NCBI GenBank assembly: GCA_034120015.1 | Contig: JAXEIF010000029.1 | Coordinates: 118,963 to 182,962 of the forward strand | Reading direction: 5' to 3' | Origin: Spirochaetia bacterium | GTDB taxonomy: Bacteria; Spirochaetota; Spirochaetia; JAFGXN01 | Length of the DNA stretch: 64,000 nucleotides | Shown here: positions 1-64,000 of the stretch, in pieces | How the letters are laid out: each line of letters starts with the position of its first letter | Numbering within the stretch: position 1 is the stretch's first letter | Notes under the pieces: generated by a model | Told to the model about the DNA's origin: nothing | The model's database searches: none | What the model saw: the letters and a program-made list of their open reading frames with translations, nothing else | Program-made: the position numbers and the translations under genes

Positions 1-1418
1 AAGTCGGGAGAAAATTCACGGCCGGTCCGTTCGCACCAGAGACGGAAAAGCTCGGGACGGGTCAGAAGTTTCATCAGCGCTCCGACCGTGTTCAGCGGAT
101 CGCGGACGGTGGCCGGATCGGTGATGTTGCCTCCGTTGGAACCTTCGCCGAGAATGCGGACCAGGTAACCCTGCTGCCGCAGTTTACGTGCCAGATTAAC
201 GACGTTGGCTTCGCCCACTTCCGCACGGAAGACTTTCGCTCCGAATACGGCTGCGACAGCTTCTGTACGATCCGAGGTGCAGCAGTTCACGGCGACGGCA
301 AGCGGCTGCCGGCAACCGTCGACAGTCAAAGCAGCCAGTTCGCTCAGAACGCATAACGCAAACAGCTGCTGGGCTTCCGGAACGGCTGCCGTTTTACGGT
401 TGTTCTGCATATAAACAATATTACCGCGGTCACCGTCGTTATCGGGTGTAAAGCCGATCGGAAAACAGATGCCGTTTTCTTTAAAAGATTCCATCCGGTT
501 GCAGTCTTCGAGAAAACGTCGGCACGGTTCAAGAGAGATCCCCTCCGGAACAATGCGGTGAACAATTTGTCCCGGACGGTTGTTCATGGTCCGTACCGTC
601 AGACCGCAGGAGGTGAAAAAATCGGTGTCGATTGATAGAGTTCGAGCGCTGCCGTTATAATCAATGACGATGCCGAGACGACGCGGGGCAACCGTTTCGG
701 CAAACCGCTGTATCGATTCGCCGGCGAGCCGGGTATCACTGATACCGGAAAAGACGACGGAACTGAAGTCGGTATAGGCTTTAAGAGCTTCTTCCTTGTT
801 CTTTATCCGGCTTTCGTTTACGGATTTGATGCGGTCTCCGCCGATTGTGGTTGCTGCCGTAACGGCGCTCTGAATTTCTTCAAAGACGGGTACTTTTTCC
901 CGTATTCTTTCAATAAAAAGATTGGCCGTGTCGGGATCCAAAACGGCTCCGTCGCCCCAACCGAATTTAAATCCGTTGTGGCCGATCGGGTTGTGGCTGG
1001 CCGAAACGTACGCGAATGCATCCGCAGACGGGTCTGTTTTGACATAAGCCATAATTTCCGGTGCTGCCGCTACCCCGATTGTGCGAACACCGATCCCCTC
1101 GGACAGAAAAGATCTGATGAGAAGCTGTTCCAATGCGGGGCCTGTAGGGCGTGTGTCGGTTCCCGTAACGATAACGGGAGATTCCTTTCCGGTATGTTCT
1201 TTCAGAAAAGACGCAAATTCGCGGCCGATAAAAACCGTCAGAGCGGCATCGGCAGAAGAGATTGCGGGTGTGGCGCTTTCTTCGATTCCGTCAATAGCGA
1301 AAACTTTACGGAATCCGGAGGGCGACAAAATAAACGAGTCAAAAGCGTCTTTTAAGACAGATTGCTGAGGGCAAATGGGTATCTGCCGGTCTTGTTCAAA
1401 TCCGAAATCAGTTATCAT
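1..1418 (-). CDS. phosphoglucomutase/phosphomannomutase-family protein (alpha-D-phosphohexomutase). Start at 1418; C-terminus runs off the left edge of the window.
   Basis: Manual minus-strand translation gives [12 protein letters not shown]... and contains the phosphohexomutase active-site serine loop ...[22 protein letters not shown]. Not in the ORF track because there is no in-window stop. The start overlaps the dapL stop by about 11 nt. Confidence 0.6.
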
Positions 1419-2646
1419 AAGATTTACCCAAAACAGCGGCTATGCGATCCATAGCTTCAAGTACATTTTCTCGTGAGTTAAAAGCGCTGATGCGGATAAA
1501 ACCTTCTCCACAGGATCCGAATCCCGAACCGGGAGTAGTGACAACGGCGGCGCCGTTCAGCAGTTTGTCGAAAAAGTTCCAACTGTCTTCTCCTGTTTCC
1601 ACCCATATATAAGGAGAATTTTCGCCTCCCGTGCATCGGAAACCCAGCGAAGTCATTTTTTCGCGAATAATTTTGGCATTTTCGAGGTAAAAATCGATTG
1701 TCGCTTTGACCTGAGCTTTGCCTTCGGGGGTGTAAACGGCTGCGGCCGCTTTCTGAACCGGGTAGGAAACGCCGTTAAATTTGGTCGATTGCCGCCGGTT
1801 CCACAGCGGGTTAAGTGCGACAGCCTCTCCGTCGGCTGTATAGGCTTTGACTTTTTTCGGAACAACGGTAAAGGCACACCGGGTTCCGGTAAAACCGGCG
1901 GTTTTGGAAAAGCTGCGGAATTCGATGGCGACTTCATCGGCACCGTCGATTTCGTAAATCGAGTGGGGTAATGATTCGTCGCGGATAAAAGCTTCGTAAG
2001 CGGCATCGTAAAGAATCAGAGCTTTGTTGGCCCTGGCGTAGTCAACCCATTTTTTTAAATCTTCTTTGCCGATTGTCGCACCGGTCGGGTTGTTCGGAAA
2101 GCAGAGGTAAATCAAATCGACTTTTTCATTCGGCAGTTCCGGTACGAAGTTGTTGGCGGCGGTTGAATTCAGATAAACAAATCCTTTGTAGCGGCCGTTT
2201 TCGTTGTCGCCGGTCCGGCCAGCCATGACATTGGTATCGACATAAACCGGATAGACCGGGTCGGGAACGGCAATTTTGATATCTTCGGAAAAAAGTTCCT
2301 GAATATTGGCTGTGTCGCATTTGGCACCGTCGGAAATAAAAATTTCGTCGGCTTCGATTTGGCAGCCTCGGGATCGGTAATCGTTTTCGGCAATCGCTTC
2401 ACGTAAAAACGCATATCCCGCTTCGGGACCGTAACCTTTAAAGGAAGCTTCACTGCCCATTTCGTCGGCTGCCTCGTGAAGCGCTTTGACGCATACGGGA
2501 GGAAGAGGACAGGTGACATCGCCGATGCCCATTCGGATCACCTTTTTGTCGGGGTTTGCTTCCGTAAAGGCAGAGACTCGTTTTGCAATATCGACAAACA
2601 GGTAGGATGCTTTCAGTTTCAAATAGTTTTCATTGACTCGAATCAT
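1408..2646 (-). CDS. dapL: LL-diaminopimelate aminotransferase (DapL-type lysine biosynthesis)
   Basis: 412-aa ORF with aminotransferase class I/II architecture and the PLP-lysine region [15 protein letters not shown]. It resembles DapL of spirochetes and Chlamydia along its whole length. Confidence 0.75.
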
Positions 2647-2790
2647 GGTTCACCTCTTAGCCCCATTATATCGAAAAACAGAAGGTGTTTCAAGATCACT
2701 GCTGTTGCCGGGAGAAAATGAAAAATAAATTTTTTATTTGTAAAATTGGAAATAATATTGTTTAATATATAGGTAATAGGAGGCAGTTAT

Positions 2791-3684
2791 ATGACGAAAA
2801 GGTTGATGTTATCGTTTTTATGTGTTTTGGCGGTAAGTTGTTCCCGTGGCGGTGATATGCTCTCACCGGGGGAGCTTCGTATAGAAAACCGCTCCGATGC
2901 CCGGATTGAATCGGTGAAAGTGTCCGTGAACGGGGAAGTGAAAGCCGAAGTTTCCGGCGAGGCAACGTCCGGCGTGATTTGGCGTCCCCAATATCCTTTC
3001 CCGGGAAGAGGTTCTCAATACCGTATCGAGATACAGCTTTCCGGCAGTACCAACTATTTTATTGATCGGACATTTGTTTACGATTCTGCCGATGATTTGG
3101 TATTTGTTTTGAACGGGGATTATTCTTTAACAAGTACGATGGATGAGGTCTCCGGTCTGTCTTCCGGAATAAAAATCAGCCTTTCGGCCGATCAGAAACG
3201 GAAACAGGAAGAAATCGAAGCCGGATTTCAAGCCTATAAAAACTGGCTTAACGACCGTACCGAAAGAATGGTAACGGTTCTTTCCTCTATGGCGAAAGAA
3301 AATAAAGTTGTCCTGACAATGGACGGCAACCGGCTGACGGAATTTTCAACAACGCAGGATATTATAGATTTTTTCGGGTTGGAGACGACTGACGGATATC
3401 TGGGGACTGTTTTTACCCAAGTGACAACGGAATTTAGCGGTGATGCCGAAACAGCGGAATTTCAACCCGCATTGGCACAAATTGAAGCGGAAACGGCGTC
3501 TCTTTTGCCGAAAGCCCCGCAGAACCTGCTGCTTCCGGCATTGAGAGAAAGTGCGGTTGAAGATGAACGTTACATCACACCTTCCGGCGGCGCTCCCATA
3601 GATAAGCTTAATGAAGGCTATCGCGAGTCTGTTTACTGGTACAGCGGCATTTTGGAAGCCGCCTCCGGCGTCAAAGGAAATTAA
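2791..3684 (+). CDS. hypothetical lipoprotein
   Basis: Signal peptide plus lipobox (MTKRLMLSFLCVLAVSC). AGGAGG ribosome-binding site upstream. No recognisable domain. Confidence 0.5.
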   Translation: MTKRLMLSFLCVLAVSCSRGGDMLSPGELRIENRSDARIESVKVSVNGEVKAEVSGEATSGVIWRPQYPFPGRGSQYRIEIQLSGSTNYFIDRTFVYDSADDLVFVLNGDYSLTSTMDEVSGLSSGIKISLSADQKRKQEEIEAGFQAYKNWLNDRTERMVTVLSSMAKENKVVLTMDGNRLTEFSTTQDIIDFFGLETTDGYLGTVFTQVTTEFSGDAETAEFQPALAQIEAETASLLPKAPQNLLLPALRESAVEDERYITPSGGAPIDKLNEGYRESVYWYSGILEAASGVKGN

Positions 3685-3694
3685 GGAGGATTTT

Positions 3695-4132
3695 ATGAAA
3701 AAATTACTGCCGCTTATTTTTTTACTGCCGGTGTTGGTAGCCTGTCCGCCTTTGGAAGAGTGGGAGGAGCTGCGGGGAATCGAATTTTATGTGGAAAACC
3801 AGACCGGGGAGCCCGTGTACATCCAATATGACGAACGGGCAAAGACGATTGAACCGACCGAAAGTTTCCATGCCCGTGCCCGGGACAGCCGTTCGGCGTC
3901 CGAACTCTATTTTGGCCGCGAAAACTTAAAAAGGTTTAACGGTTTTTCTATTCCTAACGATTCCTGTTTTTTTACGATCCCGATTCAGAAACTCAGAGAG
4001 AATTGGGAATCCAATAAGGGCCGCTTCAGCGACGAACTGCTGGGGGGATTTTTACGGCCTATCCGGTGCGAATCGATTCGGAGTATGACGAACGGGACGG
4101 ACGTCAGATTTATAAATGGATTTTTGAGGTGA
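3695..4132 (+). CDS. lipoprotein N-terminal module. Probably the frameshifted 5' part of the downstream C11 peptidase gene.
   Basis: MKKLLPLIFLLPVLVAC lipobox with an AAGGAGG ribosome-binding site 7 nt upstream. The ORF ends at 4132 inside the next ORF, which lacks its own signal peptide. Confidence 0.45.
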   Translation: MKKLLPLIFLLPVLVACPPLEEWEELRGIEFYVENQTGEPVYIQYDERAKTIEPTESFHARARDSRSASELYFGRENLKRFNGFSIPNDSCFFTIPIQKLRENWESNKGRFSDELLGGFLRPIRCESIRSMTNGTDVRFINGFLR

Positions 4133-5274
4133 AAGACAGTTGGCTGGCCGCCGGAAAGGCTTCGGAAGACCGGAAATCAATGCCGACTGAAATGTATGGT
4201 AATGTGCTTGTTTATATGGCTGCCGATAACGATTTGTACACGGCCGCGCTCAATGATATCAATGAGATGGAAGCCGGCTGGAATGCATCCGTTCCGCTTT
4301 ATGTCTTTCTTGATCCGCCCCAAAATTCACCGTTTAACCAGCCGCTGATTTTCCGGATTGTCCATGATGAGACGGATGAAATTGTCAGTCCGGTCGTTAA
4401 GGTGTTTTTACAGGAAATTGATTCGGCTTCCAAAAACGGAATGGTGTCGGTTTTATCGGAGGCGGGTTTTTATTTTGACAAACTGATTCTCTGGTCCCAT
4501 TCAACCGGATGGCTGCCGGAAAATATTGATTACAACCGGATTCCGCTGCAGGATACCCCGGCCGGTACGGCAGATACCGGTGCGGACACGGCTTCCCGTA
4601 TTGCTTCCCGCACCTTTGCCGTTGATGATACGGCAGGAAGCCGCATGTCGATCCGGGATTTGGCGTCGGTATTTGAATCGTCTTTTCAGGTCGGGACGCT
4701 GGTTTTTGACTCGTGCCGGATGGGAACGGTGGAAGTTTTTGCCGAATTTTCCGCTGCCCAAATTCGGCGCATCATTGCCCCGGCGACAGATATTGATGTC
4801 GGAGGGCTTTACTACACGACATTGGCAGGAATGTCCCGATGGGAAGAGATTGACCTGAACAAAGCTGTTGCGGAATACAAATCCGCCGGCGGCGGAGAGC
4901 TGATGCTGATTGCCTGCGATCCGAAGGATTTCGGCAGTACCGGTCCTTTTTCGCGGCAGCTGACATTCGATCCCGTTCAGCGGTCGGATATGAAACCGAT
5001 GCAGACTCCCGAAAACGGATACGCGGTTGTCTTTTATGATTTTTTCCATTTTCTTGATCAGGCGGTATCCGCGGAAACCGCCGCAAAGTTAAAAGAAGTC
5101 TTTGAAACGGCTCCGGAAGGGGCGTCTCCCGGATTTTACCTGCCGTATACAGCAGCGGAAAACCCTTCGGTCGTTCTGAAAGAAATCAACGCCGCCTTTC
5201 TGAACACTGTGTGGGGGAAAGCCGTTTCTTTTTCCGATAATATCGCACTTCCGTCCGGAACCGGTCTTGACTGA
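4066..5274 (+). CDS. clostripain-like cysteine peptidase, family C11. Reading frame is open from 4018 and is probably fused to the upstream lipoprotein ORF.
   Basis: Hallmark VLVYMAADNDL motif. His/Cys dyad context WSHSTGW ... FDSCRMG. No ATG start or signal peptide; the track start is a GTG. Confidence 0.6.
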   Translation: MRIDSEYDERDGRQIYKWIFEVKDSWLAAGKASEDRKSMPTEMYGNVLVYMAADNDLYTAALNDINEMEAGWNASVPLYVFLDPPQNSPFNQPLIFRIVHDETDEIVSPVVKVFLQEIDSASKNGMVSVLSEAGFYFDKLILWSHSTGWLPENIDYNRIPLQDTPAGTADTGADTASRIASRTFAVDDTAGSRMSIRDLASVFESSFQVGTLVFDSCRMGTVEVFAEFSAAQIRRIIAPATDIDVGGLYYTTLAGMSRWEEIDLNKAVAEYKSAGGGELMLIACDPKDFGSTGPFSRQLTFDPVQRSDMKPMQTPENGYAVVFYDFFHFLDQAVSAETAAKLKEVFETAPEGASPGFYLPYTAAENPSVVLKEINAAFLNTVWGKAVSFSDNIALPSGTGLD

Positions 5275-5284
5275 AAAGAAAAAA

Positions 5285-5392
5285 GGAGAATCAAATGAGA
5301 AAGGAGAACCAAATGAGAAAGGAGAACCAAATGAGAAAGGAGAATCAAATGAGAAAGGAGAATCAAATGAGAAAGGAGAATCAAATGAGAAG
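5285..5392 (+). repeat. Six tandem 18-bp repeats (GGAGAAYCAAATGAGAAA), each containing a Shine-Dalgarno-like GGAGA and an in-frame ATG
   Basis: Read directly: ATGs at 5295, 5313, 5331, 5349, 5367 and 5385. Copies occur as T/C variants in the order T,C,C,T,T,T. Translates as MRKENQ repeated five times and then MRRIG.... Confidence 0.9.
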
Positions 5393-6481
5393 AATCGGAA
5401 TGATTATACAGGCGGTTTTGATACTTATCCTGTCTTCCTGCTACAGGGGAGAAGGGGGCACTTTTGGCTACGGAAGCGACGGCGAAGGCGGAGTCATCAT
5501 TAAAAATGCGATTGTGACAGGCGACTCGCTGGTGATTCCGTCGGAAATCAACGGTAAACCGGTGACAGGTATCGGGTACGAATGTTTTTCAAAGAGGCCG
5601 GGATAAAAAGTATTGTCATTCCCGGTTCCGTAAAAGTGATCGGGGAGAGGGCTTTTGGGTCGTGTACCTCTGTGGAGTCGCTGACCATTGAGGACGGGGT
5701 AGAAAAAATCGAAAGTTGGGCTTTCCATAGAGTGCCCATTAAAGAATTGGTCATTCCCGGATCCGTTTCCGAAATCGGAAAGTGGGCCTTTGATGAATGT
5801 GAGAATTTGGAAAAAATAACCATATTGCCCGGAAAGTTAAAGGAATTTCCCATGGCTTTCTTGGGATTGACTTTCAAAGAGGTCATTTTTCCCGAAAATA
5901 TTGAAAGCGTCGACCTGGTCTGGTCTTCCGACGCCCGGGTTGTTTATAATCCGGTGAATATAAGAGCTCCGCTCTTCTCGGGGGCCATCCGGTCGGACGG
6001 GCCTGTCGTTGTCGATCCGCGCTACCCATTCGCCTATACCGGAAGGCTGTACTATTCCGACGAGGTTTATTTACAGTGGGAGCATGAGAATCCGTGGGAT
6101 TTGTATGAACGCACTGTTGAAAATGTATTTTTTGAGCCTCGGACCTCGTCGATGCCGGGGGAGAAGGAGTATGAAGGTTTTCTGGAGTACGGAGGCGGAA
6201 ATGCTTTGACGGATATATACCGCGATAACCTGACCTATTCTCAGTATATAAGAGAGCAGCAAGACAGTACGCAGAACAGATTTTATTTACAACTGGCGGA
6301 AACAGGCGCGCCGCTCACTTTTTATGTTCCGAATGAGACTGCCAAAATGGTGATGGATAATAGAAAGAAGGAAATTCTTCAGTTTACTCCGGAGCAGGCT
6401 CGTGCGCTTTGCGGTGATCCTACTCTGGATTTTGCCAAGACTCTTAATCTTCAGGTGGTTGTCAGGAAATACGGTGAGTGA
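5295..6481 (+). pseudogene. BspA-type leucine-rich-repeat surface lipoprotein, frameshifted at a T5 run (5585-5589). Two ORFs: 5295..5606 and 5582..6481.
   Basis: The N-terminus MRRIGMIIQAVLILILSSC is a lipoprotein signal. IPxSVxxIGxxAF(G/E)xC repeats (LRR_5/BspA type) occur on both sides of the frame break. The final repeat ...GIGYECFSK continues as ...EAGIKSIVIPGSVKVIGERAFGSC in the +1 frame. Confidence 0.55.
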
Positions 6482-6508
6482 CGCTGTCTGTCCGCCGGAA
6501 AACAAAAA

Positions 6509-6533
6509 GGTCTCCTTTTCGGAGACCTTTTTT
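6509..6533. terminator. bidirectional rho-independent terminator
   Basis: GGTCTCC-TTTTC-GGAGACC followed by TTTTTT. Preceded by an A-run on the opposite strand. Lies between the LRR gene end and tRNA-Leu. Confidence 0.7.
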
Positions 6534-6616
6534 GCCGGTGAACGGACTTGAACCGTTACAGGCGTGAACCCGGCAGATTTTGAGTCTGCTGTGTCTACCA
6601 ATTTCACCACACCGGC
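6533..6616 (-). tRNA. tRNA-Leu (anticodon CAA), about 84 nt with a long variable arm
   Basis: The reverse complement reads GCCGGTGTGGTGAAATTGGTAGACACAGCAGACTCAAAATCTGC...GGTTCAAGTCCGTTCACCGGCA. Cloverleaf with anticodon loop CTCAAAA and a T-arm of GGTTCAAGTCC. Confidence 0.8.
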
Positions 6617-6652
6617 TTTCTCTGCTGATAGTAGCGGAAAATCGATGAAATG

Positions 6653-7663
6653 TCAAGCTTGCGGATCATTTTTTGCCGCATCGAATGCAAATTCGAACAC
6701 GCTTTTTTCCGGAATAAACGGTTTGCAGCGGTTCAGGTTCAGTCGGCGTGCCGTCAATTCAATCGCACTTTCGCTGTTGCCGGCGGCTGTCGGACAGCCG
6801 TAAAAGGCGGCGGTCTCTTCAAAAGCTTTCAGCGGTATCATGCCGACCGGTTCGCAGCCGTCGACGGACAAACCTTCTTTGGCGCATTCTTCTTTGACGG
6901 CTTCATAAAAACGGCCCATGCCGGTTTGGCGGTAATCGAAGAGGTTGGCGGTCATCTGGCACATGCCGAAGTCGCTGCTGAACCACGGTTTGGCCTGAAC
7001 GGCGGGCAGCCGTCCGGGAGTTTTTCCGTCGCCGGAACTGCGTAACCGTTTGGCTATGGCGTTCAGCCGCGGCAGCAGATCCTCTCCTCCGGGGATGTTG
7101 ACGTTAAACGCCAGCATAAACGCCCGCGCCCCGACCGCGCAGGCTCCGAAGCGGGGATTAAAAACCGCCGGGCCGCTGTCGGGCAAAAAACCGGAAGCAA
7201 TGCGGGCGGCCAATCCTTCGTATTCGCCGCGGCGGAGAAACGGCAGCCGCCGTCTTTCGCTGCAGGCGGCCGATTCGGCGTACAGGTAAACCGGCAGCCG
7301 CAGTTGCGTGCCGATGCGGTCGGCCAGCTGACGGGAAAGGGTAACGGCTTCTGCCATGGAAATTCCCCGAACGGGAATCAGCGGAATCACATCAGCGGCA
7401 CCGATTCGCGCATGGGTGCCGCTGTGGCGGCTCATGTCGATGAGTGAGGCGGCGGTTTCGGTGACACGGAATGCGGCTTCGCAGACGGCCGCCGGTTTGC
7501 CGGCAAAAGTGAGCACCGTGCGGTTGGCGTCGCGGTGACTGTCGCGGTGAAGGACCCGAACGCCGGGAAGGGCAGCGGCGCGGGTGACGGCATCGATAAC
7601 GGAAAAATTCCGGCCTTCGCTGAAGTTGGGAACGCATTCCAAAATTTCGGGAAAATAATTCAT
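6653..7663 (-). CDS. ftcD: glutamate formimidoyltransferase (stand-alone FtcD N-domain type)
   Basis: Starts MNYFPEILECVPNFSEGR..., the typical formiminotransferase N-terminus. The ATG at 7663 has upstream AT-rich non-coding sequence. The longer track ORF (to 7906) adds an implausible hydrophobic leader. Confidence 0.65.
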   Translation of the reverse strand: MNYFPEILECVPNFSEGRNFSVIDAVTRAAALPGVRVLHRDSHRDANRTVLTFAGKPAAVCEAAFRVTETAASLIDMSRHSGTHARIGAADVIPLIPVRGISMAEAVTLSRQLADRIGTQLRLPVYLYAESAACSERRRLPFLRRGEYEGLAARIASGFLPDSGPAVFNPRFGACAVGARAFMLAFNVNIPGGEDLLPRLNAIAKRLRSSGDGKTPGRLPAVQAKPWFSSDFGMCQMTANLFDYRQTGMGRFYEAVKEECAKEGLSVDGCEPVGMIPLKAFEETAAFYGCPTAAGNSESAIELTARRLNLNRCKPFIPEKSVFEFAFDAAKNDPQA

Positions 7664-7769
7664 ATCCGATTGTAACATTAATCCCGAAAATGGAAAAGAA
7701 CTCTTGATTTTATTCTTCGGATTGTGTATACTGCCTAAGATAAATTTTAATATATTAAGGAGATCGGAT

Positions 7770-7940
7770 ATGGCGCAGGCTTCGAAAAACTCTCGTGTCG
7801 GTTCCAATACCCATAAATTTGCCTGTCCTTGCGGCGGCGAAGTCAAAATGAGAACATTGTTCAGAAACGGGAAAGCCCAAAACGTGGCTGTTTGTGAAAA
7901 GTGCAACCGTCAGGAACGGCGGCCGAAAGATTTCAAATAA
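7770..7940 (+). CDS. small zinc-ribbon protein (CPCGG...CEKC), 56 aa
   Basis: Ribosome-binding site AAGGAGA, 7 nt before ATG 7770. Putative promoter TTGATT-17-TATACT at about 7699-7727. Sits immediately upstream of rpsT. Confidence 0.45.
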   Translation: MAQASKNSRVGSNTHKFACPCGGEVKMRTLFRNGKAQNVAVCEKCNRQERRPKDFK

Positions 7941-7963
7941 AATTTTAAGCGGAGGACAGATCT

Positions 7964-8227
7964 TTGGCTAACAATAAATCTTCAAAAAAAAGAATCAGAC
8001 AAATCGAACGGAGAACGCTTCGGAACCGTATGACAAAAAGTGCCGTTCGTACTGCAATGAAAAAAGTGACGGCTGCGATTGCCGCACGTGATAAAGACGG
8101 CGCTTTGGCTCAGTTCAAGGTTTTTGAAAAAATGATTGATACTGCCGAAGGAAAAGGGGTTTTCCACTCCAATATGGCAGCCCGAAAGAAATCGCGCCTG
8201 TTGGGTCAGATTTCCAAGATTCAGTAA
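7964..8227 (+). CDS. rpsT: 30S ribosomal protein S20
   Basis: MANNKSSKKRIRQIERRTLRNR... is a classic S20 N-terminus. TTG start with a GGAGGA ribosome-binding site. Confidence 0.85.
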   Translation: MANNKSSKKRIRQIERRTLRNRMTKSAVRTAMKKVTAAIAARDKDGALAQFKVFEKMIDTAEGKGVFHSNMAARKKSRLLGQISKIQ

Positions 8228-8232
8228 CGTTC

Positions 8233-8263
8233 AAAAATATCCGATTCGTCGGATATTTTTTTT
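8233..8263 (+). terminator. rho-independent terminator after rpsT
   Basis: AAAATATCCGA-TTCG-TCGGATATTTT followed by a T-run. Confidence 0.7.
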
Positions 8264-8277
8264 CATAGGGGGCCGTT

Positions 8278-8601
8278 TTGGGCGATCAGGAAAAAAAATC
8301 TGTTGAGAAAGTGACCAAAGCGGATCTTGTCGATCGTATTTGGAACAGCGGGACATTTCCCGGAAAAAAGTCGGAACTTTTGCGCGTTGTCGATTCGTTC
8401 TTAAACGAGCTGAAAGAAGCCGTTGCCGCCGGTTCGGTGATTGAGTTACGCGGATTGGGGACTTTTGAGGTCAAGTGCCGCAAAGGCCGCGATCGGGCGC
8501 GAAATCCGAAAACCGGAGAAACGGTCAGTGTCGAAAATCACGGTGTGGCTGTTTTTCGTCCGGGAAAAGAGCTGAAAGCCCGTGTCTGGGATATAAAATA
8601 A
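8278..8601 (+). CDS. HU/IHF-family DNA-binding protein
   Basis: ...TKADLVDRIWNSG...LRGLGTFEVKCRKGRDRARNPKTGETVSVENHGVAVFRPGKELKARV matches the HU/IHF arm and beta-ribbon consensus. The start may instead be the GTG at 8311 (MTKADLV...). Confidence 0.7.
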   Translation: MGDQEKKSVEKVTKADLVDRIWNSGTFPGKKSELLRVVDSFLNELKEAVAAGSVIELRGLGTFEVKCRKGRDRARNPKTGETVSVENHGVAVFRPGKELKARVWDIK

Positions 8602-10293
8602 ATGAATGCGGTCCGGCAGGGGCGGAATGCGGCGGCGGCAGCGGTATCGCCGCTGTTGCTTTTTTTGGCGTTTCCCAATCCGCTGTTCGAACGCGGACTG
8701 CCGTTTTTTACCGTTTTCGGTCTTTTCCCGCTTTTTTATCTTTTACTGAATGCGGGCAAATCCCGCTATTTCTGGGTGCCTGTTGCGGGCGTTTTTACCT
8801 ATCTTTTTGTTCATTTCTGGCTTTATACTTTTAATCCTCTGGCAATGATTTTTGTCTGTACCGTTATGGGGATTGCTTATCTGCTGTTTGCGGTCTACGT
8901 ATCGGTTGTCCGCCGCTGTTTCGGTGAAAACGCCTATCTTCCCGCCGCTGCCGGGTTTACGGTATTTGAATATTTGAAAACCGTCGGTTTTCTGGCATTT
9001 CCCTACGGGATTTCGGGTTATTCCCAGTATTCGGTACCGGGGATGCGGGATATTGCTTCCGTTTTCGGGGTTTTCGGAGTTTCGTTTTGTCTGATTTTTC
9101 CGGCGGCATTTTTTGCGGCGGTGGCAGGAATGCCGGGGCGGGCAGAAGCGGCGGCCTTTATTTACCGTCAACGGCGACGGCTGACTGCGTTCGTGCTGTT
9201 GTTTTCTTTTATGATAATAGCAGGAACCGTTCATACGTCGACGATCAAGCCTCTTTCCGGGAAAATGCCGTCGGAGGATTGTCCGGCATCTGTCCGGATT
9301 TTGGCTGTGCAGCATTCGGGAGATACATGGACCGGCGGTTTGCCTGCTTACCGGCGCAATTACGAAATTCTGAAACATCTGACAGACCGGGCTCTGGCGG
9401 AAAACGAAACGGCCGGTCGGGCACCGTATGATATGGTGATCTGGCCGGAAACGGCTTTCGTTCCCGGTATCGAATGGCACAGCCGTTACAACACGTCTTA
9501 CGAGTCAAAGGAGCTCACGGAACAGTTTTTGGCGTGGGCCGAAACGGTTCCCGGAATTCTGATTACCGGTAACAGCGAGAGTTGTCTGGCCGATCCGCAG
9601 AAACCGCCGGTTGTCTACGATGCCGACGGAAACGGCTTCCTGAACCGTTATTCGTATAATGCGGCAGTCGTGCTTGAGCGCGGGCACATCAAAGGAACTT
9701 ACAGAAAGCGGCATCTGGTTCCGGTTGTCGAAGATTTTCCGTGGAAGGAGACTTTTCCGGGAATTGTCCGGTTTTTGGAAGCGCATGGTTGCCAGTTATG
9801 GACACCGGGTGAGGAAGCGGTTCTATTTAAAAGTATTTCGGGAGTTCCTTTTTCGGTAAATATCTGCTATGAGGATGTTTTTTCGGAAATCGCAAGGCAG
9901 GATGTTCGCAACGGACCGCGTCTGATGATTAATCTGACCAACGATTCGTGGTCGGGAACCAATGCCGCCCAAATGCAGCATCTGGCGATTGCCGTTTTTC
10001 GTTCGCTGGAAACGGGAATTCCGACGGTTCGGGCGACCAATTCCGGAATAACGGCTGTCATACTGCCGAACGGAACGGTTGCGGCGGAAGCTGATCCGTT
10101 TGTTAAAACAGTATTGAGTGCCGATGTCCCGCTTTACGCACCGGCGCCTGCGGCGAATGCCTTTGTTCTGCGCGATACTTTTCCGATTTTGCTGGCTGTA
10201 TTGTCGGCTGCGGCATTGGTGTTTCAAATTTTAAGAATAAGGAAATTTTCCGCGGAGAGCAGGCGGAACGGAAAACTTGTCAAAAAAAGATAA
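8602..10293 (+). CDS. lnt: apolipoprotein N-acyltransferase
   Basis: Polytopic N-terminal membrane region, then a carbon-nitrogen hydrolase domain (ILAVQH...VIWPETAF...ICYEDVF). Confidence 0.7.
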   Translation: MNAVRQGRNAAAAAVSPLLLFLAFPNPLFERGLPFFTVFGLFPLFYLLLNAGKSRYFWVPVAGVFTYLFVHFWLYTFNPLAMIFVCTVMGIAYLLFAVYVSVVRRCFGENAYLPAAAGFTVFEYLKTVGFLAFPYGISGYSQYSVPGMRDIASVFGVFGVSFCLIFPAAFFAAVAGMPGRAEAAAFIYRQRRRLTAFVLLFSFMIIAGTVHTSTIKPLSGKMPSEDCPASVRILAVQHSGDTWTGGLPAYRRNYEILKHLTDRALAENETAGRAPYDMVIWPETAFVPGIEWHSRYNTSYESKELTEQFLAWAETVPGILITGNSESCLADPQKPPVVYDADGNGFLNRYSYNAAVVLERGHIKGTYRKRHLVPVVEDFPWKETFPGIVRFLEAHGCQLWTPGEEAVLFKSISGVPFSVNICYEDVFSEIARQDVRNGPRLMINLTNDSWSGTNAAQMQHLAIAVFRSLETGIPTVRATNSGITAVILPNGTVAAEADPFVKTVLSADVPLYAPAPAANAFVLRDTFPILLAVLSAAALVFQILRIRKFSAESRRNGKLVKKR

Positions 10294-10321
10294 GTGTGAT
10301 AAATTGGAAAGAGAGGTAATT

Positions 10322-10726
10322 ATGTCCGCATCGATTCGTAATACAAAAATCGTAACAACATTGGCGGAGGGAACATTCTTTGACGGTGATTTTCGATTTT
10401 CTTCCGCAATGAAAATCAAAGGCAAAGTCAGAGGTTCGATTTCCTGCGACGGATTTTTATATATTGACGAGGGAGCCGAAGTGACAGCCGATATTTCCGC
10501 AAAGTCGATGGTTGTTGCCGGTAAGGTAAACGGTAATATTAATGTTTCCGATTCTCTGGACTTAATGCCGACGGCGCGAATTAAAGGTGATATCAGAACA
10601 TCGAGATTGAGAATCGATGACGGCGTCGAATTAATCGGGAATTGCGAGATGCTGAAGCCGAGCGCCGTCGATATCGATATTTTTTCGGCTCCCGCCGATA
10701 AAATTAAAGCGGCACTCAGATCGTAA
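10322..10726 (+). CDS. bactofilin-family cytoskeletal protein
   Basis: Repetitive beta-helical pattern (KGKVRGSISCDGFLYIDEGAEVTADISAKSMVVAGKVNGNINV...), as in DUF583/CcmA. ATG 10322 with ribosome-binding site GAGAGG. The track start 10277 is a TTG inside lnt. Confidence 0.6.
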   Translation: MSASIRNTKIVTTLAEGTFFDGDFRFSSAMKIKGKVRGSISCDGFLYIDEGAEVTADISAKSMVVAGKVNGNINVSDSLDLMPTARIKGDIRTSRLRIDDGVELIGNCEMLKPSAVDIDIFSAPADKIKAALRS

Positions 10727-11223
10727 TGTTTTCTTTTAATATACCGGAAGAAATTATGAATGAGGCCCAAACGGTACTGGGGCTTTTTCGTGAGAGAGGT
10801 ATAACGGCCGCTTTGGCCGAATCGTGTACCGGCGGATTGTGTGCAGCTGCCCTTACCGAGATTCCGGGGGCGTCTTCGGTTCTCCTGTGCGGGTACACGG
10901 TTTATTCAAACGAAGCCAAGCAGCGGGATTTGGATGTTTCTGCGGAAACGCTGATGCGCTGCGGTGCCGTTTCTGAGGAAACCGTTGCGGAAATGCTGCA
11001 GGGTTTATTGAACAAAACGGGGTGTGCTGTTGCCGGCGCCGTTTCCGGCATTGCGGGACCGGACGGCGGGACACCCGAAAAGCCGGTCGGGACGGTTTAT
11101 ATCGGTACGGCATCGGCGGGCGGATGTTGTATCGAAAGATACTGTTTTGAGGGAGACCGAAGTGCGGTTCGGCGGCTGTCTGCGAAAGCGCTCTTTCGTA
11201 TGCTGGTCAAACAGATCTATTGA
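10726..11223 (+). CDS. CinA C-terminal domain / nicotinamide-nucleotide amidohydrolase PncC-like
   Basis: LAESCTGGLCAAALTEIPGASSVLLCGYTVYSNEAK...GAVSEETVAEM is the CinA_C signature. TAATG overlap with the bactofilin stop. Confidence 0.65.
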   Translation: MFSFNIPEEIMNEAQTVLGLFRERGITAALAESCTGGLCAAALTEIPGASSVLLCGYTVYSNEAKQRDLDVSAETLMRCGAVSEETVAEMLQGLLNKTGCAVAGAVSGIAGPDGGTPEKPVGTVYIGTASAGGCCIERYCFEGDRSAVRRLSAKALFRMLVKQIY

Positions 11224-11338
11224 CAGAGTTGCGGGTTTCACTTATAATAAAACCGTCAGTCGATTCATTCATTAAAATAAAATAATTTTCAGATTACCGT
11301 TCATACAGAATTCAACAGAATACGAGGAATTTTTTATT

Positions 11339-12970
11339 ATGGAAGAAAACCGGTCCGAATCGGAACAGGGAAATTTGTTTTCGGAACAGGAGTCTCAACC
11401 CGAAGTCAAAAAGAAAGTCACAGTAAAAACGCGACCTGTTAAGGTCAAGACCGCGGAAACCGTTGCGGAAAGCCCGTCCGTAGCGTCGGCCGCCGCCGAA
11501 TCGGAAGTGCAGCCGGGTGAAGCAGCCGACAAGCCGCGACATTCGATTGCCGTTAAGAAAAAAAAGCCGGTCAAATTTACCGTTTCGACCGAAACCGCAC
11601 CTGTCAAAGAAAAACGGGAAATCAAAGAGCCGGTAGAAACAGCGGATTTGCGCGAACAGGAAGATGCCGAATTTTCACCCGAAGATATGGCCGATCGGCC
11701 TTCCATCATTATCAACGAGCTGACGACAAAAGATTATTCCGAATTGAGAGAGATGGCCGAGTCGATGGGGGTTTCCCGTGAATCGCTGGCAAATATGAAA
11801 ATTCAGGAAGTGATTTCCGAAATCCTGAAACAGCATACGCTGAAAGGCGGTGTCATTCACGGCTACGGTTCACTGGAAATTCTTCCCGATAATTTCGGAT
11901 TTTTGCGTCTGCCGCAAAACAGCTATCTGCCGGGGCCGGATGATATCTATGTTTCTCCCCATCAGATTCGTAAAATGAATCTGAGAACCGGGGATGTTGT
12001 CGGCGGTCTGGTCCGTTCACCGCGGCCGGGTGAAAAATATTTTGCTCTGCTTCAGGTAGAACATGTCAATTTCGGAAGTCCGGCGGCTGCCAAAACACGA
12101 ATTCCGTTCGATAATCTGGTTCCGCTTTATCCGAATGAACGGATTAATCTGGAGACGAAAAACGGCGATATATCGATGCGTGTTATTAATCTCTTTGCAC
12201 CGATCGGAAAGGGACAGCGCAGTCTGATTGTGGCCCCGCCGAGAACGGGAAAAACCGTTCTTCTTCAGAAGATTGCAAATGCGATTACGGAAAATCATCC
12301 GGAAATCGATCTGATTGTCCTGCTGATTGACGAGCGACCGGAAGAGGTAACCGATATGCGTCAGAATGTAAAGGGAGAAGTCATTGCTTCGACTTTTGAC
12401 GAACAGGCGACGCGTCATTGTCAGGTTGCCGAAATGGTCATTGAAAAAGCCAAACGGCTTGTCGAGAACAACCGTGATGTGGTGATTCTTCTCGATTCGA
12501 TTACGCGGTTGGCACGCGCCTATAACCAGACAGTGCCGGCTTCCGGTAAGATTCTTTCCGGCGGTGTCGATTCCAATGCGCTGCATAAACCGAAAAAGTT
12601 TTTCGGGGCGGCACGGAATGTTAAAAACGGCGGCAGTTTGACCATTATCGGGTCGGCTTTGATCGAAACGGGCAGCCGTATGGACGAAGTCATCTTTGAA
12701 GAGTTTAAAGGAACCGGTAATTCGGAAATCGTTCTCGACAGACGGATGAGTGAACGGCGGATTTTCCCGGCTATCAGTGTTAAAAAATCGGGAACCCGGA
12801 AAGAAGATTTGCTGCTGACGGAAGAAGAGATGGCCAAAATCTGGCTGCTGCGAAAAGTGCTCAATCCGATGGAAGATCTGGAAATCATGGAACTTCTGAT
12901 CGAAAAAATGTCGAAAACAAAAGATAATGAGGCATTTTTACGCTCGATGAACGATGCGGCAGTTGATTAA
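11339..12970 (+). CDS. rho: transcription termination factor Rho, with an N-terminal disordered extension of about 120 aa
   Basis: Walker A region [20 protein letters not shown]. Rho RNA-binding and ATPase regions are present. A 115-nt leader precedes the gene. Confidence 0.85.
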
Positions 12971-13026
12971 TAATCGAAAAAAAGATATACTTAAAAAGAC
13001 AGAGATTCTATTCGGAGGAAATAAGT

Positions 13027-13236
13027 ATGAAAAAGGGCATTCATCCCACATATAAAACCGCCAAGTTTACATGTGCTTGCGGAAATGTGATTGAAACCAA
13101 ATCAACTTTAGGCGATACTTCCATTGAAATTTGTTCCCAGTGTCACCCCTTTTACACCGGCAAACAGAAGCTGGTTGACACGGCGGGACGGATTGAACGG
13201 TTCAATAAAAAGTACAACGTCAAGACCGATAAATAA
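13027..13236 (+). CDS. rpmE: 50S ribosomal protein L31
   Basis: [29 protein letters not shown]...[13 protein letters not shown] is the L31 C4 zinc form. Confidence 0.85.
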
Positions 13237-13245
13237 TCGGCGAAC

Positions 13246-13275
13246 AGGCTGTCCGGTAAGGACAGCTTTTTTTTG
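13246..13275 (+). terminator. rho-independent terminator after rpmE
   Basis: GCTGTCC-GGTAAG-GACAGC followed by T8. Confidence 0.7.
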
Positions 13276-13285
13276 AGGTACGGGT

Positions 13286-13996
13286 TTGAGAATTTTATTT
13301 ACCAACGATGACGGTTACGGAGCACCCGGGCTGGAGGCTCTCCTGAAAGTATTTTCTTCTTATGAATGCGAAACGGTTGCGCCCGACCGCGAACGCAGCG
13401 GGACATCCCAATCGCTGACGCTGGTCCATCCGGTCCGTGTGGTCAGAAAAGGTGAAAACCGGTACAGCTGTTCCGGTTTTCCGGCCGACTGCGTTATGTA
13501 TTCGCTGCTCGGAGTGTCGGATCGCTGGCCCGACTGGGTAATTTCCGGCATTAACGCGGGCCCGAACCTCGGTACCGATTTGATTTATTCGGGAACGGCG
13601 GCCGCGGCCCGTCAGGCCGCTTTGTGGGGCGTGCCCGCCGTTGCCGTTTCGTTATGCGGTGCTCACAAAGGAACGGTCGCCGATTATGAGGCGGCCGCAC
13701 AATGGCTGCTGGCTCATTTCGACGAAATCCGGACACTTCACCGTCCGGAGACCTTCATCAATATTAACATACCGTGCGGCATTTCCGTCAACGACCCGTT
13801 TGTCAAAGCGGTGCCGGCGCGCCGTTTTTATTCGGATAAAATCGAAAAAATGACGGCTGCCGATAAAAGCGAATATTATTTTCTGATGGGCGGTCCTCCG
13901 AAACCGCCGACCGATCCGCAAAGCGACAGCTACCTTGTCGCGGAAGGAAAAATTGCGCTTTCGGTTGTTAAAATCCACCCCGAAACGGTCGACTGA
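13286..13996 (+). CDS. surE: 5'/3'-nucleotidase SurE
   Basis: MRILFTNDDGYGAPGLEAL... is the canonical SurE N-terminus. TTG start. Confidence 0.8.
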   Translation: MRILFTNDDGYGAPGLEALLKVFSSYECETVAPDRERSGTSQSLTLVHPVRVVRKGENRYSCSGFPADCVMYSLLGVSDRWPDWVISGINAGPNLGTDLIYSGTAAAARQAALWGVPAVAVSLCGAHKGTVADYEAAAQWLLAHFDEIRTLHRPETFININIPCGISVNDPFVKAVPARRFYSDKIEKMTAADKSEYYFLMGGPPKPPTDPQSDSYLVAEGKIALSVVKIHPETVD

Positions 13997-14060
13997 TTTT
14001 TACAATTCTTTTTTCTATCTACTTGTCGTTTCATGCCGATTTTTTTATACTGAAACTGAC

Positions 14061-15233
14061 ATGGACAGCAGAATTTATTTTGATAATAATGCGACAACTC
14101 AGGTTGACGAACGCGTATCCGAAGCGATGCACCCGTTTGAAGGGAAAATGTACGGAAATCCCAATTCGCTGCATTCGTTCGGAATGGAGGTTCGTTCGCA
14201 TCTGGGGACGGCTTTGGATCGTCTTTACGCCGGTATTTCCGCAGACGACGAAGATACGGTTCTGATAAACGGATGTGCCACCGAGGGCAATAACACCATT
14301 TTAAAAAGTGCATGGATATCGCAAATCCTTAACGGGAGCAGGAAACAGATCATTATCAGCAAAGTCGAACACCACAGTGTATCGCATACAGCCGCTTTTC
14401 TGGCGGAACAGGGGGTTGAAGTTGTCGAACTGCCGGTCGATAAACACGGCGTTGCCGATGCCGGGGCGCTGCGTGAGGCGATCGATCCCGATAAAACGGC
14501 ACTGGTTTCCGTCGTTTGGGCCAACAGTGAAACAGGTTTGATTAACCCGATTCGGGAACTGTGCGCGGTTGCCCGCGAAAACGGTGTTTTGTTCCATACC
14601 GATGCGGTACAGGCTGTCGGAAAAATTCCGGTTTCGGTTCGCGATATTCCGGTTGATTATCTGACGTTTACGGCGCATAAATTTCACGGGCCGAAAGGTG
14701 TCGGCGGACTTTACATTCGCAAAGGCGCTCCGTTTGTACCGCTGCTTCACGGCGGTGATCAGATGGGCGGTTTACGCAGCGGAACGGTTAATATTGCCGG
14801 AGCTGTCGGAATGGGGTTGGCGATGGAACTGGCGACCGAATCGCTTCCTTACGAAAACACGGTTGTCAGAAAATTAAGAGATACTTTCGAGGATAAAATT
14901 CTGGCTTTGAGCGGAACATTTGCTGTCGGAGAGCGGTCTCTGCGGACGCCGAACACTTCGTTTATCGGTTTTAAGGGGATTGAAGGTGAAGCCATGCTGT
15001 GGGATTTGAATCGGGCCGGGTTGGCTGCTTCGACGGGAAGTGCCTGTGCCTCGGAATCGCTGGAGGCAAATCCTCTTTTTGAGGCAATGAATTTGAGCCG
15101 GGATTTGTCCCATACCGGAATCCGTTTCAGCCTTTCACGGATGACGACGGAAGACGAAGTGGAAAAAGCGGCCGAAATTGTCAGGCGGGCAACCGTTCGT
15201 TTGAGAGCCATCTCGACGGCGGATCGGATATAG
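14061..15233 (+). CDS. nifS: cysteine desulfurase (NifS/IscS class)
   Basis: MDSRIYFDNNATTQVD..., with the PLP lysine in FTAHKFHGPKGVGGLY and the active-site Cys loop STGSACASE. The ATG at 14061 is preferred over the track start 13935. Confidence 0.8.
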   Translation: MDSRIYFDNNATTQVDERVSEAMHPFEGKMYGNPNSLHSFGMEVRSHLGTALDRLYAGISADDEDTVLINGCATEGNNTILKSAWISQILNGSRKQIIISKVEHHSVSHTAAFLAEQGVEVVELPVDKHGVADAGALREAIDPDKTALVSVVWANSETGLINPIRELCAVARENGVLFHTDAVQAVGKIPVSVRDIPVDYLTFTAHKFHGPKGVGGLYIRKGAPFVPLLHGGDQMGGLRSGTVNIAGAVGMGLAMELATESLPYENTVVRKLRDTFEDKILALSGTFAVGERSLRTPNTSFIGFKGIEGEAMLWDLNRAGLAASTGSACASESLEANPLFEAMNLSRDLSHTGIRFSLSRMTTEDEVEKAAEIVRRATVRLRAISTADRI

Positions 15234-15242
15234 GAGATTGGT

Positions 15243-16202
15243 ATGGGGAGAAAGGATTTAATCGGCGGTTCTTTATGGGAACATTATTCGCAGCAGGTGG
15301 TCGATCGGATGAATCAACCCCGTTTTCGGGGCGAATTGACCGAAGAGGATGCCGTCCGCAAGGGCGGTAAACTGATCGTTGCCGATTGGGGGGCCGAGTC
15401 CTGCGGCGATACGGTACGGTTGTATTGGATTGTTGACGAAAAAACCGGAACGATTCTCGATGCCCGCTTTAAAAGTTTCGGTTGCGGAACGGCAATTGCT
15501 TCCAGTGATGTAATGGCCGAAATGTGTATCGGGAAAACGGTTGATGAGGCGGTGAAAATTACCAATCTGGATGTCGAGTTTGCATTACGTGACGAACCGG
15601 CAAAACCGGCGGTACCGCCCCAAAAAATGCACTGTTCCGTCATGGCTTACGATGTTATCAAAAAAGCGGCTTCTCTTTATTCGGGAAAAGAGATGAAAGA
15701 TTATGACGAAGATGAAATCGTCTGCGAGTGTGCGCGTGTTTCTCTTTCTACCATAAAAGAGGTCATTCGGTTGAATGATTTGAAAACGGTCGAAGAAATC
15801 ACCGAATACACCAAAGCGGGTGCTTTCTGTAAATCCTGTATCCGTCCCGGCGGACACGAAAAGAGAAAATATTATCTGGAAGATATTCTGCGTGAAACGC
15901 GCCGTGAAATGGAAAAAGAAAAAGGTGAAAAGATCGAAATTCCTTTCGAATCTCTGACTCTTGTACAGAAGCTGAGACGGATCGAGTCGGTTCTGGATGA
16001 ATCCGTACGGCCGCTTCTGGCCCGTGACGGCGGCGGTTTGGAAATCGAAGATGTGAGAGAGGAGAACGGAGAACTGCAGCTTTATATCGGCTATCGGGGA
16101 GCCTGCCGCGGGTGCGCTGCGGGACAGGCAGGGACGATGATGATGATTCAGCAGAAACTGCGGGAGCAGTTGAGTGAAAAAATAAATGTTTACTCTCTGT
16201 AA
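15243..16202 (+). CDS. nifU: Fe-S cluster assembly scaffold NifU (three domains: IscU-like N-terminus, BFD-like [2Fe-2S], NifU C-domain)
   Basis: N-terminal scaffold cysteines (AESCGD, FGCGTAIAS, MHCS). Central CECARVS motif. C-terminal CRGCAAGQ motif. Confidence 0.75.
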   Translation: MGRKDLIGGSLWEHYSQQVVDRMNQPRFRGELTEEDAVRKGGKLIVADWGAESCGDTVRLYWIVDEKTGTILDARFKSFGCGTAIASSDVMAEMCIGKTVDEAVKITNLDVEFALRDEPAKPAVPPQKMHCSVMAYDVIKKAASLYSGKEMKDYDEDEIVCECARVSLSTIKEVIRLNDLKTVEEITEYTKAGAFCKSCIRPGGHEKRKYYLEDILRETRREMEKEKGEKIEIPFESLTLVQKLRRIESVLDESVRPLLARDGGGLEIEDVREENGELQLYIGYRGACRGCAAGQAGTMMMIQQKLREQLSEKINVYSL

Positions 16203-16208
16203 AATTTA

Positions 16209-18293
16209 TTGTATAATAATCCCGTGAAATTCAAGCTGATTACTGTTTTTTTGATGATTTTCTGTTCGGTTTTTTCCGTTTCGGCACAAACCATTGATTT
16301 GGAGGGGGTCGAAGCGGAAGATGAATTCCGTACAGGGGTGATGCTGTTTAACAGCGGTTATTACAATCAGGCACATATGCGCTTCGAAAAAGCGCTTTCC
16401 ATTAAACCCGAAAACCGTCTTTACCGGTTTTGGCTGGGGCGTTCTCTGGTTCAAAACGGGTATTATTCGGCTGCGCGTGAAGTGTGGCTGCGTTTGATTG
16501 AAGAAGGATATAAACCCGACTTTCTTCAAAGCCGTGTGGATTTTTTGGGGCGTATTTATTACAGTGAAGACGCTTCGTACAGAAAGCGTAATTTTGTCAT
16601 TTCCCATACATTGTATGATAAAACCGACCGCGGACGCAAACTTTTTTCGGCTCCGGTTTCGGTAGCGGCCGACTCTTACGGCGGTTTGCTGGTCTCCTCC
16701 TTTTTGACTTCAGAGGTTCTGCGGTTTAATGCCAACGGGCAGGAAACGGGACGAATCAAATCCGGTTATCGGGGATTTTTTAAACCGTTTGATGTGCTTC
16801 CGACCGGAAATCCGAATATTTTCTGGCTGACCGAATTCGGGGCCGATCGTGTTGTTAAGGTCAACCGGTTCGGCAGGGAATTGGCTTCTTTCGGGACGTC
16901 GGGGCGCGGCGACGATTGTTTTCTCGGTCCTCAGTTTATGGCTGCGGACGGGGACGGTTTTTTGTATGTAACCGATGCGGGTAACAGAAAAGTGTCAAAA
17001 TGGACGGCTGAAGGGCAGTTCGTTCTGGCTTTCGGAAAACAGGTTTATCCGTTTCCCGGCTTTATGATGCCGAGCGGAATTGCCGTTTCGGGAGAATCTG
17101 TTTATGTTGCGGATCAACGGGCCAAAGCGGTGTATGTGTTTGACAGAAGCGGAAACTTTATCGAAACACTGACGGATCCGCGGTTGAAGGGGCCCGAGGG
17201 GTTATTTAACTGGAATGACCGGGAGCTTCTGCTGGCTGACGGCGAAATGATTTTTTCTTTCGACTTAAGCCGTAAGACTTTTGAATTGCTGACCGATGCC
17301 GGCAGTGCGGGAACCCGGGTGACCAAAGCTGTCGGCGATATCAACGGAAATCTGATTTCCGTCGATACCGAAGAAAACCGTGTGGATTTTTTTTGTGATA
17401 TCAACAGTTTATATGCCGGTTTTGATGCGGAAATCGTTTCGATTAATTCTCTCGATTTTCCGAAGGTCGAGATGGTTGTTGCTGTGAAAAACAGTCTCGG
17501 AGAACCGTTTGTGGGACTTGATGTCTCGAATTTTACGGTATATGAAGAATCGGCTCCGATCGGTAAACAGCTTTCCGTTTATTCGGCCGATGCTTCCGAG
17601 CAGATGACCGTATCGGTTCTTGTGGACCGTAATCTGGATGAGAAAAAATATGCTTCCGTATTTGAATATCTGGCAGCCGAACTGTTTCAGCGAAGCGGCT
17701 ACAGGGACCGTTTTTATCTGATCGGAGCGGAAGAAAAGCCTGTTCGTCTGGATGAAATTGTATCGCCCGATTCCGAATCTCTGGATGATGTCAAGAAATT
17801 TGTGTCTCTGATGGCCGGAGAAAATCAGCCGGAAACAACGCCCCGAAAACTCGATGTATGTCTGCGCGAAGCGATGGCTCAACTGGAAACGGCTTCAACC
17901 CGTAAAGCGGTTATTTACATTACCAATAACCGTCACAGCGATACACAGGACTTTACACTTTATGATACACGACGGCTTGCCGAGTATGCGACGGCCAATC
18001 ATATCGGGCTTTATGTGATTACAATTGATGCCGACGGAAAAATGCCGGCAGAACCGATGAAGGAACTGGCCCGGGAGAGTGACGGTCTGGCTCTTTCTTA
18101 CGATGATCCGTCCGGAATAAAAAAGATTGTCGATCATATTAAGCAGAAGCGAACCGGATTTTATCTGCTCAAATACAGTTCTGTCATAGACGGTGATTAC
18201 GGACGCCGTTACATACCTTGTGCCGTTGAATTGAATCATTTAAGCCGAACCGGATGGGCGGAATCGGGATATTTTGCTCCTCGGGATTTTTGA
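16209..18293 (+). CDS. secreted TPR + NHL-repeat (beta-propeller) protein with a C-terminal vWA-like domain
   Basis: Signal peptide. TPR-like helices (YYNQAHMRFEKALSIKPEN). NHL-like blades (LYVTDAGNRKVSKWTAEG; VYVADQRAKAVYVFDRSG). The C-terminal block (AVIYITNNRHSD...GLYVITIDADG) resembles vWA. Confidence 0.45.
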   Translation: MYNNPVKFKLITVFLMIFCSVFSVSAQTIDLEGVEAEDEFRTGVMLFNSGYYNQAHMRFEKALSIKPENRLYRFWLGRSLVQNGYYSAAREVWLRLIEEGYKPDFLQSRVDFLGRIYYSEDASYRKRNFVISHTLYDKTDRGRKLFSAPVSVAADSYGGLLVSSFLTSEVLRFNANGQETGRIKSGYRGFFKPFDVLPTGNPNIFWLTEFGADRVVKVNRFGRELASFGTSGRGDDCFLGPQFMAADGDGFLYVTDAGNRKVSKWTAEGQFVLAFGKQVYPFPGFMMPSGIAVSGESVYVADQRAKAVYVFDRSGNFIETLTDPRLKGPEGLFNWNDRELLLADGEMIFSFDLSRKTFELLTDAGSAGTRVTKAVGDINGNLISVDTEENRVDFFCDINSLYAGFDAEIVSINSLDFPKVEMVVAVKNSLGEPFVGLDVSNFTVYEESAPIGKQLSVYSADASEQMTVSVLVDRNLDEKKYASVFEYLAAELFQRSGYRDRFYLIGAEEKPVRLDEIVSPDSESLDDVKKFVSLMAGENQPETTPRKLDVCLREAMAQLETASTRKAVIYITNNRHSDTQDFTLYDTRRLAEYATANHIGLYVITIDADGKMPAEPMKELARESDGLALSYDDPSGIKKIVDHIKQKRTGFYLLKYSSVIDGDYGRRYIPCAVELNHLSRTGWAESGYFAPRDF

Positions 18294-18391
18294 TTAAATA
18301 AACCGAAACCGCCGATTCTTAGCCGGAACTGTGATCAGGCGGCAGTGAAGAAACGGTTTCGTTGGATGGGTTGCCGGTTTCCCGTACCGGA

Positions 18392-19498
18392 TCAGCGGTA
18401 GAGAATACTCAGATTTTTGACCGGTGGCAGGTAAAACAGTGTGGACGTTTCGACGCCGATCAGGTAAATATTGGCGTCTCCGATTCGTTCTTCGATTTCT
18501 TCGGGATCTATTTTCTTACCGTTTTCGTAATATGAAAGACTCAACAGACCGCGGTAATCGATTGTCGGAAAGGCAACAGCCGTTTTGCTGTGTTCCAGCA
18601 ATGTTCTGTCTCCGTCCCATTGGGAGGGGCTGCTGTAGGAAATAAAATAGAAACGGGACGGTTCTTTTGCGGCCAGGTAGTACATAACAAACCGTAACGC
18701 CGATGTGTCGAATCCGGCTGTCTCCGTAAATCCGTAAAACGGGACGGTTTTGACTTCGATTTCATCTGTTGTCACATCGGATACGGAGAGACGGTTCAGC
18801 TTCAAGCCGATGTTTTTTATCCAGTCCATTCCGAAATACGGATTGCGTTTGAAAGTTTCTTTAATCAGCCAGTTATTATTGGGGGCTTCCTCAAAATGTT
18901 TGAGTACCAGATCGTTTAAGTTCATCAGATGTCCCGTTGCCGGTTTGTAGAAACCGTCCGCAATCCATTTAACAAAACCGAAACTGTTGACGAGAGCCCG
19001 GCTGTATTCGCTGCCGTCGGATATATCGACCCATTTTCCCTTTTCCGACATCGCCTTGTAGTCAGCCAGTTTAATATCGGGAAGGGTTTTATCGATTCGC
19101 TCCGTTATAACCTGAACGGTTCTTGTTTGGGCTTTATTTTGTGCCGCCAACAGCAAATCCCAATCGATAACCATACGTGAGGCCTCGATGATATCTTCGA
19201 AATTGAGGAGGCAAACTGTTTCCCAGGAAAGAGGAATGACTGTTCCGTTGTAAATTCGTTGTCCGTAAACAATGACATCGGTTTTGATACGGTCTTCGTA
19301 AGGAAAAATATCCATACGGACAGATTCTTCCGGTTTGAAGTAGACAGTATAAGAGACGGTTTCTTTTGTTTTTGCATCGATACGGGGTTGGTAGACAGCG
19401 TTGTAGCTGACGGAGTTGTAAAAAAAAGGTGCGGCAACAGCGCAAAAAGGAACTGCCAGTAAAAAAAGGAGAAAAAAAACAGTATTTGATTTCGGCAT
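18392..19498 (-). CDS. hypothetical secreted protein
   Basis: MPKSNTVFFLLFLLAVPFCAVAAP signal peptide. AGGAGG ribosome-binding site 5 nt upstream of ATG 19498. The longer track ORF (to 19633) adds a non-coding-looking leader. Confidence 0.45.
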   Translation of the reverse strand: MPKSNTVFFLLFLLAVPFCAVAAPFFYNSVSYNAVYQPRIDAKTKETVSYTVYFKPEESVRMDIFPYEDRIKTDVIVYGQRIYNGTVIPLSWETVCLLNFEDIIEASRMVIDWDLLLAAQNKAQTRTVQVITERIDKTLPDIKLADYKAMSEKGKWVDISDGSEYSRALVNSFGFVKWIADGFYKPATGHLMNLNDLVLKHFEEAPNNNWLIKETFKRNPYFGMDWIKNIGLKLNRLSVSDVTTDEIEVKTVPFYGFTETAGFDTSALRFVMYYLAAKEPSRFYFISYSSPSQWDGDRTLLEHSKTAVAFPTIDYRGLLSLSYYENGKKIDPEEIEERIGDANIYLIGVETSTLFYLPPVKNLSILYR

Positions 19499-19580
19499 GA
19501 AACCCTCCTGTTCATTTATCGGAAATTTATACTTGAAAAAAAAGAAAAAATTTAGCAATATATTGGAAGAGAGGCGTTTT

Positions 19581-20627
19581 ATGTCATGGCAGCGATTTAA
19601 AGAGATGTTCGGTACAAAACGGGGGAAATTCAACCGTCCCGTTTTTCAGGATGAACAGTCCGGGGGTTTCCCGGGGCGGCGTTCTTCGGGTAAACCGACA
19701 GATGTGCAGAACGGTCATCCTGTCGATACATTTATGCAGGAAAACCGGTACGCCGAGCAGATTTTGCGTGACATGAAAAAGATTATACGCCGCATTTCTC
19801 AGCAGCCGTTCCAGTCCGACTGGAATCAGCTTTCTTATCTGGCAAAAGAACTGAAGGAAATCGAAATCCATTACCGGCGAATCGAGGAGGTCTTGTTTGC
19901 TTATCTTGAGCATTCCAAAATCAGCCGTCTGGATCAGGAATTTTCGGAGCGCTACAGAGATGTCAAGAGACTGTTGCGTAATTTTTCCCAGTCGGTAAAA
20001 AGCCGCAGTGAGGATGCCGTCTTTAAACTCTTTTATGAACTTTCCGATTCGATTCGGCAGATTATCACCGACGAAGACCAGATTCTGTTCCCGACGGCTT
20101 TGAATTATCTTTCAGCCGACGACTGGAAGACGGTACGTGCAAAAGGTGCCGCCATCGGTTATCCGTGGTCGGATAAAGGCGAACGACTCGAAGAAAAGCC
20201 GGTCGAAAACGGCGTGCCGTTTCTCGACGGATTTCATCTCGAAGGCGGTTTTCTGACATTGGAAATGATAGATGCCCTTTTGAACGTCACATTGGCGGAA
20301 ATCACGGTTTTCAATAAAGAGGGGGTTGCGGTTTATTTTAATTACGGTGAAAGGCGGCTGTATCCTCGTAAATCCGATTTAATCGGAAAACCGCTGAAAG
20401 AAGCATTCTCCGGAAAAAATTATACCAATATAAAAAAGATTCTTTCTTCCCTAAAATCACGTAAAGTTCCTTTTGTCGAGTTTTGGTTCCCCGAAAACGG
20501 CAGGCAGATTTATACCCGCTATGTTCCTTTATTCGGGCGAAACGGCGATTATAACGGTGCGGTCGAATTGATCATCGATGTATCGAATCTGCAAAGAATG
20601 ACGGGAACTTATTCCAGTTTAAGCTGA
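19581..20627 (+). CDS. hypothetical protein. Possible hemerythrin-like/DUF438-type N-region plus a PAS-like C-region (weak).
   Basis: Putative promoter TTGAAA-17-CAATAT, then GGAAGAGAGG, then ATG 19581 (MSWQRFKEMF...). The track start 19497 is probably not used. Confidence 0.35.
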   Translation: MSWQRFKEMFGTKRGKFNRPVFQDEQSGGFPGRRSSGKPTDVQNGHPVDTFMQENRYAEQILRDMKKIIRRISQQPFQSDWNQLSYLAKELKEIEIHYRRIEEVLFAYLEHSKISRLDQEFSERYRDVKRLLRNFSQSVKSRSEDAVFKLFYELSDSIRQIITDEDQILFPTALNYLSADDWKTVRAKGAAIGYPWSDKGERLEEKPVENGVPFLDGFHLEGGFLTLEMIDALLNVTLAEITVFNKEGVAVYFNYGERRLYPRKSDLIGKPLKEAFSGKNYTNIKKILSSLKSRKVPFVEFWFPENGRQIYTRYVPLFGRNGDYNGAVELIIDVSNLQRMTGTYSSLS

Positions 20628-20699
20628 ACTTTTTAAAAAAATTCTTTCTTTTTTTCTCTTTTCGCAGTAAAATCAACAATACTGTATGGGGGTTAGTCT

Positions 20700-23396
20700 A
20701 TGAGAAGGTTCGGAAAGAGAGGACTGATTTTCGGATTATTTCTTTTTATGGGATGTGTCGGTGCCGGATGGGATGTCCCCGAGCTTTTTGAAAAACAGCA
20801 GACGACCGATCTTTCCTGTTTTAAAGGTGACGGCGAAAAAGCTCTTGCCGGGTGTGATACCTATTGGGTCGGCGTCGGAATCAGCGATTCGACGGAATAT
20901 CCGTCCGGACAGCTGTGCGGCGGTTATATCGAGTCCAGACAGAAAACAGAGGGTATTTTTACCCGCCAATGGGTTCGGGCATTCGTTATCGCCGAAGGAA
21001 AAAACGGTCCCCGCATAGCGATACTGATTTCCGATGATTGGGCTGTTTCACTGGAAATGCGGGCGGCTTTGATTGAAGAACTGTCAAAAAGCACGCAAAA
21101 AGGCAAAGACGGAACGGAGGTTTCTTTGTTGAATGACGGGTTGACTCCGTATTACAACGACCACAACGTTCTGCTGAATGCGACACACACACATACCGGA
21201 GTTATGGGCGATGCCCAACGTCATCAGTATAATATTTCAGCCGGCGGTTATAACGAAAATTTGATGATGATTACGGTTCGGGCGGCTGTCGAAGCGCTTG
21301 TCGAAGCACATCGGAATCTGGAACCGTGTACAATCGAATTCTCCAAAGGAAAACTGACCGATACATACAATATCTCCAAAAACAGGTCGTTTACGGCTCA
21401 CCTGAACAACGAAAGTGATATTTTCGATTACGGAATGACACCGGAAGAATTTGATGCGTTGCCCGAAGAAGAGGAGAAAGAAGCCTACCGGACGCATGAA
21501 GAGGCGACCGACAAAATGATGTATCTGCTCCGTTTTCGGACGGTCGACGGTCGTGATAAGGGCGCTTTAAACTGGTTTTCGGTTCATCCGACTTCGATCA
21601 GTGCTTCGTTCGGAATGATTTCCGGTGACAGTAAAGGGTTTGCGGCTCAGATGTTTGAAAGCATGATGGGGTCATCGGTAAATACCGATTCGGGTTTTGT
21701 CGCCGGATTTGCCCAGAGCGCTTTGGGAGATGTCGACCCGTGCCGTACCATTTATCACCGGGATAAATTCGGCTACTCGATTGATGAGGAAGCCGAAAAC
21801 GGAATTTATTCGGCACGGGCGCAGGCGGCAAAAGCAATGGAATTATATATGAAGCCGCAGTTTGCTGTTAAAGGACCTGTTGCGTATGCGACACAGTGGG
21901 TGGCAATGGATCGGGTTTTCCTGGATGATGAATTTGCGTACAAACCGGATGTTTATCCGCCCCGAACCTGGCCTCCGGCAACGGGATGGAGTATGGCAAA
22001 GGGTGCCGAGATTCATCAGGTGACGATGCCTCCCGGATTTGTCGAAGGAATGAGTCTGGAAAATGCAAAAAAACCCCGTCATGCTTTATTACCGTTGGTG
22101 CGTTGCCTGTTGGGGCCGTATAAAAATCTGGATACAAAACACGGTTTGCCTAAAATATTTTCTCCTTCCGACGAGTTGAAAGCGGCGCACTTCCCGAAAC
22201 CGATTTTAATGGCATCCGGTAATGCCAATCCGTCATGGATGGATTTGGATCTTCCGTTTCAGATTTTTCGAATCGGAAATATTGCCGTTATCGGCGCTCC
22301 TTTCGAAACGACGACTGTGTCCGGTCGCCGTATACGGGCAGAGGTTAAAAAGGCATTGGAAAAGGCCGGTCAGCCGGTTGAAGAGGTAATTTACTGCGGT
22401 AATTCGAATGCTTACGTCGGTTATATGGCAACGCCGGAAGAATACCGTTTACAGCATTACGAGGGCGGCTCGACTGCTTACGGCATTAACCAGGTTCCTG
22501 CCTGTCAGCAGGAATTTAGCCGGCTTGCCGGAAAACTGGCTGACGGTCAAAGCGGACGTGTTCCCGGTGATCCGGATTGGATTGTGACATCACCGCGTCG
22601 TGTTCCCGCCGATAAAATTGTTTATGCCAAAGAAAAAATTTACCCGGACCGTGTGCCGGCAGGGAAGGTGTTCGGAGAGCAGAAAAAACCTCTTGAAAAA
22701 AAAGAGTGGAAATCCGGAGAGGTATTTTCGGTTTCTTTTTATTCCGCACGTTTAAATACGGAAATTTTTCACAATGATTCGTATTTTTATATTCAAAGAT
22801 ACAGTCCGGAAAAGGCTGCCTGGGTGACCGAGACCGACGATGATGATTTCAACACCAATCTGTACTGGAAAAAAACAACGAACCGGTATTCGACAGCCGA
22901 TGTGATTTGGCGGATTCCTCCCGGAATCCGTGACGGTCTTTACCGCGTTGTTTATAAGGGAAGATTTCGAAAAACAGCAGATGTACGCGATGAAAACAGC
23001 ATCGGATCGTTCACCGGTGTTTCCGAAGAATTTGAAATTAAAGGGAGTGTTTATGCACCGTTATCCGGAACCGTGAGTCGGAAAGGAAACCGGATCGAAC
23101 TCTCTTTCGGGGGCGACGTTAGCGGAGACCTGTTAACATTTCGTCTGAAAGAAGGTTCCGGTGCGTTTGTCGGCAAAGCGATCGTCGATTTCGGAGACGG
23201 AACAAAGTATCCGATTTCGGCACTGATTGACGACGGAAGAACAATTCGGTTTCAGTCTCCGGATCGGAAAGTTTCGAAAATTGTTATAGAGTTTTCGGAA
23301 GCGTCGGACAACATTGCCGATTCTGTCGAAGCGTTTGAATTTTATGATACCGGAATCGAGAACCGCGTTAAGAAGTTTGAACCGTTTTGCACATAG
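20700..23396 (+). CDS. neutral/alkaline ceramidase-family lipoprotein with a long C-terminal extension
   Basis: Lipobox LFMGC. LLNATHTHTGVMGD and VHPTSISASFGMISGDSKGF resemble the neutral-ceramidase catalytic motifs (ATHTHSGP / HGTS...ISGDNKG). Confidence 0.45.
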   Translation: MRRFGKRGLIFGLFLFMGCVGAGWDVPELFEKQQTTDLSCFKGDGEKALAGCDTYWVGVGISDSTEYPSGQLCGGYIESRQKTEGIFTRQWVRAFVIAEGKNGPRIAILISDDWAVSLEMRAALIEELSKSTQKGKDGTEVSLLNDGLTPYYNDHNVLLNATHTHTGVMGDAQRHQYNISAGGYNENLMMITVRAAVEALVEAHRNLEPCTIEFSKGKLTDTYNISKNRSFTAHLNNESDIFDYGMTPEEFDALPEEEEKEAYRTHEEATDKMMYLLRFRTVDGRDKGALNWFSVHPTSISASFGMISGDSKGFAAQMFESMMGSSVNTDSGFVAGFAQSALGDVDPCRTIYHRDKFGYSIDEEAENGIYSARAQAAKAMELYMKPQFAVKGPVAYATQWVAMDRVFLDDEFAYKPDVYPPRTWPPATGWSMAKGAEIHQVTMPPGFVEGMSLENAKKPRHALLPLVRCLLGPYKNLDTKHGLPKIFSPSDELKAAHFPKPILMASGNANPSWMDLDLPFQIFRIGNIAVIGAPFETTTVSGRRIRAEVKKALEKAGQPVEEVIYCGNSNAYVGYMATPEEYRLQHYEGGSTAYGINQVPACQQEFSRLAGKLADGQSGRVPGDPDWIVTSPRRVPADKIVYAKEKIYPDRVPAGKVFGEQKKPLEKKEWKSGEVFSVSFYSARLNTEIFHNDSYFYIQRYSPEKAAWVTETDDDDFNTNLYWKKTTNRYSTADVIWRIPPGIRDGLYRVVYKGRFRKTADVRDENSIGSFTGVSEEFEIKGSVYAPLSGTVSRKGNRIELSFGGDVSGDLLTFRLKEGSGAFVGKAIVDFGDGTKYPISALIDDGRTIRFQSPDRKVSKIVIEFSEASDNIADSVEAFEFYDTGIENRVKKFEPFCT

Positions 23397-24234
23397 ATGA
23401 TAAGGTATGTGGAGCTGCTGTCGTGTCTTTGGGTTTTCGTCCCCGTTTCCGGGGGACGACGGCAGCAGGATCCGCATCCAGAATATACGGAATAATCAAA
23501 GAGCTGCTGGAAGCGCAAAGAATTGCCGACAAAGCCTTTCTTCCTCCATGCCGGACAATATGAGAAAGAAATTCTTTGATAAAAAAATAGTCCGGATGAT
23601 AAGAATTGTGGTTCTCGATATATAAGTTGATATCCTTTAACAGGAAGGCTGTTTTTTCCTCGTCGATGCGGGCCTCGCGGAAGTAGAAGAGAATTCGATC
23701 CATGTTGATGCAGTGTTCCTGCGGCAGTGAATCCGGAGTCAGAAAACGGTATGCATAATTTGGGAAAAGGATTTCCGACAGATTATCTTTTATTTCATCC
23801 CATGAAAAAGCGAACAGTTGCAGAAGACGGGCTTTGAAAAGGAGCAGCGGAGCGTGCAAAACGTGTTCGATAAAATCGCGGGTTTCATTTCCGGAGCCGT
23901 AGATTTCAAAAATCAAATCAAAAATCGAACGGGGCGGACGCTTGACGCAGTCATACATGAAATTCAGTACAAACATAATTTGGGCAACAGGTTCGCCGGG
24001 CATATCGATAGACGGGTATAAATCATCCGTCGACATCCGCAGGCGGTAGTAGGGACGTAACTTAAAAATACGCATAAATACAGGACTTAAAAAAGGGTCG
24101 TTTTCGAGAAGATTGATAAAAGATTTGATTCGGATTTTGACGGTTTCTCCGGTGGCTGTATTAACGGAATCGATAACACAGCAGATTGTTCTGACACTGT
24201 ATCGGAACATGTCTTTATCATTCATTTTGTTCAT
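23368..24234 (-). CDS. hypothetical protein with an AT-hook-like C-terminal tail (PRKRGRKPK)
   Basis: 288-aa ORF with no recognisable domain. Its 3' end overlaps the ceramidase gene end and a GC-rich hairpin. Confidence 0.35.
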   Translation of the reverse strand: MNKMNDKDMFRYSVRTICCVIDSVNTATGETVKIRIKSFINLLENDPFLSPVFMRIFKLRPYYRLRMSTDDLYPSIDMPGEPVAQIMFVLNFMYDCVKRPPRSIFDLIFEIYGSGNETRDFIEHVLHAPLLLFKARLLQLFAFSWDEIKDNLSEILFPNYAYRFLTPDSLPQEHCINMDRILFYFREARIDEEKTAFLLKDINLYIENHNSYHPDYFFIKEFLSHIVRHGGRKALSAILCASSSSLIIPYILDADPAAVVPRKRGRKPKDTTAAPHTLSSMCKTVQTS

Positions 24235-24338
24235 ATAATATTATCGATATTTTGTCTCTAAAAAAACATAAAATAAAATTCGTTATTTTTCTTTTTTTGC
24301 CGAAATAAACTATATATCGGAAATGACAAGGAGATTCT

Positions 24339-24875
24339 ATGAGATATACGGGATTTGAAGCCATCGATTCTGTCGAAGAGTACCGTGATACCGCTTTAAA
24401 GGCAATCGATTTGTTTCAGTCATCTCAACAGGAAGATGCACTTTGCTATTTCGAACGACTGCGGGAAGTGAATCCGGAGAACAGCGTTATTGCCGAGGTT
24501 CTTACTTATTTGTACACACAAATGGGGATGGCTGAGGAAGCTGACAAGGAATTTGCCCGCTACTGCGATTTAATGCGTGCACGCGGACGGTATATTATTT
24601 TCGACCAGCCGCAGACCTGGGAAGAGCTTGTCATTGAGGCTAAAAAAGATAAGAAATTAAAGTCGACTGTCAAAAATATTCTGAACCGCAAAGAAAAATC
24701 GGAAAACCCGATTGAAGATATCGAGAAAGTCTCCATGCAGGGTGTTATTTACATGAACAATGGAAAATATGCAGAGGCCGAGGCACTGTTTCTGGAGTAT
24801 CGGGAAATGTATATTCGCGATTTCGGTGGCGGTCGGCGGATTATTCCGCTTTATTCGGAGACTGTTTCCGATTAG
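24339..24875 (+). CDS. hypothetical protein (TPR-like helical)
   Basis: GGAGA ribosome-binding site. Helical repeat-like N-terminus. Convergently overlaps the pyrG 3' end. Confidence 0.35.
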   Translation: MRYTGFEAIDSVEEYRDTALKAIDLFQSSQQEDALCYFERLREVNPENSVIAEVLTYLYTQMGMAEEADKEFARYCDLMRARGRYIIFDQPQTWEELVIEAKKDKKLKSTVKNILNRKEKSENPIEDIEKVSMQGVIYMNNGKYAEAEALFLEYREMYIRDFGGGRRIIPLYSETVSD

Positions 24876-26487
24876 CCTGATTGTCGAGGGCTGCTTTCAC
24901 AAATTCACGAAATAAAGGACCGGCTTTCGTCGGGCGTGAGGTAAATTCCGGGTGGAACTGGACGCCCGTGCTCCACGGATGATCGGGCCATTCCACACTT
25001 TCAACGAGTTCGTTGTCCGGTGTTGTACCGCTGATAATAAGACCCTTTTGCTGCAGTTCCTGTTTGTAGCGGTTGGAGACTTCATAGCGGTGACGGTGGC
25101 GTTCCCAAATCGATTCCGATTTGTAAGCTTCATAAATCTTCGTGCCTTTTTGAACTTTCGACTCGCTTAATCCGAGGCGCATTGTTCCGCCGTATTGCGT
25201 GACATCGACCTGTTCTTCAAGCAGCGAGACAACACAGTGTTGCCCGTCGGGGCGGAATTCGGAGCTGTTGGCATCTTCGTAACCGAGAACGTTGCGGGCA
25301 TATTCGATAACCATAATCTGCATTCCGAGACAAATTCCCAAAAAAGGGATTCTGTTTTCACGTGCATAGCGGGCCGCTTTCACCATCCCGTTGATGCCCC
25401 GTTCTCCGAAGCCGCCGGGGATCAGTATGGCATCGATATCATCGAACAAAGCGTTGAACTCTTCGTCCGATAATTTTTCGGCTTCCTCGGAGTCGATTTT
25501 TTTAAAAGAAATTTTTGCTTTGTTTTCGAAGCCTCCGTGGCGGACAGCTTCATCGATGGATTTGTAGGCATCTTCCAGTTGAATGTATTTTCCTACCATC
25601 GCAATGCGAACCCGCCTGTCGGTGTGTTTGAGAGTATTGACAATAGTCTCCCACTTGGTTAAATCGGGAATACGCGGTATGACTCCCATTCGGGAGAGAA
25701 TGGCTTCGTTGATCCCTTCCTTCCAGTAATTAATAGGAATTTCGTATATCGTGTAAGTCGCATCATGTCCGGAAATAACAGCATCTTCGTTGATATTGGT
25801 GAAAAGAGCCAGCTTTTTTTTCTGATCCGGTTCCATCGGTTCCGTGCATCGGCAGATGAGAACCTGAGGCTGGATACCGATTTCTCTCATGGCTTTGACT
25901 GTGTGCTGAGTCGGTTTCGTTTTGACTTCTCCGCAGCTGACAACGGGCAAAAGCGACAGATGTACGGAAAGCGCATTTTGAGATGTTTTTTCATGGATAA
26001 TCTGACGAATGGCTTCCAAAAAGGGAATCGATTCGATATCGCCGACGGTTCCTCCGACTTCGACAACAGTGAAATCGACATCGGGTTTCTCTCCGATCAG
26101 ATAGATGCGGCGTTTAATTTCATCCGTAATATGGGGGACAACCTGAACGCATTTTCCGAGATATTTGCCGTGACGTTCCCGACGGATAACTTCTTCGTAA
26201 ATTTGTCCTGTTGTAATCGAGTTGTCTTTAGAGTATGATGCGGACGTAAAACGACCGTAGTTGCCGAGATCGAGATCGGTTTCGGCTCCGTCATCCGTAA
26301 CATAAACTTCTCCGTGCTGATAAGGGCTCATTGTTCCCGCATCGACATTCAGATAAGGATCGATTTTCAGCATGCGAACCGAAAAATTCTGTGCTTCGAG
26401 CAGAGCCGCAATGGAAGAAGCCGCAACACCTTTGCCCAGGCTGGAGCAGACGCCGCCTGTTACGAAAATATATTTATTCAAACTCAT
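24841..26487 (-). CDS. pyrG: CTP synthase
   Basis: MSLNKYIFVTGGVCSSLGKGVAASSIAALLEA... plus the C-terminal glutamine amidotransferase domain (GICLGMQ). Confidence 0.9.
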   Translation of the reverse strand: MSLNKYIFVTGGVCSSLGKGVAASSIAALLEAQNFSVRMLKIDPYLNVDAGTMSPYQHGEVYVTDDGAETDLDLGNYGRFTSASYSKDNSITTGQIYEEVIRRERHGKYLGKCVQVVPHITDEIKRRIYLIGEKPDVDFTVVEVGGTVGDIESIPFLEAIRQIIHEKTSQNALSVHLSLLPVVSCGEVKTKPTQHTVKAMREIGIQPQVLICRCTEPMEPDQKKKLALFTNINEDAVISGHDATYTIYEIPINYWKEGINEAILSRMGVIPRIPDLTKWETIVNTLKHTDRRVRIAMVGKYIQLEDAYKSIDEAVRHGGFENKAKISFKKIDSEEAEKLSDEEFNALFDDIDAILIPGGFGERGINGMVKAARYARENRIPFLGICLGMQIMVIEYARNVLGYEDANSSEFRPDGQHCVVSLLEEQVDVTQYGGTMRLGLSESKVQKGTKIYEAYKSESIWERHRHRYEVSNRYKQELQQKGLIISGTTPDNELVESVEWPDHPWSTGVQFHPEFTSRPTKAGPLFREFVKAALDNQANRKQSPNKAE

Positions 26488-26555
26488 ACTATAAAAATAT
26501 TAGAAATATCAAATTTTTGCAATGGAATTTTTAAATTTTTACGGTATAATGAGAC

Positions 26556-26831
26556 ATGGGTGATTGCTATCAATGCGGAATGAAATTTCCGGAAGGAAAA
26601 ATCGGCAGAACGGAAGAATGTGCTTCCTGCGGACGGCCTCTGCATGCCTGCCGCAATTGTATTTTTTATGATACAGCAGCGTCGCACCAATGCCGTGAGG
26701 ATGCGGCCGAGCCTGTAACCGATAAAGAAAGTGCCAATTTTTGCGACTATTTTCGGCCCGAAAACAGAGAGAAAGAAAAAACGGATTCGGCGGACGATGC
26801 CCGTCGACGGTTTGACTCTCTTTTTCGATAG
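26556..26831 (+). CDS. small cysteine-rich zinc-ribbon protein
   Basis: CYQCG...CASCG...CRNC...C pattern. 91 aa. Confidence 0.4.
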   Translation: MGDCYQCGMKFPEGKIGRTEECASCGRPLHACRNCIFYDTAASHQCREDAAEPVTDKESANFCDYFRPENREKEKTDSADDARRRFDSLFR

Positions 26832-26839
26832 GAGACTGC

Positions 26840-29068
26840 GTGATTTATCGTTTTTACATGACCTGTCCTGCTTACTGTGAAGAATTGCTGAGAAAAGAAA
26901 TCGAGAATGCGGGAGGAGTCGATATTAAGACCCGTATCCGATCCGTTACTTTCGGAGGGACACGGGAAGTCGGGTATCGTTTGTGCCTGTATTCGGCTTA
27001 CGGAAATGCCCTGTATCGAATTCTGACGGAAGGACATGCCGGGCGAAAAGAGGAGATTGTCCGTCTGGCGACCGAAGTGGAGTGGGAAAATATTTTTTCG
27101 GAAGATGCATCATTTTCGGTGACCTGCAAACTGGCATCCAATAACAGTACGGCAATTACCGATTCGCGTTACGGGGCTCTGCTCTTAAAAGATTGTGTTT
27201 GTGACCGCTTTCGCGATGTGTACGGGCGTCGTCCTTCAGTTAATACCGACAATCCCGATGTGAAGCTTCATTTGCAGATTGTTCATGCCCACGCTCTGAT
27301 TTGCGTCAACTGGTCCGGAGAAACGCTCAACCGCCGGGGATACCGTCCGATGGGCGTCGAAGCTCCTTTAAAAGAGAATACGGCCGCGGCTGTGATTGCC
27401 CGCTGCCGCAAACCGCTGTCGGCCGCCGAATTTGTCGTCGATCCGATGTGCGGCAGCGGGACGCTGTTAATCGAGGCGGCAATGGCCGAATCCGGTATTC
27501 CGGCCGGGCTGTTGCGAAGCCGCCGTTCCCGCGGTTTCGGTTTTCAAACGCTGAAAGATTTCGATCGCAGTTTGTGGGATCGTTTGCGCGCCGAAGCCGA
27601 AAAGGCGGTTTCCAAAGGAAACGGCGCCGCCGGACGTTCCCGGGTTCGTTATTTCGGATTTGACATCGACCGGCGGGCGGCGGAGGCGGCGCGGCAAAAC
27701 GCAGCGGCTGCCGGATTGGCCGACCGCATTGTGATTCGGCAGGCCGATTTTCATACGCTGACCGCCGATGCCTTTCCCGATGACTGGAGCCCCGAAAAGA
27801 CCTGTCTTGTGGTCAATCCGCCGTACGGAGAACGGCTGGGGGACAAAGCAACCGTACCGGATTTGTATCGCGATTTCGGTAACTGTCTGCGTGAGGTATT
27901 TCCCGGATCGGTTGCCTGCATTTTGTGCGGTGATGCATCGCTGGCGGCGGCTGTCGGGTTGAAGGCAGCAAAGACGGCGCCGTTTCGTAACGGAGCACTG
28001 GAAACCGTTTTGGCTGTCTATCCGATTTTTTCGGAATCTCAACGGAACGCTTCCCGTTTGGCGGTCGAATCGAAACTGTCGGCCGTTCATTCGGGGGAGG
28101 CGCTGTCTGACGGAAGCCTGATGTTTGTCAACCGTTTGAAGAAAAACAGCAAAGAGTGGAAAAAAACGGCCGTCTCTCGGACAACTTCCGTTTACCGTCT
28201 TTACGATGCCGATATGCCCGAATATAACGCCTCTGTCGATATTTACACTCCGGTTGAAGGCGATGACTGTTCGCCCCGCATTTATGTGAGCGAATACACC
28301 CCGCCTTCGTCGGTTTCCGAAGAATCGCGGCAAAAGCGGTTGAACGAAATGATCGACGGGCTTCTCTTCTTTTTCAAAACTGATCGCCGGCACCTTTATC
28401 TGCGAACCCGTTTCCGACAGAAAAACGGAGCGGTGTATGAAAAGCTGAGCGACGAGTCGGCGCTGTTTGTGATTGCCGAAGAAGGCCTGCGTTTTGAAGT
28501 CAATTTATCGGATTATCTCGATACCGGTATTTACCCGGATCACCGGCCGTTGCGCCGGATTCTGCGCAAAGAAGCATCGGGGAAACGATTTTTGAATCTG
28601 TTTTCATATACGGCGACCGCCAGCGTTTGCGTCGCTGCCGGCGGTGCCGTTCGGGTGGTTTCGGTCGACGCTTCTGCCCGTTATTTGGAAACGGGAAAGC
28701 GCAATTTTGAGTTAAACGGTCTTTCACCCGAAAATGCCGTTTGGATCAGGAGTGATGTCATGAAATTTCTGAGAGAAGACACTGCCGTCTTCGATCTTAT
28801 CTATCTCGATCCGCCTACTTTTTCCAATTCAAAAAGTGCCCGTGATGACTTTGATTTGCAGACGGCGCAATGCGAGCTGATTGATCTCTGCATGAAGCGG
28901 CTTGTAAAAGGAGGTGTTCTCTATTTTTCCAATCATTTTCGGAAATTTGTTCCCGATGAACGGATGACGGAAAAATGGATGCCGGAAGAAATAACCGAAG
29001 CGACTTTCGATCCGGATTTTCGGCGGAATCGAAAAATTCACAGATGCTGGAGGTTTGATAAAAAATGA
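26840..29068 (+). CDS. rlmL: bifunctional 23S rRNA methyltransferase RlmKL (m2G2445 / m7G2069)
   Basis: THUMP-like N-terminus, VVNPPYGERLG motif, and a second C-terminal SAM methyltransferase domain. 742 aa. Confidence 0.7.
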   Translation: MIYRFYMTCPAYCEELLRKEIENAGGVDIKTRIRSVTFGGTREVGYRLCLYSAYGNALYRILTEGHAGRKEEIVRLATEVEWENIFSEDASFSVTCKLASNNSTAITDSRYGALLLKDCVCDRFRDVYGRRPSVNTDNPDVKLHLQIVHAHALICVNWSGETLNRRGYRPMGVEAPLKENTAAAVIARCRKPLSAAEFVVDPMCGSGTLLIEAAMAESGIPAGLLRSRRSRGFGFQTLKDFDRSLWDRLRAEAEKAVSKGNGAAGRSRVRYFGFDIDRRAAEAARQNAAAAGLADRIVIRQADFHTLTADAFPDDWSPEKTCLVVNPPYGERLGDKATVPDLYRDFGNCLREVFPGSVACILCGDASLAAAVGLKAAKTAPFRNGALETVLAVYPIFSESQRNASRLAVESKLSAVHSGEALSDGSLMFVNRLKKNSKEWKKTAVSRTTSVYRLYDADMPEYNASVDIYTPVEGDDCSPRIYVSEYTPPSSVSEESRQKRLNEMIDGLLFFFKTDRRHLYLRTRFRQKNGAVYEKLSDESALFVIAEEGLRFEVNLSDYLDTGIYPDHRPLRRILRKEASGKRFLNLFSYTATASVCVAAGGAVRVVSVDASARYLETGKRNFELNGLSPENAVWIRSDVMKFLREDTAVFDLIYLDPPTFSNSKSARDDFDLQTAQCELIDLCMKRLVKGGVLYFSNHFRKFVPDERMTEKWMPEEITEATFDPDFRRNRKIHRCWRFDKK

Positions 29069-30759
29069 AACGGCTTCTTTTCTTTTTTCTTTATTTAACG
29101 GCGGTTATGCCGGGCTTTTCTCAAAATCCGGTTCCCGAATTGACGATAGAGCCGGGTGTGAATCAAATCAATATCATTATGACCATTCCCGAAGGATTTC
29201 AACAGGGGTGGCAGCCCCGGTTTTTCGGCGTCGATGTGGCCGGGGGAGACGGTTATACCGTGGCCGGTATCGATTTCCCCGACGGTTTTCGCGAAGGGGT
29301 TTATTTGACCGGAACTGTCACAATAACAGTGAGACTGACAGCCCTTGAATCGGGAGAGGCGGAAATCCCTTTCACGGTTCGTTATCAGTTGTGTGATCTT
29401 TCCGGAGTCTGTTTTATGCCGTCCCGGGCGGAACTGACGGCTTCCGTGCCCCTTTTGCCTTCGTCCGTAAACAGCTCAACGGTTGCGGTCGGAACCGGCA
29501 CTGTTGAGGAAGCATCGCCGGTGCAGACCGGTGCCTCTTCCGAAGCCGGGGCGCTTTCACCTGTTTTAATCCTGCTGTTTGCTTTTCTCGGCGGACTTTT
29601 GCTGAATATCATGCCGTGTGTGCTGCCGGTTCTTTCCCTGAAAGCATTCAGCCTGTTGCAGCAGGCCGGCTCGCAACGCAAGCAGATGTTTGTCAATGCC
29701 ATGCTTTACAGTGGCGGTATTATCGTATCGTTACTGCTGCTTGCGGCGGTCACGGTTGCAGTGCGGGCGGGAGGAAAAAGCGTCGGCTGGGGTTTCCAGT
29801 TCCAGAGTTTGGGATATCTGATTTTTCTGATCGTACTGCTGGTTTCGGTTTCTTTTGCCATGTTTGATGTGTTCGTGATTTCGTTGCCGGGGGGAGTTCG
29901 GGTCCGATCTCATAAAAATATGTATGCCGAAAGTTTTTTTACGGGTATTCTGGCTGTTCTTCTGGCGACGCCTTGTACGGCACCTCTGTTGGGGGCTGCC
30001 GTCGGATTCGCTCTGACAAAGTCGGCGGTGCTGATCTTTGCTGTTTTTTTTCTCATCGGGCTGGGGTTGGCCTTTCCGTTTCTGCTGATCGGAATTTTCC
30101 CCGGTGCCGTACGTTTTCTGCCGAAACCGGGGCAATGGATGAATACGGTCAAAGAAGTGACCGGTTTTATTTTGTGCGGTGTTGCTGTCTGGCTGCTTTC
30201 CGTTTTGGGCAGACAGGTCGGAACGACGGCCATATGCGGATTTTTGGGGTGGCTGCTTTTACTGGTGTTTTCGTTTCGGATTTGGAACGGGTATGTCGTT
30301 TTGGGCAAGAAACGGACGGTGCGCATAATCGCCCTCTCTGTCATTGTTCTGTTGCTGGTTCCGACCGCTTTTGCGTTGTTTCCGACTCAGCGTATTGAAA
30401 AAGAGGCGGCCGGGTCGGTTTTTTCCGGTTATGAAATTTTTTCCGAAGCAGCTGTCCGTGAGGCGGTTGAAAACGGGGACTCTGTTTTTGTCGTGTTTTC
30501 CGCAGACTGGTGTCTTACCTGTCAAACCAACGAAAAAACCGTTCTTTCCGATGACGGTATTCGTCGGCTGTTTCGGGAACGGGGCGTCCGTCTGTTTTAC
30601 GGGGATTTCACCGCAGGAGACGAAAACATCGGATCCTGGTTGCGCCGTTACGGCCGTGCCGGCGTTCCGTTCGCCCTGTTTATCGATCAGGACGGGAATG
30701 AGACCGTATTGCCGGAGCTCTTGACGAAAAATCAAATAAAAGGTTTACTGGAAAAATAA
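29065..30759 (+). CDS. dsbD: thiol:disulfide interchange protein DsbD (alpha, beta and gamma domains)
   Basis: The periplasmic alpha domain has the motif QLCDLSGVC. The transmembrane core has the motifs NIMPCVLPVL and ATPCTAPLLG. The C-terminal thioredoxin domain has the motif WCLTCQ. ATGA overlap with rlmL. Confidence 0.7.
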   Translation: MKRLLFFFLYLTAVMPGFSQNPVPELTIEPGVNQINIIMTIPEGFQQGWQPRFFGVDVAGGDGYTVAGIDFPDGFREGVYLTGTVTITVRLTALESGEAEIPFTVRYQLCDLSGVCFMPSRAELTASVPLLPSSVNSSTVAVGTGTVEEASPVQTGASSEAGALSPVLILLFAFLGGLLLNIMPCVLPVLSLKAFSLLQQAGSQRKQMFVNAMLYSGGIIVSLLLLAAVTVAVRAGGKSVGWGFQFQSLGYLIFLIVLLVSVSFAMFDVFVISLPGGVRVRSHKNMYAESFFTGILAVLLATPCTAPLLGAAVGFALTKSAVLIFAVFFLIGLGLAFPFLLIGIFPGAVRFLPKPGQWMNTVKEVTGFILCGVAVWLLSVLGRQVGTTAICGFLGWLLLLVFSFRIWNGYVVLGKKRTVRIIALSVIVLLLVPTAFALFPTQRIEKEAAGSVFSGYEIFSEAAVREAVENGDSVFVVFSADWCLTCQTNEKTVLSDDGIRRLFRERGVRLFYGDFTAGDENIGSWLRRYGRAGVPFALFIDQDGNETVLPELLTKNQIKGLLEK

Positions 30760-30771
30760 AGGAGTCTGTAT

Positions 30772-32679
30772 ATGAATGAGAAAACGGTACCCCAACGCTA
30801 TTTGACCGCCTGCCGGAATTATCCCGAGTTGCCGATTCAGATTTACCGAGAGAAAAAAGAAGTGCATACGGTATCCTATGCCGAATCGCTTTCAACGGTT
30901 GCCTGTGTCGCCGCGGGACTGAAGTCGCTCGGAATCGGTAAAGGCGAAAAAGTCACCGTTTATTCCGATAACCGTCCCGAATGGCTGATTTTTAATTTTG
31001 CGCTTTTAGGCATCGGTGCGGTTGATGTGCCGCGCGGAACGGATACTTCTTTTGACGAACTTTCCTATATCATCGGACACAGCGAAAGTACGTGGGCGGT
31101 TTTTGAGACAAAAACCTTGGCCGAAAAGTTCTTTTCCGATTTTCCGGAAAGCGCTTTAAAGGGTGTTTTCATTTTTTCCGAAAACGGGAAGGCTGACAAT
31201 ATATCCGTTCCCCAATATCTCTTTTCCGATTTAATCGGTATGGGGAAAGAGGTGCAGTCCGATCCGGTCGGATTTTTTTCGGCCGAAGCCGAAAAAGGAG
31301 AATCCGATGATCTGGCATGTCTGATTTATACTTCCGGGACAACGGGCCGTCCCAAAGGGGTCATGCTGCCGCATCGCAGTTTTATGTTTCAGCTGGAACG
31401 TATTTATACCGATTTTATTCCGTGCAAACCGGGGCATAAAGATCTGTGTGTTCTGCCGATATGGCATGCGTTCGAACGGACATGCGAATACATTGTGGCT
31501 ACCTGTGGCGCTTCACTGGTTTACGGTAAACCGATCGGACCTGCCATTTTAAGGGATTTGGCCGAATTCCGTCCTCAGTGGTTCGGTTCGGTGCCTCGTA
31601 TTTGGGAAGGTGTTTACAAGGGAATTTATAAAACTGTCCGGGAAGGCGGTCTTGTTAAACAGCTGATGTTTGATTTTTTTGTTTCCGTCAGCACGGAATT
31701 CAAACGCTTTCAGCATATTTTAAAAGGTGAGTATGCGTGGCTGAAGCGCCCCAATCGTTTTGCCGACATACTGATTTCTTTTTTCCCGCTGATTTGTCTG
31801 GCTCCGTTTCATTATCTGGGGGATATGCTGGTCTTTTCCGCAATCCGGAAAAAATTAGGCGGAGCCATGATTGCCTGCGTTTCGGGAGGAGGGTCTTTAC
31901 CGCCTTACATTGACCGTTTCTTTATGGCAGCGGGGATTACTTTGCTCGAAGGTTACGGATTGACGGAAACCGGGCCGGTTTTGGCGGTTCGCAAACTGCA
32001 CCATCAGATACCGGGAGTTGTCGGTGAATTTCTGCCCGACATCGAGTATAAAGTTGTGGATGAATTCGGAAATCCCGTTCCTACGGCTTCCAAAGGACGT
32101 CTGCTTGTCAAATCTCCGCAGGTGATGGACGGTTACTACAAAGATTCCGAAAAAACCGATGCCGTTTTGAAAGACGGGTGGTTTGATACGGAAGATTTGG
32201 TCCTTGTGACTTACAACAAAGCGTTAAAAATTATCGGACGGGCAAAAGAAACGATTGTACTCAGCGGAGGAGAAAACGTCGAGCCGAAACCGATTGAAGA
32301 TGCACTGTGCGAATCTCCGTATATCGAGTCGGTGATGCTGGTCGGGCAGGATCGACGGTATTTGGGAGCTCTGATTGTTCCCGCATTTGATATGCTGGGA
32401 GAATTTGCCAGAGAACACGGCTTTAACGAAGTTCCCGCCGAGGATTTAATTAATGTTCCCGAAATCAATGATTTTTATTCGAATCTGATTCGTGAAAAAA
32501 TTTCTCCGGCAAAAGGATTCCGCAACTGCGAGTTAATCGGCGGTTTTGTTCTGCTCTCGCAGGCTTTTCGTGTCGGAATCGAAATGACGACAACCCTGAA
32601 AATAAAACGTAATGTCGTCTCCCGGATGTACGAATCGGAAATCAACGGGATTTACAGCGATAAAACGGGAAAAAATTAA
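30772..32679 (+). CDS. long-chain fatty-acid--CoA ligase (AMP-binding family)
   Basis: LIYTSGTTGRPKGVML AMP-binding signature. 635 aa. Confidence 0.7.
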   Translation: MNEKTVPQRYLTACRNYPELPIQIYREKKEVHTVSYAESLSTVACVAAGLKSLGIGKGEKVTVYSDNRPEWLIFNFALLGIGAVDVPRGTDTSFDELSYIIGHSESTWAVFETKTLAEKFFSDFPESALKGVFIFSENGKADNISVPQYLFSDLIGMGKEVQSDPVGFFSAEAEKGESDDLACLIYTSGTTGRPKGVMLPHRSFMFQLERIYTDFIPCKPGHKDLCVLPIWHAFERTCEYIVATCGASLVYGKPIGPAILRDLAEFRPQWFGSVPRIWEGVYKGIYKTVREGGLVKQLMFDFFVSVSTEFKRFQHILKGEYAWLKRPNRFADILISFFPLICLAPFHYLGDMLVFSAIRKKLGGAMIACVSGGGSLPPYIDRFFMAAGITLLEGYGLTETGPVLAVRKLHHQIPGVVGEFLPDIEYKVVDEFGNPVPTASKGRLLVKSPQVMDGYYKDSEKTDAVLKDGWFDTEDLVLVTYNKALKIIGRAKETIVLSGGENVEPKPIEDALCESPYIESVMLVGQDRRYLGALIVPAFDMLGEFAREHGFNEVPAEDLINVPEINDFYSNLIREKISPAKGFRNCELIGGFVLLSQAFRVGIEMTTTLKIKRNVVSRMYESEINGIYSDKTGKN

Positions 32680-33038
32680 ACGGACAGACGGGTAATCCAA
32701 TACGCCAAACCGGCGATAATCCCCAACAGAACCGTAACAAGGAGAATGCGTCCCCCGACAGAGACTGATTGGGGAGACGGCAGTGAAATCGATCGGATTT
32801 TAGATTGGGCTGCCCGATTACGGTCGGCAGCCGCTTTCTTTTGTTCTTCGCTCATAAAGCCGCAGGAGGGACATCCGTTGGAAAATTCCTGTGCGTTTCC
32901 GGAATAATCGCATTGCGGACATTTAATAGAATCAAACTGTTTGCCGCAGTGGGGGCATCGGACGTCCCATTTGTCGACCTGGTTGCCGCAGGCTTCGCAA
33001 AAATAATTGGCTTTCGGTTTAGGCATTTTTTTCTCCAA
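32676..33038 (-). CDS. double zinc-ribbon protein with a C-terminal transmembrane anchor
   Basis: CEACG..CPHCG..CPQC..CPSCG, then a hydrophobic helix ILLVTVLLGIIAGLAYWI. The stop overlaps the convergent fadD-like stop. Confidence 0.45.
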   Translation of the reverse strand: MEKKMPKPKANYFCEACGNQVDKWDVRCPHCGKQFDSIKCPQCDYSGNAQEFSNGCPSCGFMSEEQKKAAADRNRAAQSKIRSISLPSPQSVSVGGRILLVTVLLGIIAGLAYWITRLSV

Positions 33039-33312
33039 GCAGACGGAATAATTTCGGAAATACGGAGTTTTCCTGTTTCAGTTCTTTCGATCCGCGTGTG
33101 ATCTTGCAGAGACTTACTCCCAAATCGGCTGCGATCGCTCTTTGCGGACGTCCTTCGTAAAGTTGCTTGACCAGTGTCCATCGTAAAGAAATTTCTTCTC
33201 TCTCTTTTTGGGTCAGAAGTGCGTGAAGCAACTTTTCTACCATGTCTTTATCATCAATTCGCGTTAATATTTCAGTCAGCTCAATCCATTCGGGGCGGTA
33301 ATCTCGTTTCAT
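33019..33312 (-). CDS. TrpR/YerC-YecD family DNA-binding protein
   Basis: LLTQKEREEISLRWTLVKQLYEGRPQRAIAADLGVSLCKITRGSKELK parallels the E. coli TrpR core ...[48 protein letters not shown]. Confidence 0.5.
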   Translation of the reverse strand: MKRDYRPEWIELTEILTRIDDKDMVEKLLHALLTQKEREEISLRWTLVKQLYEGRPQRAIAADLGVSLCKITRGSKELKQENSVFPKLFRLLGEKNA

Positions 33313-33317
33313 TTTGT

Positions 33318-33542
33318 TTAAAAACTGGCCTTCAGGCTTTCCGCAAAGTTTTTGTCGCCGATCTGACCGAGAATCTCGTCTGCTTCGGCATTATTTCCCC
33401 GGTAACGGAGAAGACAGTAAACATCTCCCAAAATTTCGTCGTCGCCGGTTCTGATTTTTTTATATTCGTCGGCACTCATTGCCTGGCCGAGAATGTCGTC
33501 CATCTCGGCATCCGTTACGGCTAAATCGAAAATAGTTTTCAT
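33318..33542 (-). CDS. small acidic protein with three internal D(D/E)ILG(Q/D) repeats
   Basis: AEMDDILGQA / GDDEILGDV / AEADEILGQI. 74 aa. First gene of a three-gene minus-strand operon. Confidence 0.35.
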   Translation of the reverse strand: MKTIFDLAVTDAEMDDILGQAMSADEYKKIRTGDDEILGDVYCLLRYRGNNAEADEILGQIGDKNFAESLKASF

Positions 33543-33748
33543 GATTTTACTCCTTTTTTTAATATCAAACCTGACGTTTGCATTTTATAATGGAAATCCT
33601 TTTTTTTCCAGTAGATTTTTTCGAAATTCCGAAAAGTTAATCCCCTCCGAAAAAATTTTCCGTCTGTACGGAAAAAAAATTTGACAAATAAGAAAAGTCA
33701 TTATACGATATTGTATCGGGATTTTATCATTTGTGAAGAGGAGTTTTC

Positions 33749-35647
33749 ATGAATAAAAAGGTTTTTATTTACGTAGCGATTGCCTGTTTGCTGGCATTGT
33801 TTGCGTTCGGCAGCATTTATACACCGAAAGCGGAAACCGTTCAGACAGTGGCTTTGCAGGGAAAAACGGTTACCGAAGAAGCATTCGCAAGTCAGCTGAT
33901 TCAGGACGGAAAAAGTCTGACAACATTGGATTATGTTCTTGTTGTTCTGTATGCCGTTTTGATTGTGGCGTTGGGATTATTTGCGTCACGGACAAAAAAA
34001 GGTCATGAAAGAGACGAGAAAGACTATTTCCTGGCCGGAAAGTCGTTGCCCTGGTGGGTTGTCGGTTCTTCTCTGATTGCCGCCAATATTTCGGCCGAGC
34101 AGTTTGTCGGTACATCCGGATCGGGATTTGCCATCGGTCTGGCCATTGCCAGTTACGAGTGGATGTCGGCCCTGACTCTGATTATTGTCGGTAAGTATTT
34201 CCTGCCGGTTTTTATAAAGGAAGGAATTTATACGATTCCCGAATTTGTGGAAAAACGGTACAACCGGACGTTGAAAACCATTCTTTCCGTTTTCTGGCTG
34301 GCTCTGTTTACGTTTGTCAATCTGACTTCGGTTCTTTATCTCGGAGCCCGTGCTATGTCGACGGTCATTCCCGGCTTGAATCTGCTGCACTGCGTTTTAA
34401 TTTTGGCTCTTTTTGCTGCCGCCTATTCACTGTGGGGCGGTCTGTCGGCCGTTGCCTGGACCGATGTTATTCAGGTTATTTGTCTGACGATCGGCGGTAT
34501 TATTACGACGATTGTTGCTGTCGAGAAAGTCGGCGGTTTGGACACTATGATTGCTCAGTTTCCCGGTCATTTCGAACTGATTCTGAGTCCCGAAAATCCC
34601 GAATTTAAAAATTTGCCCGGATTGGGTGTTTTAATCGGCGGTATGTGGGTTGCCAACCTCTACTACTGGGGATTCAATCAGTATATTATCCAGAGAACTT
34701 TTGCTGCCAAAAGTCTTGCCGAATCGCAGAAAGGAATTGCGATGGCTGCCGTTTTGAAGATGATTCTGCCTCTGATTATTGTTATTCCGGGAATTGCCGC
34801 TTATGTTCTTTTTCAGGACGGACAAATTTCGATGCCTGTCAATGAGAAAGGAGGTGTTATTAACGATTCTGCTTACCCGATTCTGCTCGGTTTTCTGAAA
34901 CCCGGTTTGCGCGGTATTGCTTTTGCGGCATTACTGGCGGCAATCGTTTCCTCTTTGGCCTCTATGCTCAATTCGATTTCCACTATTTTCACAATGGATA
35001 TCTTCAGAGTCTACATTAAAAAAGATGCTTCTTCCAGAACATTGGTAAATGTCGGTCGTCTGGCTGCCGTTGTTGCCCTGGTTATCGGTATGATTATTGC
35101 GCCTATGATGAAGAATATCGGACAGGGTATTCAGTTTATTCAGGAATATACCGGTTTGGTTTCGCCTCCGATTCTGGCTGTATTCCTGCTCGGGCTGTTC
35201 TGGAAACGGACCAGTACGACAGGTGCGATTATCGGTGCTGTTTTGGGATCGGTTTTTTCGTTGGGAATTAAATTGGTTGTTAACTTTATTCCTTCCGTAT
35301 CGATTCCGTTCATGCATCAGATGGGGATCACCTGTCTGGTTACCATGGCAATTATCTGGATTATCAGTCTGATGCAGAATCGTAATAAGGATGACAATAA
35401 AGCATTGGTTCTGGAAAGCGGAATTTTCAAAACACATGCCGCGTTTAATGTGATTGCCTTTGCCATTGTTATGATTTTGTGTGCACTGTACACTGTATTC
35501 TGGAACACCGGAATGATTCGCAAGGTATTTAAAGTCGACGACTCTCTGGTGAAAGAACAGATTATTGTCACTCCTAAAAAGACCGATGCGGCGGCTGCGG
35601 TTGCTGCCGGCGAAACCGTTGAGGTTTCCGCATCGGAAATTCAATAA
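33749..35647 (+). CDS. sodium:solute symporter family (SSS) transporter
   Basis: DYFLAGKSLPWWVVGSSLIAANISAEQFVGTSGSGF is the SSS signature region. About 13-14 transmembrane segments. Confidence 0.7.
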   Translation: MNKKVFIYVAIACLLALFAFGSIYTPKAETVQTVALQGKTVTEEAFASQLIQDGKSLTTLDYVLVVLYAVLIVALGLFASRTKKGHERDEKDYFLAGKSLPWWVVGSSLIAANISAEQFVGTSGSGFAIGLAIASYEWMSALTLIIVGKYFLPVFIKEGIYTIPEFVEKRYNRTLKTILSVFWLALFTFVNLTSVLYLGARAMSTVIPGLNLLHCVLILALFAAAYSLWGGLSAVAWTDVIQVICLTIGGIITTIVAVEKVGGLDTMIAQFPGHFELILSPENPEFKNLPGLGVLIGGMWVANLYYWGFNQYIIQRTFAAKSLAESQKGIAMAAVLKMILPLIIVIPGIAAYVLFQDGQISMPVNEKGGVINDSAYPILLGFLKPGLRGIAFAALLAAIVSSLASMLNSISTIFTMDIFRVYIKKDASSRTLVNVGRLAAVVALVIGMIIAPMMKNIGQGIQFIQEYTGLVSPPILAVFLLGLFWKRTSTTGAIIGAVLGSVFSLGIKLVVNFIPSVSIPFMHQMGITCLVTMAIIWIISLMQNRNKDDNKALVLESGIFKTHAAFNVIAFAIVMILCALYTVFWNTGMIRKVFKVDDSLVKEQIIVTPKKTDAAAAVAAGETVEVSASEIQ

Positions 35648-35707
35648 TTGCGGATTAATTATCCGCAATCTTAAAAAAAGGGTCGTTCGTTTGAACGACC
35701 CTTTTTT
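35648..35707. terminator. two hairpins between convergent genes: TTGCGGAT-TAAT-ATCCGCAA, then a bidirectional terminator AAAAAAAGGGTCGTTC-GTTT-GAACGACCCTTTTTT
   Basis: Read directly. The second hairpin has a perfect 9-bp GC-rich stem flanked by A7 and T6. Confidence 0.75.
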
Positions 35708-35737
35708 ATCAATCATCCGGTTTCGGGCATTGATTTT

Positions 35738-36079
35738 TTATCTGGCCACGATTTCTTTTATAATAAATTCTCCCCCCTCAATGACTTTACAGTTCTGTGA
35801 TTGACAGTGCGGACATCGGTCTTCGTTTCCTTTTATGGCAAAAGTTTTACCGCAGTTCCAGCAAAGAGCTTTTCCCGGAATAATATTGATTTTTAATTCC
35901 GTTTTTTCCAGTAATGTTCCCTCAATAACGGCAGGATAGCATTCTTCAACATATTCGGGAACCACTCCCGAATATTCGCCGATATTCAATACCAGTGTAC
36001 CGATTTCCGTTACGTTGTTTTCTTTTGCAACCGCTTCTATCTTATCGACGATTTCAGCCATCAATCCCAATTCGTGCAT
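35738..36079 (-). CDS. hypA: hydrogenase/urease nickel-insertion metallochaperone HypA
   Basis: MHELGLMAEIV... N-terminus. C-terminal zinc site CWNCG...CPHCQ. 113 aa. Confidence 0.75.
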   Translation of the reverse strand: MHELGLMAEIVDKIEAVAKENNVTEIGTLVLNIGEYSGVVPEYVEECYPAVIEGTLLEKTELKINIIPGKALCWNCGKTFAIKGNEDRCPHCQSQNCKVIEGGEFIIKEIVAR

Positions 36080-36126
36080 ATCGGTTCTCCTGAGAAAGCG
36101 CCCGTGCAAACGGGCGCTGTGCGGAA

Positions 36127-38823
36127 TTATTTTTTAACGAAAGCATCTTTGATGCTTTTTGCCGTAATTTTACCGGCCCGTTTTACAGCGTATCCCGCAA
36201 CGCGCATCGGTAAATCTTCCAACTTGCCGCCGAAAGCCGGATTCTGTTTTTTTACCAGCTTAATCGCATCGAACTTACATTTGGTAACACAGAGACCGCA
36301 GCCGAGGCATTTGTATGTATCGACAACCGTGGCTCCGCAACCGAGACACCGTTCCGTTTCTTTTTTTACCTGTTCTTCGGTAAAGGCCAGACGGGCGTCG
36401 CGGAAAGTCTTGTCTTTCGACTTGTCGTGTCCGGCGACCTGTCTCGGGGTATTGTCGAATCCGGCTATATCAATATTTTCTTTGTCAAGAGCATGATAGC
36501 GGCGACGGTCACGGCCGAGAATAAGGCTTTGCCCCGGCTGGACAAAGCGGTGCAGGGAAATGGCTGCCTGTTTTCCGGCGGCAATGGCGTCGATAGCAAA
36601 TTTAGGACCCGTAAAGGCATCTCCTCCGACAAAGATATCGGATTCGGCGGTCTGATAAGTGAATCCGTCGGCTTCTGCTGTCATATTCGGGTTCAGTCTG
36701 ACTTTGCTTCCCTTCAGTAAGTCTCCCCAGAGAACAGTCTGTCCGACCGTCAGAAGAATGTAATCCGCGGAAACGGTGATGACTTCAGACTCGTCGAATT
36801 TCGGAGCAAACTTCCGGTTTTCGTCGAAAACGGAAATACATTTTTTGAACTCGATACCGGTCACTTTTCCGTTTTCCGTCAGAATTCGTTTCGGCCCCCA
36901 GCCATGGTCGACCGTAACACCCTCTTCGAGAGCTTCCTCGACTTCGTCGGCGCTGGCCGGCATTTCTTTTTCGCTTTCCAGACAGAACATTCTGACCGAA
37001 TCCGTTTTTTCGCGAATGGCAGTTCTGGCTACATCGACGGCGACATTGCCGCCGCCGATAACAACGATGCGGCCTCTGATGCCGGAGTTCTTACCTGCAT
37101 TCACTGTTTTCAGGAAATCGATGCCCGAAATAACACCTTCCGCTTCTTCCCCTTCAACGCCGATCTTTCGCCCTCCCTGGGCTCCGATTGCCAGGTAAAA
37201 GCCTTTGTAACCCTGTTTGCGCAGTTCGTCGAGCGTGACATCTTTCCCGACATCGATACCGGTTTTGAATTCGACACCGAGTTCGCGCAGAACATCGATT
37301 TCCGCATTCAAAACATCTTTTTCCAAACGGAACGACGGAATTCCGAGAGCAAGCATTCCGCCCGGTTTTTCTTCTTTTTCGAAAACGGTGACCGAATAGT
37401 TGTCGATAGCCAGGTAGTATGCGCACGCCAGACCGGCCGGTCCCGAACCGATAACGGCAATTTTCTTATCGGAATAGTCATGCATTTTTTTCGGAATAAA
37501 GCGGGTTTCTTTTTTCAATTCCCGTTCCGCCAAAAAGCGCTTGATTTCGTCGATAGCAATCGGCTGGTCGATTTCACCGCGCGTACATTCGTCCTCGCAG
37601 GCGTGATTACAGATCCGTCCGCAAACCGCCGGCAGAGGGTTTTCCTTTTTAATCAGTTCGAGAGCCTCGTCGTATTTGCCCTGAGCCGCCAGTTTGATAT
37701 ATCCCTGAACCGCAATATGGGCGGGGCATTTGGTTTTACACGGAGCTGTTCCCGTGTCGACGACGTCTTCGGAATTGGTACGGTAGTCGACGTTCCATTT
37801 CTTTTGCGTCCAGACGGTGTCGGTAATTTTGTCATATTCTTTTTCCGGCTTAATCGGTGTGATTGTACAGAGCTTTTGTCCGAGTTTCAGTGCGTTCGAC
37901 GGACAGGATTCGACACATTGACCGCAGGCGACGCAGTTTTCGGGATTGATTTCCGAGTAGTAGTTACTGCCGACCGCGCTGTAAGCGCCGAAGAGGGTTG
38001 CCACGCGTAATCCGAAGCAGGAACAGCTGCAGCAGTTACAGATAGCAGCCGAACTGCCGGTTCCGTCGATGTTGGGCAGCTGATGCATCAGCCCGTTTTC
38101 TTCTGCCCGTTTCAGAATTTCATAAACCTCTTCCCGCGTAATTTGACGTGCACGGCCGGTTCGGATAAAATATTCGGCCCCTTTCCCCATCTGCAGGCAA
38201 ATGTCGTGTTCCAGGTGTCCGCATCCTTCTCCCATAATTCGTCGGGTTCTCCGGCAGGAGCACGGCGCAACGGAAAAAACATCGTATTTATTAATATAGT
38301 AGCTTAAACGTTCGGCATCGACAGTTTGGGGATTGCCGTCGATAGCCTGTTCGATGGGAATGACGCGCATCAGTCCTGTACCGTTCGGGAGGAGAGAGGC
38401 CATAGAGGCCATTCTTTCCCGTGTGTACTGTTCAAAGGCGCGGGCTATTTGCGGATACTTTTCGACGAGTTCTTTATTTCCGACCATCATCTCCAAAATT
38501 CCCGGAGCGAATGTTTGGACAAAAAAGCAATCTTCGCCCTCTTTTGTTTTATTGACTCGCAAAACACCCTTATCTGCCAGAGACAACAGAAGCTGATGCG
38601 TTTTTTCGGGACTTAAGCCCAGTTTTGTCTGTGCTTTTTTCTGAATTTCGGAAATCGGAGTTTCCGTTCTCCATTTCAGGAGCAGCGCCGCGTCGGCCTC
38701 TTCATCGGAGACACAGCATTCCAGTGAGTAATACTCGGGTGATTCGGCGGTTATCCGGTTCAGCATACCGGGTGTTCCGCCGACCAGTTTTGCCAGTTTG
38801 ACAATCTTCTTTCTTAAAGCCAT
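36127..38823 (-). CDS. multi-domain Fe-S flavoprotein (YgfK/AegA-like). N-terminal Cys-rich region, 2x[4Fe-4S], a GltD-like FAD/NAD(P)H pyridine-nucleotide-disulfide oxidoreductase domain, and a C-terminal 2x[4Fe-4S] ferredoxin.
   Basis: Dinucleotide-binding fold KKIAVIGSGPAGLACAYYL. GltD-type cluster region CPAHIAVQGY...AVCGRICNHACEDEC. C-terminal CLGCGATVVDTYKCLGCGLCVTKC. N-terminal APCSCRR...CNCCSCSCFG...CVACGQCVESCP. Confidence 0.55.
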   Translation of the reverse strand: MALRKKIVKLAKLVGGTPGMLNRITAESPEYYSLECCVSDEEADAALLLKWRTETPISEIQKKAQTKLGLSPEKTHQLLLSLADKGVLRVNKTKEGEDCFFVQTFAPGILEMMVGNKELVEKYPQIARAFEQYTRERMASMASLLPNGTGLMRVIPIEQAIDGNPQTVDAERLSYYINKYDVFSVAPCSCRRTRRIMGEGCGHLEHDICLQMGKGAEYFIRTGRARQITREEVYEILKRAEENGLMHQLPNIDGTGSSAAICNCCSCSCFGLRVATLFGAYSAVGSNYYSEINPENCVACGQCVESCPSNALKLGQKLCTITPIKPEKEYDKITDTVWTQKKWNVDYRTNSEDVVDTGTAPCKTKCPAHIAVQGYIKLAAQGKYDEALELIKKENPLPAVCGRICNHACEDECTRGEIDQPIAIDEIKRFLAERELKKETRFIPKKMHDYSDKKIAVIGSGPAGLACAYYLAIDNYSVTVFEKEEKPGGMLALGIPSFRLEKDVLNAEIDVLRELGVEFKTGIDVGKDVTLDELRKQGYKGFYLAIGAQGGRKIGVEGEEAEGVISGIDFLKTVNAGKNSGIRGRIVVIGGGNVAVDVARTAIREKTDSVRMFCLESEKEMPASADEVEEALEEGVTVDHGWGPKRILTENGKVTGIEFKKCISVFDENRKFAPKFDESEVITVSADYILLTVGQTVLWGDLLKGSKVRLNPNMTAEADGFTYQTAESDIFVGGDAFTGPKFAIDAIAAGKQAAISLHRFVQPGQSLILGRDRRRYHALDKENIDIAGFDNTPRQVAGHDKSKDKTFRDARLAFTEEQVKKETERCLGCGATVVDTYKCLGCGLCVTKCKFDAIKLVKKQNPAFGGKLEDLPMRVAGYAVKRAGKITAKSIKDAFVKK

Positions 38824-38841
38824 TTCATCCTCCGTATAAAA

Positions 38842-39552
38842 TTAATGACGGTTTTTCATTAACGCATTGGGTTGTATTATTTCGGAACTTTTCCATTCGG
38901 CGACTGCATCTTTCAGCCATTGAATCCAGGAAAGGATGCCTTCGCCCGTTTTCCCCGAAATCGTAAAAATCCGAATATTCGGATTGAGTTTTCGTACCCG
39001 TTCGATGCACAAGTCGATATTGAAATCGAAATAGGGCAGGACGTCGATTTTGTTAATCAGCAGAACATCGCAAACGGCAAACATATTCGGATATTTAAGA
39101 GGTTTGTCGTCTCCTTCTGGTACGCTGAGAATCATCGCGTTGGCTGCCGCTCCCGTATCGAATTCGGCGGGACAGATCAGATTGCCGATATTTTCAATAA
39201 CGGCCAAATCGATATTTTCGAGCCCGATGCCGTCGGTTCCCTGTCGGGTCATTCCTGCCGTCAGGTGGCACATACCTCCGGTATGAAGCTGAACAGCTTT
39301 GGCTCCGGCTTCGGCCACTGCGCGGGCATCGACATCGGAATCGATATCGGCTTCCAAAACGGCAATTTTCAAATCATTTTTCAGTTCACCGATTGTTTTT
39401 TCCAGAAAAGTAGTTTTCCCCGAACCGGGAGAGGACATCAGATTGAGAAGAAACGTTTTTCCTTTTTTCAGTTCGGCACGCAGACGGTCAGCTTCCGCAT
39501 TGTTGTCGGCATAAACACTTTGCTTAATTTCAATAACACGAAATGCATCCAT
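38842..39552 (-). CDS. hypB: hydrogenase nickel-incorporation GTPase HypB
   Basis: P-loop LMSSPGSGKTT. Metal-site residues GGMCHL and NLICPAEFD. 236 aa. Confidence 0.8.
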   Translation of the reverse strand: MDAFRVIEIKQSVYADNNAEADRLRAELKKGKTFLLNLMSSPGSGKTTFLEKTIGELKNDLKIAVLEADIDSDVDARAVAEAGAKAVQLHTGGMCHLTAGMTRQGTDGIGLENIDLAVIENIGNLICPAEFDTGAAANAMILSVPEGDDKPLKYPNMFAVCDVLLINKIDVLPYFDFNIDLCIERVRKLNPNIRIFTISGKTGEGILSWIQWLKDAVAEWKSSEIIQPNALMKNRH

Positions 39553-39573
39553 AAATTCAGTTACCTCAACAAT

Positions 39574-39602
39574 ATTATATGTTGAGAAATGCCGTTTTTC
39601 AA
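39574..39602 (-). promoter_or_regulatory. sigma70-like promoter for hypB (TTGAAA-17-TATAAT). The inverted repeat CTCAAC-N10-GTTGAG spans the -10 box.
   Basis: The reverse complement of 39560-39603 reads cTTGAAAaacggcatttctcaacaTATAATattgttGAGGTaactgaatttATG. Palindrome arms at 39565-39570 and 39581-39586. Confidence 0.55.
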
Positions 39603-39603
39603 G

Positions 39604-39630
39604 AAAAAAAACCGGAGGATTCCTCCGGTT
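39604..39630 (-). terminator. rho-independent terminator (minus strand): AACCGGAGGA/TCCTCCGGTT perfect palindrome, then T8
   Basis: Read directly. Follows the stop (39650) of the small upstream minus-strand ORF. Confidence 0.7.
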
Positions 39631-39649
39631 GACAGTCTGAAATGTTAAA

Positions 39650-39822
39650 TTATCGGAAGTTGAAATCGATACGGCCGGTCCCGCCTTCGATCGGTAAAGA
39701 TTCGGTTATCACGGAATCAATTACTGTTTCGCCGGTCTCGGGTGTCGGTTTCGGGTTTTTGAAATTATGCAGAGAAATATTCTAAAAGTAAAAAGCAAAA
39801 TCAATAATACAATTTTTTTCAT
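39650..39822 (-). pseudogene. small putative lipoprotein gene split by a frameshift at an A5 run
   Basis: AGGAG-N8-ATG(39822) gives MKKIVLLILLFTFRIFLCIISK.... This frame stops at 39721. The +1 frame continues ...NFKNPKPTPETGETVIDSVITESLPIEGGTGRIDFNFR to a stop at 39650. One extra A in the A5 run (plus-strand T5 at 39756-39760) joins the two frames. Confidence 0.3.
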
Positions 39823-39933
39823 AAACATAACTCCTAAAAAATTTTCTCTCTTTAACATATATATTGCATTTAGTCAACAAAGGAAAATCAATTTTTATTT
39901 GGATTGAATAAAAAAATATATTTATAAAAATCG

Positions 39934-39962
39934 TTGACAATTTTTTTTTTTCGCGTTATAAT
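39934..39962 (+). promoter_or_regulatory. consensus sigma70 promoter TTGACA-17-TATAAT driving rubredoxin
   Basis: TTGACA at 39934-39939, a 17-nt T-rich spacer, TATAAT at 39957-39962. The ribosome-binding site AAAGGAGA follows about 15 nt downstream. Confidence 0.7.
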
Positions 39963-39992
39963 CAGTCATCTGAATTGAAAAAGGAGAAAAAA

Positions 39993-40151
39993 ATGCAGAA
40001 ATATGTTTGTGATTTGTGCGGATATGTTTACGATCCTGCCGTAGGCGATCCCGACAGCGGTATTGCTCCGGGAACACCGTTTGAGGCAATTCCCGAAGAC
40101 TGGGTTTGTCCGGTTTGCGGAGCTGCCAAAAGCATGTTTTCCGCCCAGTAA
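39993..40151 (+). CDS. rub: rubredoxin (52 aa). Absent from the ORF track, which omits ORFs under 60 aa.
   Basis: Translation: [52 protein letters not shown]. Canonical CxxCG...CPxCG rubredoxin. Followed by terminator GAGAAAGGGG-ATGT-CCCCTTTCT + T5 at 40156-40183. Confidence 0.85.
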
Positions 40152-40234
40152 GCGGGAGAAAGGGGATGTCCCCTTTCTTTTTTAATCTTTTGTTTATACC
40201 TTTTATAAAAAAATATTTTATATAGGAGAAAAAA

Positions 40235-40972
40235 ATGAAGAAAATTTTTACTGTTATGTTTATTCTGTTTGCGTTGGGTGCGTTTGCACAGGAATCGAGT
40301 CGAATGCCGCTGATCGGCGATCCGGCTCCGGCGTTTACAGCCGTGACGACACAGGGAACCATTGATTTTCCGAAAGATTTTAAAGGAAAATGGGTGATTC
40401 TGTTCAGCCATCCCGCCGATTTTACGCCCGTCTGTACCACAGAATTTATGACGTTTGCTTCCATGATCGATGAATTTGCGGCTTTGAATACCCAGCTGGT
40501 CGGTCTTTCGATTGATTCGCTGTATGCTCACATCGCCTGGCTGCGAAAAATTCAGGAACTCAAGTGGAAAGATCTCGAAAACATCGAAGTCACTTTCCCT
40601 CTGATTGAAGACATCAAAATGGAAGTTGCCAAAAAATACGGAATGCTTCAGCCGAATGCCTCTTCGACACAGGCTGTCCGTGCCGTCTTTATTATTGATC
40701 CGAAAGGAATTATCCGCACGATTCTGTACTATCCGCTTTCGACCGGACGTAACTTCGACGAAATTAAACGGTTGGTTCAGGCACTGCAGAAAGCCGACGA
40801 AGGTGTGGCGACCCCTGCCGACTGGAGACCGGGAGATGATGTGATTGTGCCGACAGCAGGCTCCTGCGGAACCGCAAAAGAAAGAATGGAAAATCAGACA
40901 GCGGATCAGTACTGCCTTGACTGGTTTATGTGCTTCAGAAAAGATAATGCGGGTAAAAAGGGCAGAAAGTAA
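40235..40972 (+). CDS. 1-Cys peroxiredoxin (Prx6/AhpC-TSA family) with an N-terminal signal peptide
   Basis: FSHPADFTPVCTTE peroxidatic-Cys motif. MKKIFTVMFILFALGAFAQE signal-peptide-like leader. 245 aa. Confidence 0.7.
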   Translation: MKKIFTVMFILFALGAFAQESSRMPLIGDPAPAFTAVTTQGTIDFPKDFKGKWVILFSHPADFTPVCTTEFMTFASMIDEFAALNTQLVGLSIDSLYAHIAWLRKIQELKWKDLENIEVTFPLIEDIKMEVAKKYGMLQPNASSTQAVRAVFIIDPKGIIRTILYYPLSTGRNFDEIKRLVQALQKADEGVATPADWRPGDDVIVPTAGSCGTAKERMENQTADQYCLDWFMCFRKDNAGKKGRK

Positions 40973-41067
40973 ACCTTTTCCGCAACCAGATGAAAGCTGC
41001 CGGTTCTCCGGCAGCTTTTTTGTTAAAAACAGACCGGCGGGAGTCCCCGTCTGTCTGTTCGCCTGAC

Positions 41068-43602
41068 TTACTTTTCGATGATGTCCGTTACCGTATAGCC
41101 TGCGCCGGTGACGGCCTTTTTCAAAACGTCGACCGCGGTATTGTTTTCGATGCGGCAGGTGGCCTTGGCTGTTTGCAGGTCGACGGTTGCGGAAACGCCT
41201 TCCACGGCGTTCAGAGCCGATTCGACATGGGTACGGCAGTGGTTGCACATCATACCTTCGATTTTCAGTTCGACCGTTTTCATGGGAAAACCTCCTTGAT
41301 TTTTGTTTTTACCGATTATCGCATCCCGTGAAAAGCGGGATCGGAAGCGTTTTAACCGCAGTGCGTTGCCGACAACGCAAATCGAGCTGAGGCTCATGGC
41401 CGCAGCGGCAAACTCCGGTCGCAGCGGAATACCGAAAAGCGCTTCGAGCAGTCCCGACGCGGCCGGAATCCCGAGACAGTTATAAAACAGTGCCCAAAAC
41501 AAATTTTCTTTAATATTGTGCATAACTTTTCGGCTGAGTCGCAACGCCGTCACAGCATCGGAAAGACGGTTGTTCATCAGAACAATTTCGGCTGTTTCAA
41601 TCGCAATGTCGGACCCGCCGGCGGGGGCGATACCGATATCGGCGCGGGCAAGTGCCGGCGAGTCGTTGATGCCGTCTCCGGTCATACCGACGCTGTGACC
41701 TTCGTTTTGAAGGCGGCGGATTTCTGCCTCTTTGTCCTGCGGTAAAAGACCTGCCCGGACTGTTTCGATTCCAACCAGGGCGCCGACGGCCGCTGCCGTT
41801 TCCGCGCGGTCTCCCGTCAGCATGACGGGAGTGATGCCCATTTCTTTTAAACCGGCAACGGCCTCTGCCGAATCGGGTTTCGGGCGGTCGATGACGGACA
41901 GTGTGCCGAGAAAACGTCCGTTTTCGGCAAAAAAGAGCGGCGTTTCGCCGCCTGAGACGGCGTCGCCCGCCCCGGCGGGCACGGTAATGCCGTTTTCCGT
42001 CAGAAAAGAGGCATTGCCGGCGTAAACGGTGTTGCCCGAAACGGTGCCGCAGATGCCTCTGCCGGGAACTGTCTGCAGATTGTCGGCCGGCGGGTAATTT
42101 ATATTGAGAGCGGCTGCATAGGCGGTGACGGCATCCGCCAGCGGGTGAGAGGAACCCGCTTCGAGGGCGGCTGCGGTCTTTATAAGTTCGTCTTTTGTTA
42201 CTCCGGGTGACGGTCGCACCGCTGTGACGGACGGTCTGCCTTCGGTCAAAGTTCCTGTTTTATCCAGTAACAAAAAGTCGATGCGGCCGGCTTTTTCCAG
42301 CGCTTCGCCGTTTCGGATCAGAATTCCCAGTTCGGCGCCGCGTCCGATTCCGACTGTTACGGCTGTCGGTGTGGCCAGCCCCAAAGCGCACGGACAGGAA
42401 ATGACCAAAACCGCGATTGCCCGCCCGAGCGCCGTTTCGAAACCGAGTCCGAAAAATAAGGCGGCGGCAAACGTTACGAGAGCAATCGTCATCACAACGG
42501 GAACAAAAACGCGGCTGATGCGGTCGGCCAGACGCGCAATCGGGGCTTTGGAGGCGGATGCTTCTTCGACAAGAGAAATAATGCGGGCCAAAGTGTTTTC
42601 TTTACCGACACGGGTGGCCCGTACTTTGAGCAGTCCCCACCGGTTGACGGATCCGGCCAAAACAGAATCGTCCGGATTCTTTTCGACAGGGATGCTTTCG
42701 CCGGTCAACGCCGATTCATCCATTGCCGAACTGCCTTCGATCACCGTTCCGTCGGCCGCGGCTGTTTCTCCGGCTTTAATCAGGAAGATTTCATCTTTAA
42801 GCAGACTGTCGGCGGGAATTGTTTCCTCACGGCCGTTACGTATGACGGTTACCGATCGCGGCGATAAATCGATCAGTTTTTCGATGACCGAAGATGTTCT
42901 GCGTCGGGCACGGCTTTCCAGGTATTTCCCCAGAGAAACGAGCGTCAGAATCATGCCGGCCGATTCGAAATAGAGGTGAGTACCGTATTGTTTTACAAGA
43001 GTCTGATTACCTGTTTCCAGGCCGTATCCGAGCCGGTACAGGGCAAAAAGGCTGTATGCAACGGCTGCACCGGCACCGACGGCAATCAGCGAATCCATAA
43101 TCGGTTTCCCGCGAAACAGCGTTTTGAAACCGCCGGTAAAATAGGAGCGGTTTAAAAACAAAATCGGAATCAGCAGCAGAAATTGCGTTAAAGCGGAAAG
43201 AAGGGTGCCGTGAAATGCGGCAACGGTCGAGCCGGGAGCAAAGCGGTGCGCTGCCATCAACCCCATATCGAGCAGAAACAGCGGTACCAGAAAAACGGCC
43301 GAAAAAATCAGCCGCATACGCGTTTCCCGGTCGGCTGCCGCCGTTTTTCCGGTGGTCAACCCTGAATCCGAACCGCGATCGGCCGCTTCCGACGGCGTTA
43401 TGGGGCGGTAACCCGCCTTTTTGACGGCATCACAAAAATGGTGTTCGTTTGTGCGGGTTTCGTCATAAACGATTTGGGCTTTATTTGTCAGCAGGCTGAC
43501 CCGAACCGAGTCGACGCCTTCTATTTTTTTTACGGCATCTTCGACATGAACGGCGCAGGCCGAACATGTCATGCCCTCGATATTGATTTCACATTTTTTC
43601 AT
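41068..43602 (-). CDS. copA: heavy-metal (Cu+/Ag+-type) translocating P1B-type ATPase with HMA domains at both the N- and C-termini
   Basis: N-terminal GMTCSACAVHVE, CPCALGLATP, DKTGTLT, GDGINDSPAL, C-terminal GMMCNHCRTHVE. 844 aa. Confidence 0.8.
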   Translation of the reverse strand: MKKCEINIEGMTCSACAVHVEDAVKKIEGVDSVRVSLLTNKAQIVYDETRTNEHHFCDAVKKAGYRPITPSEAADRGSDSGLTTGKTAAADRETRMRLIFSAVFLVPLFLLDMGLMAAHRFAPGSTVAAFHGTLLSALTQFLLLIPILFLNRSYFTGGFKTLFRGKPIMDSLIAVGAGAAVAYSLFALYRLGYGLETGNQTLVKQYGTHLYFESAGMILTLVSLGKYLESRARRRTSSVIEKLIDLSPRSVTVIRNGREETIPADSLLKDEIFLIKAGETAAADGTVIEGSSAMDESALTGESIPVEKNPDDSVLAGSVNRWGLLKVRATRVGKENTLARIISLVEEASASKAPIARLADRISRVFVPVVMTIALVTFAAALFFGLGFETALGRAIAVLVISCPCALGLATPTAVTVGIGRGAELGILIRNGEALEKAGRIDFLLLDKTGTLTEGRPSVTAVRPSPGVTKDELIKTAAALEAGSSHPLADAVTAYAAALNINYPPADNLQTVPGRGICGTVSGNTVYAGNASFLTENGITVPAGAGDAVSGGETPLFFAENGRFLGTLSVIDRPKPDSAEAVAGLKEMGITPVMLTGDRAETAAAVGALVGIETVRAGLLPQDKEAEIRRLQNEGHSVGMTGDGINDSPALARADIGIAPAGGSDIAIETAEIVLMNNRLSDAVTALRLSRKVMHNIKENLFWALFYNCLGIPAASGLLEALFGIPLRPEFAAAAMSLSSICVVGNALRLKRFRSRFSRDAIIGKNKNQGGFPMKTVELKIEGMMCNHCRTHVESALNAVEGVSATVDLQTAKATCRIENNTAVDVLKKAVTGAGYTVTDIIEK

Positions 43603-44530
43603 GCTGACTGTTTCCCGGCCGGTTGTAAATAATTGAATGGGGCGGTACCGATTTTGTAACCCAGCAGTTGCCGCCGATAACCGATCCTTTTCCGATGACC
43701 GTATTGCCGCCTAAAATTGTGGCGTTGGCATAGATAATCACATCGTCCTCGATATCGGGATGACGTTTTTGGCCGCGGATGGGGGTGCCGTTTGTGTCGA
43801 AAGGCGAGATTGCTCCCAACGTGACTCCCTGGTAAATAATGACATTGCGTCCGATGCGGCATGTTTCGCCGATAACAACTCCGGTACCGTGGTCGATAAA
43901 GAACCCGGGTTGGATTTCCGCTCCCGGATGAATGTCGATACCGCTTTGAGAATGGGCATATTCGCTCATAATTCTCGGAATAATCGGAACACCCTGCGCG
44001 TACAGATTGTGGGCAACGCGGTAAACCGCTACCGTCTCCACAAACGGGTAACTGAGAATCACTTCGGAAAGGTTTAAAGCAGCCGGGTCGCCGTGATAGC
44101 CCGTATTGACATCTTCCATTAAATCCTGGCGGATTTGCGGCAGTGCAAACAGAAGTCTGCGAACGATTTCATCCGCTTTCTCCCGACTTTGCGCACAGTC
44201 GCTGTTATCTTTAAGACAAAGGGCATCGGCAATGTGTTTTTGAAGGAGTCTGGCAGCCTGCCGCAGATTGTCGCCGATGTAAATATTCATTTCATCGTTT
44301 TCGATTTTTTCCTCGAGATAGCGGTTGGGGAAAAAAACACCCAGAATTTTTTTGAGAGCTTCGCAGATCTCGGCCCGTCCGGCAAGCCCGAGAGTCAGCC
44401 GCCCTTCGGCAGCGGCGGCCGCACGCGTTTGCGCCTCGAGTGTTTCGATAATCGGATTCAATTCGAAATTGAGGGTATAATTCAGATTATTCATATTATA
44501 TAATATTACTGTAAATAAAGAAATTTTCAA
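43589..44530 (-). CDS. cysE: serine O-acetyltransferase
   Basis: N-terminal SATase helical domain plus hexapeptide repeats DIHPGAEIQPGFFIDHGTGVVIGETCRIGRNVIIYQGVTLG. Confidence 0.75.
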   Translation of the reverse strand: MKISLFTVILYNMNNLNYTLNFELNPIIETLEAQTRAAAAAEGRLTLGLAGRAEICEALKKILGVFFPNRYLEEKIENDEMNIYIGDNLRQAARLLQKHIADALCLKDNSDCAQSREKADEIVRRLLFALPQIRQDLMEDVNTGYHGDPAALNLSEVILSYPFVETVAVYRVAHNLYAQGVPIIPRIMSEYAHSQSGIDIHPGAEIQPGFFIDHGTGVVIGETCRIGRNVIIYQGVTLGAISPFDTNGTPIRGQKRHPDIEDDVIIYANATILGGNTVIGKGSVIGGNCWVTKSVPPHSIIYNRPGNSQHEKM

Positions 44531-44558
44531 GAGGAAACAACGGTGCCGGGTTTGAGAT

Positions 44559-45257
44559 TTACTTCCGGATGATGAGGTTCATATTGTCGAGAACCTGTTT
44601 CAGCAGATTGTCGACAGTGATTTTGCGGATAGATGCCGTCTTTTCCAGGACTTCGGTCAGGATAGAGGATGGTTCTTCGTCGGTACTGTCACTTTCTATC
44701 AGCAGCCGGTCGGACGGGCATTCGCGAATTGTCTCGGCTGTTGCCGGCGAATAAAGCGAACGGCGTGAAAATGAAAGGAATACATTTTTTTTCAGAAAAG
44801 GTTCGGCATTTCGGAGCGAACCGACGAAAGAATGGTAAATCATTTTCGGATACGGAGATTTAATCACCGACAGGATGGTGTCATCGGCATGGACGGAATG
44901 GAATGTCAGAGGGCGTTCGTAGGTTTGTGCCAGATTGTAGTGATGGCGAAAATAATCAGTCTGTATTTCGATATTCGGATGAAGACGGTCTATTCCTGTT
45001 TCTCCGAGGAAAAAACCTCTGCGGACGGCTCTTTCCAGTAAGTCAAAATAGTATCCCGTGTTTTTGTATTTCGGCTTCCGCAGGTTCCATGGGTGAATCC
45101 CGGCAAAATAGTAGCGGCTTGCCGAGAAAGAGGGGAATTTTGAAAAGTCCGATTCGTCGATGCTGTTAACAAAAAGCAGGAATTCCGGATGTCCGCACAT
45201 TTGCGCGGCTTTCGGATGAATATGGGCGTCGCAGAGAGGCCTCTCATTTAAGCTCAT
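44559..45257 (-). CDS. tatD: TatD-family metal-dependent hydrolase
   Basis: Start MSLNERPLCDAHIHP... at ATG 45257; the longer track ORF begins at 45314. Also GETGID, HSFVG, ESDS. Confidence 0.6.
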   Translation of the reverse strand: MSLNERPLCDAHIHPKAAQMCGHPEFLLFVNSIDESDFSKFPSFSASRYYFAGIHPWNLRKPKYKNTGYYFDLLERAVRRGFFLGETGIDRLHPNIEIQTDYFRHHYNLAQTYERPLTFHSVHADDTILSVIKSPYPKMIYHSFVGSLRNAEPFLKKNVFLSFSRRSLYSPATAETIRECPSDRLLIESDSTDEEPSSILTEVLEKTASIRKITVDNLLKQVLDNMNLIIRK

Positions 45258-45657
45258 AAATATATGCTCCCATATTTTGAGCCAAACGGCGGTACGACCA
45301 TTCTTTATCGGCAACCGGTATTGTTTTTGTCAGGTTTTCGGTTGAGGATTCCGACGAAACGTTCACGCTGTAGATATTGATTTCTTTAATCAGAGCAGAA
45401 GGCGTCGGACAGAGTTTTCGAAATGCTTCATCATCGAGCGAAGAGGAAACAGACTCTCCCCCCGCAATCGATTGGGAATAAATTGTGTAAGTACCCGAAG
45501 CCTGGGAAGCGACGGATTTTTTGCTCCCGTCGGTTAAGACCGCTTCAAATCGCTGCGGCGACGAAGAAGCGGTTTTAATCTGATATAACGATTCGTATGA
45601 AATCGAAAACGAACAGGAGCAAAAGATCGTCAAAAACAGGATCGCCGATTTTTTCAT
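45244..45657 (-). CDS. hypothetical lipoprotein (Ser-rich)
   Basis: MKKSAILFLTIFCSC lipobox. 137 aa. Confidence 0.45.
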   Translation of the reverse strand: MKKSAILFLTIFCSCSFSISYESLYQIKTASSSPQRFEAVLTDGSKKSVASQASGTYTIYSQSIAGGESVSSSLDDEAFRKLCPTPSALIKEINIYSVNVSSESSTENLTKTIPVADKEWSYRRLAQNMGAYIYELK

Positions 45658-47588
45658 TTGACCGAAATTTCGTTAATCGATACGGCCTGGTCTTCGTTCA
45701 GAAAATCGATTCGAACTTCGAGTATGGCGCCATTGACAGCGCAGTCGGCGATTCCCTTTTCAAATTCTCCGACTTTTACCGGTGTTGCGGATCCTTCATA
45801 CAGAACCGAAACCGGTGTTCCGTCTTCAATACGTCCGTTCGGAGTATCATGGATGAAAAAACCTCCCGAAATAATTTGTAACCGGTTGTCTTTTGCATTT
45901 TGCGGTTCATTCCAACGCACAGAGAAAAAATCGCCGTTTTTGGGTGCGGAAGCCGACACGAAAGCATCGGCATCGCGACCGTTTACCGCGTATTCGGGGT
46001 AGGTGCTGTTTTTGTGTTTCAGGGATGTTGTCACGGAGGCGTTTACGGAATTTTGCAGCCGTTCCCGTGACGGCGTTTGCGCCGGAGTAATCCCTGTTTT
46101 GAGGATGACCGGAGTCAGTGTCTGCAGCCGTTTTTCAAATCCGGAAAAGTTCTTTTTGTTTTTTGCTGTCCACATCTGTTCCGAGAAGGCAAAAAGCCGG
46201 GGAAAAAGCATTTCGTCGAGACTGCTTTCGTTTACTTCTTCCGTCCACAGAGTGCAGGCTCCGCCGACAAAAAGATTTTTATTGCGGTTGAGTGCCGAAG
46301 GACGGAAATTATAGTTGTAAACTTTTTTAAGCGACAGAACCGGCATCCAGGCCGATTTGCATGTTCCGGCGTATTGCGGATAATCGAAGTAAGCGTAGTC
46401 TCCGGCCGCGTTCAGGGTTCTGATACCCGCGTTGAGTGATTGTGTAAGATAGGATCGGCCGACATAAGCCCGCCAGACCTGGGCGATGGCATGGTCGCTG
46501 ATTTTCAGATTCGGATATTCACACCAGTAAATCGGGGTGATTCCTTTTTCTTCGAGATAGGAAGCGTACTGTTTCAGGAAAACAACCAGCAGTTCTTTTT
46601 CCGTCAGATCGTTTTTTTTCATTTTCTCCGAGCATAAAGGACATTTTGCCCAGATACCGAGAGGAACTTCATCCCCGCCCATGTGAAAATATTCGGGGTT
46701 GCGGAAGATTGTCAGAACTTCGTCTAAAATCTCCGCCAGAAACGGAAACAGGTTCGGGTTGGCAATGCAGAGAATTTCCGTCCAGTCGCGGTTGGAGATG
46801 CGTTCGGAAACGGAGACGCGATCCCGGTTGGTCGGACATAAAAATTCGGGGTATGCTTCGACAAATGCGGCGGCATGTCCCGGCATATCGATTTCCGGAT
46901 AAACCGTGATACCCAATTCGGCAGCGCGGTCCAAAACGCGGTGTATTTCCTCAACCGTGTAAAAACCGTTGCGTTCCGATTCCGGGTAGCGTCCGACGCG
47001 GGACGAAATTGTGTTCAGTTTCGGGAATTTCTTGCTTTCGATGCGCCAGCCGTCGTTGTCGGTCAGATGCCAGTGGAGACGGTTAATGCGGGCAAATGCC
47101 AGTTTGTCCAGCAGTGCCAGAATCGTATCGCTGCTTTGAAAGTGGCGGGCCGAATCAAGCATAAATCCGCGCCATTCGGTTTCCGGCCGGTCGTTAACGG
47201 TAAAAGCGTTCAGGTTTTCGGTCTGTCCCGCTGTCTGAATCAGAGTTGAAAAAGCGTAAACAAAACCGGCTGTTCCTCCGGCTGTGATTGCGATCTGTCC
47301 GTTTTCGACTGTCAGGGAAAAAGCTTCGGCTCCCAACGTCGTGTCGGCTTTCATTTGCAGAGAAGCCTGATTTCCCTGTCGGGCCGAAATCGGAATGTTT
47401 TTCCCCATTCTGTTAAAGAAAGCAACCGCACCCGCGGCTTCTTTCGGACATACGGTGTATGTTAAAACGGCCGGAACGGAAGCCGCGTCGTCGTTAACCG
47501 TCATTTCCGCCGGAACCGGAATCAGCGCAGGACCGGCCGACCATCCGTTGAGCGAACAAAAAATAAATGCCATTAATAATTTTTTCAT
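45654..47588 (-). CDS. beta-N-acetylhexosaminidase (GH20) with signal peptide
   Basis: RINRLHWHLTDNDGWR, YPEIDMPGHAAA and HMGGDEV are GH20 catalytic motifs. 644 aa. Confidence 0.75.
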   Translation of the reverse strand: MKKLLMAFIFCSLNGWSAGPALIPVPAEMTVNDDAASVPAVLTYTVCPKEAAGAVAFFNRMGKNIPISARQGNQASLQMKADTTLGAEAFSLTVENGQIAITAGGTAGFVYAFSTLIQTAGQTENLNAFTVNDRPETEWRGFMLDSARHFQSSDTILALLDKLAFARINRLHWHLTDNDGWRIESKKFPKLNTISSRVGRYPESERNGFYTVEEIHRVLDRAAELGITVYPEIDMPGHAAAFVEAYPEFLCPTNRDRVSVSERISNRDWTEILCIANPNLFPFLAEILDEVLTIFRNPEYFHMGGDEVPLGIWAKCPLCSEKMKKNDLTEKELLVVFLKQYASYLEEKGITPIYWCEYPNLKISDHAIAQVWRAYVGRSYLTQSLNAGIRTLNAAGDYAYFDYPQYAGTCKSAWMPVLSLKKVYNYNFRPSALNRNKNLFVGGACTLWTEEVNESSLDEMLFPRLFAFSEQMWTAKNKKNFSGFEKRLQTLTPVILKTGITPAQTPSRERLQNSVNASVTTSLKHKNSTYPEYAVNGRDADAFVSASAPKNGDFFSVRWNEPQNAKDNRLQIISGGFFIHDTPNGRIEDGTPVSVLYEGSATPVKVGEFEKGIADCAVNGAILEVRIDFLNEDQAVSINEISVK

Positions 47589-47755
47589 TTTTCAGAGTCT
47601 CTCCCTGGTTTTGATTTTATAACGAAAAATTGAATCTGTCAAAACAATTTTACTTTTGATAACACGAAAACAGACAGCAAATTACATAATAACTTTTTGT
47701 TTTTTTTACACGTGCCGAAAATTTGATTATAAAATGTGAAATATAGAGGTGAACA

Positions 47756-48181
47756 ATGAAGAATAAATTGGTTTTGATTTTTTCCGTTTTGTTAATTTTG
47801 TCGGTTTTGGGCGCCTGTGATATGACAACCTCCGACAGTGTGGAAGGAATGTGGGTATCGCGTGCCGTGGAGCTCTCGGTGCTGTATGAGGAAATTTACA
47901 CTCTCAACAAAGGCGGATCATATATTTATGAAAGAAAACAGGATGGAAAGAGTGTATATGAAGAGGAAGGCTCGTGGATTACCGAGAAACAGACAGTCGG
48001 AAACTACGAAGAAGAACAGAGAGTGATTGCCTTTACTCCGAAATCTCCGAAAAATACAAAAGCATATGTCCGGCTCTATGCATTGGAAAACGGCGGAAAA
48101 CAGCTGGTTTTGGGGACTTACGATTTGGAATCGGATTCCGTCAGTAAACAGAAATACTACAAACAGGAGGTTTCGAAATGA
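47756..48181 (+). CDS. hypothetical lipoprotein
   Basis: MKNKLVLIFSVLLILSVLGAC lipobox. First gene of a co-directional lipoprotein cluster. Confidence 0.5.
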   Translation: MKNKLVLIFSVLLILSVLGACDMTTSDSVEGMWVSRAVELSVLYEEIYTLNKGGSYIYERKQDGKSVYEEEGSWITEKQTVGNYEEEQRVIAFTPKSPKNTKAYVRLYALENGGKQLVLGTYDLESDSVSKQKYYKQEVSK

Positions 48182-49743
48182 AAAAAATTGCTGTCGTTTT
48201 GGCCGTTGTCGCTTTGCTGTCCGGTTGCGGATGGGGAAGTCTGATGGGAGAAGAATTGACGGGCGGTCATTCCGTTTTGAGTGAATCCCTTTCTTCTGTC
48301 GGTGTGTTGCCTCCTTCCGGTATAAAGGGAACGATTACGCCCGAAAATTCCGCTTATACGGTTCTGATTACATGGGATTCCGTAGCCAATGCGAAAGAAT
48401 ACGAAATTTCCGTTACCGGTGATTATACAAAAACCGAGAAAGTTGATGTTTCCCAATTTAAATTTCCGGTTTCCCTGACGAAAGGGGATTCGTTTACGGC
48501 TTCGGTAACATTAAAAACTGTCAATATCAACGGAAAAGTTTCCGCAAAAAGTGCTCCTCTGGTGGTGTCTTTCGGAAGCGATTCCGTATATGGTGAACAG
48601 GTTCATGATTTTTATGCTTCCAGAGGAACGGAAACCTCGGTTTTGCTGACATATACACCGGCCAGGGATGCCGACCGGTATAAACTGGAGCGTCGAATGA
48701 CGGGGGCTCCGGATGATGCCGAGTGGGAGCTGATCAGTGCCGGTATTGTCAACGCCGATTCCTCGGCATCGCTTTATTATTATTACGATCAGACGGCGAA
48801 AGGCGGTTACTGTTACGATTACCGGATTACGCCGGTTGATGCGGGCGGTATCGCCGGTATTGCATCCGTGACGGAAGCCGGTTTTGTCTGGCCGTTGGCA
48901 AATGATTTGCGGGCAGGTCAGGGCGGCGAAGGTTTCTACAAAGACAATAAAGGTGTTTTTGCCGTCGAATGGGATATCCAGTCGTCACTGTTGGGGTACG
49001 GAGATGAGCCTGTTGATCCCGTTGCCTATCCCGAGTTGGGTGAAATTATGAACGGGTTAGGGTTCCAGTTCCGCGTTGCTTCGGGTGCCAGTCAGCTTGA
49101 TGAGAAAGACGCTAATTTTTCATCCGATTGGGGGCTTTCTGCCGGTATCGATGCTTTTTCCAATTATAACGGCGATGCCTGGGAAGGTTTTACTCCCGAA
49201 CAGGACGGTTTTACGGCTGCCGAAATGAGTGCTGTCGGCGGAGCCAAGATTTACAAAAAAACGGAAGGCTATATCGATACTTACCGTCTGTATGTTATCG
49301 TTGACGGAACATCCCACTCCGAAGATAACATGATTTGGGGTAAAAAGGGATATTTTCAGGTTCGTTCAACTTATGTTAAGTATCCGGCTCTCCCGTGGTC
49401 GAATAAGGCAAACGGATATGTTGTCGGTCCGACTGAGTCCGAAATCTGGAAAGACGGAACAGTTTCCGCAGTTGCTGATGCGCCGAACGCTGTCACGGTC
49501 AGCTGGACGGGAACAGAAGGCGCCGGTTTCCAGGGGTGGTATCTTTATATGAAGAAAGAGGGCGAAGCCGAATTTACTCAAATGGAAGATATCGGAACCG
49601 TTTCCGGTGCAGCATCGATGCAGATCGGCAGTCTGGCAGCCGGCAGTTACTGGTTCGGTGTGGCCGGTGTTGACGGTTCTGGAAAGAACGGAATCATTTT
49701 TGAAAGCGGAAAAGTTACGGTGTCCGACGGGGCATCCGAATAG
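48178..49743 (+). CDS. surface lipoprotein with FN3-like repeats
   Basis: MKKIAVVLAVVALLSGC. Repeated W..S/T...Y.Y/L.R-type beta-sandwich signatures. ATGA overlap with the upstream gene. Confidence 0.5.
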   Translation: MKKIAVVLAVVALLSGCGWGSLMGEELTGGHSVLSESLSSVGVLPPSGIKGTITPENSAYTVLITWDSVANAKEYEISVTGDYTKTEKVDVSQFKFPVSLTKGDSFTASVTLKTVNINGKVSAKSAPLVVSFGSDSVYGEQVHDFYASRGTETSVLLTYTPARDADRYKLERRMTGAPDDAEWELISAGIVNADSSASLYYYYDQTAKGGYCYDYRITPVDAGGIAGIASVTEAGFVWPLANDLRAGQGGEGFYKDNKGVFAVEWDIQSSLLGYGDEPVDPVAYPELGEIMNGLGFQFRVASGASQLDEKDANFSSDWGLSAGIDAFSNYNGDAWEGFTPEQDGFTAAEMSAVGGAKIYKKTEGYIDTYRLYVIVDGTSHSEDNMIWGKKGYFQVRSTYVKYPALPWSNKANGYVVGPTESEIWKDGTVSAVADAPNAVTVSWTGTEGAGFQGWYLYMKKEGEAEFTQMEDIGTVSGAASMQIGSLAAGSYWFGVAGVDGSGKNGIIFESGKVTVSDGASE

Positions 49744-49753
49744 GGGAGTTGTT

Positions 49754-52546
49754 ATGAAAAAACGTATAGCTTTGATTTTTTTATCGGTACTGCTGGTTGC
49801 CGGTTGTGCCAATCAGTTGCGGAGCCTGAACGGACAGGTCGTCAAGACAGCCGGAGCCGTGGAAATTTCCGATCCGCAAAACGATTATGTGATTGATGCC
49901 AATATCCCGATTCCGACTTCCGTATCGGCTACACAGGGCAATTTCAGCGATCGGATTCGGATTTCCTGGCAACAGGTTTTTTACGGAGATGCGCAGATTC
50001 AGTATCATGTATACAGAGAAGATGTTAAAAAAGACGGTGAGTCAAAACTGCTTCGTCTGACCGGTTACCGTCCGATTGCCCAACTTCACTACGATGATTT
50101 GGTTTCCGGAACGGTTGTGCCGGGAGCGGTTTACAAATATTATGTACGGGCGATTAATATGAGTTCGCCGAATACGGAAGGAAGTGTTCTCAGTACGCCT
50201 GTTACCGGATATGCGCTTTCCGGTGTTTCATCGATTTCTGCCGATTTCCGTGTTTCGACGGAAAAAGTGACGGTGACATGGAAAGAAGTGGAAGGGGCTT
50301 CTTTTTATTATCTCTACAGAGCTCCCGAACCGTATGAAAACGTTGTTCCCAATGAAGAGTCATTCGAACGGCTGAGTCAGGCTTTTACAACCACATCTTA
50401 TGATGATTACAGTGTTTTGAACGGAGGTTCTCTGGAATCGGGGAAAAGTTACTATTATTATGTCGAAGCGTGTTATGACCGGGAGACGGTGAGTCAGCGA
50501 AGCGGATTCGCACGCGGAGCTCTGCTGTCAGCCGGTGCTCCCGCCGAAGGGTACATCGAATCGGTTTCACAGGGCGAAATTCTGAATGCGATTCGTGTGA
50601 CTTGGAAAGCCGATGACAGTGCAACCGAGTACCGGGTTTACCGGTTGACAAAAGATAATATCGACGGCGGTGACTTTGTCGGTACGGAAATTGTTGTTCC
50701 TATCAATGAAACAAAAAAAGACGGAGATGCCGCTGTCTGGTACGATAAATCGACATCTGTCGGCAGCGGAGAGGAGTTCTATTATCGTGTTGCCGCCGTG
50801 AATGATTACGGCGCCGGATCGTTGTCTTCTCCGACGATTGCCGAAGATGTACTGGAGAGAAGCCGTATAACAGGAAAAGCGATTCCTTCTGCGGAAGGTC
50901 TGACGCCGTATGTTATGCTGACCAGAACGGGTTTTTATGTTTCATGGCCGTCCTGTTTTACGACAATCAACGGCGATGAAGGCTATTACCTGTTTGCGGC
51001 CGACGGCAGTACCGGCAGTGAACCTGCCGACGAAAACGGTTGGACGCTGCTTACGGCGGATCCCGTTAAGGCTTTGGATATGACACTCACCGAATCCGAC
51101 TTAAACGGCGTTTTGAACGGGGTTCCTATTGCCGATGCCAAACTCTATTTCCGCGTTTTACCGGTGAATACAAAAATGGTAACTTATACTTCCGGAAGCG
51201 GTATTGCTGTCGGTTCCGATTATACGAAATACGAAACGGAACTGGGTGAAGAGGCAGCCAAAACCTGTCTGGTCGGACGATCGACTTATACAAGGTCTCT
51301 CTATTTCGAGAAAAAGGCTCCCGTTCTGGTTTCGATTAAGGCAACAGAAGGAACCGAAATCGGAACCGTGAAGGTGACGGCAGAACTCGATTTGAATTCC
51401 GAAATGGGATATCTGTATAATATCAAACTGCAGAGAACCTGTTACTACGGTGACGAGGCGGGAGTTTATCCTTTGAGTTTGCCGCCGGCGAACACTGATG
51501 CCGACAAACATTTTCCGTTAAAAAATCAGCCGAAGAAGGCCAATACATCGACTTACCCGATGCAGGAATACTTTAAATCGGGAGTGATCGAATGGTCGGA
51601 TCCGATGCCGGACTATCTTTCCAACGGGCAGGAGAAAGGGACTGTCGTCTGGGATTATGCGACATGGGACAGAGAAGGCTGGAAGTGTATTCTTCGTCAG
51701 AAAGATGTCGATATGCGGCAGTTCATGAAGATCGAATACAAACTTGTTTCCGTCGCTCTTGATCCTGTTAGCGGTGCGGAAATGGGAGATCCTGTCGTAT
51801 TGAATACGACTCCGGCTGTCGGATGGCCCGATTTGAGTGACAAGGAATTTGCCCACCTGGCCAAATGGATGACCGACTGTGCGCTGAATACGATCTGGCA
51901 GTTGAATATTCCGCGTATGATGTGGGATAAAACGGTCGGCTGGTTGCCGAGTCTCAGTTTCAGCCACAACGGAGAAAAAGGCGGTCGTATGGATTTTAAT
52001 GTCGGAAGCGTAACCAATTTGAGCGGTTCCGGCGGCACAAGCGGAACAGCTTATTCCGACTGGAACGGTTACAGTATCAAACTGTCGATGAGTATGAAGG
52101 TTTCGCTCGAGTCGAACCAGCCGCGTCAGGTGACACTGAACGGGATTCAGGTGACGACACCGCTTTATTCGGGAACCATGGATATGCAGATTACCGTTCG
52201 TGACTTCGGTCCGTTCTGGGGACTCTGGTCCGAGTCAAACGGGACATATCAGAAAGGCGGTTATGTAAAGGTAAAACTGGGAAAGCGTGCAGCTGCCGAA
52301 TTTAATCCTTCGGAAATTATTATGAAAGGAACCGGCGCATCCGATGTTTTCGATTATCAGGTGCACGGCTATGATTGGGAGCGTGATTTGGATCCGAAAG
52401 AAAAAACATCGTATCCGGCCAAAGGGGGCGGTTCATGGCATTTTACGCGGATTAATTGGCCGGCCCGTCCGTATCCCGAAAATAATTCCTATATGATGAA
52501 TAAAGGAAACAAAGCGGCGATTGATTACAAAACAACGGCATGGTAG
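49754..52546 (+). CDS. large surface lipoprotein with multiple FN3-like domains
   Basis: MKKRIALIFLSVLLVAGC at ATG 49754 (the track ORF starts earlier at 49607). Repeats such as IRISWQQV..YHVYRE, VTVTWKEVEGASFYYLYRA, IRVTWKADDSATEYRVYRL. Confidence 0.5.
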   Translation: MKKRIALIFLSVLLVAGCANQLRSLNGQVVKTAGAVEISDPQNDYVIDANIPIPTSVSATQGNFSDRIRISWQQVFYGDAQIQYHVYREDVKKDGESKLLRLTGYRPIAQLHYDDLVSGTVVPGAVYKYYVRAINMSSPNTEGSVLSTPVTGYALSGVSSISADFRVSTEKVTVTWKEVEGASFYYLYRAPEPYENVVPNEESFERLSQAFTTTSYDDYSVLNGGSLESGKSYYYYVEACYDRETVSQRSGFARGALLSAGAPAEGYIESVSQGEILNAIRVTWKADDSATEYRVYRLTKDNIDGGDFVGTEIVVPINETKKDGDAAVWYDKSTSVGSGEEFYYRVAAVNDYGAGSLSSPTIAEDVLERSRITGKAIPSAEGLTPYVMLTRTGFYVSWPSCFTTINGDEGYYLFAADGSTGSEPADENGWTLLTADPVKALDMTLTESDLNGVLNGVPIADAKLYFRVLPVNTKMVTYTSGSGIAVGSDYTKYETELGEEAAKTCLVGRSTYTRSLYFEKKAPVLVSIKATEGTEIGTVKVTAELDLNSEMGYLYNIKLQRTCYYGDEAGVYPLSLPPANTDADKHFPLKNQPKKANTSTYPMQEYFKSGVIEWSDPMPDYLSNGQEKGTVVWDYATWDREGWKCILRQKDVDMRQFMKIEYKLVSVALDPVSGAEMGDPVVLNTTPAVGWPDLSDKEFAHLAKWMTDCALNTIWQLNIPRMMWDKTVGWLPSLSFSHNGEKGGRMDFNVGSVTNLSGSGGTSGTAYSDWNGYSIKLSMSMKVSLESNQPRQVTLNGIQVTTPLYSGTMDMQITVRDFGPFWGLWSESNGTYQKGGYVKVKLGKRAAAEFNPSEIIMKGTGASDVFDYQVHGYDWERDLDPKEKTSYPAKGGGSWHFTRINWPARPYPENNSYMMNKGNKAAIDYKTTAW

Positions 52547-52557
52547 GAGAGGTGAAA

Positions 52558-52992
52558 ATGAAAAGACTGACGGTACTTTTACTGATGATATTCGGACTGA
52601 TTTCCTGTCTGCCGGAAGGGTATTATCCGGCAACAACAGCAGGAATTACCGATTACTGGATTTTGGAGTCCGGCGAAATCACGGAGACGCTGGATTTGTA
52701 TTTCGAAAAGGGACGATACTGTTTTACATGGACGCGGCAGATTCAGGGGGTTGATATTGTCGATCCCGTAAAAGGTCATTATAATGTCCGCCGTGTTAAT
52801 GACTACGGCGAAAAATGGTATGTTCTGACGCTGATGCCGGAAGGTGAGAATCAGCCGATTTACTCTTATAAGATGACATTGTCACAGGATAAACGCGTTC
52901 TGGCTCTGGAAGGAAGCGGTATTTCGTATTATTACCGGGTTGAAAAAGAGAAAAATGCCGGTAAAGACGATGGAGAAAAAAGTAGGAGGTAA
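52558..52992 (+). CDS. small lipoprotein
   Basis: MKRLTVLLLMIFGLISC with ribosome-binding site GGAGAGGTG. Confidence 0.45.
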   Translation: MKRLTVLLLMIFGLISCLPEGYYPATTAGITDYWILESGEITETLDLYFEKGRYCFTWTRQIQGVDIVDPVKGHYNVRRVNDYGEKWYVLTLMPEGENQPIYSYKMTLSQDKRVLALEGSGISYYYRVEKEKNAGKDDGEKSRR

Positions 52993-52995
52993 AGA

Positions 52996-55386
52996 ATGAA
53001 AAAATCTGTTCTGTTTTTGGCAACAGTATTGTTCCTTATCGGGTGTCCCGAAGGAGAAGGAAAAAATATCGATGTGGCTCCGCGGATTACTCTGATCGGA
53101 CCTTCCGAAGTCTTTTTTAATGTCGATGATATTTATATCGAATACGGTTATACAGCAACCGATGTCGACGGGAACGATGTTTCGTCTCTCGTGCGACGCG
53201 ACACTTCAACGCTGAATATGGGAAAAGAAGGCTCTTATCAGGTTTCCTATGTGGCAGTCGACCGTAAAGGAGTAAAATCGGATGCGGTTTATAGAACCGT
53301 TAATGTCGGTAATGCGTTTGCTCCGGAAATAACCATTTCCGGATCCAATCCCCTTCTGTTGAAGCTGAACGGAGAGTTTACGCAGCCCTCGGCAACCGCT
53401 ATGGCGTATGACGGCACCGATCTGAGTGACTCGATTCAGGTCAATGCGGAGAGTGTCGATACGACCAAAGTGGGGACTTACATTGTTTCTTATACCGTCA
53501 CCGATTCGAGCGGAGTGACCGGCACAGCTCAGCTTTACGTATATGTAATGGAATCAAGTTCACCGCGGATTATTGTGGAAGGGGTCGGTGCAATAGCAGA
53601 TAATCCGTATCCGCTTCAGGTGCAGGGAGCATCAGCAAGCGATGAGACTGTTAAATCTTATTTGAACAAAGCGTTGCCCTATTTTCAGGCCTACGATTTG
53701 GAGGACGGAGATATTTCTTACAAAGTAACGGTCAGCGAAGATGAAGTGTACAATAATCTTATTTCTGCTTTGAAGGCTGATTCGGCTTCAGACAACACTC
53801 CTAAGGCGTTGACTTTGACAGTTTCCGATTCTAGCGGTAATACTCCCAGTCCGCTTCCCGTATTTTACGTAACGGTGGTAACCGACACAACACCGCCTGT
53901 TATTACTCTTGCAGATGATCAGCCGATGTATACCATCGAAATAGATGCATGGAACGATAACACAAAAGCGTGGAATGAGCTGTTTCAAAAGTTGGGTGCA
54001 ACAATTATAGATGATTCCATGGAAGAGTATACTCCGAAGCCGTTTACACCGAATACACCGATTGATGGTATTTCAGAACACGGCATAGATGATACGGCTT
54101 TGCGTGCCGCTTTGACAATGAACGGCGATCGTGATCAATTTTTGGCCAATTATGATTACAATAATGCGACGGCTCCGCTTAACTATAAGAAGGTGACATT
54201 GTGGGCGAAGGATATGGCCGGTAATTCAGTTACAAAAGAAATTACCGTTTATTTGACCGATACGACCGCACCGGAAATTATTAAATCAAATATTACGATC
54301 CCCTTTGGAATTTCGGCTGTTTCCAGCTCTCATCAATTACGGTGGCAGGATAATTCAGGTGCGGAAGGATCTTGTTCCGGTCTTGATTTGGCGGCAATCG
54401 ATAATGCCTTGACGGAAGGTTCTTTTAACGTTACTTTTACAGCGATGCATCCAAATAATCCGAGTAAATCGTCTACTTTGACTTACCCGGTTCGGGTCGG
54501 TTCGCCCCTATTATCTCCGTCTGGCGGCAGTTGGGTAAATAACAATCTTCTGGCACAGGCGGGGGTTAATTATAATTTCTTGACAAAAGCATCTGATTAT
54601 ACCGGTAATGACGGAAAAGGTGTAGCTAAAAATCTGAAACCGATTACACCTATAGGATGGAGTTTTGCAACACCGCGAGATGGTAGTTCCGGAGAATGGT
54701 ATTGGACTTCACTGTTTTCCAGCGGACATGGGCCTATTAATGCTGTCAGTGCGGCTGATCCGAACAATGACTGTATTGTCTGTTGCGGGGTGCTTTATCC
54801 TTCTTCTGCTCCTACAATAGGTGCCTACTTGACATGCGGGAATATCGGAGTGGGTGCTGCTTCTACAATGATTAGAAATGTTAATGTTGCGATTTCGACT
54901 ACAGCCAATGTAACTTTGTATAATGGCGTAACTTATGAAATCGGCTATGATGCGGCTGATTTTAAAACATCTGGATCAGCTTTAGGAGATACAGGAGGCG
55001 CGCGCTATTTGGATGTCGCACGAACAGCTGGAACAGGTACTTTTGGAGGACAAACAATTTATAGTGTTTCTCATACGGCTGCGGTAAAAACCAATAAGGA
55101 TACCTGGGCCTATGAGCACATGGGGTTCGTCGGTAATTACAGCGGATCGGAATGGGAAAATCAGTCAGGACAGACGACGATTAGCGGTGGAAATATCACT
55201 TCTGTTAGTTTGCTTTACTCGATTCTTGACCCAGGTAATAGTGCCGATTACGGTTCGCTTGTTACTAATTTCCGTATTTGCCCCGTCAAATGGAAAGGCA
55301 AACAGGATAAAACGAAGCCCGACTCGCCGATCGGCTACTGGAATTACGATACCTCTTCCGGTGCTGTAACCTGGTCCGAAAATTAA
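52996..55386 (+). CDS. surface lipoprotein with DUF5011/Ig-like domains
   Basis: MKKSVLFLATVLFLIGC. PRITLIGPSEVFFNVDDIYIEYGYTATDVDGNDVS is a typical DUF5011 pattern, repeated (EITISGSNPLLLKLNGEFTQPSATAMAYDGTDLS). Confidence 0.5.
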   Translation: MKKSVLFLATVLFLIGCPEGEGKNIDVAPRITLIGPSEVFFNVDDIYIEYGYTATDVDGNDVSSLVRRDTSTLNMGKEGSYQVSYVAVDRKGVKSDAVYRTVNVGNAFAPEITISGSNPLLLKLNGEFTQPSATAMAYDGTDLSDSIQVNAESVDTTKVGTYIVSYTVTDSSGVTGTAQLYVYVMESSSPRIIVEGVGAIADNPYPLQVQGASASDETVKSYLNKALPYFQAYDLEDGDISYKVTVSEDEVYNNLISALKADSASDNTPKALTLTVSDSSGNTPSPLPVFYVTVVTDTTPPVITLADDQPMYTIEIDAWNDNTKAWNELFQKLGATIIDDSMEEYTPKPFTPNTPIDGISEHGIDDTALRAALTMNGDRDQFLANYDYNNATAPLNYKKVTLWAKDMAGNSVTKEITVYLTDTTAPEIIKSNITIPFGISAVSSSHQLRWQDNSGAEGSCSGLDLAAIDNALTEGSFNVTFTAMHPNNPSKSSTLTYPVRVGSPLLSPSGGSWVNNNLLAQAGVNYNFLTKASDYTGNDGKGVAKNLKPITPIGWSFATPRDGSSGEWYWTSLFSSGHGPINAVSAADPNNDCIVCCGVLYPSSAPTIGAYLTCGNIGVGAASTMIRNVNVAISTTANVTLYNGVTYEIGYDAADFKTSGSALGDTGGARYLDVARTAGTGTFGGQTIYSVSHTAAVKTNKDTWAYEHMGFVGNYSGSEWENQSGQTTISGGNITSVSLLYSILDPGNSADYGSLVTNFRICPVKWKGKQDKTKPDSPIGYWNYDTSSGAVTWSEN

Positions 55387-55393
55387 GTTTTTG

Positions 55394-55417
55394 ACCGCCC
55401 CTTTGGGGCGGGTTTTT
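55394..55417 (+). terminator. rho-independent terminator (ACCGCCCC-TTT-GGGGCGG + T5)
   Basis: Read directly after the stop at 55386. Confidence 0.75.
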
Positions 55418-55496
55418 ATATTAGAAGGAATGGGTTTACCCCGACGGAACCGACCGGGGCAGGGCCGCAGGGATCGAGAGCCCCCCCGAAAACGAC

Positions 55497-55525
55497 TTGA
55501 CAAAACCGGACGGAGAAGTTATTAT
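55497..55525 (+). promoter_or_regulatory. sigma70-like promoter for tRNA-Met (TTGACA-17-TATTAT). About 7 nt to the tRNA 5' end.
   Basis: cTTGACAaaaccggacggagaagtTATTATaaaacatGGGCC. Confidence 0.6.
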
Positions 55526-55533
55526 AAAACATC

Positions 55534-55607
55534 GGGCCTATAGCTCAGTCGGTTAGAGCACTTGACTCATAATCAAGGTGTCCCAGGTTCAAGTCCTTGT
55601 GGGCCCA
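55534..55607 (+). tRNA. tRNA with CAT anticodon. Elongator Met or lysidine-modified Ile2; the G1-C72 pair argues against an initiator.
   Basis: GGGCCTATAGCTCAGTCGGTTAGAGCACTTGACTCATAATCAAGGTGTCCCAGGTTCAAGTCCTTGTGGGCCCA. Followed by terminator AACGCGC...GCGCGTT + T7 at 55608-55637. Confidence 0.8.
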
Positions 55608-55678
55608 AACGCGCTGTTTTTCGGCGCGTTTTTTTATTTTTGCTTGTCACAGAATCCGTCGTCGTGGTATAATAAACC

Positions 55679-57160
55679 ATGCAGATATTAATGGTGGCCA
55701 GTGAGGCCGTTCCTTTTGTCAAGACAGGCGGTTTGGCGGATGTCGTTTCGGCACTTTCCAAACAGCTGAAGAAAAACGGGCACGATGTGCGCATCGTGAT
55801 GCCGCGTTATTATAAGATCGACCGTTCCCGGCTGGAACTGCTGCCGGGGGCGCTCGGCATTCCGCTCGGGTTCGGACAGGTTTGGGGCGGCGTGTACGAG
55901 GGGCGTCTGCCGGGAACCGAAGTGCCGGTTTATTTCCTCGATCACGAAGGATTTTACGGACGTGACGGCGTGTACGGCGAGTTCGGCGGCAGTTATCCCG
56001 ACAATGCGTCGCGGTTTGTGACGCTCAGCCGCGGTGCGTTTCAGCTTTGCAAAAAGTTGGGATGGTATCCGGACATTCTTCATCTGCACGACTGGCCGAC
56101 GGCGCCGGCGGCCGTTTTTCTCAATACGTGGGAGAAGAGCGGTTATTTTACCAAAACCGCTGCGGTGCTGACGATTCACAATCTCGGCTATCAGGGGTGG
56201 TTCCCGAAAGACGATTTGACGCTGTTTCAGTTGCCGTGGGAAGAGTTTTACGAAAGCGGTCTGGAAAGACACGACAGCCTTAATTTTCTGAAAGCGGGTA
56301 TTCTGAAGAGCGATTTGATTACGACGGTATCGCCGACTTATGCGCGCGAAATTCAGGGCAGCGGCTACGGTGAAGGGTTGCAGGATGTGCTGGCACAGCG
56401 CCGGTACGATCTGTACGGAGTATTAAACGGGTGCGACTACGAAGACTGGAATCCCGAGACCGATAAACTGATTCCGTTTAACTATTCGGAAGAAACGCTG
56501 CGGGAGAAGGTCCGTAATAAGGAAGCGCTGCAACGGGAACTGGGGCTGACACCCGATGCGAAAGTGCCTTTGATCGGAATGGTATCGCGGTTGGCCGAGC
56601 AGAAAGGGTTCGGTGCATTATGCGGACCGGGTTCGGGTGCGCTTTACCCGATTTGCCGCGATATGAAAGTTCAGTTTGTGATTTTGGGAACGGGAGAACA
56701 ATGGTGCGAAGGTGAGTTGCGGCAGCTGGATTCGGTATTGCCGAATCTGCGCGCGGAGATTCGTTTCAACAACGCTTTGGCGCACAAAATCGAGGCGGCG
56801 GCCGACTTTTTCCTGATGCCGAGTGCTTACGAACCGTGCGGACTGAATCAGATGTATTCTCTGCGTTACGGAACACTGCCGATTGTCCGACGTACGGGCG
56901 GTCTGGCCGATACGGTCTGGCAGTATAATGAGGCGGACGGCGGAGGAAACGGTTTTCTCTTCGATGATCTGACCCCGAATGCGCTGTATAATGTGGTCGG
57001 ATGGGCGGTGTCAACCTGGTATGACCGCCCCCGGCATATCGAGAAGATGAGAAAAACGGCAATGGCGCGTCGGTTCGATTGGGCGCAGTCGGCGGCCGAA
57101 TACGAACATCTGTATGCCGTGGCTTTCGATAAGCGAAAGCGTTTTCATAATTTGTGGTGA
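55679..57160 (+). CDS. glgA: glycogen synthase
   Basis: MQILMVASEAVPFVKTGGLADVVSALSKQL... KTGGL motif. 493 aa. Confidence 0.85.
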   Translation: MQILMVASEAVPFVKTGGLADVVSALSKQLKKNGHDVRIVMPRYYKIDRSRLELLPGALGIPLGFGQVWGGVYEGRLPGTEVPVYFLDHEGFYGRDGVYGEFGGSYPDNASRFVTLSRGAFQLCKKLGWYPDILHLHDWPTAPAAVFLNTWEKSGYFTKTAAVLTIHNLGYQGWFPKDDLTLFQLPWEEFYESGLERHDSLNFLKAGILKSDLITTVSPTYAREIQGSGYGEGLQDVLAQRRYDLYGVLNGCDYEDWNPETDKLIPFNYSEETLREKVRNKEALQRELGLTPDAKVPLIGMVSRLAEQKGFGALCGPGSGALYPICRDMKVQFVILGTGEQWCEGELRQLDSVLPNLRAEIRFNNALAHKIEAAADFFLMPSAYEPCGLNQMYSLRYGTLPIVRRTGGLADTVWQYNEADGGGNGFLFDDLTPNALYNVVGWAVSTWYDRPRHIEKMRKTAMARRFDWAQSAAEYEHLYAVAFDKRKRFHNLW

Positions 57161-57162
57161 AC

Positions 57163-57768
57163 ATGAATAAAATTATTTCTGCCTATTATAAAGATAAGAT
57201 GAAAGATTCCGAACCCGACTTCAGAGTGCACGGTTGGGAAAGCGAGGAGGCCGTTCGCGAACGCTATAACGTATTGTTTCGGGCGGTCGATTTGAACGGA
57301 AAATCTCTTCTCGATGCCGGCTGCGGAACGGGTGCGCTTCTTGATGAAATAAAGGGCAGAAAAATCCGTTGCGGTTATTTGGGAATCGATATTCTTCCGG
57401 AGATGGTTGAGATGGCGAGGAAGCGGCGACCGGACGGGACGTTTTTGTGTCTTGATTTGAGTGAAGACAATCCGTTCGACCGCAACTGTTTTGATGTTGT
57501 GTATGCTTCGGGGATGTTTAATCTGAATACAAACGATAACGAAGCGTTTTTGGCGCAGATGTTGCCGATGTTTACGGAAATAGCCTCCGAATGTGTTGTG
57601 TTTAATCTGCTGCATGAGCGGTCGCAGAACCGGGAAGAGGCTTATTTTTATTCGTCGCCGCACGCTGTGGAGCGTCTTCTGAAAAGAGTCCGCATTCGTC
57701 CGCGGTCGGTCGAATATGCTGACGGCTATCGGCAGAATGATTTTTCGGTTATCCTGAGGTTGTCATGA
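57163..57768 (+). CDS. class I SAM-dependent methyltransferase
   Basis: LLDAGCGTGAL motif I. The ATG at 57163 is just after the glgA stop; the track start 57154 is a GTG overlapping glgA. Confidence 0.55.
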   Translation: MNKIISAYYKDKMKDSEPDFRVHGWESEEAVRERYNVLFRAVDLNGKSLLDAGCGTGALLDEIKGRKIRCGYLGIDILPEMVEMARKRRPDGTFLCLDLSEDNPFDRNCFDVVYASGMFNLNTNDNEAFLAQMLPMFTEIASECVVFNLLHERSQNREEAYFYSSPHAVERLLKRVRIRPRSVEYADGYRQNDFSVILRLS

Positions 57769-58631
57769 AACTGTTGGCATTGGATGATCGGAGCAGGTTG
57801 GAGTCGATTCTCCGTTTCTCCGGGGATTTTCTGTCCGAATACTGTTTTTCGAACCTCTATCTTTTTCGAAAAAAACATCATTATTTCGTGGAAGAGGCCG
57901 GCGGCTGTCTGTTTATCCGGGGAGTCAGCTATGACGGTCTTTCTTATGTGATGCCGTGCTGTCTGAAGCAGCTGGAGTGTCCAGAATATCGGGAAGAACT
58001 GGTTGCGGCTCTTGATCATGTGGATATGATTTTTCCGGTTCCTTCGAGAGCGTTGGCCTTTTTTTCTGCGGAAGAGTTTCGGTTCGAATCGATGCAGGAG
58101 GATTTGGATTATATATATGAACGGGAAAAGATGCGTCTTTATCCGGGGCGGCGTCTTCAGAGTAAGCGCAATCTGCTGTATCAGTTTCTGAAAAACGAAC
58201 CGAATCATCGCATTGCCGAAATAGATGATCCGGAGGCCCGAAAGGGAGCGTTTACGGTCTTGGAGCGGTGGCAGGCGGAATCCGGTTTTGAAGTGACCGA
58301 AGATACCGATTACGAACCGTGCCGTGAGGCGCTGGAATTGTATGACCGGTTGGGACTTTGCGGTTTTACGGTTTTCGGGGAGAATGGTCCGGTCGGATTT
58401 CTGATAGGAGAGCCGATTCAGGATGATGTCTTTGCCTATCATTTTGCCAAAGGCGACAAATCGGTTAAGGGAATTTATCAGTTTCTCTTCAGCGCGGCAG
58501 CGTCCCGACTGGCGGAAGGGTATTCGTATATTAATATGGAGCAGGATTTGGGGAATTTGCCTTTACGTGCTTCCAAATCTTCATATTTGCCGGATATGAT
58601 GGCTCAAAAATACAGAATTTTTAAACGGTGA
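57765..58631 (+). CDS. hypothetical protein, possibly DUF2156/MprF-C-terminal-like (GNAT-fold) family
   Basis: 288 aa. Weak resemblance to DUF2156-type proteins (..LQSKRNLLYQFLK..). ATGA overlap with the methyltransferase gene. Confidence 0.3.
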   Translation: MKLLALDDRSRLESILRFSGDFLSEYCFSNLYLFRKKHHYFVEEAGGCLFIRGVSYDGLSYVMPCCLKQLECPEYREELVAALDHVDMIFPVPSRALAFFSAEEFRFESMQEDLDYIYEREKMRLYPGRRLQSKRNLLYQFLKNEPNHRIAEIDDPEARKGAFTVLERWQAESGFEVTEDTDYEPCREALELYDRLGLCGFTVFGENGPVGFLIGEPIQDDVFAYHFAKGDKSVKGIYQFLFSAAASRLAEGYSYINMEQDLGNLPLRASKSSYLPDMMAQKYRIFKR

Positions 58632-58640
58632 GGGAACGAA

Positions 58641-60005
58641 ATGGCAAAGCTGTGGCAGAAAGATTACAGTTTGAATTCTTTGATTGAGGAATTTACGGTA
58701 GGCAATGATCCGGTTTTGGATCTGGAACTGATAGCGGCGGATTGTGTGGCATCGACAGCACATGCGAAGATGCTGGCTTCAATCGGAATCCTCACGCAGG
58801 AAGAAGCAGCCGGTTTATGCGGAGAGCTCGGACAGATTATTAAAGAGGCCTCCGGGAAAAAATTTAAGATTGCCTTTTCAGATGAAGATTGTCATACGGC
58901 TATTGAAGGGCGTCTGACCGAGAGACTCGGTGATGCCGGTAAAAAAATTCATACCGGCCGTTCCCGAAATGATCAGGTTGCGACAGCTTTACGACTGTAT
59001 TCGAAAGCCTATGTATTGGAAATGATACATGTGCTTTGCGAATTTACCGAAACAGCCCTGGCACTGGCCCGCCGTGAGGAAAAAACGCCCATGCCGGGGC
59101 GCACTCATTTACAGACAGCGATGCCGTCGTCGGTCGGATTGTGGGCAGCTTCGTTTGCTGAGGAAATTATCGATCATATTCGCCACTTTTTCTCGCTTTA
59201 TGAACTGGTTGATCAGTGTCCGCTCGGTTCCGCAGCCAGCTACGGTGTGCCGTTGCCGTTAAACCGCGAAATGACAGCTTCGCTGATGGGCTTTTCCCGC
59301 GTTCAAAACAATGTTTTGTATGCCAACAATTCGCGCGGAAAGTTTGAATCGATGCTGGTTGATGCGGCCGATGCGGTTTGTCTCTGCTTTTCGAAGGCGG
59401 CACAGGATTTGATTTTGTTTTCACTGCCCGAATTCGGTTATTTTTCGTTGCCGCGGGAATTGTGTTCGGGTTCGAGCATTATGCCGCAAAAGAAGAATCC
59501 GGACGGCTTGGAGCTGATGCGGTCGAAATCCGCGGTAATCGGCGGCTGTTCAATGACCATTAAGAATATACTGCGTTCGACACCCTCGGGCTATAACCGT
59601 GACTTTCAGGATACGAAGGAGCCGTTTTTGAAAGCGGCACGGTTGTCGGTTCAGTGCGTTCGTATTATGGAGCTGACATTCCGCAAACTGGAAGTGAACC
59701 GCGACCGCCTGAGACAGTCGTTTACTCCGGATATTTTCGCGACGGATGCGGCATTGGAAAAGGTTATGTCCGGAGAAAGTTTTCGCAATGCATATAAAGA
59801 TGTCGGACTTCATTTGAACCGACTGAAACAGTATGATCCCGATAAGGCAATTGCCGACAGAACATATACGGGAACAACGGGATGTCTGAATTTGGAAAAG
59901 GCAGAACAGGAACTTCGCATGCTTACGGAGAAAGAAAGTAATGAAACCGATCGTTATCAGTCGGCTTTGGAAACTTTAACCGGATTGTCGGTACGAATTT
60001 TTTAA
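58641..60005 (+). CDS. argH: argininosuccinate lyase
   Basis: Fumarate-lyase signature GSSIMPQKKNPD. TGRSRNDQVATALRLY. 454 aa. Confidence 0.8.
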   Translation: MAKLWQKDYSLNSLIEEFTVGNDPVLDLELIAADCVASTAHAKMLASIGILTQEEAAGLCGELGQIIKEASGKKFKIAFSDEDCHTAIEGRLTERLGDAGKKIHTGRSRNDQVATALRLYSKAYVLEMIHVLCEFTETALALARREEKTPMPGRTHLQTAMPSSVGLWAASFAEEIIDHIRHFFSLYELVDQCPLGSAASYGVPLPLNREMTASLMGFSRVQNNVLYANNSRGKFESMLVDAADAVCLCFSKAAQDLILFSLPEFGYFSLPRELCSGSSIMPQKKNPDGLELMRSKSAVIGGCSMTIKNILRSTPSGYNRDFQDTKEPFLKAARLSVQCVRIMELTFRKLEVNRDRLRQSFTPDIFATDAALEKVMSGESFRNAYKDVGLHLNRLKQYDPDKAIADRTYTGTTGCLNLEKAEQELRMLTEKESNETDRYQSALETLTGLSVRIF

Positions 60006-60042
60006 AAAGTTGATATAAAAATATACATTACGGGAGAATCTT

Positions 60043-62913
60043 ATGATAAAAGATGGTTTGAATATTTTATGCAGAAAAAAGTTTCATATCAGGGGACTGA
60101 TTTTCCTTCTTGCCGTGATCGGGTTTATCGGATGTCCCAATCCGACAGATCAGGGGGGCAGTTCCGTTAAACCGAAGCCTACAGAAAAGAGAGAGGGACT
60201 TTTTAATCAGGATATAAAATTGGGAGACGATGTTAAATCCGTTGTTAACCGTTTTGGAGAACCTGTTCATGAGCGGGTGCTGACAGAAGAGGGTGCTTAT
60301 ACTGTTACTTATACGGATGAGAAAAAGGCCGTCATGATTCTCGATAAAACAGCGCCGCAGCTTAAATTTGTAAATACATCGGCCACTTTTGATTTATATC
60401 AGCAGATTCCTTTTGAGGACAGTGTTCCGGGAACAGCATACGAGGATGCAGTTTTTTCCATGTGTTCTGAGGAAATGGCTATTCTCGGGTATTCCGGAAT
60501 CGACAGCTATGTAACATATTCTGCCACATGGCAGGGTGGAAAGGTTCCGACAACGCCCGGTACCTATGTTCGGGTCTATACCGTAACCGATCAGGCCGGA
60601 AATACAGCATCACCGTTTGAATGGCCTGTAATTGTGTACGATAGTAAAGGTAATCCGCCTTTTGAGACGGGTTCCATTCTTGTGGAAGGGGGAAATCCGA
60701 TTTCGGAGCAAACAACATACTGGTTTAAAGAAATTTCTTCTCTGACTTTTTCTCTGCCGGATTGTACTGCCGGCGGGAATCCCTCTTATTCATGGAAAGT
60801 CAATCAGCAGGAGAAATCAACGGCGGCAACATTGTCGCTTTCGCAATCGGATTTGAAAGAAGGCGCCTATCTTATAACAGCAGCAGTGAAAGATGAAGGC
60901 GGACAGGTCGGGTGGACATCGGTTTCTGTGGTTATCGACCTGACAAAGCCTGTCGTGAAAAAAGGGCCGGCAGTTGTTTACGGTTACAGTATTGAAGAAC
61001 GGAAGAATTTTAATGAGACAATCGGTCTGATGCAGATCGAAGAGACCGGGTCGGGGGTAAAAGAGATAAAAGGCGAATTTCAACCGACGGTTCCGTCGGA
61101 TCAGGATGTGCAGTTAAATCAACCGTATACAAGATCGGTTGTCGTTACCGACAAAGCAGGGAATGTCAGTGATCCGTTTACCTATACGATTATTTTCAAA
61201 GGATCGATGCAGGAAGATGATGAGAAAAATATGACGGGAACCGACGCAACGCCTGTTTCCGCTGCCGGTTTTCCTACGCCGACACCGGCGCAAATTGACT
61301 GGATGGCGATGGGGCAGTATGCCTTTATTCATTGGGGCCCCAATGCTTTCGGTGCCGGACGGATCGGTAACGGAGAATGGGGTAACGGATATCCGTACGG
61401 AGCGGAAGCGTTTAAACCGACACGAAGTGCGGATGAGATCACTCAAGGATGGATAAATGATATTGTCACGGCAGGAATGACCGGTTTGGTTTTTGTGGCA
61501 AAACATCACGACGGTTTTTGTCTGTGGGATACGGTTACGACGCAGTACTCGGTTTGTAAACAGGGGAGTAATTATTCCTATTATGGTGAAGATTTTCTGA
61601 AAGCATTGATTTTAAATATGAAGCAGTATAATGAATCACATCCCGAGGCGCCTTTAAAATTGGGGGTTTATGTGTCACCTTGGGATCGTAACAACTGGAC
61701 TTACGGAGGAGTCGAGCAGGTCGCGGACGGAAAAGATTTTTATCCCTATTTGGAATATGTATTCAGAACTCAGATAACGGAAGTCATCGAATATGTGGAG
61801 ACATACGGCGACGGTAAAGTGTCGTTGTTTGAGCTCTGGCTCGACGGTGCCAATACGCCGTCCGGTTGGTACGGCGGTAAGAGTTACGCCGAACATAAGG
61901 CAGAAGGGGCAAATGTTTCGGTTGAAATTGATCCGGTAACAAATCGTTCAATAATTCAGACTTTCAACGAAGTCTATGATTGGGAATCAAAAGTCGAAAA
62001 TCCGAATGAGGCAATGCGGGAAGTTGAATTGCCGGATGACTGGAGAGACCGGATTTATGCGGTGGCGCAGGAAGTGGTTGACAGCTACAATACGGCATAT
62101 AGCACGGAAGTCATGATTTTCGGAAGTCAGATCCGGTGGGTCGGTAACGAACAGGGATGGGCAGGCCGAACAAACTGGATTACAGGATACGGTGTTTCTG
62201 GGGAAGAAAAAAACAATAAAGTCATTCCGGCAGAAGCTGATATGAAAACTCAAGACGGCTGGTTTTTTACGCCAAACGAAGATAAAGGATCGGCCAAGAT
62301 GATTGAATTTTGGTACAGATCTGTCGGTCGTAATGCCACGTTGTTATTGAATTTTTCGCCGGATACGGCAGGAAGAATTCCGTCGTATAATTTAAATTCT
62401 GCTCAAAAAATGTGGGAAACGGTATCGTCTGATTTTGCGGATAATATTGCCGTCCGCGTTTCCCGAATTACAGCGAGTAATATTCGAAACAATCATCGGA
62501 ATTTTTCCCCCTATAAGGTTATTGACGGTCAATACGATACATACTGGTCTGTAGACGATGCGGCGGGTGCCGGTTCCGATCAGTGGATTCAGTTGGAATT
62601 TGATGAAGCTGTTTCCTTTAATCGCGTTGTACTGCAGGAAAATATAGCCTTCGGACAACGTGTCCGTTCATTTACTGTAGAATACAGAAACGGTAAAAAG
62701 GATACATGGAAGATTCTGCCGTATTCGAATATGCCGACAACTATTTCCGGTGATACGGATGACCCGGACATTACAACAACGATCGGGTTTAAACGAATCC
62801 TGCGTCTCAATACGGTCAGCGCAACCGATGTACGCGTGACCCTGAAAGAGTTTCGAAACGGAGAAAAATTTCCTGTTGCGCTTTCCGAACTGGGATTGTA
62901 CTACGCGAGGTAA
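60043..62913 (+). CDS. lipoprotein alpha-L-fucosidase (GH29) with an N-terminal Ig-like/DUF5011-type module and a C-terminal F5/8 type C (discoidin) domain
   Basis: Lipobox IGFIGC. GH29 motifs HWGPNAF...FVAKHHDGFCLWDT. C-terminal YKVIDGQYDTYWSVDD...QWIQLEF is discoidin-like. Terminator AAGGCTCTC-GGAA-GAGAGCCTT + T at 62958-62984. Confidence 0.65.
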   Translation: MIKDGLNILCRKKFHIRGLIFLLAVIGFIGCPNPTDQGGSSVKPKPTEKREGLFNQDIKLGDDVKSVVNRFGEPVHERVLTEEGAYTVTYTDEKKAVMILDKTAPQLKFVNTSATFDLYQQIPFEDSVPGTAYEDAVFSMCSEEMAILGYSGIDSYVTYSATWQGGKVPTTPGTYVRVYTVTDQAGNTASPFEWPVIVYDSKGNPPFETGSILVEGGNPISEQTTYWFKEISSLTFSLPDCTAGGNPSYSWKVNQQEKSTAATLSLSQSDLKEGAYLITAAVKDEGGQVGWTSVSVVIDLTKPVVKKGPAVVYGYSIEERKNFNETIGLMQIEETGSGVKEIKGEFQPTVPSDQDVQLNQPYTRSVVVTDKAGNVSDPFTYTIIFKGSMQEDDEKNMTGTDATPVSAAGFPTPTPAQIDWMAMGQYAFIHWGPNAFGAGRIGNGEWGNGYPYGAEAFKPTRSADEITQGWINDIVTAGMTGLVFVAKHHDGFCLWDTVTTQYSVCKQGSNYSYYGEDFLKALILNMKQYNESHPEAPLKLGVYVSPWDRNNWTYGGVEQVADGKDFYPYLEYVFRTQITEVIEYVETYGDGKVSLFELWLDGANTPSGWYGGKSYAEHKAEGANVSVEIDPVTNRSIIQTFNEVYDWESKVENPNEAMREVELPDDWRDRIYAVAQEVVDSYNTAYSTEVMIFGSQIRWVGNEQGWAGRTNWITGYGVSGEEKNNKVIPAEADMKTQDGWFFTPNEDKGSAKMIEFWYRSVGRNATLLLNFSPDTAGRIPSYNLNSAQKMWETVSSDFADNIAVRVSRITASNIRNNHRNFSPYKVIDGQYDTYWSVDDAAGAGSDQWIQLEFDEAVSFNRVVLQENIAFGQRVRSFTVEYRNGKKDTWKILPYSNMPTTISGDTDDPDITTTIGFKRILRLNTVSATDVRVTLKEFRNGEKFPVALSELGLYYAR

Positions 62914-63092
62914 GTTCCGGAAACGGAGAACGCTCCGGTGTTATTCGAAATCTTTCAAAGGCTCTCGGAAGAGAGCCTTTTTTAATGATCCGTAACCCCA
63001 AAACCGCGTATTTTCTATAACATTTGATTAAAATTATATACAATATAAATTCATTATAGTAGAATTATACCAAATCAGATTAAGGAGAAGTT

Positions 63093-64000
63093 ATGCGCAG
63101 GTCTTTATTGATGATTTTTGCAGCATTTTTAATCGGCTGTCCTTCCGGTTTTGATGAATCGCAGGGAGCTTTTACGGAAACCCAAAACCCGACAAAACAA
63201 AGATCGGGCTATTTTAACAAAGATGTGACTCTGGGTGACGACGTTGTTTCGATCACAGATCAATACGGAGAGGTCGTTATTGGCTACAAGCTGACAGAAG
63301 AAGGCTCTTATACGATTCAGTATACGGACGGAAAAACCGAAACCATCGTCATTGATAAAACGGCGCCGTGGATCAGTTTCGTTAATTCTTCGGCAACGTA
63401 TGATTTATACACGAACACCCCTTTTGAAGACAGTTTGCCTGAAAACGCTGTCCGAGACGAAGGCGGAAGCGGATACGACGGAGAGTGGCATGCGGTATGG
63501 AAAGACGGAAAAGAGCCGACCGAACCGGGTGAATATGTGCGTGTTTACACGGTTTATGATAATGCCGGGAATGCTTCCGAACCGTATATGTGGTCGGTTG
63601 TCGTTTATGATAGTCAGGGCCTCGGTTCGCTTTCTGCGATTACCATTACGCCGAGCACAGGTTTTCAGAAACCCGACGATGCGGAGGTTTACTGGTATAA
63701 AGACAAAACTTCAAATATCACATTGACGGTCGGAGAGGTAACCGGCGGTACAGCTCCTTATATATATGCATGGAGAAAAGGGAATGAGGATTTCACAGCA
63801 GGGGAGCAGACATATGCCATTCCATCCGATTCATTAACGGAAGGAGTTGTCTCTTATGTGGTGAAAGTAACGGATGCGGGAGGACAAATTGCGACTAAAA
63901 CGATTAACATAGGATTTGATCAAACGGCGCCTGTTGTTCAGAGAGCTCCGAAAGTGCTGACCGGATACATGACTAACGAAGTTCGACTCGCTTTTCAGGA
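63093..64000 (+). CDS. lipoprotein paralogous to the N-terminal module of the 60043 gene. 3' end is outside the window.
   Basis: MRRSLLMIFAAFLIGC with ribosome-binding site AAGGAGAAG. TLGDDVVSITDQYGEVVIGYKLTEEGSYTIQYTDGKTETIVIDKTAPWISFVNSSATYDLYTNTPFEDSLP aligns with KLGDDVKSVVNRFGEPVHERVLTEEGAYTVTYTDEKKAVMILDKTAPQLKFVNTSATFDLYQQIPFEDSVP of the upstream gene. Confidence 0.55.
   Translation, partial: MRRSLLMIFAAFLIGCPSGFDESQGAFTETQNPTKQRSGYFNKDVTLGDDVVSITDQYGEVVIGYKLTEEGSYTIQYTDGKTETIVIDKTAPWISFVNSSATYDLYTNTPFEDSLPENAVRDEGGSGYDGEWHAVWKDGKEPTEPGEYVRVYTVYDNAGNASEPYMWSVVVYDSQGLGSLSAITITPSTGFQKPDDAEVYWYKDKTSNITLTVGEVTGGTAPYIYAWRKGNEDFTAGEQTYAIPSDSLTEGVVSYVVKVTDAGGQIATKTINIGFDQTAPVVQRAPKVLTGYMTNEVRLAFQ

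Follow-up and report, generated by a model that had tools for sequence, protein, structure and literature searches.

The window analysed here, a stretch of 64,000 nucleotides from a 235.5-kb contig of an NCBI 'Spirochaetia bacterium' MAG, harbors a three-gene lipoprotein cassette, the middle gene of which encodes a C11 peptidase and is split into two overlapping reading frames (Table 1). The middle gene is separated from its two neighbors by gaps of 10 and 20 bp, and each of the three genes possesses a lipobox-type leader. The upstream open reading frame (ORF), of 145 residues, starts with MKKLLPLIFLLPVLVAC behind a strong SD sequence AAGGAGG, and has the lipobox MKKLLPLIFLLPVLVA followed by the cysteine, which by inspection corresponds to LAAC in the orthologues. 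The downstream frame follows a TAA at 4015-4017, and on direct reading remains open from 4018 up to the stop codon at 5272-5274. Within the overlap of the two frames, at 348 nt into the upstream ORF, sits a run of six guanines (G6), which is separated by the single A4048 from a run of five thymines (T5); the junction DNA reads CTGCTGGGGGGATTTTTACGGC. Adding one base to either run gives a single ORF of 526 residues, whereas removing two G from the G run gives a single ORF of 525 residues, the natural intact state. In the NCBI (PGAP) annotation, the 5' half is a hypothetical protein of 145 residues (MDY3940179.1), and the 3' half is a clostripain-related peptidase of 402 residues starting from GTG 4066 (MDY3940180.1). 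An earlier sequence-only reading of this DNA had placed the TAA, both runs and the two frames at exactly the positions found on re-reading, and the motifs it listed (VLVYMAADNDL, WSHSTGW and FDSCRMG) are all present in the downstream frame.

Table 1. Features of the split C11 gene and of the surrounding cassette (window coordinates)
Feature	Position	Strand	Remark
Three-gene lipoprotein cassette	2657..6529	+	flanked by the LL-DAP aminotransferase gene and tRNA-Leu(CAA)
First gene, 297-aa putative lipoprotein	2791..3684	+	85% identity with P0045 (1136 aa), residues 1-295
5' fragment of the C11 lipoprotein gene, 145 aa	3695..4132	+	signal peptide, lipobox and residues 1-117, then 28 out-of-frame residues
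Signal peptide, lipobox L-V-A-C, Cys17 codon 3743-3745	3695..3745	+	direct read; LAAC in orthologues
3' part of the C11 gene, -1 frame	4018..5274	+	C11 domain in full, preceded by the two final predicted strands of the N-terminal domain
G6 run, the lesion (+2 G)	4042..4047	+	G4 in all other alleles read
T5 run, Ile-Phe codons ATT TTT, not the lesion site	4049..4053	+	conserved in orthologues and paralogue
Predicted catalytic His codon (WSHSTGW)	4498..4500	+	invariant alignment column; aligns to HGTGW of 6mzo
Predicted catalytic Cys codon (FDSCRMG)	4714..4716	+	invariant alignment column; aligns to FDACYM of 6mzo
18-bp tandem repeat, 6.1 copies (TRF)	5282..5391	+	5' end of the third gene; unit = SD + ATG + MRKENQ codons
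Third gene, BspA-type LRR lipoprotein	5295..6481	+	Pfam LRR_5, E = 3e-22; split into 5295..5606 and 5582..6481
T5 run breaking the LRR gene	5585..5589	+	T6 in all relatives; repeated in Logan contig L026
tRNA-Leu(CAA)	6533..6616	-	right-hand border of the cassette

The Rho matches within the organism's own lineage are 79-100% identical, compared to at most ~75% over ~78% of the length outside it. The named matches outside the lineage belong to uncultured Spirochaetia, Spirochaetales or Treponemataceae, or to 'Treponema sp.' MAGs; judged by these matches, the organism does not appear to be a known Treponema. No rRNA gene was found within the window.

The intact protein of ~525 residues is predicted to comprise three parts: a lipobox signal peptide, a lineage-restricted N-terminal domain of ~150 residues, and a C11 cysteine peptidase domain. 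The C11 frames match the Pfam family PF03415 (Peptidase_C11) over residues 173-380 of the joined protein, with an E-value of 3e-17 and a score of 63.6 bits against the cutoff of 25.8. In addition, the C11 chains 6mzo, 6n9j and 3uws of the PDB are matched by sequence, with E-values of 1e-9 to 3e-5. In the AF2 model of the orthologue P0001, which shares 95% identity, the C11 part has a pLDDT of 70-85; structural similarity search with this model using Foldseek returned C11 structures for all of the top 11 matches, with a best E-value of 1e-15. The His and Cys residues of the putative dyad are invariant across the family alignment. Altogether, the profile, the catalytic motifs and the caspase-like α/β fold of the model place the protein in the C11 family, with proteolysis as the predicted activity. 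Our literature search for C11 or clostripain peptidases in Treponema lipoproteins found no paper.

No Pfam family matches the N-terminal domain (window 3746-4045, residues 18-117), the first 80 residues of which form a hypervariable stretch among strains. A HMMER search with the first 100 residues of the domain against 1.84 billion clusters at 50% identity revealed clear relatives in two clusters only, namely those of the orthologue and the paralogue, the alignments of which span most of the query, in addition to two further weak and partial matches in giant proteins. Among 18 alleles, 24 variable sites are located in residues 26-100 and none in residues 101-125, and the segment S112-V125 is almost fully invariant, the paralogue included. 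It is within this conserved part, in the motif RFSDELLGIFTAYPV, that the frame shifts at residue 117/118, and the C11 domain starts ~50 residues further on. In the AF2 model, the N-terminal domain continues past the break with two more strands; confidence is low for this domain (pLDDT 40-66, from a 10-sequence alignment), and its strand boundaries are to be read as weak support. The homopolymer, which had been taken to separate an N-terminal module from the peptidase, thus cuts inside one domain. A related 531-residue protein (P0004), encoded by a 3.5-kb ENA contig, matches the C11 lipoprotein over its first ~280 residues (91% identity) and consists of TPR repeats in the rest; either a rearrangement of the allele or a chimeric assembly may account for it.

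Among 5.8 billion protein clusters searched, homologues were found as single ORFs of 525, 525 and 509 residues (95, 93 and 56% identity, respectively), which cover 98-100% of the joined protein. The full-length homologues of 523-525 residues span both halves at 93-98% identity, and the 509-residue protein at 56% is a paralogue. Because these single-ORF homologues cover both halves, the two frames are read as parts of one gene rather than a chance overlap, which bears out the earlier proposal of a single frameshifted gene for a lipoprotein-anchored C11 peptidase. All 16 other alleles, 14 of them read at the DNA level, are intact ORFs of 523-525 residues with CTGCTGGGGATTTTTACG. The 14 DNA loci, which come from other samples (L001/L025, L002, L003, L008-L016, L022 and L024), share the sequence CTGCTGGGGATTTTTACGGC with a G4/T5 arrangement, and the paralogue has G3/T5, reading ATGGGAATTTTT / ATGGGAATTTTTACC. 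The 90%-identity cluster contains 125 members, and 13 further members that we read, of 523-524 residues, all have ELLGIFTAY with a single Gly and the motif RFSDELLGIFTAYPV. None of the 16 other alleles is a G5 or G7 allele or encodes an 'LLGGIF' protein. Moreover, the 145-residue fragment is a singleton cluster among ~15 billion proteins. Scanning of JGI metagenome contigs for GAACTGCTG N2-10 ATTTTTACGGCCTA, which allows any tract length, gave 0 matches and is thus uninformative.

Since the other loci and the paralogue carry G4 or G3, the ancestral run is G4, and the window contains an expansion by two G (G4 to G6). With each orthologue forming a single gene, the split is derived rather than ancestral. 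Comparison of the orthologues was a check proposed by the sequence-only reading, and a pattern of orthologues likewise made up of two genes, which would have spoken against a frameshift, is absent. That reading had assumed that the intact state would be reached by one additional base (G7 or T6). Such an insertion does fuse the frames, as it claimed, but the natural state is two G shorter, with the T5 run unchanged.

The additional two G might alternatively be an artefact of sequencing or assembly, in which case the true sequence would be G4 and the gene intact. This would agree with an allele that is unique to one sample, with a gene that is otherwise undamaged, with the standing of homopolymers as the classic site of indel errors, and with the annotation of the halves by NCBI as two CDS without comment. 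However, Logan contigs of the run SRR21357785, which were built by a different assembler, match the window at 100% identity over 4,627 and 9,740 bp, as independent assemblies that probably share reads with the MAG and are not independent sequencing. The identical stretches include the G6 run (L007) as well as the T5 run of the LRR gene (L026, same sample), and the Logan contig crosses the G6 site unbranched. Moreover, an error of two bases in a four-base run would be unusual for the consensus of any platform.

The general indel noise of the assembly was assessed against close relatives. Compared to five strains of 99.5% identity, positions 14,339-34,875 show zero indels over 20,537 bp. Against three strains, the indels in positions 37,751-58,180 are intergenic, in-frame or compensated, save one A6/A7 difference that affects just the last codons of a 150-residue ORF; positions 5,318-15,308 differ from L001 by two indels only, both of which are in the LRR gene. 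Over the ~50 kb compared with strains of 98-99.5% identity, the sole other gene-breaking indel is the T6 to T5 change in the LRR gene, despite ~520 homopolymers of at least five bases in the window. The segments at 34.9-37.7 kb and 58.2-64 kb were judged by ORF continuity and Pfam coverage instead of relatives, and by these measures the window contains no other split gene. In addition, the G6 runs in a NifU-like and a DsbD-like gene are the same in all five strains. Because of this noise control over ~50 kb, the stable G6 runs and the lack of other split genes, an error-prone assembly is very unlikely, and a local artefact at the G6 run appears quite unlikely as well.

Several other features of the window were recorded during these comparisons. 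The ORF 52540..52992 (150 residues) has an A6 run at 52976 compared to A7 in the relatives, which changes its last few codons; the run coincides with the SD region of the following gene and belongs to a block of genes for large Ig-like/fn3 surface proteins (48178-55386). A tRNA gene (55534-55607) is preceded, at a distance of ~45 bp, by an intergenic C7 run (55481-55487), which corresponds to TCGCCCCC in two more distant relatives. The heavy-metal P-type ATPase gene (41068..43602, minus strand) contains a short and highly divergent patch at its N-terminus (43335-43380), with a net in-frame length change compared to three strains with 98-99% identity elsewhere. A terminator-like hairpin at 4024-4045 followed by GGATTTTT was treated as a chance occurrence, with 9 such sites in the region compared to 5.9 ± 2.1 in shuffles, and was also discounted because the surrounding ORF is conserved at the level of the protein it encodes.

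Once the run is restored to G4, the window gene encodes a protein of 525 residues that is 97.7% identical to the intact alleles and keeps the dyad. It has two private residues only, A15V in the signal peptide and one at position 492. As the restored protein carries just these two private substitutions and no other defect, the frameshift is, on this comparison, recent and the sole lesion of the C11 gene. Translation would leave the frame at residue 117 and stop 28 codons later. The fragment that encodes the peptidase had been described as devoid of an ATG, though it contains ATG codons at 4180, 4192 and 4216, in addition to GTG at 4066 and 4129. None of these in-frame starts has an SD sequence, whereas the real starts in the cassette all have AGGAGG or AAGGAG. 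With a C11 fragment that lacks a signal peptide, an SD sequence and a credible start, the window allele is most likely null or nearly null.

A point against complete loss of function is that the sequence G_GGG_GGA, in the -1 slippage register, could allow some read-through product. In its strongest form, this would mean that -1 ribosomal frameshifting on the heptamer, or transcriptional slippage, still yields the full-length protease. The heptamer G GGG GGA (4042-4048) fits the pattern X_XXY_YYZ, zero-frame codons begin at 4043 and 4046, and the shift needed is indeed -1. However, the two-frame layout is not conserved, as every orthologue is a plain G4 ORF, and a stimulatory RNA structure downstream of the G6 run is not supported: the 92 nt that follow have a minimum free energy of -17.7 kcal/mol, compared to a shuffle mean of -19.4 kcal/mol (z = +0.61). 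In addition, G-only heptamers are poor shifters, and six G are short for slippage of RNA polymerase. We consider recoding of this kind exceedingly improbable, and at best an incidental leakiness of an allele that is otherwise knocked out.

The cassette as a whole varies among near-identical strains. Strain L023, with 98-99% identity elsewhere, lacks the entire cassette and has 86 bp in its place (L023 4634-4719). Sister strains share 96-98% identity with the window within the cassette compared to 99-99.5% outside, and this drop suggests recombination. The first gene has a long form of 1136 residues elsewhere, with a weak astacin signal. Its 297-residue form terminates in GVKGN and a 307-residue form in GTDRIYKN, compared to SSSTYKN in the long form. 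These tails show that the two short forms are different in-frame internal deletions of ~2.5 kb, each of which keeps the last few codons.

The third gene is damaged in several strains as well. In the window it has lost 1 bp, with T6 changed to T5. L001 (at 7365) and L022 share a change of T6 to T7 at the position that matches window 6128, and L022 has in addition a change of T3 to T2 at window 5766 (the two L022 sites are at 3956 and 4317). L024 and the more distant strains have intact copies, and intact forms are 355-390 residues long. The 18-bp repeat at the 5' end of the gene provides a ladder of in-frame starts ahead of the LRR signal peptide, and strains differ in its copy number; the motif occurs five times in the window and one to five times in the other loci, some of which end inside the repeat, where short-read contigs break. 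Altogether, the deletions and frameshifts fit an accessory cassette that has been repeatedly lost piecemeal in this species, mostly irreversibly. The C11 frameshift would be tolerated because the cassette is, as we infer, under relaxed or negative selection.

A different interpretation of the same variation, put forward by the sequence-only reading, is reversible phase variation, in which the G run, together with the LRR gene's T runs, would act as switches and the window would have been caught in an OFF state. Both frameshifts of the window lie in homopolymers of adjacent genes for predicted surface lipoproteins and nowhere else in ~50 kb. The LRR gene has three independent frameshifts among four strains of 99% identity, of which two affect T6-type runs and the third a T3 run. 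Moreover, the C11 allele carries no secondary damage and is still revertible, and an expanded G6 run should slip more readily than G4. These points are set against an ON allele that is only G4 at the 14 DNA loci and G3 in the paralogue, which means that no hypermutable tract is kept in functional alleles. Instead of multiple tract lengths, the strains show G4 and a single G6, with G5, G7 and 'LLGGIF' missing from the 16 other alleles, and the 145-residue fragment stands alone in its cluster. Reversion would require a loss of two bases or a gain of one in a six-base run. Five strains show no variation in the G6 runs of the NifU-like and DsbD-like genes, and the Logan contig is unbranched at the site. 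A frameshift at a run as short as T3, as found once in the LRR gene, is not predicted by any switch model, and the loss of the whole cassette together with the large deletions points to irreversible decay. The precedent in Treponema is a promoter poly-G that varies over 7-11 G (PMC7864442), different in location and length class from the run described here, which lies inside an ORF; the assignment to the tpr/TP0126 class is thus not upheld. On balance, we regard phase variation at the G6 run as unlikely.

A broader form of switching would make the cassette a contingency island, in which the protease and the LRR lipoprotein are off and occasionally on by slippage at short homopolymers (G4-G7, T5-T7), with the SD+ATG repeat tuning expression. 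If true, this would provide surface heterogeneity under host or phage pressure, but we hold it to be rather improbable.

The explanation that probably accounts best for the observations is a recent strain-specific GG expansion, an ordinary knock-out of a lipoprotein C11 gene in an accessory cassette. The conserved GGGG (codons CTG GGG ATT) would have gained two G, presumably by replication slippage, which would leave the protease domain without a signal peptide, SD sequence or credible start and produce a null allele that is tolerated under relaxed or negative selection on the cassette. A point against this explanation is that changes of two bases are rarer than changes of one for slippage at a four-base run; the sample might also contain a minority G4 or G7 subpopulation.

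For annotation, this means that MDY3940179.1 and MDY3940180.1 represent one frameshifted gene, either a pseudogene or a low-frequency allele. More broadly, a tRNA-adjacent cassette for surface lipoproteins is repeatedly deleted, truncated and frameshifted among near-identical strains of an uncultured gut spirochaete, and this repeated loss suggests that, in some hosts, its products can be dispensed with or carry a cost. The finding flags the cassette as a variable surface locus; it involves no new mechanism, and is an ordinary one that adds a single data point to a modest pattern.

The intact protein resembles the clostripain-family (MEROPS C11) peptidases of gut bacteria, a set that includes the P. 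distasonis C11 zymogen (6MZO), the B. thetaiotaomicron enzymes (6N9J and 6NAG), PmC11 (3UWS/4YEC), the B. fragilis enzyme (5DYN) and clostripain (9CIP). They have in common the PF03415 profile, the xSHGxGW-type His and FDxC Cys motifs, the predicted fold (Foldseek E-values of 1e-15 to 1e-7) and a secreted or lipid-anchored location. Compared to these structures, the spirochaete protein shares only 13-31% identity in structural alignments, has an extra N-terminal domain of ~150 residues, and is frameshifted in the window strain. The junction itself is similar to programmed -1 frameshifting of the dnaX or IS element type in its in-register heptamer and the downstream frame at -1. It differs in that the arrangement is unconserved and has no stimulatory structure, no internal SD sequence was noticed upstream, and the site arose by mutation in one strain.

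In T. pallidum, genes for outer membrane proteins (tprE/G/J, tprF/I, tp0126 and tprL) have a promoter poly-G that varies over 7-11 G within a strain and modulates transcription (PMC7864442). The window locus shares with them a G homopolymer tied to the gene of a predicted surface protein in a spirochaete, but its run is intragenic, every functional allele has G4, and no other length variants are seen. The contingency loci of Neisseria, Campylobacter and Helicobacter have long tracts, typically of at least seven bases, in both ON and OFF states, with many lengths among isolates. As in those loci, a change in the length of an intragenic homopolymer shifts the frame of a surface gene; unlike in them, the ON state here is a four-base run encoding a conserved Gly. 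The closest likeness is to ordinary frameshift pseudogenes or loss-of-function alleles of accessory surface genes, which have a single strain-specific indel in a short homopolymer of a gene that is intact in relatives, with damaged neighbors in a variably present island, and which show no material difference from the C11 gene described here.

Follow-up and report, generated by a model that had tools for sequence, protein, structure and literature searches.

An in-frame minisatellite with a Shine-Dalgarno sequence and ATG in every unit, variable in copy number between strains, at the 5' end of an LRR lipoprotein gene in an uncultured spirochaete

The 64,000-nt stretch of DNA analysed here (the window) is part of a 235,543-nt contig of the NCBI MAG 'Spirochaetia bacterium', with locus tags of the series SOZ27_079xx. 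The locus of interest consists of a C11 peptidase gene and an LRR lipoprotein gene, with an array of short tandem repeats at the 5' end of the second gene. Its features are given below in window coordinates.

3695-5274, forward strand: C11 (clostripain-family) lipoprotein peptidase gene, 524 aa, intact in other strains and split here
4042-4047, forward strand: G6 tract, a +2 frameshift that splits the C11 gene (G4 in five loci, L001-L004 and L011)
5275-5284, forward strand: A-rich lead, AAAGAAAAAA, which follows the C11 stop codon (TGA, 5272-5274), precedes the first repeat unit and partly resembles the 3' end of a unit
5285-5392, forward strand: array of six head-to-tail 18-bp units, located with Tandem Repeats Finder and by pattern matching
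5295-5297, forward strand: first in-frame ATG, from ORF translation; a start here adds (MRKENQ)x5 to the n-region of the signal peptide
5295-5606, forward strand: 5' part of the LRR lipoprotein gene, closed by a premature TAA (5604-5606); a start at the first ATG gives 103 aa and one at the last ATG 73 aa
5385-5441, forward strand: core lipoprotein signal peptide, MRRIGMIIQAVLILILSS followed by Cys, with lipobox L-S-S-C and Cys codon 5439-5441, assigned by inspection
5582-6481, forward strand: 3' fragment of the LRR gene in the shifted frame, with BspA-type LRR_5 repeats and a C-terminal domain without family match
5585-5589, forward strand: T5 tract, a -1 frameshift that breaks the LRR gene (T6 in nine orthologous loci)
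6504-6532, no strand assigned: perfect 12-bp inverted repeat, AAAAAGGTCTCC and GGAGACCTTTTT around a 5-nt loop, between the LRR gene and a tRNA-Leu gene

The array was by far the strongest tandem repeat of the window. Tandem Repeats Finder placed it at 5282-5391 (period 18, 6.1 copies, 97% matches, no indels) with a score of 206, and the runner-up scored 48. The unit reads GGAGAA(T/C)CAAATGAGAA(A/G) and supplies a Shine-Dalgarno (SD) sequence (AGGAG), a 6-nt spacer, an ATG and 2.5 further codons. In a pattern search GGAGAAYCAAATGAGAAA was found without mismatch at 5285, 5303, 5321, 5339 and 5357, and with one mismatch (final A to G) at 5375. Seven matches were observed in the window against 0.21 expected from shuffles, the seventh being an ordinary ribosome-binding site (RBS) at 60033 which carries three mismatches and is the sole near-match outside the array in 64 kb. 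The six ATGs (5295, 5313, 5331, 5349, 5367 and 5385) lie in one stop-free frame, and the ORF from 5295 reads (MRKENQ)x5-MRRIGMIIQAVLILILSSC..., alternatively quoted as (MRKENQ)x5-MRRIGMIIQAVLILILSSCYRGEGG.... Many genes of the window have AGGAG(G) 5-7 nt ahead of their start codon, and since these genes use the same motif and spacing, each unit of the array (AAAGGAG, 6 nt, ATG) qualifies as a canonical initiation site when judged by this organism's genes. Searches of 4900-5800 on both strands with Rfam covariance models gave no match at E<=1.

These results agree with much of an earlier reading of this DNA made from its letters only (the sequence-only reading). It had described six in-frame SD and ATG units ahead of the signal peptide of a BspA-LRR lipoprotein, and this was borne out by Tandem Repeats Finder, pattern matching, ORF translation and Pfam. 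Pattern matching likewise confirmed the two unit variants in the order T,C,C,T,T,T at the T/C position, a difference which is synonymous (AAT or AAC, both Asn). The further claim that the unit is a multiple of three and that copy changes keep the frame also stands, the unit being 18 nt long and free of stops in the frame of the gene.

The array begins 10 nt past the C11 stop codon. No promoter-like site was found in the array or in the A-rich lead at 5275-5284 and, because the lead has none, the LRR lipoprotein gene is probably co-transcribed with the C11 gene. The inverted repeat at 6504-6532 is likely to be a bidirectional terminator closing the operon; the tRNA-Leu(CAA) gene beside it, at 6533-6616, is convergent to the LRR gene. 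Two observations on the surroundings may be added. The gene before the C11 peptidase (window 2791-3684) encodes a 297-aa lipoprotein in the window and in L001, and the same position in other strains (L002 1-1377) is held by a 1136-aa protein of the same protein cluster with a weak astacin match; it looks like a strain-variable gene or gene fragment. GC skew was positive in almost all 2-kb blocks of the window (1-64000), with a cumulative value of 3.16 and a short dip at 36-40 kb; probably the window belongs to a single replichore and carries most of its genes on the leading strand.

The lipoprotein signal was judged by inspection against the n-region, the hydrophobic core and the lipobox pattern [LVI][ASTVI][GAS]C. 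The arrangement MRRIG-MIIQAVLILI-LSSC was kept in 55 of 60 related N-termini, 51 of which had the charged n-region while the other 4 had been called from an internal MII start. All units of the array precede the lipobox Cys and, as the extension lies ahead of this residue, the mature protein would be the same whichever ATG is used, through the predicted cleavage by signal peptidase II. The LRR_5 family (PF13306, BspA type) was matched with E=3.1e-22 and a score of 79.2 bits, the gathering cut-off being 27.7, and orthologues carry the PF13306 annotation. On the lipobox and the LRR_5 domain, the product is a putative surface lipoprotein and candidate surface antigen. The C-terminal ~180 aa (window 5880-6481) had no Pfam match and are mosaic between strains (e.g. 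HPISSLMGEHGYEG, DPHQTSLMPGEVPYED, EPRTSSMPGEKEYEG). An AlphaFold2 model of an orthologue had a mean pLDDT of 56, with values below 50 in the C-terminal half.

In the window the array heads only a truncated product of 73-103 aa. The sequence-only reading had let the frame of the array continue into the LRR domain, and in this genome that is not the case: a 1-nt deletion in the T tract brings in the stop at 5604-5606, where orthologues read through the junction uninterrupted (...GIGYECFFKEAGIKSIVIP...). The NCBI annotation gives a 73-aa hypothetical protein from the last ATG (5385) and a separate 299-aa LRR protein. The T5 tract is also present in Logan contig L013 (run SRR21357785), which encodes the exact 299-aa fragment of the window, and whose sample we infer to be the window's own. 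Since this independent assembly has T5 too, the frameshift does not stem from a single faulty assembly. Elsewhere the window is covered with long ORFs whose domains are complete, and the T5 and G6 breaks are therefore local and not part of a general error pattern; general sequencing error was rejected as the source of the frameshifts on this ground and on that of the T5 shared with L013. Because the LRR gene has a -1 change in its T tract and the C11 gene a +2 change in its G tract, both genes of the putative operon are off in this genome. As to a rescue of the T5 break, programmed frameshifting is unlikely, no X XXY YYZ heptamer being present, and transcriptional slippage is also unlikely, as the T run would be too short for efficiency.

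To compare the array between strains we used the DNA of ten near-orthologues together with L011 (the GTDB representative, 'uncultured Spirochaetes bacterium BRZ_M__bin37') and Logan contigs L013 and L014. The copy numbers were as follows.

Two copies: seven loci (L001, L003, L004, L005, L007, L010, L011)
Three copies: three loci (L002, L008, L009)
At least three copies: one locus (L014)
Six copies: the window

The sequence-only reading had proposed a comparison of this kind, and the count proved not to be fixed, with 2, 3, at least 3 and 6 units in different samples. Three unit variants occurred in differing order: GGAGAATC, which was the commonest, GGAGAACC, seen in the window and in L014, and GGAGGAAC, seen in L003, L004 and L008. 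Both copy number and unit composition thus differ between strains of one uncultured spirochaete species. No single-unit allele was found among the 12 loci with an MRRIG-type signal peptide, all of which carry at least two units.

The counts come from short-read metagenome assemblies, the window itself being a MAG contig, and the six copies or the differences between samples might have arisen by mis-traversal or collapse of the array, since the shortest path through a de Bruijn graph would retain two copies at k=31 and three at k=55. We give such an artefact hardly any credence. L013, a k=31 Logan contig, starts inside the array with exactly 31 nt of periodic sequence (ATCAAATGAGAAAGGAGAATCAAATGAGAAG). 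A periodic 31-mer with two successors splits the de Bruijn graph, and the break would therefore mark at least three identical terminal units in an array that was not collapsed, in the place which three or more identical 3' units predict and in a contig that shares T5 with the window. L014, from another run, shows the same type of break with C-variant terminal units and encodes an intact 365-aa gene with T6, and arrays of at least three units are consequently not confined to broken genes. Since longer arrays are seen in L013 to break and not to collapse, the two-copy alleles of L001 and L005 are credible; here Logan contigs of 30-60 kb (60 kb for L001) run straight through two copies. In L011 a SPAdes MAG contig spans a two-copy array that is resolvable at k=55. 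The arrays moreover differ in the sequence of their units and not just in number. The three-copy counts were taken from ENA scaffolds for which the assembler is not known and could be lower bounds, as three copies would be the shortest path through a longer array in a k=55 assembly.

A second type of 5' cassette was seen in L006. It extends over about 100 nt, taking in the end of the C11 gene and the intergenic region and reaching the signal peptide (L006 181-290 compared with window 5250-5445), and encodes MKKNRIKVIAAALCLVLSAC behind one SD and ATG, free of repeats. The alternative cassette, MKKNRIKVIAAALCLV-LSAC, fits a predicted lipoprotein signal too. As the flanks are still ~90% identical, the difference between L006-type and MRRIG-type alleles suggests cassette exchange by recombination.

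Evidence on which ATG is used came from a natural variant. In L003 (1509-1526) and L004 (1390-1407) the last ATG is changed to ATA and the ORF is intact; this allele is present in 9 distinct full-length proteins from many contigs, called by different gene callers as MRKENQIRRIGMII... (371 aa) or as MIIQAV... (360 aa). Because the internal MII start has neither an SD nor a charged n-region, the upstream SD-preceded ATG is the only plausible start in the ATA allele. A precursor with one MRKENQ extension would then be made and tolerated in a common intact allele. The sequence-only reading had held that initiation at the last ATG (5385) only, with a constant copy number, would make the array a neutral duplication; initiation confined to that codon does not hold for a widespread intact allele which has ATA there. 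The start annotated at the last ATG is, by the same allele, not always the right choice. Gene callers place the start at the last ATG, the second-last ATG or the internal MII and never more than one unit upstream, so that protein lengths could not be used for copy counts. When the N-terminal 99 aa, which include the repeats, were used in a protein search, one truncated allele was the sole result and longer (MRKENQ)n products were absent, and among 213 related proteins no exact N-terminal tandem repeats containing M were found.

The ATA allele also bears on whether the peptide, and not the RNA, might be what matters. The (MRKENQ)n extension would in that case lengthen the n-region, with a net charge of +1 per unit, and might influence targeting, the rate of translocation or processing by Lgt/LspA, an effect that extended signal peptides have in some autotransporters. 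A unit that is a multiple of three and stop-free in the gene frame, a T/C variant that leaves Asn in place and an ATA allele necessarily made with one MRKENQ extension are all consistent with such a role. We nevertheless regard it as improbable: six units put the Cys at position 49, past usual lipoprotein signal peptides, and the GGAGGAAC variant changes N to E without obvious constraint. A precedent would be the extended signal peptide region (ESPR), a hydrophilic N-terminal extension before the normal signal peptide of autotransporters. The extension studied here is likewise hydrophilic and ahead of a signal peptide, but it has no sequence similarity to ESPR, which is neither repetitive nor length-variable, and a Pfam scan of the 103-aa N-terminal ORF matched 0 families, ESPR included.

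RNA folding predicted that the array, which is purine-rich, is largely unpaired, and that pairing with the pyrimidine-rich segment of the signal-peptide coding sequence at 5395-5426 involves the last unit or the last two. On modelled alleles of 1, 2, 3 and 6 units the computed cost of opening a 26-nt window was 5.4-6.4 kcal/mol at the last unit compared with 2.5-3.9 kcal/mol at upstream units. The sequence-only reading had taken the six start sites to be equivalent; in silico they are not, as the last unit is partly paired and costs more to open. The 18-nt spacing of the units is smaller than the footprint of the 30S subunit and the six sites cannot, for this reason, all be occupied at once.

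The same open, evenly spaced motifs could in principle be a binding platform. The AAGGAGA motifs at an 18-nt period might bind a CsrA-type repressor that recognizes GGA, or might stabilize the mRNA through 30S binding in the manner of a STAB-SD, in which case the number of copies would determine the degree of repression or the half-life of the mRNA. Geometry is what speaks for it, with six regularly spaced and mostly unpaired GGA motifs. A pure binding platform would have no use for an optimally spaced ATG after every motif, however; the GGA motifs lie outside hairpin loops in the predicted fold, and neither a csrA gene nor a known RNA family was identified in the region searched. A platform of either kind, proposed by analogy, is thus very improbable in our judgement. 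In STAB-SD of Bacillus thuringiensis cry3A an extra upstream Shine-Dalgarno sequence influences expression. The array resembles it in having SD sequences in addition to the real one and upstream of it, but STAB-SD consists of one SD remote from start codons and here every SD has an ATG at 6 nt.

The reading that we put forward, at about an even chance, is that the array is a slippage-prone minisatellite derived from a duplicated initiation region which probably grades translation. The gene's own initiation region (SD, spacer, ATG and first codons) would have been duplicated in tandem to give an in-frame minisatellite, with units then gained or lost through replication slippage or unequal recombination. 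The native, promoter-distal start would be partly sequestered by its pairing with the signal-peptide coding segment, and every extra unit would present a more open SD and ATG, to serve as a further start or as a standby site. In this way the level at which the lipoprotein is translated might rise in heritable and reversible steps, unlike classical phase variation with its on/off frameshifting. The gain would be expected with the first extra units and would then saturate, because at an 18-nt spacing, below the 30S footprint, ribosomes initiated upstream would occlude the downstream sites. All possible products have the hydrophobic core and the lipobox L-S-S-C in common, and the array would alter only initiation and the length of a hydrophilic n-region that is cleaved off. 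It is the modelled RNA folding that points to an influence of unit number on the amount of protein made; elongation may be slowed by the internal SD motifs, and the gain from extra units would be sub-linear and might even be negative. In this genome any effect is moot, the LRR gene being off.

A near-neutral in-frame VNTR would account for many of the same observations, and we consider it a real possibility, while leaning against it. The initiation region would have been duplicated by chance slippage between short internal repeats (GAGAA, AGAATC), and copies would drift without a meaningful effect on output, the extra peptide being cleaved off at no cost. The extension does lie wholly ahead of the lipobox Cys, the frequent disruption of the gene in other samples hints at selection that is weak or fluctuates, and copy number and gene integrity were unassociated in the few loci seen. 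The largest array moreover sits on a frameshifted gene whose operon partner is frameshifted too; that the highest-copy allele is on a broken gene is as compatible with relaxed selection as with tuning. The identity of the units reflects recent duplication and is uninformative on selection for the integrity of SD and ATG. Against near-neutrality, 0 of the 12 loci with an MRRIG-type signal peptide are single-copy, the ATA allele implies that an upstream unit is used and needed in many strains, and the upstream units are predicted to be markedly more accessible, which makes an effect on initiation physically likely.

Among known systems the array most resembles repeat-based contingency loci and 'rheostats', yet without a change of frame or of promoter spacing by short units. 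Slipped-strand contingency repeats in the 5' coding or signal-peptide region include CTCTT in Neisseria opa and CAAT in Haemophilus influenzae lic1, the latter with several alternative ATGs. As in opa and lic1, a repeat of strain-variable copy number is found at the 5' end of a surface-protein gene (here 18-bp x 6, at the start of an LRR lipoprotein gene, and differing between samples), and as in lic1 several candidate ATGs stand ahead of the gene body. Homopolymer tracts of the LRR gene (T6, A6) that are frameshifted in different samples are a further likeness to contingency loci. In opa and lic1, however, the repeats move a fixed ATG in and out of frame, whereas here each unit has its own SD and ATG. 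The usual units are 1-7 nt long; the 18-nt stop-free unit keeps the frame and does not switch the gene on and off, either by frameshift or, there being no promoter-like site, by promoter spacing.

Graded expression is known from 'rheostats' such as the AGAT repeats in the 5' UTR of Moraxella catarrhalis uspA2 and the T tract of the Helicobacter pylori sabA promoter. With these the array would share a stepwise, heritable tuning of surface-protein level by repeat number, but they are short non-coding repeats that act on transcription or mRNA, and the unit described here is a translation start and is translated in frame. Surface proteins with in-frame VNTRs include Treponema pallidum arp (60-bp repeats) and staphylococcal protein A (Xr repeats). 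The array agrees with these in having a unit that is a multiple of three, a surface-associated product and copy-number polymorphism between strains. The arp and Xr repeats lie in the mature protein, where they alter antigenicity or reach, whereas all units of the present array lie before the lipobox and are predicted to be removed with the signal peptide.

MIRU units, as Supply et al. in 1997 are said to have noted, carry small ORFs that overlap the stop and start codons of their neighbours. The array is like them an intra-operon minisatellite that is polymorphic in copy number and whose units hold translation signals. MIRU units differ from those of the array in their length of 40-100 bp and their dispersal over many loci, and each makes up an independent small ORF that ends in a stop codon of its own (translational coupling); the 18-bp units of the array occur at one locus, contain no stop and continue in frame into the gene that follows, with one ordinary RBS as the only near-match in 64 kb. 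MIRU-VNTR are intercistronic repeats of mycobacteria, found for example between senX3 and regX3 (PMC3544749).

No description of a tandem array with an SD and ATG in its unit was found in the full-text literature searched, and the literature on Treponema BspA/LRR lipoproteins added nothing on such arrays. A search of viral contigs for GGAG-N6-ATG at an 18-nt period, three times over, gave at least 120 matches, nearly all of them (GGAGAT)n or peptide repeats within ORFs; among the matches listed none was at the 5' end of a gene. Exact patterns for the signal-peptide anchor and for the unit junction had no match in JGI metagenomes, and the species appears to be absent from that collection. The stacked SD and ATG architecture is thus seen at one locus in one species. 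That it represents a distinct class of contingency element, which sets initiation capacity and n-region length and complements the on/off breaks in homopolymers, is a suggestion that we make with considerable doubt. Three routes are known by which repeats vary bacterial surface proteins: on/off frameshifts, promoter spacing and repeats in the mature protein. If the proposed tuning is true, a repeat of RBS and start codon would be a fourth route, giving graded and reversible tuning at initiation and leaving the mature protein untouched.

The C11 peptidase and the LRR lipoprotein form a locus that seems to be a hotspot of variation in this widespread and uncultured spirochaete. Hotspots of this kind usually point to surface components exposed to host or phage. 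Among the alleles compared, inactivation of the LRR lipoprotein has been recurrent and independent. An A6 to A7 insertion (window-equivalent 5811-5816) was found in P0130 and P0181, and deletions between LRR repeats 135 bp apart (repeats at 5615-5792) were in frame in P0007 and out of frame in P0010, P0165 and P0214; other truncations of the gene occurred in further samples. The C-terminal third of the LRR protein is mosaic between strains, and the locus can be read as a variable surface-protein island in which variation takes several forms, the 5' repeat among them.

Follow-up and report, generated by a model that had tools for sequence, protein, structure and literature searches.

The window, i.e. 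the entire stretch of 64 kb that was analysed, carries on its minus strand three genes in the order hypB (39552-38842), a gene for an 898-residue protein, here simply called X (38823-36127), and hypA (36079-35738), which is the arrangement reported in the initial annotation. HypB lies 18 nt 5' of X and hypA 47 nt 3' of it. A promoter precedes the set and a strong terminator follows it; spacing and signals together suggest that it is transcribed as one three-gene operon. Its features are:

39574-39602 (-), candidate sigma-70-type promoter TTGAAA-17-TATAAT, 5' of hypB; 11/12 match
38842-39552 (-), hypB, nickel metallochaperone GTPase of the G3E family, 236 aa; TIGR00073, PF02492
36127-38823 (-), X, predicted IsrA-like (clade 9) Fe-S flavoprotein, 898 aa; from domain order and homologs
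38374-38823 (-), X residues 1-150, winged-helix subdomain and helical linker
37954-38373 (-), X residues 151-290, Cys-rich subdomain with the putative "Cys6 / cluster V" site
37864-37953 (-), X residues 291-320, half-ferredoxin C297-x2-C300-x2-C303-x3-C307-P; PF00037 at 291-313
37510-37752 (-), X residues 358-438, Fer4_20, 2x[4Fe-4S] as in NfnB, GltD and DPD; PF14691, 78 bits
36574-37464 (-), X residues 454-750, Pyr_redox_2, FAD/NAD(P)H module; PF07992, 82.7 bits
36232-36348 (-), X residues 826-864, ferredoxin C826-x2-C829, C839-x2-C842-x2-C845-x3-C849; PF00037, PF13187
36096-36118 (-), hairpin between X and hypA, GCGCCCGUUUGCACGGGCGC then UUUCUC; dG -19.8 kcal/mol, z -3.6
35738-36079 (-), hypA, nickel metallochaperone, 113 aa; PF01155, 109 bits (threshold 28.9)
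35673-35701 (-), intrinsic terminator 3' of hypA, GGGUCGUUC-AAA-CGAACGACCC then U7; dG -21.6 kcal/mol, z -6.7

The hypB promoter had been proposed before and is indeed there. Its hexamers are kept in a relative that is 94% identical (L005), and the terminator hairpin of the gene upstream (39630-39610) directly precedes it. The scan yielded 8 promoter-like sites, with 5.8 +/- 2.1 expected; the support for this promoter therefore comes from its position and its conservation in L005, not from statistics. X has a GGAGGA ribosome-binding site 8 nt 5' of its ATG. The hairpin behind X may terminate some of the transcripts or affect the stability of the mRNA, and it could partially uncouple X and hypA. 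At the terminator of hypA, 0 of 200 shuffled sequences were equally stable. Since an A-run flanks it, it probably serves the convergent symporter gene too.

HypA and HypB are the canonical nickel insertases of hydrogenase and urease. The HypB of the window scores 245 bits against TIGR00073, the equivalog for hydrogenase nickel insertion (cut-off 121). It contains the P-loop SPGSGKT, the metal site C95-H96...C127 and NKID at 167, and belongs to the type without an N-terminal CXXCGC site. HypA has the MHE N-terminus and a zinc site, C73-x2-C76...C89-x2-C92; its score against TIGR00100, 85.6 bits, stays slightly under the cut-off of 88.1. An alternative start of hypA at TTG 36109 (123 aa), taken from the ORF lister, was discarded in favour of ATG 36079 because of the conserved MHE N-terminus, an AGGAGA ribosome-binding site and the 113-residue length of the orthologs. 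As the initial annotation had stated, a hydrogenase subunit, urease or CODH gene is not to be seen in the window: Pfam scans of its other large ORFs detected neither these nor other nickel-enzyme families. Nor were hypCDEF found among the window's ORFs.

Protein X is composed of three parts, a Cys-rich N-terminus, a GltD-type module and a C-terminal ferredoxin; domain matches and Cys motifs here agree with what had been noticed earlier. Neither Pfam nor NCBIfam has a model that fits residues 1-290, and the winged-helix matches of the N-terminus amount to 6-19% sequence identity. Six cysteines (C188, C190, C209, C262, C264 and C269), the "Cys6" set, show little or no variation among 32-98 family members; the same subdomain also contains C201, H247, C265 and C267. 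The cysteines of the half-ferredoxin (297-307) are kept in about 90% of family members, those of Fer4_20 are 362, 366, 401, 405, 409 and 413. By analogy with the modelled IsrA (see below), the motifs at 826-849 probably pair with that at 297-307 to build a split 2x[4Fe-4S] ferredoxin. The flavoprotein module finds NfnB (5jca_L, E 4e-59) and the StnA-like 8oh5_C and 9n5u_A among PDB sequences. The likeness to GltD and NfnB is confined to this module. A "YgfK/AegA-like" identity, as proposed initially, had to be abandoned, the scores being far below the curated cut-offs (YgfK 291 versus 835 bits, AegA 232 versus 1003 bits). X in fact stays under every curated equivalog cut-off tested (GltD, the NfnB-like PRK12771, YgfK, AegA and YgfT); its best curated NCBIfam score is 441 bits for NF009410, with a cut-off of 516.

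Orthologs of X were surveyed in 80 species-level genomes, 73 of which offered an assessable locus. HypA directly follows X in 67 of the 73 (92%), with gaps of 3-83 nt, and hypB adjoins X in 32. The remaining flanking genes vary from locus to locus. The pairing of X with hypA, and often hypB, is not due to chance. The initial annotation had suggested that lack of conservation in relatives, combined with a canonical [NiFe]-hydrogenase operon elsewhere, would make the gene order coincidental; as regards conservation, the opposite was found. The linked HypAs have the nickel-binding MHE N-terminus in 71 of 73 cases and the zinc site equally in 71 of 73, and the pairing persists in homolog clusters whose N-domains are only 37-41% identical. 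Exceptions exist: no hypA lies within 10 kb of the orthologs of Treponema sp. HNW L012, of L076 and of the Oscillospiraceae L003/L004. Many orthologs have a GntR or TetR regulator beside them. In three loci that lack hypB (L027, L028 and L066), hypA is followed by a gene for a CooC-like ATPase that contains the CxC motif GCYC. Among PDB sequences this ATPase is closest to the nickel insertase CooC1 (E 2e-12); in NCBIfam it shows generic MinD/ParA similarity only. The family is large. Full-length homologs form more than 120 clusters at >=65% identity, at least 474 family matches were confirmed in the genome scan, and some clusters are represented on metagenome contigs by the hundreds.

That such an arrangement had not been described, as first assumed, is not correct. 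Kronen et al. 2023 (PMC10134865) reported IsrA (VUZ27132.1), a putative isoprene reductase of 901 aa from Acetobacterium wieringae ISORED-2, with hypA and hypB in its operon; for 988 homologs, the published network gives a co-occurrence of 0.73 for HypA and 0.56 for HypB, and clade 9 of these homologs includes Spirochaetes. IsrA has an unannotated N-terminus of about 270 aa, ferredoxin motifs around 289-300 and 848-877, and the CxC motifs C180/C182 and C254/C256 (PMC10134865). In X the CxC motifs are C188/C190 and C262/C264, i.e. with the same spacing of 74 residues, which recurs in nearly all fused family members. In the published model, the Cys-rich site ends the Fe-S chain beside a predicted substrate tunnel, and nickel insertion into this Cys6 site was proposed (PMC10134865). 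When isoprene was being reduced, few proteins were induced as strongly as IsrA (PMC10134865). In Pelotomaculum on isoprene, hypA was induced about 370-fold and hypB about 585-fold. Matched on the described architecture, the Cys6 motifs and the hypA/hypB neighbourhood, X appears to be a new member of the known clade 9 of IsrA-like proteins. It should not be called an isoprene reductase. The isr operon has five genes: beside isrA and hypB it contains two copies of hypA and a separate ferredoxin that is a homolog of the IsrA N-terminus. Cluster I of the IsrA proteins, which carries a 26-aa insertion at IsrA positions 756-782, is tied to isoprene (PMC10134865). In the window, hypA occurs once and a separate N-domain ferredoxin is absent.

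How X might work can be read from homology and the published IsrA model. NAD(P)H would reduce the FAD of the NfnB/GltD-type module, and the electrons would pass through four [4Fe-4S] clusters, two of Fer4_20 and two of the split ferredoxin (~297-307 and ~826-849). The chain would end at a metal site on the six invariant cysteines of the N-terminal domain, where the substrate would be reduced. By analogy with IsrA, the latter is probably the C=C bond of a hydrophobic compound. The GTPase HypB and HypA would be dedicated to X and would most likely supply nickel to the Cys6 site or its immediate vicinity. For this reading as a whole, an operon encoding a clade 9 enzyme with its own, most likely nickel-inserting chaperones, we estimate a probability of about 0.62. 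The earlier suggestion of a nickel-dependent redox enzyme, made on account of the HypAB pairing, is supported in that it suits the comparative data best, with adjacency in 92% of 73 loci.

Alternatively, HypA and HypB might serve a nickel enzyme encoded elsewhere, be it [NiFe]-hydrogenase, urease or CODH, and X might be its electron-transfer partner or just a passenger. Hydrogenase and urease are, after all, their canonical clients, urease is present in some Treponema, P. schinkii has an isrA-like gene together with group 4 [NiFe]-hydrogenases, and the genome is viewed here through 64 kb. ISORED-2, however, has the same module but neither a [NiFe]-hydrogenase nor hypCDEF, and its other nickel enzymes have maturases of their own (PMC10134865). 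Moreover, X and hypA stay adjacent amidst otherwise unrelated neighbours, no hydrogenase, urease or hypCDEF family is recurrent in the flanks of the X relatives examined, and the ORFs of the window contain none of these either. A client elsewhere is thus improbable, and the initial suggestion that X is the diaphorase of a hydrogenase encoded elsewhere is not supported, as the chaperone genes follow X into unrelated contexts.

A different matter is whether chaperones dedicated to X deliver catalytic nickel. The G3E class of GTPases deals with several metals, and the metal could be zinc, iron or cobalt; or HypA could act as a stable zinc-ribbon subunit or help to assemble an all-iron Cys6 cluster, e.g. 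a double-cubane-like or otherwise unusual [Fe-S] centre. HypB is missing from over half of the loci and hypA is nearly universal, which one would not expect if a full nickel-delivery relay were indispensable. Homologs of the N-terminal module that occur as separate proteins have the same six cysteines and no linkage to hypA (0 of 3 here, and likewise in PMC10134865), so that the Cys6 site alone does not predict a need for HypA. The modelled IsrA site, too, has been likened to the P-cluster and double-cubane sites as well as to the A-cluster of ACS (PMC10134865). Against these points stand the nickel-specific MHE N-terminus in 71 of 73 HypAs, the HypB score far above the equivalog cut-off for hydrogenase nickel insertion, and the replacement of HypB by a CooC-type nickel insertase in three lineages. 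We regard a role of the two chaperones other than the delivery of catalytic nickel as unlikely. Finally, the winged helix could make X a redox- or metal-sensing DNA-binding regulator, instead of or besides an enzyme. This we hold to be very improbable: the identities to winged-helix proteins are low, none of the Pfam HTH families scores significantly in X, and the winged helix shares its polypeptide with an entire NAD(P)H/FAD/4x[4Fe-4S] electron-transfer chain. Many orthologs, moreover, are accompanied by separate regulators of the GntR or TetR type, and the strong induction of IsrA during isoprene reduction fits an enzyme (PMC10134865).

The preferred reading, that of a nickel-dependent clade 9 enzyme, can be extended. 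X and its relatives may constitute a new class of nickel enzymes, in which HypA, with HypB or a CooC-like ATPase, builds a Ni-Fe-S centre on six invariant cysteines in a fold without a solved relative. In host-associated Treponema, Oscillospiraceae and Lachnospiraceae, such an enzyme might reduce an unactivated C=C bond in some hydrophobic substance from host or diet (e.g. an isoprenoid or unsaturated lipid, but not isoprene itself). This proposal is tentative, and we give it somewhat less than an even chance. The nickel hypothesis for the family is already published; its confirmation and a non-isoprene physiology would be new. If HypA and HypB metallate the X family, the short list of nickel enzymes gains one more entry, and the two chaperones would have a third kind of client in addition to hydrogenase and urease. 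Anaerobes of the gut, the rumen and the mouth commonly carry the family, so the substrate could matter for host-associated redox metabolism; if the substrate is indeed a non-isoprene C=C bond, gut and oral anaerobes would possess a widespread electron sink that has so far been overlooked. The Treponema window itself is of modest value: it offers the complete hypB-X-hypA set as a compact, self-contained operon convenient for heterologous expression. It also holds a warning for annotators, since hypA and hypB are here no evidence for a [NiFe]-hydrogenase.

How does the locus compare with known systems? The MHE nickel site and the zinc ribbon of its HypA are shared with the HypA of E. coli and Helicobacter pylori. 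Like the HypB of H. pylori, its HypB is a G3E GTPase with a CH...C site and without the N-terminal high-affinity site. The clients differ: hydrogenase or urease in E. coli and H. pylori, apparently a flavoprotein here. Unlike in the hydrogenase and urease systems, genes for hypCDEF, SlyD and an endopeptidase are absent near hypA and hypB. CooC and AcsF are MinD-type ATPases that insert nickel into CODH and ACS (PDB 3kje). The CooC-like ATPase seen in some relatives shows moderate similarity to CooC1; its gene is absent from the window.

Over residues ~320-860, X is homologous to proteins of the NfnB/SudA/GltD type (5jca_L, 4ylf_B), to StnA-like ones (8oh5_C, 9bov_A) and to 9n5u_A, "NfnA", with E values of 1e-59 to 1e-97. 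In these proteins, however, the N-terminal domain with the winged helix and the Cys-rich part has no counterpart. Their partner subunits (NfnA, GltB, StnBC) are missing at the X locus, and they have no linkage to nickel chaperones. The closest counterpart is IsrA. By its published description it has about 900 aa and the same domain order end to end, and like X it has hypA and hypB as immediate neighbours. Its operon differs by the second hypA and the stand-alone ferredoxin, and it is tied to isoprene, with which nothing connects X. A Cys-rich site that ends an Fe-S chain, as in the published IsrA model, also recalls the Ni-[4Fe-4S] A-cluster of ACS and the double-cubane proteins (PMC10134865).

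The hypB-X-hypA arrangement, in which X encodes an IsrA-like Fe-S flavoprotein, is real, strongly conserved and of functional significance; it belongs to a type of gene module that was described in 2023. In the ORF listing of the window it appears as three tightly spaced minus-strand genes (39602 to 35673). The initial annotation had pointed out this gene order, and the observation holds: ORFs, family matches, promoter and terminator are all present.

Features of the hypB-X-hypA operon
39602-39574, minus strand: promoter TTGAAA-17-TATAAT, directly past the terminator hairpin of the upstream gene
39552-38842, minus strand: hypB, 236 aa; TIGR00073 245 bits (cut-off 121)
38823-36127, minus strand: X, 898 aa; starts 18 nt past hypB, with a GGAGGA ribosome-binding site upstream
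36096-36118, minus strand: stable hairpin with UUUCUC after it, past the stop codon of X and ahead of the ribosome-binding site of hypA; dG -19.8 kcal/mol, z -3.6
start ATG 36079, minus strand: hypA; PF01155 109 bits

HypB has its P-loop, the metal site C95-H96...C127 and the NKID motif. The promoter is kept in a 94%-identical relative (L005), and a strong terminator (dG -21.6 kcal/mol, z -6.7) lies 3' of hypA; the unit is thus delimited on both sides. Three features speak against the TTG that the ORF lister gives as start of hypA and mark ATG 36079 as the true start: the Met-His-Glu N-terminus, which is conserved, an AGGAGA site, and orthologs of 113 aa. A similar question arises in L005. There, the public call for the X homolog (P0001, L005:10001-12769) is 922 aa, with an upstream start and a 55-nt overlap with hypB. 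This is probably a start-codon miscall, since ribosome-binding site and alignment favour the shorter 898-aa start.

The hairpin between X and hypA could attenuate or stabilise the transcript and so set the X:HypA ratio. Over the -10 box of the hypB promoter lies a perfect 7-bp inverted repeat, CTCAACA-N8-TGTTGAG (39586-39565, minus strand), which looks like an operator. It is not put forward as a NikR/Fur-like site, as its arms are not kept in L005, where just a short CCCG...CGGG dyad is left.

X itself is composite. Residues ~320-860 make up, by Pfam, an NfnB/GltD-type module of Fer4_20 (2x[4Fe-4S]) with nested FAD/NAD(P)H domains. Its solved relatives by PDB sequence matches are StnA-like proteins, a 963-aa 'NfnA', NfnB and GltD. 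The module is flanked by a half-ferredoxin motif (C297-C307) and by the C-terminal motifs C826-C849. X scores below every curated NCBIfam cut-off, YgfK and AegA included. Membership in the YgfK and AegA families is therefore rejected, and the earlier label 'YgfK/AegA-like' has to be dropped.

No Pfam or NCBIfam model covers residues 1-290, be it in X or in any homolog tested. Yet the N-terminal module (residues 1-338, winged-helix plus Cys-rich) belongs to a large uncurated family, for which an exhaustive search yielded 2,473 clusters at 50% identity. The family comprises X-like fusions of ~900 aa and many stand-alone proteins of ~360 aa that end in a 2x[4Fe-4S] ferredoxin. In its alignments C188, C190, C209, C262, C264 and C269 are invariant or nearly so; C201, R191 and H247 are also highly conserved. 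Fold-level kinship of the domain with ACS, CODH, FTR or HdrB found no support, nor was a solved structural relative found for the Cys-rich subdomain.

Is the company of the nickel chaperones accidental? In Treponema and Clostridia, full-length homologs of X fall into more than 120 clusters at >=65% identity. Gene order is conserved: hypB-X-hypA is syntenic in the 94% relative, and the pair X-hypA turns up again, in some cases together with hypB, in T. maltophilum and on unrelated contigs of Firmicutes, where the remaining neighbours are wholly different. Genomes were scanned with N-domain-specific patterns from a 5-sequence alignment of fused N-domains, a 51-sequence alignment (A1) being too diverse. 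The scan gave 474 confirmed matches, and linkage was counted in the best 80 of the 474, from distinct species. HypA lies directly downstream of X on the same strand in 67 of the 73 loci with enough sequence, the gaps measuring 3-83 nt; in 3 further loci it is found at another place within 10 kb. A neighbouring hypB is present in 32 loci, 28 times upstream and 4 times past hypA. The linkage is kept in clusters with a mere 37-41% N-domain identity, and the linked HypAs retain the MHE nickel-binding end (71/73) and both CxxC pairs (71/73). The pairing of X with hypA/hypB is beyond chance. No hydrogenase-related family recurs in the X flanks of the loci analysed.

Some other neighbours recur too. 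In 27 of 85 loci (L009-L088 flanks) a divergently transcribed GntR/FCD regulator (weak FadR_C match) precedes X, and DUF5692 membrane proteins follow X in ~17 loci. CrtI-like amine-oxidase flavoproteins are found near X in some loci, and genes for an acyl-ACP thioesterase, an AMP-ligase and an ACP in two Oscillospiraceae (L003/L004). These neighbours hint at a lipid or hydrophobic substrate. The window contains none of these genes, the GntR/FCD regulator included.

Three of the X-hypA loci that lack hypB encode, directly past hypA, an ATPase of MinD type that has a GCYC (CxC) motif:

L027:4849-5598, CooC-like ATPase gene
L028:13173-13925, CooC-like ATPase gene
L066:13011-13775, CooC-like ATPase gene

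Its best solved match is the CODH nickel insertase CooC1 (3kje, E 2e-12). The X-hypA module may thus have gained a second class of Ni-insertion NTPase, as an alternative to HypB. Confidence in this reading is moderate only, because NCBIfam gives just generic MinD/ParA similarity. The passages of PMC10134865 consulted contain no mention of a CooC-like ATPase beside hypA.

As the initial annotation had stated, no [NiFe]-hydrogenase, urease or CODH gene is found in the window; Pfam scans of its other sizeable ORFs agree and show housekeeping and host-interaction genes instead. Divergent from the hypB operon are a rubredoxin gene (39993-40151, plus strand) and an AhpC/1-Cys-type peroxiredoxin gene (40235-40972, plus strand), which have their own 12/12 consensus promoter (39934-39962, plus strand) and look like an oxidative-stress unit. 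A tie to X is rejected in view of the opposite strand, the separate promoter and the lack of recurrence beside X in other species. Adjoining them is a Cu-type P1B ATPase with two HMA domains (41068-43602, minus strand). Further away, an 18-nt tandem repeat gives the ORF 5295-5606 (plus strand) an N-terminus of five MRKENQ copies, followed by a hydrophobic segment. This could be the slippage-prone start of a gene for a surface protein or lipoprotein. An 898-aa neutral/alkaline ceramidase homolog (20700-23396, plus strand; PF04734, E 1e-96) has a GH20 hexosaminidase, a fucosidase-like protein and a BspA-type LRR protein nearby. This gene complement suggests that the Treponema lives with a host and breaks down its glycosphingolipids and glycans.

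The initial annotation held that the pairing was not a described arrangement. It had, however, been published by Kronen et al. 2023 (PMC10134865) for the 901-aa oxidoreductase IsrA (VUZ27132.1), which Acetobacterium wieringae ISORED-2 induces while reducing isoprene. Besides isrA, the isr operon contains hypB, two copies of hypA and a stand-alone ferredoxin, the latter aligning with the first ~270 residues of IsrA (PMC10134865). IsrA is described as having a chain of four canonical [4Fe-4S] clusters plus a fifth site, built from six cysteines that include the two CxC motifs C180/C182 and C254/C256; at this site HypA/HypB were proposed to insert nickel (PMC10134865). According to the same source, ISORED-2 is without [NiFe]-hydrogenase and hypCDEF, and the neighbourhood network of 988 homologs scores HypA 0.73, HypB 0.56, DUF5692 0.4 and TetR 0.21, with no HypA link for the stand-alone ferredoxin. 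The 'clade 9' of IsrA-like homologs includes Spirochaetes (PMC10134865).

The earlier idea of a Ni-dependent redox enzyme is thus the published working model, as Kronen et al. had proposed nickel at the six-cysteine site; the nickel itself is still a hypothesis in a 2026 preprint, which reports ~370-fold (hypA) and ~585-fold (hypB) induction with isoprene in Pelotomaculum. For X, the analysis directly establishes the operon with its linkage to the chaperones, the motifs for cofactor binding and the conserved cysteines. By homology and the published model, electrons would pass from NAD(P)H via FAD and four [4Fe-4S] clusters to the six-cysteine site, to which HypB and HypA would deliver nickel, judging from gene linkage and motif retention. 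Against nickel speak the absence of hypB from more than half of the loci, the few orthologs without hypA nearby, e.g., in Treponema sp. HNW (L012), and the stand-alone homologs, which have the same six cysteines without any HypA link (hypA beside them in 0/3).

Our analysis adds to the 2023 description a higher species-level estimate of adjacency, the exact invariant Cys set in X, a Cys-rich subdomain without solved structural relative, a CooC-like ATPase in place of HypB in three lineages and a compact Treponema operon suited to expression. Compared with the published description of IsrA (PMC10134865), X has the clade 9 architecture with the same domain order, the hypA/hypB neighbours and the six-cysteine site with its CxC spacing: C188/C190 and C262/C264 are 74 residues apart, exactly as in IsrA and in nearly every fused member examined. 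The X locus differs from the isr operon, with its two hypA and ferredoxin, in having one hypA and no stand-alone ferredoxin. For this reason X should not be called an isoprene reductase; it is probably an IsrA-like protein of clade 9 type.

Follow-up and report, generated by a model that had tools for sequence, protein, structure and literature searches.

We asked how a rubredoxin gene and a peroxiredoxin (Prx) gene with an N-terminal leader, found next to each other in an anaerobic gut spirochaete (Spirochaetia), are related in function, and in which compartment the Prx acts. The rubredoxin gene is followed on the same strand, after a gap of 83 nt, by the Prx gene, within a 64-kb stretch of DNA that we analysed as a whole (the window); all coordinates below are window positions on the plus strand. 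A preliminary description had reported the rubredoxin, its promoter, ribosome-binding site (RBS) and terminator, and the downstream Prx with its leader, all of which we found in place, and had read the two genes as one oxygen/peroxide detoxification unit. Thiol peroxidases are almost always cytoplasmic. Judged from its sequence, the locus appears instead to combine an ordinary rubredoxin with a rare variant of a known enzyme, for which we infer both export and the reductant.

The rubredoxin gene carries its own signals at both ends. A promoter scan identified a sigma-70 promoter (39934..39962) that matches the consensus at 12 of 12 positions, with the -35 hexamer TTGACA at 39934-39939, a 17-nt spacer and the -10 hexamer TATAAT at 39957-39962; the window holds two such perfect TTGACA-17-TATAAT sites, where shuffles predict 0.01. 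Across four aligned lineages the -35 hexamer is invariant, and the -10 hexamer reads TATAAT, TATGGT or TATGAT. The RBS AGGAG (39982..39986), whose GGAG is invariant in the alignment, lies 6 nt 5' of the ATG at 39993. The coding sequence (39993..40151) specifies 52 amino acids without a signal peptide and has the two knuckles of the family, C6-x2-C9-G and C39-P-x-C42-G (CDLCG...CPVCG); it matched Pfam PF00301 at 5e-26 (90.8 bits, cutoff 23) and scored 103.4 bits against NCBIfam NF045768 RubredRD, above the curated equivalog cutoff of 90. An intrinsic terminator (40154..40187), found by terminator scan and folding, comprises a hairpin at 40154-40181 and a T run (-18.7 kcal/mol, z = -3.0), and in six lineages only the loop varies, with no change in the stem GAAAGGGG/CCCCTTTC or in the T run. 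The promoter match, the profile scores and the hairpin thus bear out the rubredoxin as first described, except that 'unannotated' holds for the first-stage 60-aa open reading frame track and not for public gene calls on identical contigs, which list the gene. Its product would be a small iron-sulphur protein that carries electrons in the cytoplasm, translated from a single-gene transcript that would run from the strong promoter to the gene's own terminator, and its likely partners (rubrerythrin, a flavodiiron protein or superoxide reductase) are presumably encoded elsewhere in the genome.

The Prx gene likewise has signals of its own. A weakened remnant of a promoter, TTGTTT-18-TATTTT (40190..40219), aligns with TTGATT-17-TATAAT of five related lineages and scores under the promoter-scan threshold in the window. 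The RBS AGGAG (40224..40228), 6 nt 5' of the ATG at 40235, is invariant in all lineages, and in some a 1-nt indel between the RBS and the ATG means that the frame upstream of the ATG is not kept. The coding sequence (40235..40972), recognized as an open reading frame and by Pfam and NCBIfam, specifies 245 amino acids and begins MKKIFTVMFILFALGAFA, then QE after the predicted cleavage point. A terminator hairpin detected by folding (40992..41019; -21.9 kcal/mol, z = -4.7), followed by UUUGUU, separates the gene from the convergent copA. We considered a 7-3-7 palindrome, TTTGTATTTTATACAAA, which overlaps the spacer of the Prx promoter in three lineages (L007, L087 and L090), as an operator. Neither the P0278 lineage nor the window has it, and in AT-rich DNA a palindrome of this kind is not improbable, so we dropped it. 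Scanning 39400-41200 against Rfam returned nothing close to any gathering score.

Do the two genes nonetheless form one detoxification unit in which rubredoxin donates electrons to the Prx? They adjoin on the same strand, every leader-bearing lineage has them in this order, and since the Prx promoter is weak in the window, some Prx transcription could come from the strong rubredoxin promoter by read-through. Co-transcription as a module is nevertheless opposed by the conserved terminator between the genes and by the separate Prx promoter in five related lineages. The shared order also takes in copA and other unrelated genes, which points to plain synteny among close relatives, and the pairing does not extend beyond them: no rubredoxin lies within 4 kb of any of the 79 leaderless homologues, and a phmmer search of all homologue flanks for rubredoxin, DsbD and CopA found matches only in the leader-bearing clade. 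The flanks of four leaderless spirochaete loci are completely different, with Pfam identifying Crp-family regulators, purine genes and, in Breznakiella, a CoA-disulfide-reductase-like gene. As an electron donor, rubredoxin is opposed by compartment, since it lacks an export signal and would not share a compartment with an exported Prx. Prx turnover is thiol-based, and we know of no Prx that is driven by or dependent on rubredoxin. Nor did a Pfam scan of the window's ~45 proteins yield the genes that had been proposed as a check, namely rubrerythrin, rubredoxin:oxygen oxidoreductase (flavodiiron) or PerR/Fur, or a superoxide reductase; in these 64 kb the scan found neither a rubredoxin-accepting enzyme nor a PerR regulator. 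We also considered whether a block of hypA, an Fe-S flavoprotein gene and hypB supplies a reductase partner for rubredoxin; the block is missing from two lineages (L007 and L090) that keep the rubredoxin-Prx pair, indicating no conserved link. We regard a joint rubredoxin-Prx module as highly improbable.

The Prx itself is readily classified. It scored 329 bits against NCBIfam PRK13189 (cutoff 211) and matched the Pfam domains AhpC-TSA (PF00578, 4e-34) and 1-cysPrx_C (PF10417, 6e-8), and its fold is settled, because sequence matches to solved structures reach 1e-69 (5ovq; 3w6g at 1e-52, 2cv4 at 7e-51). Membership of the Prx6 subfamily follows from the P60-ADF-T64-PV-C67 active site, R149 and the 1-cysPrx_C domain. 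In precursor numbering the protein has the peroxidatic Cys67 in PADFTPVC, Arg149, Cys211 and Cys227-x5-Cys233. The last pair, in C227-LDWFM-C233, occupies the same alignment columns as the C-x5-C of 3w6g, 6itz and 5ovq, CLDWFMC (motif CxDWxxC) standing opposite CYDWWFC and CADWYIC, and by sequence the protein belongs to the archaeal-type branch of Prx6 (ApTpx, PhPrx, Aquifex AhpC2). In ApTpx, Cys50 works with Cys207/Cys213, mutagenesis identified Cys213 of the C-x5-C as the resolving cysteine, and thioredoxin reduces the enzyme (PMC7465337). The window's Prx has the C-terminal pair of this archaeal-type 2-Cys arrangement, and disulfide formation is predicted for it by homology. A true 1-Cys mechanism like that of PRDX6 was rejected: C211, C227 and C233 are also present, two of them in the conserved resolving motif. 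The '1-Cys' label first given to the protein therefore names a domain here, without establishing the mechanism.

The predicted Sec signal peptide spans residues 1-18 (40235..40288) as MKK, IFTVMFILFAL and GAFA, cut before Q19, and would leave a mature enzyme of 227 amino acids plus stop (40289..40972), the part matched by PRK13189 and the PDB chains. We read the leader by rule, looking for a positive n-region, an h-region of ~7-15 residues and small residues at -3 and -1, with neither a lipobox Cys nor a twin arginine. It has an n-region of +2 (K2, K3), a core of ~11-14 residues with a Kyte-Doolittle value of 2.9 over I4-L14, and A16-F17-A18 before Q19, as expected for Sec and signal peptidase I; the lack of a lipobox Cys and of a twin arginine led us to reject lipoprotein or Tat export. 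Other exported proteins of the window end their leaders likewise, with VSA then Q at 16209 and GFS then Q in DsbD.

Comparison between lineages indicates that the leader is genuine and maintained by selection. In six related Spirochaetia lineages the Prx start codon, the RBS and the GAFAQE cleavage region are all retained, and the ATG and its AGGAG at 6-nt spacing are invariant. Relative to three related lineages the leader core shares 45-61% identity in DNA and 18-36% in protein, with neither indels nor stops, and its mean hydropathy remains at 2.55-2.95; of 20,000 trials of random mutation to equal divergence, 0.2-1.5% keep such a core. The GAFAQE region, compared with the same three, is 89-100% identical in DNA. 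That such a leader is unusual for a Prx, as the preliminary description had held, was confirmed: of 80 related species loci (the best species loci), 79 lack it and start MEExxxRM, and neither ~116 of the 120 top-ranking protein clusters nor any solved homologue has a leader, their sequences beginning at the fold or close to it. The leader is probably a derived state. After cleavage, RMPLIGD would be preceded by QESS, much as leaderless proteins have MEDTN-RMPLIGD. A search of representatives turned up more Prx6-like clusters with a signal, one or more of which belong to Bacteroidota, and a back-translated AQE..RMPLIGD pattern, used to look for further clade members in JGI metagenomes, gave 0 matches.

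Could the leader go unused? Translation from Met24, or from Met8, would give an ordinary cytoplasmic Prx reduced by thioredoxin. Met24 sits at the conserved RMPLIGD of leaderless homologues with AGGA 10 nt upstream, and internal initiation there, giving a cytoplasmic form, is possible. Met8, overlooked in the earlier statement that there is no internal Met until position 24, is where NCBI starts the identical protein (MDY3940214.1), but it is missing from three orthologues (P0002, P0003 and L007), whereas the strong AGGAG-6-ATG at Met1 never varies. In leaderless homologues an MEE-type end places the start 5-9 residues ahead of RM, and no such end occurs here. Since an untranslated leader would not keep its hydrophobicity and AFAQE despite strong divergence, we consider an unused leader very unlikely. 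The same topology and selection arguments apply equally to an uncleaved signal anchor that would tether the Prx to the inner membrane facing the periplasm, and a rule-based reading by itself cannot prove cleavage. However, the core of ~11-14 residues is short for a membrane span, and the near-ideal A-x-A then Q, preceded at -4 by a helix-breaking Gly, hardly varies even in DNA, which argues for selection on the cleavage site; an anchor is accordingly an unlikely outcome in our estimation. A point against export is that H2O2 crosses membranes (PMC9144841), so that the benefit of a periplasmic Prx is not obvious. Periplasmic peroxide removal, raised as a possibility at the outset, is nevertheless the best reading of a leader that so resembles an export signal.

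A periplasmic Prx would need a source of electrons there. The window encodes periplasmic markers (Lnt, many lipobox leaders) and, 9.5 kb upstream of the Prx gene, a complete three-domain DsbD-type membrane thiol:disulfide reductase with a signal peptide (29065..30759; Pfam, NCBIfam and structure alignment). All six canonical cysteines are present: Cys110/116 in the alpha domain, Cys185/304 in the membrane domain and Cys483/486 in the thioredoxin-like gamma domain, which aligns with E. coli DsbD structures (ADWCLTC versus ADWCVAC). Pfam matched DsbD_TM at 5e-23 and Thioredoxin_7 at 2e-15; NCBIfam PRK00293 gave 171 bits, below its cutoff of 330, with profile positions 98 to 551 covered, and the protein appears to be a divergent homologue. 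The proximity of the two genes is just synteny common to close relatives. In Caulobacter, a DsbD-family protein maintains the exported Prx PprX in its reduced state, and the gamma domain of E. coli DsbD is able to reduce PprX directly (PMC3322552). By this analogy, and by its presence, DsbD is a plausible periplasmic electron source for an exported Prx here.

The reading that we favour, and hold to be fairly probable as a whole, is that of two independent genes, with the Prx exported through Sec, cleaved, periplasmic and supplied with electrons by DsbD. Translation would start at ATG 40235, and signal peptidase I would cut after Ala18 (AFA then QE), releasing a 227-aa periplasmic enzyme with an N-terminus as short as in leaderless relatives. 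In a cycle modelled on ApTpx, PhPrx and Aquifex AhpC2, Cys67 would attack H2O2 or an organic hydroperoxide, and the sulfenic acid would be resolved by the Cys227/Cys233 pair of a partner subunit. Electrons would pass from cytoplasmic thioredoxin to the membrane domain of DsbD and on through the gamma and/or alpha domain to the Prx, for which the reduction of an ApTpx-type intersubunit disulfide by DsbD is a candidate step; a periplasmic thioredoxin-like protein may act between the two. No dedicated partner of this kind (TlpA-like) was found in the 64-kb window, which leaves room for an exported Prx that DsbD does not recycle, whether reduced by small gut-lumen or periplasmic compounds (sulfide, cysteine, glutathione, ascorbate) or acting mainly as a peroxide sensor, chaperone or sacrificial scavenger. 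Some Prx6-type enzymes do take non-thioredoxin reductants, and archaeal relatives double as chaperones in high-order oligomers (PMC7465337). Against this, the genome encodes a complete DsbD, and PprX, the one exported bacterial Prx characterised in the papers searched, needs a DsbD-family transporter (PMC3322552), so recycling outside DsbD seems to us similarly unlikely to the membrane anchor.

Few periplasmic peroxidases are known according to a 2022 review (PMC9144841), and PprX, of PrxQ type, is the only bacterial cell-envelope Prx characterised in the literature that we searched (PMC3322552). If the window's Prx, probably oligomeric and from a mucosa-associated anaerobe, is exported, envelope peroxide defence would extend to a second Prx subfamily and another phylum, and DsbD of a fermentative spirochaete would gain a concrete client. 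Exported Prx6-type enzymes may be an overlooked recurrent theme, as the further signal-bearing clusters suggest, and automated localisation screens would probably miss this one, because the NCBI start at Met8 drops the charged n-region. More speculatively, a clade of anaerobic gut spirochaetes, probably with no cytochrome c to mature, may have moved its main ApTpx-type Prx to the periplasm as the principal DsbD client, removing host H2O2 before it reaches the cytoplasm, or may use it for PRDX4-like disulfide formation in envelope proteins, with a cytoplasmic isoform from Met24 amounting to dual targeting; this combined scenario we think rather unlikely.

Set against known systems, the rubredoxin resembles the classical proteins of the Clostridium/Desulfovibrio type (RubredRD) in its length (52-54 aa) and its two CxxCG knuckles; the protein is nothing special, and what is notable is confined to the strength of its promoter and its layout as a single gene. 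The closest counterparts of the Prx are ApTpx (2cv4/1x0r), PhPrx (3w6g) and AhpC2 (5ovq), full-length homologues (E 1e-69 to 7e-51) that share the HPADFTPVCTTE active site, the conserved Arg, 1-cysPrx_C and C-x5-C. Those enzymes are leaderless, cytoplasmic and thioredoxin-reduced, whereas the window's Prx adds a predicted 18-residue export signal and one extra cysteine, Cys211. Human PRDX6 and other true 1-Cys Prx6 enzymes (1prx, 5b6m) belong to the same subfamily (E 1e-41) and have 1-cysPrx_C, but PRDX6 lacks the resolving cysteine, while the window's Prx keeps its C-terminal pair.

As a system, the arrangement recalls PprX/TlpA/ScsB of Caulobacter crescentus, which shares a signal sequence (~20 residues in PprX, predicted in the window's Prx), a diderm host and a DsbD-family protein in the genome; at the level of genes, a signal-bearing Prx and a complete DsbD lie within the same 64 kb. 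PprX is of the BCP/PrxQ subfamily, monomeric or atypical 2-Cys, and found in Proteobacteria and cyanobacteria (PMC3322552), unlike the window's Prx, which is of Prx6/ApTpx type, probably decameric or dodecameric, and comes from an anaerobic gut spirochaete with no TlpA-like partner identified in the window. Mammalian PRDX4, ER-resident or secreted, offers the same general solution, a cytoplasmic-type Prx fold directed to an oxidising compartment by an added N-terminal signal peptide, and PRDX4 chains with N-terminal extensions were among the PDB matches. PRDX4 differs in being eukaryotic, of the Prx1 subfamily, recycled by PDI-family proteins and a contributor to disulfide formation, and the two leaders were acquired independently.

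The rubredoxin part of the locus is ordinary. A promoter matching the consensus at 12/12 positions (TTGACA, 39934-39939; 17-nt spacer; TATAAT, 39957-39962; plus strand) and an AGGAG ribosome-binding site 6 nt before the ATG at 39993 (plus strand) precede a textbook rubredoxin of 52 aa, with Cys6/9/39/42 (Pfam 5e-26; NCBIfam RubredRD 103 bits, cutoff 90) and no export signal. An intrinsic terminator follows on the same strand, a hairpin at 40154-40181 and then a T run (-18.7 kcal/mol, z = -3.0). The preliminary description had placed all of these features correctly; its remark that the gene was missed holds for the first-stage 60-aa ORF threshold only, as the gene appears in public gene calls for identical contigs. 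Perfect TTGACA-17-TATAAT occurs twice in the 64-kb window, both strands scanned, against 0.01 expected from shuffles; the other copy (11220-11248, plus strand) lies ~90 nt upstream of rho (11339..12970). A block of three genes occupies 35738-39552 on the minus strand: hypA and hypB (nickel insertion), with the gene for an 898-aa Fe-S/flavin GltD-like oxidoreductase between them. The L007 (a Spirochaetes MAG) and L090 lineages do not have the block, and in them an SSF transporter directly abuts rubredoxin; close relatives thus differ here by an insertion or deletion. A GC-rich hairpin, AACCGGAGGATTCCTCCGGTT, is found at 39610-39630, with the hypB promoter region on one side and on the other the AT-rich spacer that precedes rubredoxin. 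An A run (a T run on the minus strand) lies before it, and the minus strand has no upstream gene in need of a terminator.

After an 83-nt gap comes a 245-aa peroxiredoxin (Prx; 40235..40972), with AGGAG 6 nt before its ATG at 40235 (plus strand) and a strong hairpin 3' of the gene at 40992-41019. As proposed, it belongs to the Prx6 subfamily by sequence (AhpC-TSA and 1-cysPrx_C domains; NCBIfam PRK13189 329 bits, cutoff 211). Among solved structures it is closest to Aquifex AhpC2 (5ovq, 1e-69), the Pyrococcus/Thermococcus Prx (3w6g, 6itz) and Aeropyrum ApTpx (2cv4, 1x0r), and human PRDX6 ranks after these (1e-41). The C-terminal C227-LDWFM-C233 aligns exactly with the C-x5-C motif of these archaeal-type enzymes; in ApTpx, Cys50, Cys207 and Cys213 are all required, and thioredoxin reduces the disulfide that joins Cys50 to Cys213 (PMC7465337). 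Because the pair matches a motif functional in ApTpx, Prx is most likely 2-Cys in mechanism, and the '1-Cys' label it had been given is just the name of a Pfam domain.

The Prx family is extremely conserved, with 80-84% identity across Clostridia, Actinomycetota, Mollicutes-like groups and Spirochaetes, and the leader on this member (residues 1-18) is rare and derived. It is found in only the 4 closest of the top 120 protein clusters (87-96% identity), the rest being about 222-230 aa. In 80 species-representative genome loci we examined the in-frame codons that precede the conserved RMPLIGD motif: 79 begin with a short acidic MEExxxRM-type end, and only the Spirochaetes MAG L007 has MKKALIFLFALTAAGAFAQE. 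All solved homologues start at the fold, bearing out the suggestion that such a leader is unusual for these peroxiredoxins.

The pattern of divergence indicates that translation includes the leader and that selection maintains it as a signal peptide. Six aligned lineages share an unchanged ATG and AGGAG, and the 54-nt leader has zero indels; a 1-nt indel falls between ribosome-binding site and ATG, so the frame upstream of the ATG is not maintained. Comparison with three related lineages gives identities for the hydrophobic core (codons 4-14) of just 45-61% at the DNA level and 18-36% at the protein level, against 77-83% and 87-92% for mature Prx. Despite this divergence, mean Kyte-Doolittle hydropathy of the core is held at 2.55-2.95; random mutation at equal divergence retained that hydropathy and an open frame in 0.2-1.5% of 20,000 trials. 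The cleavage region, GAFAQE, keeps 89-100% DNA identity, and a rapidly changing core held only to hydrophobicity, beside an A-x-A site that does not change, is the mark of a functional Sec signal peptide. The leader comprises K2 and K3, an 11-14-residue core, Gly at -4 and A16-F17-A18|Q19; its sequence contains neither a lipobox Cys nor a twin arginine, and xxA/S|Q ends also occur on other exported proteins of the window. We infer that Prx is exported via this predicted signal peptide, and cleavage after A18 would give an N-terminus, QESS ahead of RMPLIGD, roughly as long as the leaderless one. Contrary to the earlier reading that no internal Met occurs until position 24, there is one at position 8, where NCBI starts the identical protein MDY3940214.1 (P0276; 'peroxiredoxin [Spirochaetia bacterium]'). 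Met8 is missing in three lineages, so Met1 is the conserved start; because the Met8 start drops the Lys-Lys n-region (window 40235-40258), automated localisation prediction on MDY3940214.1 would probably miss the signal peptide.

The two genes had been taken for a module in which rubredoxin donates electrons to Prx. Every leader-bearing lineage has the order rubredoxin, Prx, convergent copA, but each also retains many unrelated flanking genes, so the arrangement is ordinary synteny among close relatives. Rubredoxin lies within 4 kb in 0/79 leaderless loci, and the neighbours in four leaderless spirochaete loci are unrelated. A conserved terminator stands between the genes, and five related lineages (L094, L087, L007 and L090 among those compared) retain an intact promoter for Prx itself, TTGATT-17-TATAAT, all of which argues against a module. 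In the window this promoter has decayed to TTGTTT-18-TATTTT (40190-40219), and there the rubredoxin promoter may contribute some read-through; the rubredoxin -10 hexamer of this lineage is a perfect TATAAT while the Prx promoter is degenerate, a combination that may reflect a shift towards read-through expression. Rubredoxin as donor we reject, since a cytoplasmic protein without an export signal cannot deliver electrons to a Prx in the periplasm, and peroxiredoxins work through thiol chemistry. A check for rubredoxin:oxygen oxidoreductase, rubrerythrin and PerR had been suggested: the 64-kb window encodes no flavodiiron protein, rubrerythrin, SOR, PerR or Fur, so rubredoxin's partners must be elsewhere. 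The sole other oxygen-related gene seen in the window encodes a 376-aa protein with hemerythrin HHE and PAS_10 domains (19497-20627, plus strand), which may be an O2 or redox sensor.

Identical or near-identical contigs of the region come from metagenome assemblies. A fragment in the same 90% cluster as MDY3940214.1 is labelled Sphaerochaetaceae, and the closest species-level genome is the uncultured L007 (90% identity). Further products of the window are Lnt, proteins with lipobox-bearing leaders (many), GH20 (45654-47588), a fucosidase (60043-62913), a ceramidase homologue and BspA-type repeats; this gene set fits a diderm, host-associated glycan forager, a habitat we infer from these genes. 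The ceramidase homologue (neutral/alkaline type, 898 aa; 20700-23396, plus strand; Pfam 1e-96; lipoprotein-like leader), with GH20, the fucosidase and the BspA-LRR protein, suggests host lipid and glycan foraging.

A candidate periplasmic electron source is a 564-aa DsbD-type protein (29065..30759) with a signal peptide (GFS|Q), an N-terminal domain containing YQLC110DLSGVC116, a DsbD_TM domain with Cys185 and Cys304, and a C-terminal thioredoxin-like domain with C483-LT-C486. Against the NCBIfam DsbD profile it scores 171 bits over positions 98-551, under the cutoff of 330, and the thioredoxin-like domain at its end can be aligned with structures of E. coli DsbD gamma (ADWCLTC versus ADWCVAC). 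In Caulobacter, PprX, the one characterised bacterial envelope peroxiredoxin in the literature searched, is kept reduced by the DsbD-family ScsB through TlpA, and it also accepts electrons directly from the gamma domain of E. coli DsbD (PMC3322552). By analogy, electrons could pass from thioredoxin to DsbD and, possibly through a thioredoxin-like carrier, to Prx. The 9.5 kb between DsbD and Prx is common to relatives as shared synteny and is no evidence of coupling. In Breznakiella homolactica (L013, 2173-3897), a CoA-disulfide-reductase-like flavoprotein with a rhodanese domain immediately precedes the leaderless Prx orthologue and is a candidate dedicated reductant of the cytoplasmic enzyme there.

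A search of 1.84 billion representative sequences gave 214 matches with the active-site motif, 9 of them with a strongly hydrophobic N-terminus; four of the nine are the leader-bearing clade and at least three are deeper, unnamed Prx6-like clusters (40-49% identity). Signal-peptide-like N-termini occur in five such clusters at 40-49% identity, P0172 (L095, 5068-5826), P0152, P0179, P0196 and P0239; P0172 and P0152 are signal-like by inspection and fall under the hydrophobicity threshold of the scan. P0172 comes from a Bacteroidota-type contig, where its neighbour is a Por_Secre_tail gene. From these clusters it seems that exported Prx6-like proteins evolved on several occasions; in some of the clusters the C-terminal Cys pair is missing, and these may be exported enzymes of the true 1-Cys kind. 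The literature searched held no characterised exported Prx6-like protein, and according to a 2022 review PprX was the first peroxidase to be identified in the periplasm, where few are known (PMC9144841). Judged from sequence, Prx represents a genuine, conserved and rare gain of an export signal on a well-known enzyme, for which the functional precedent, PprX, is clear but belongs to another subfamily, BCP/PrxQ.
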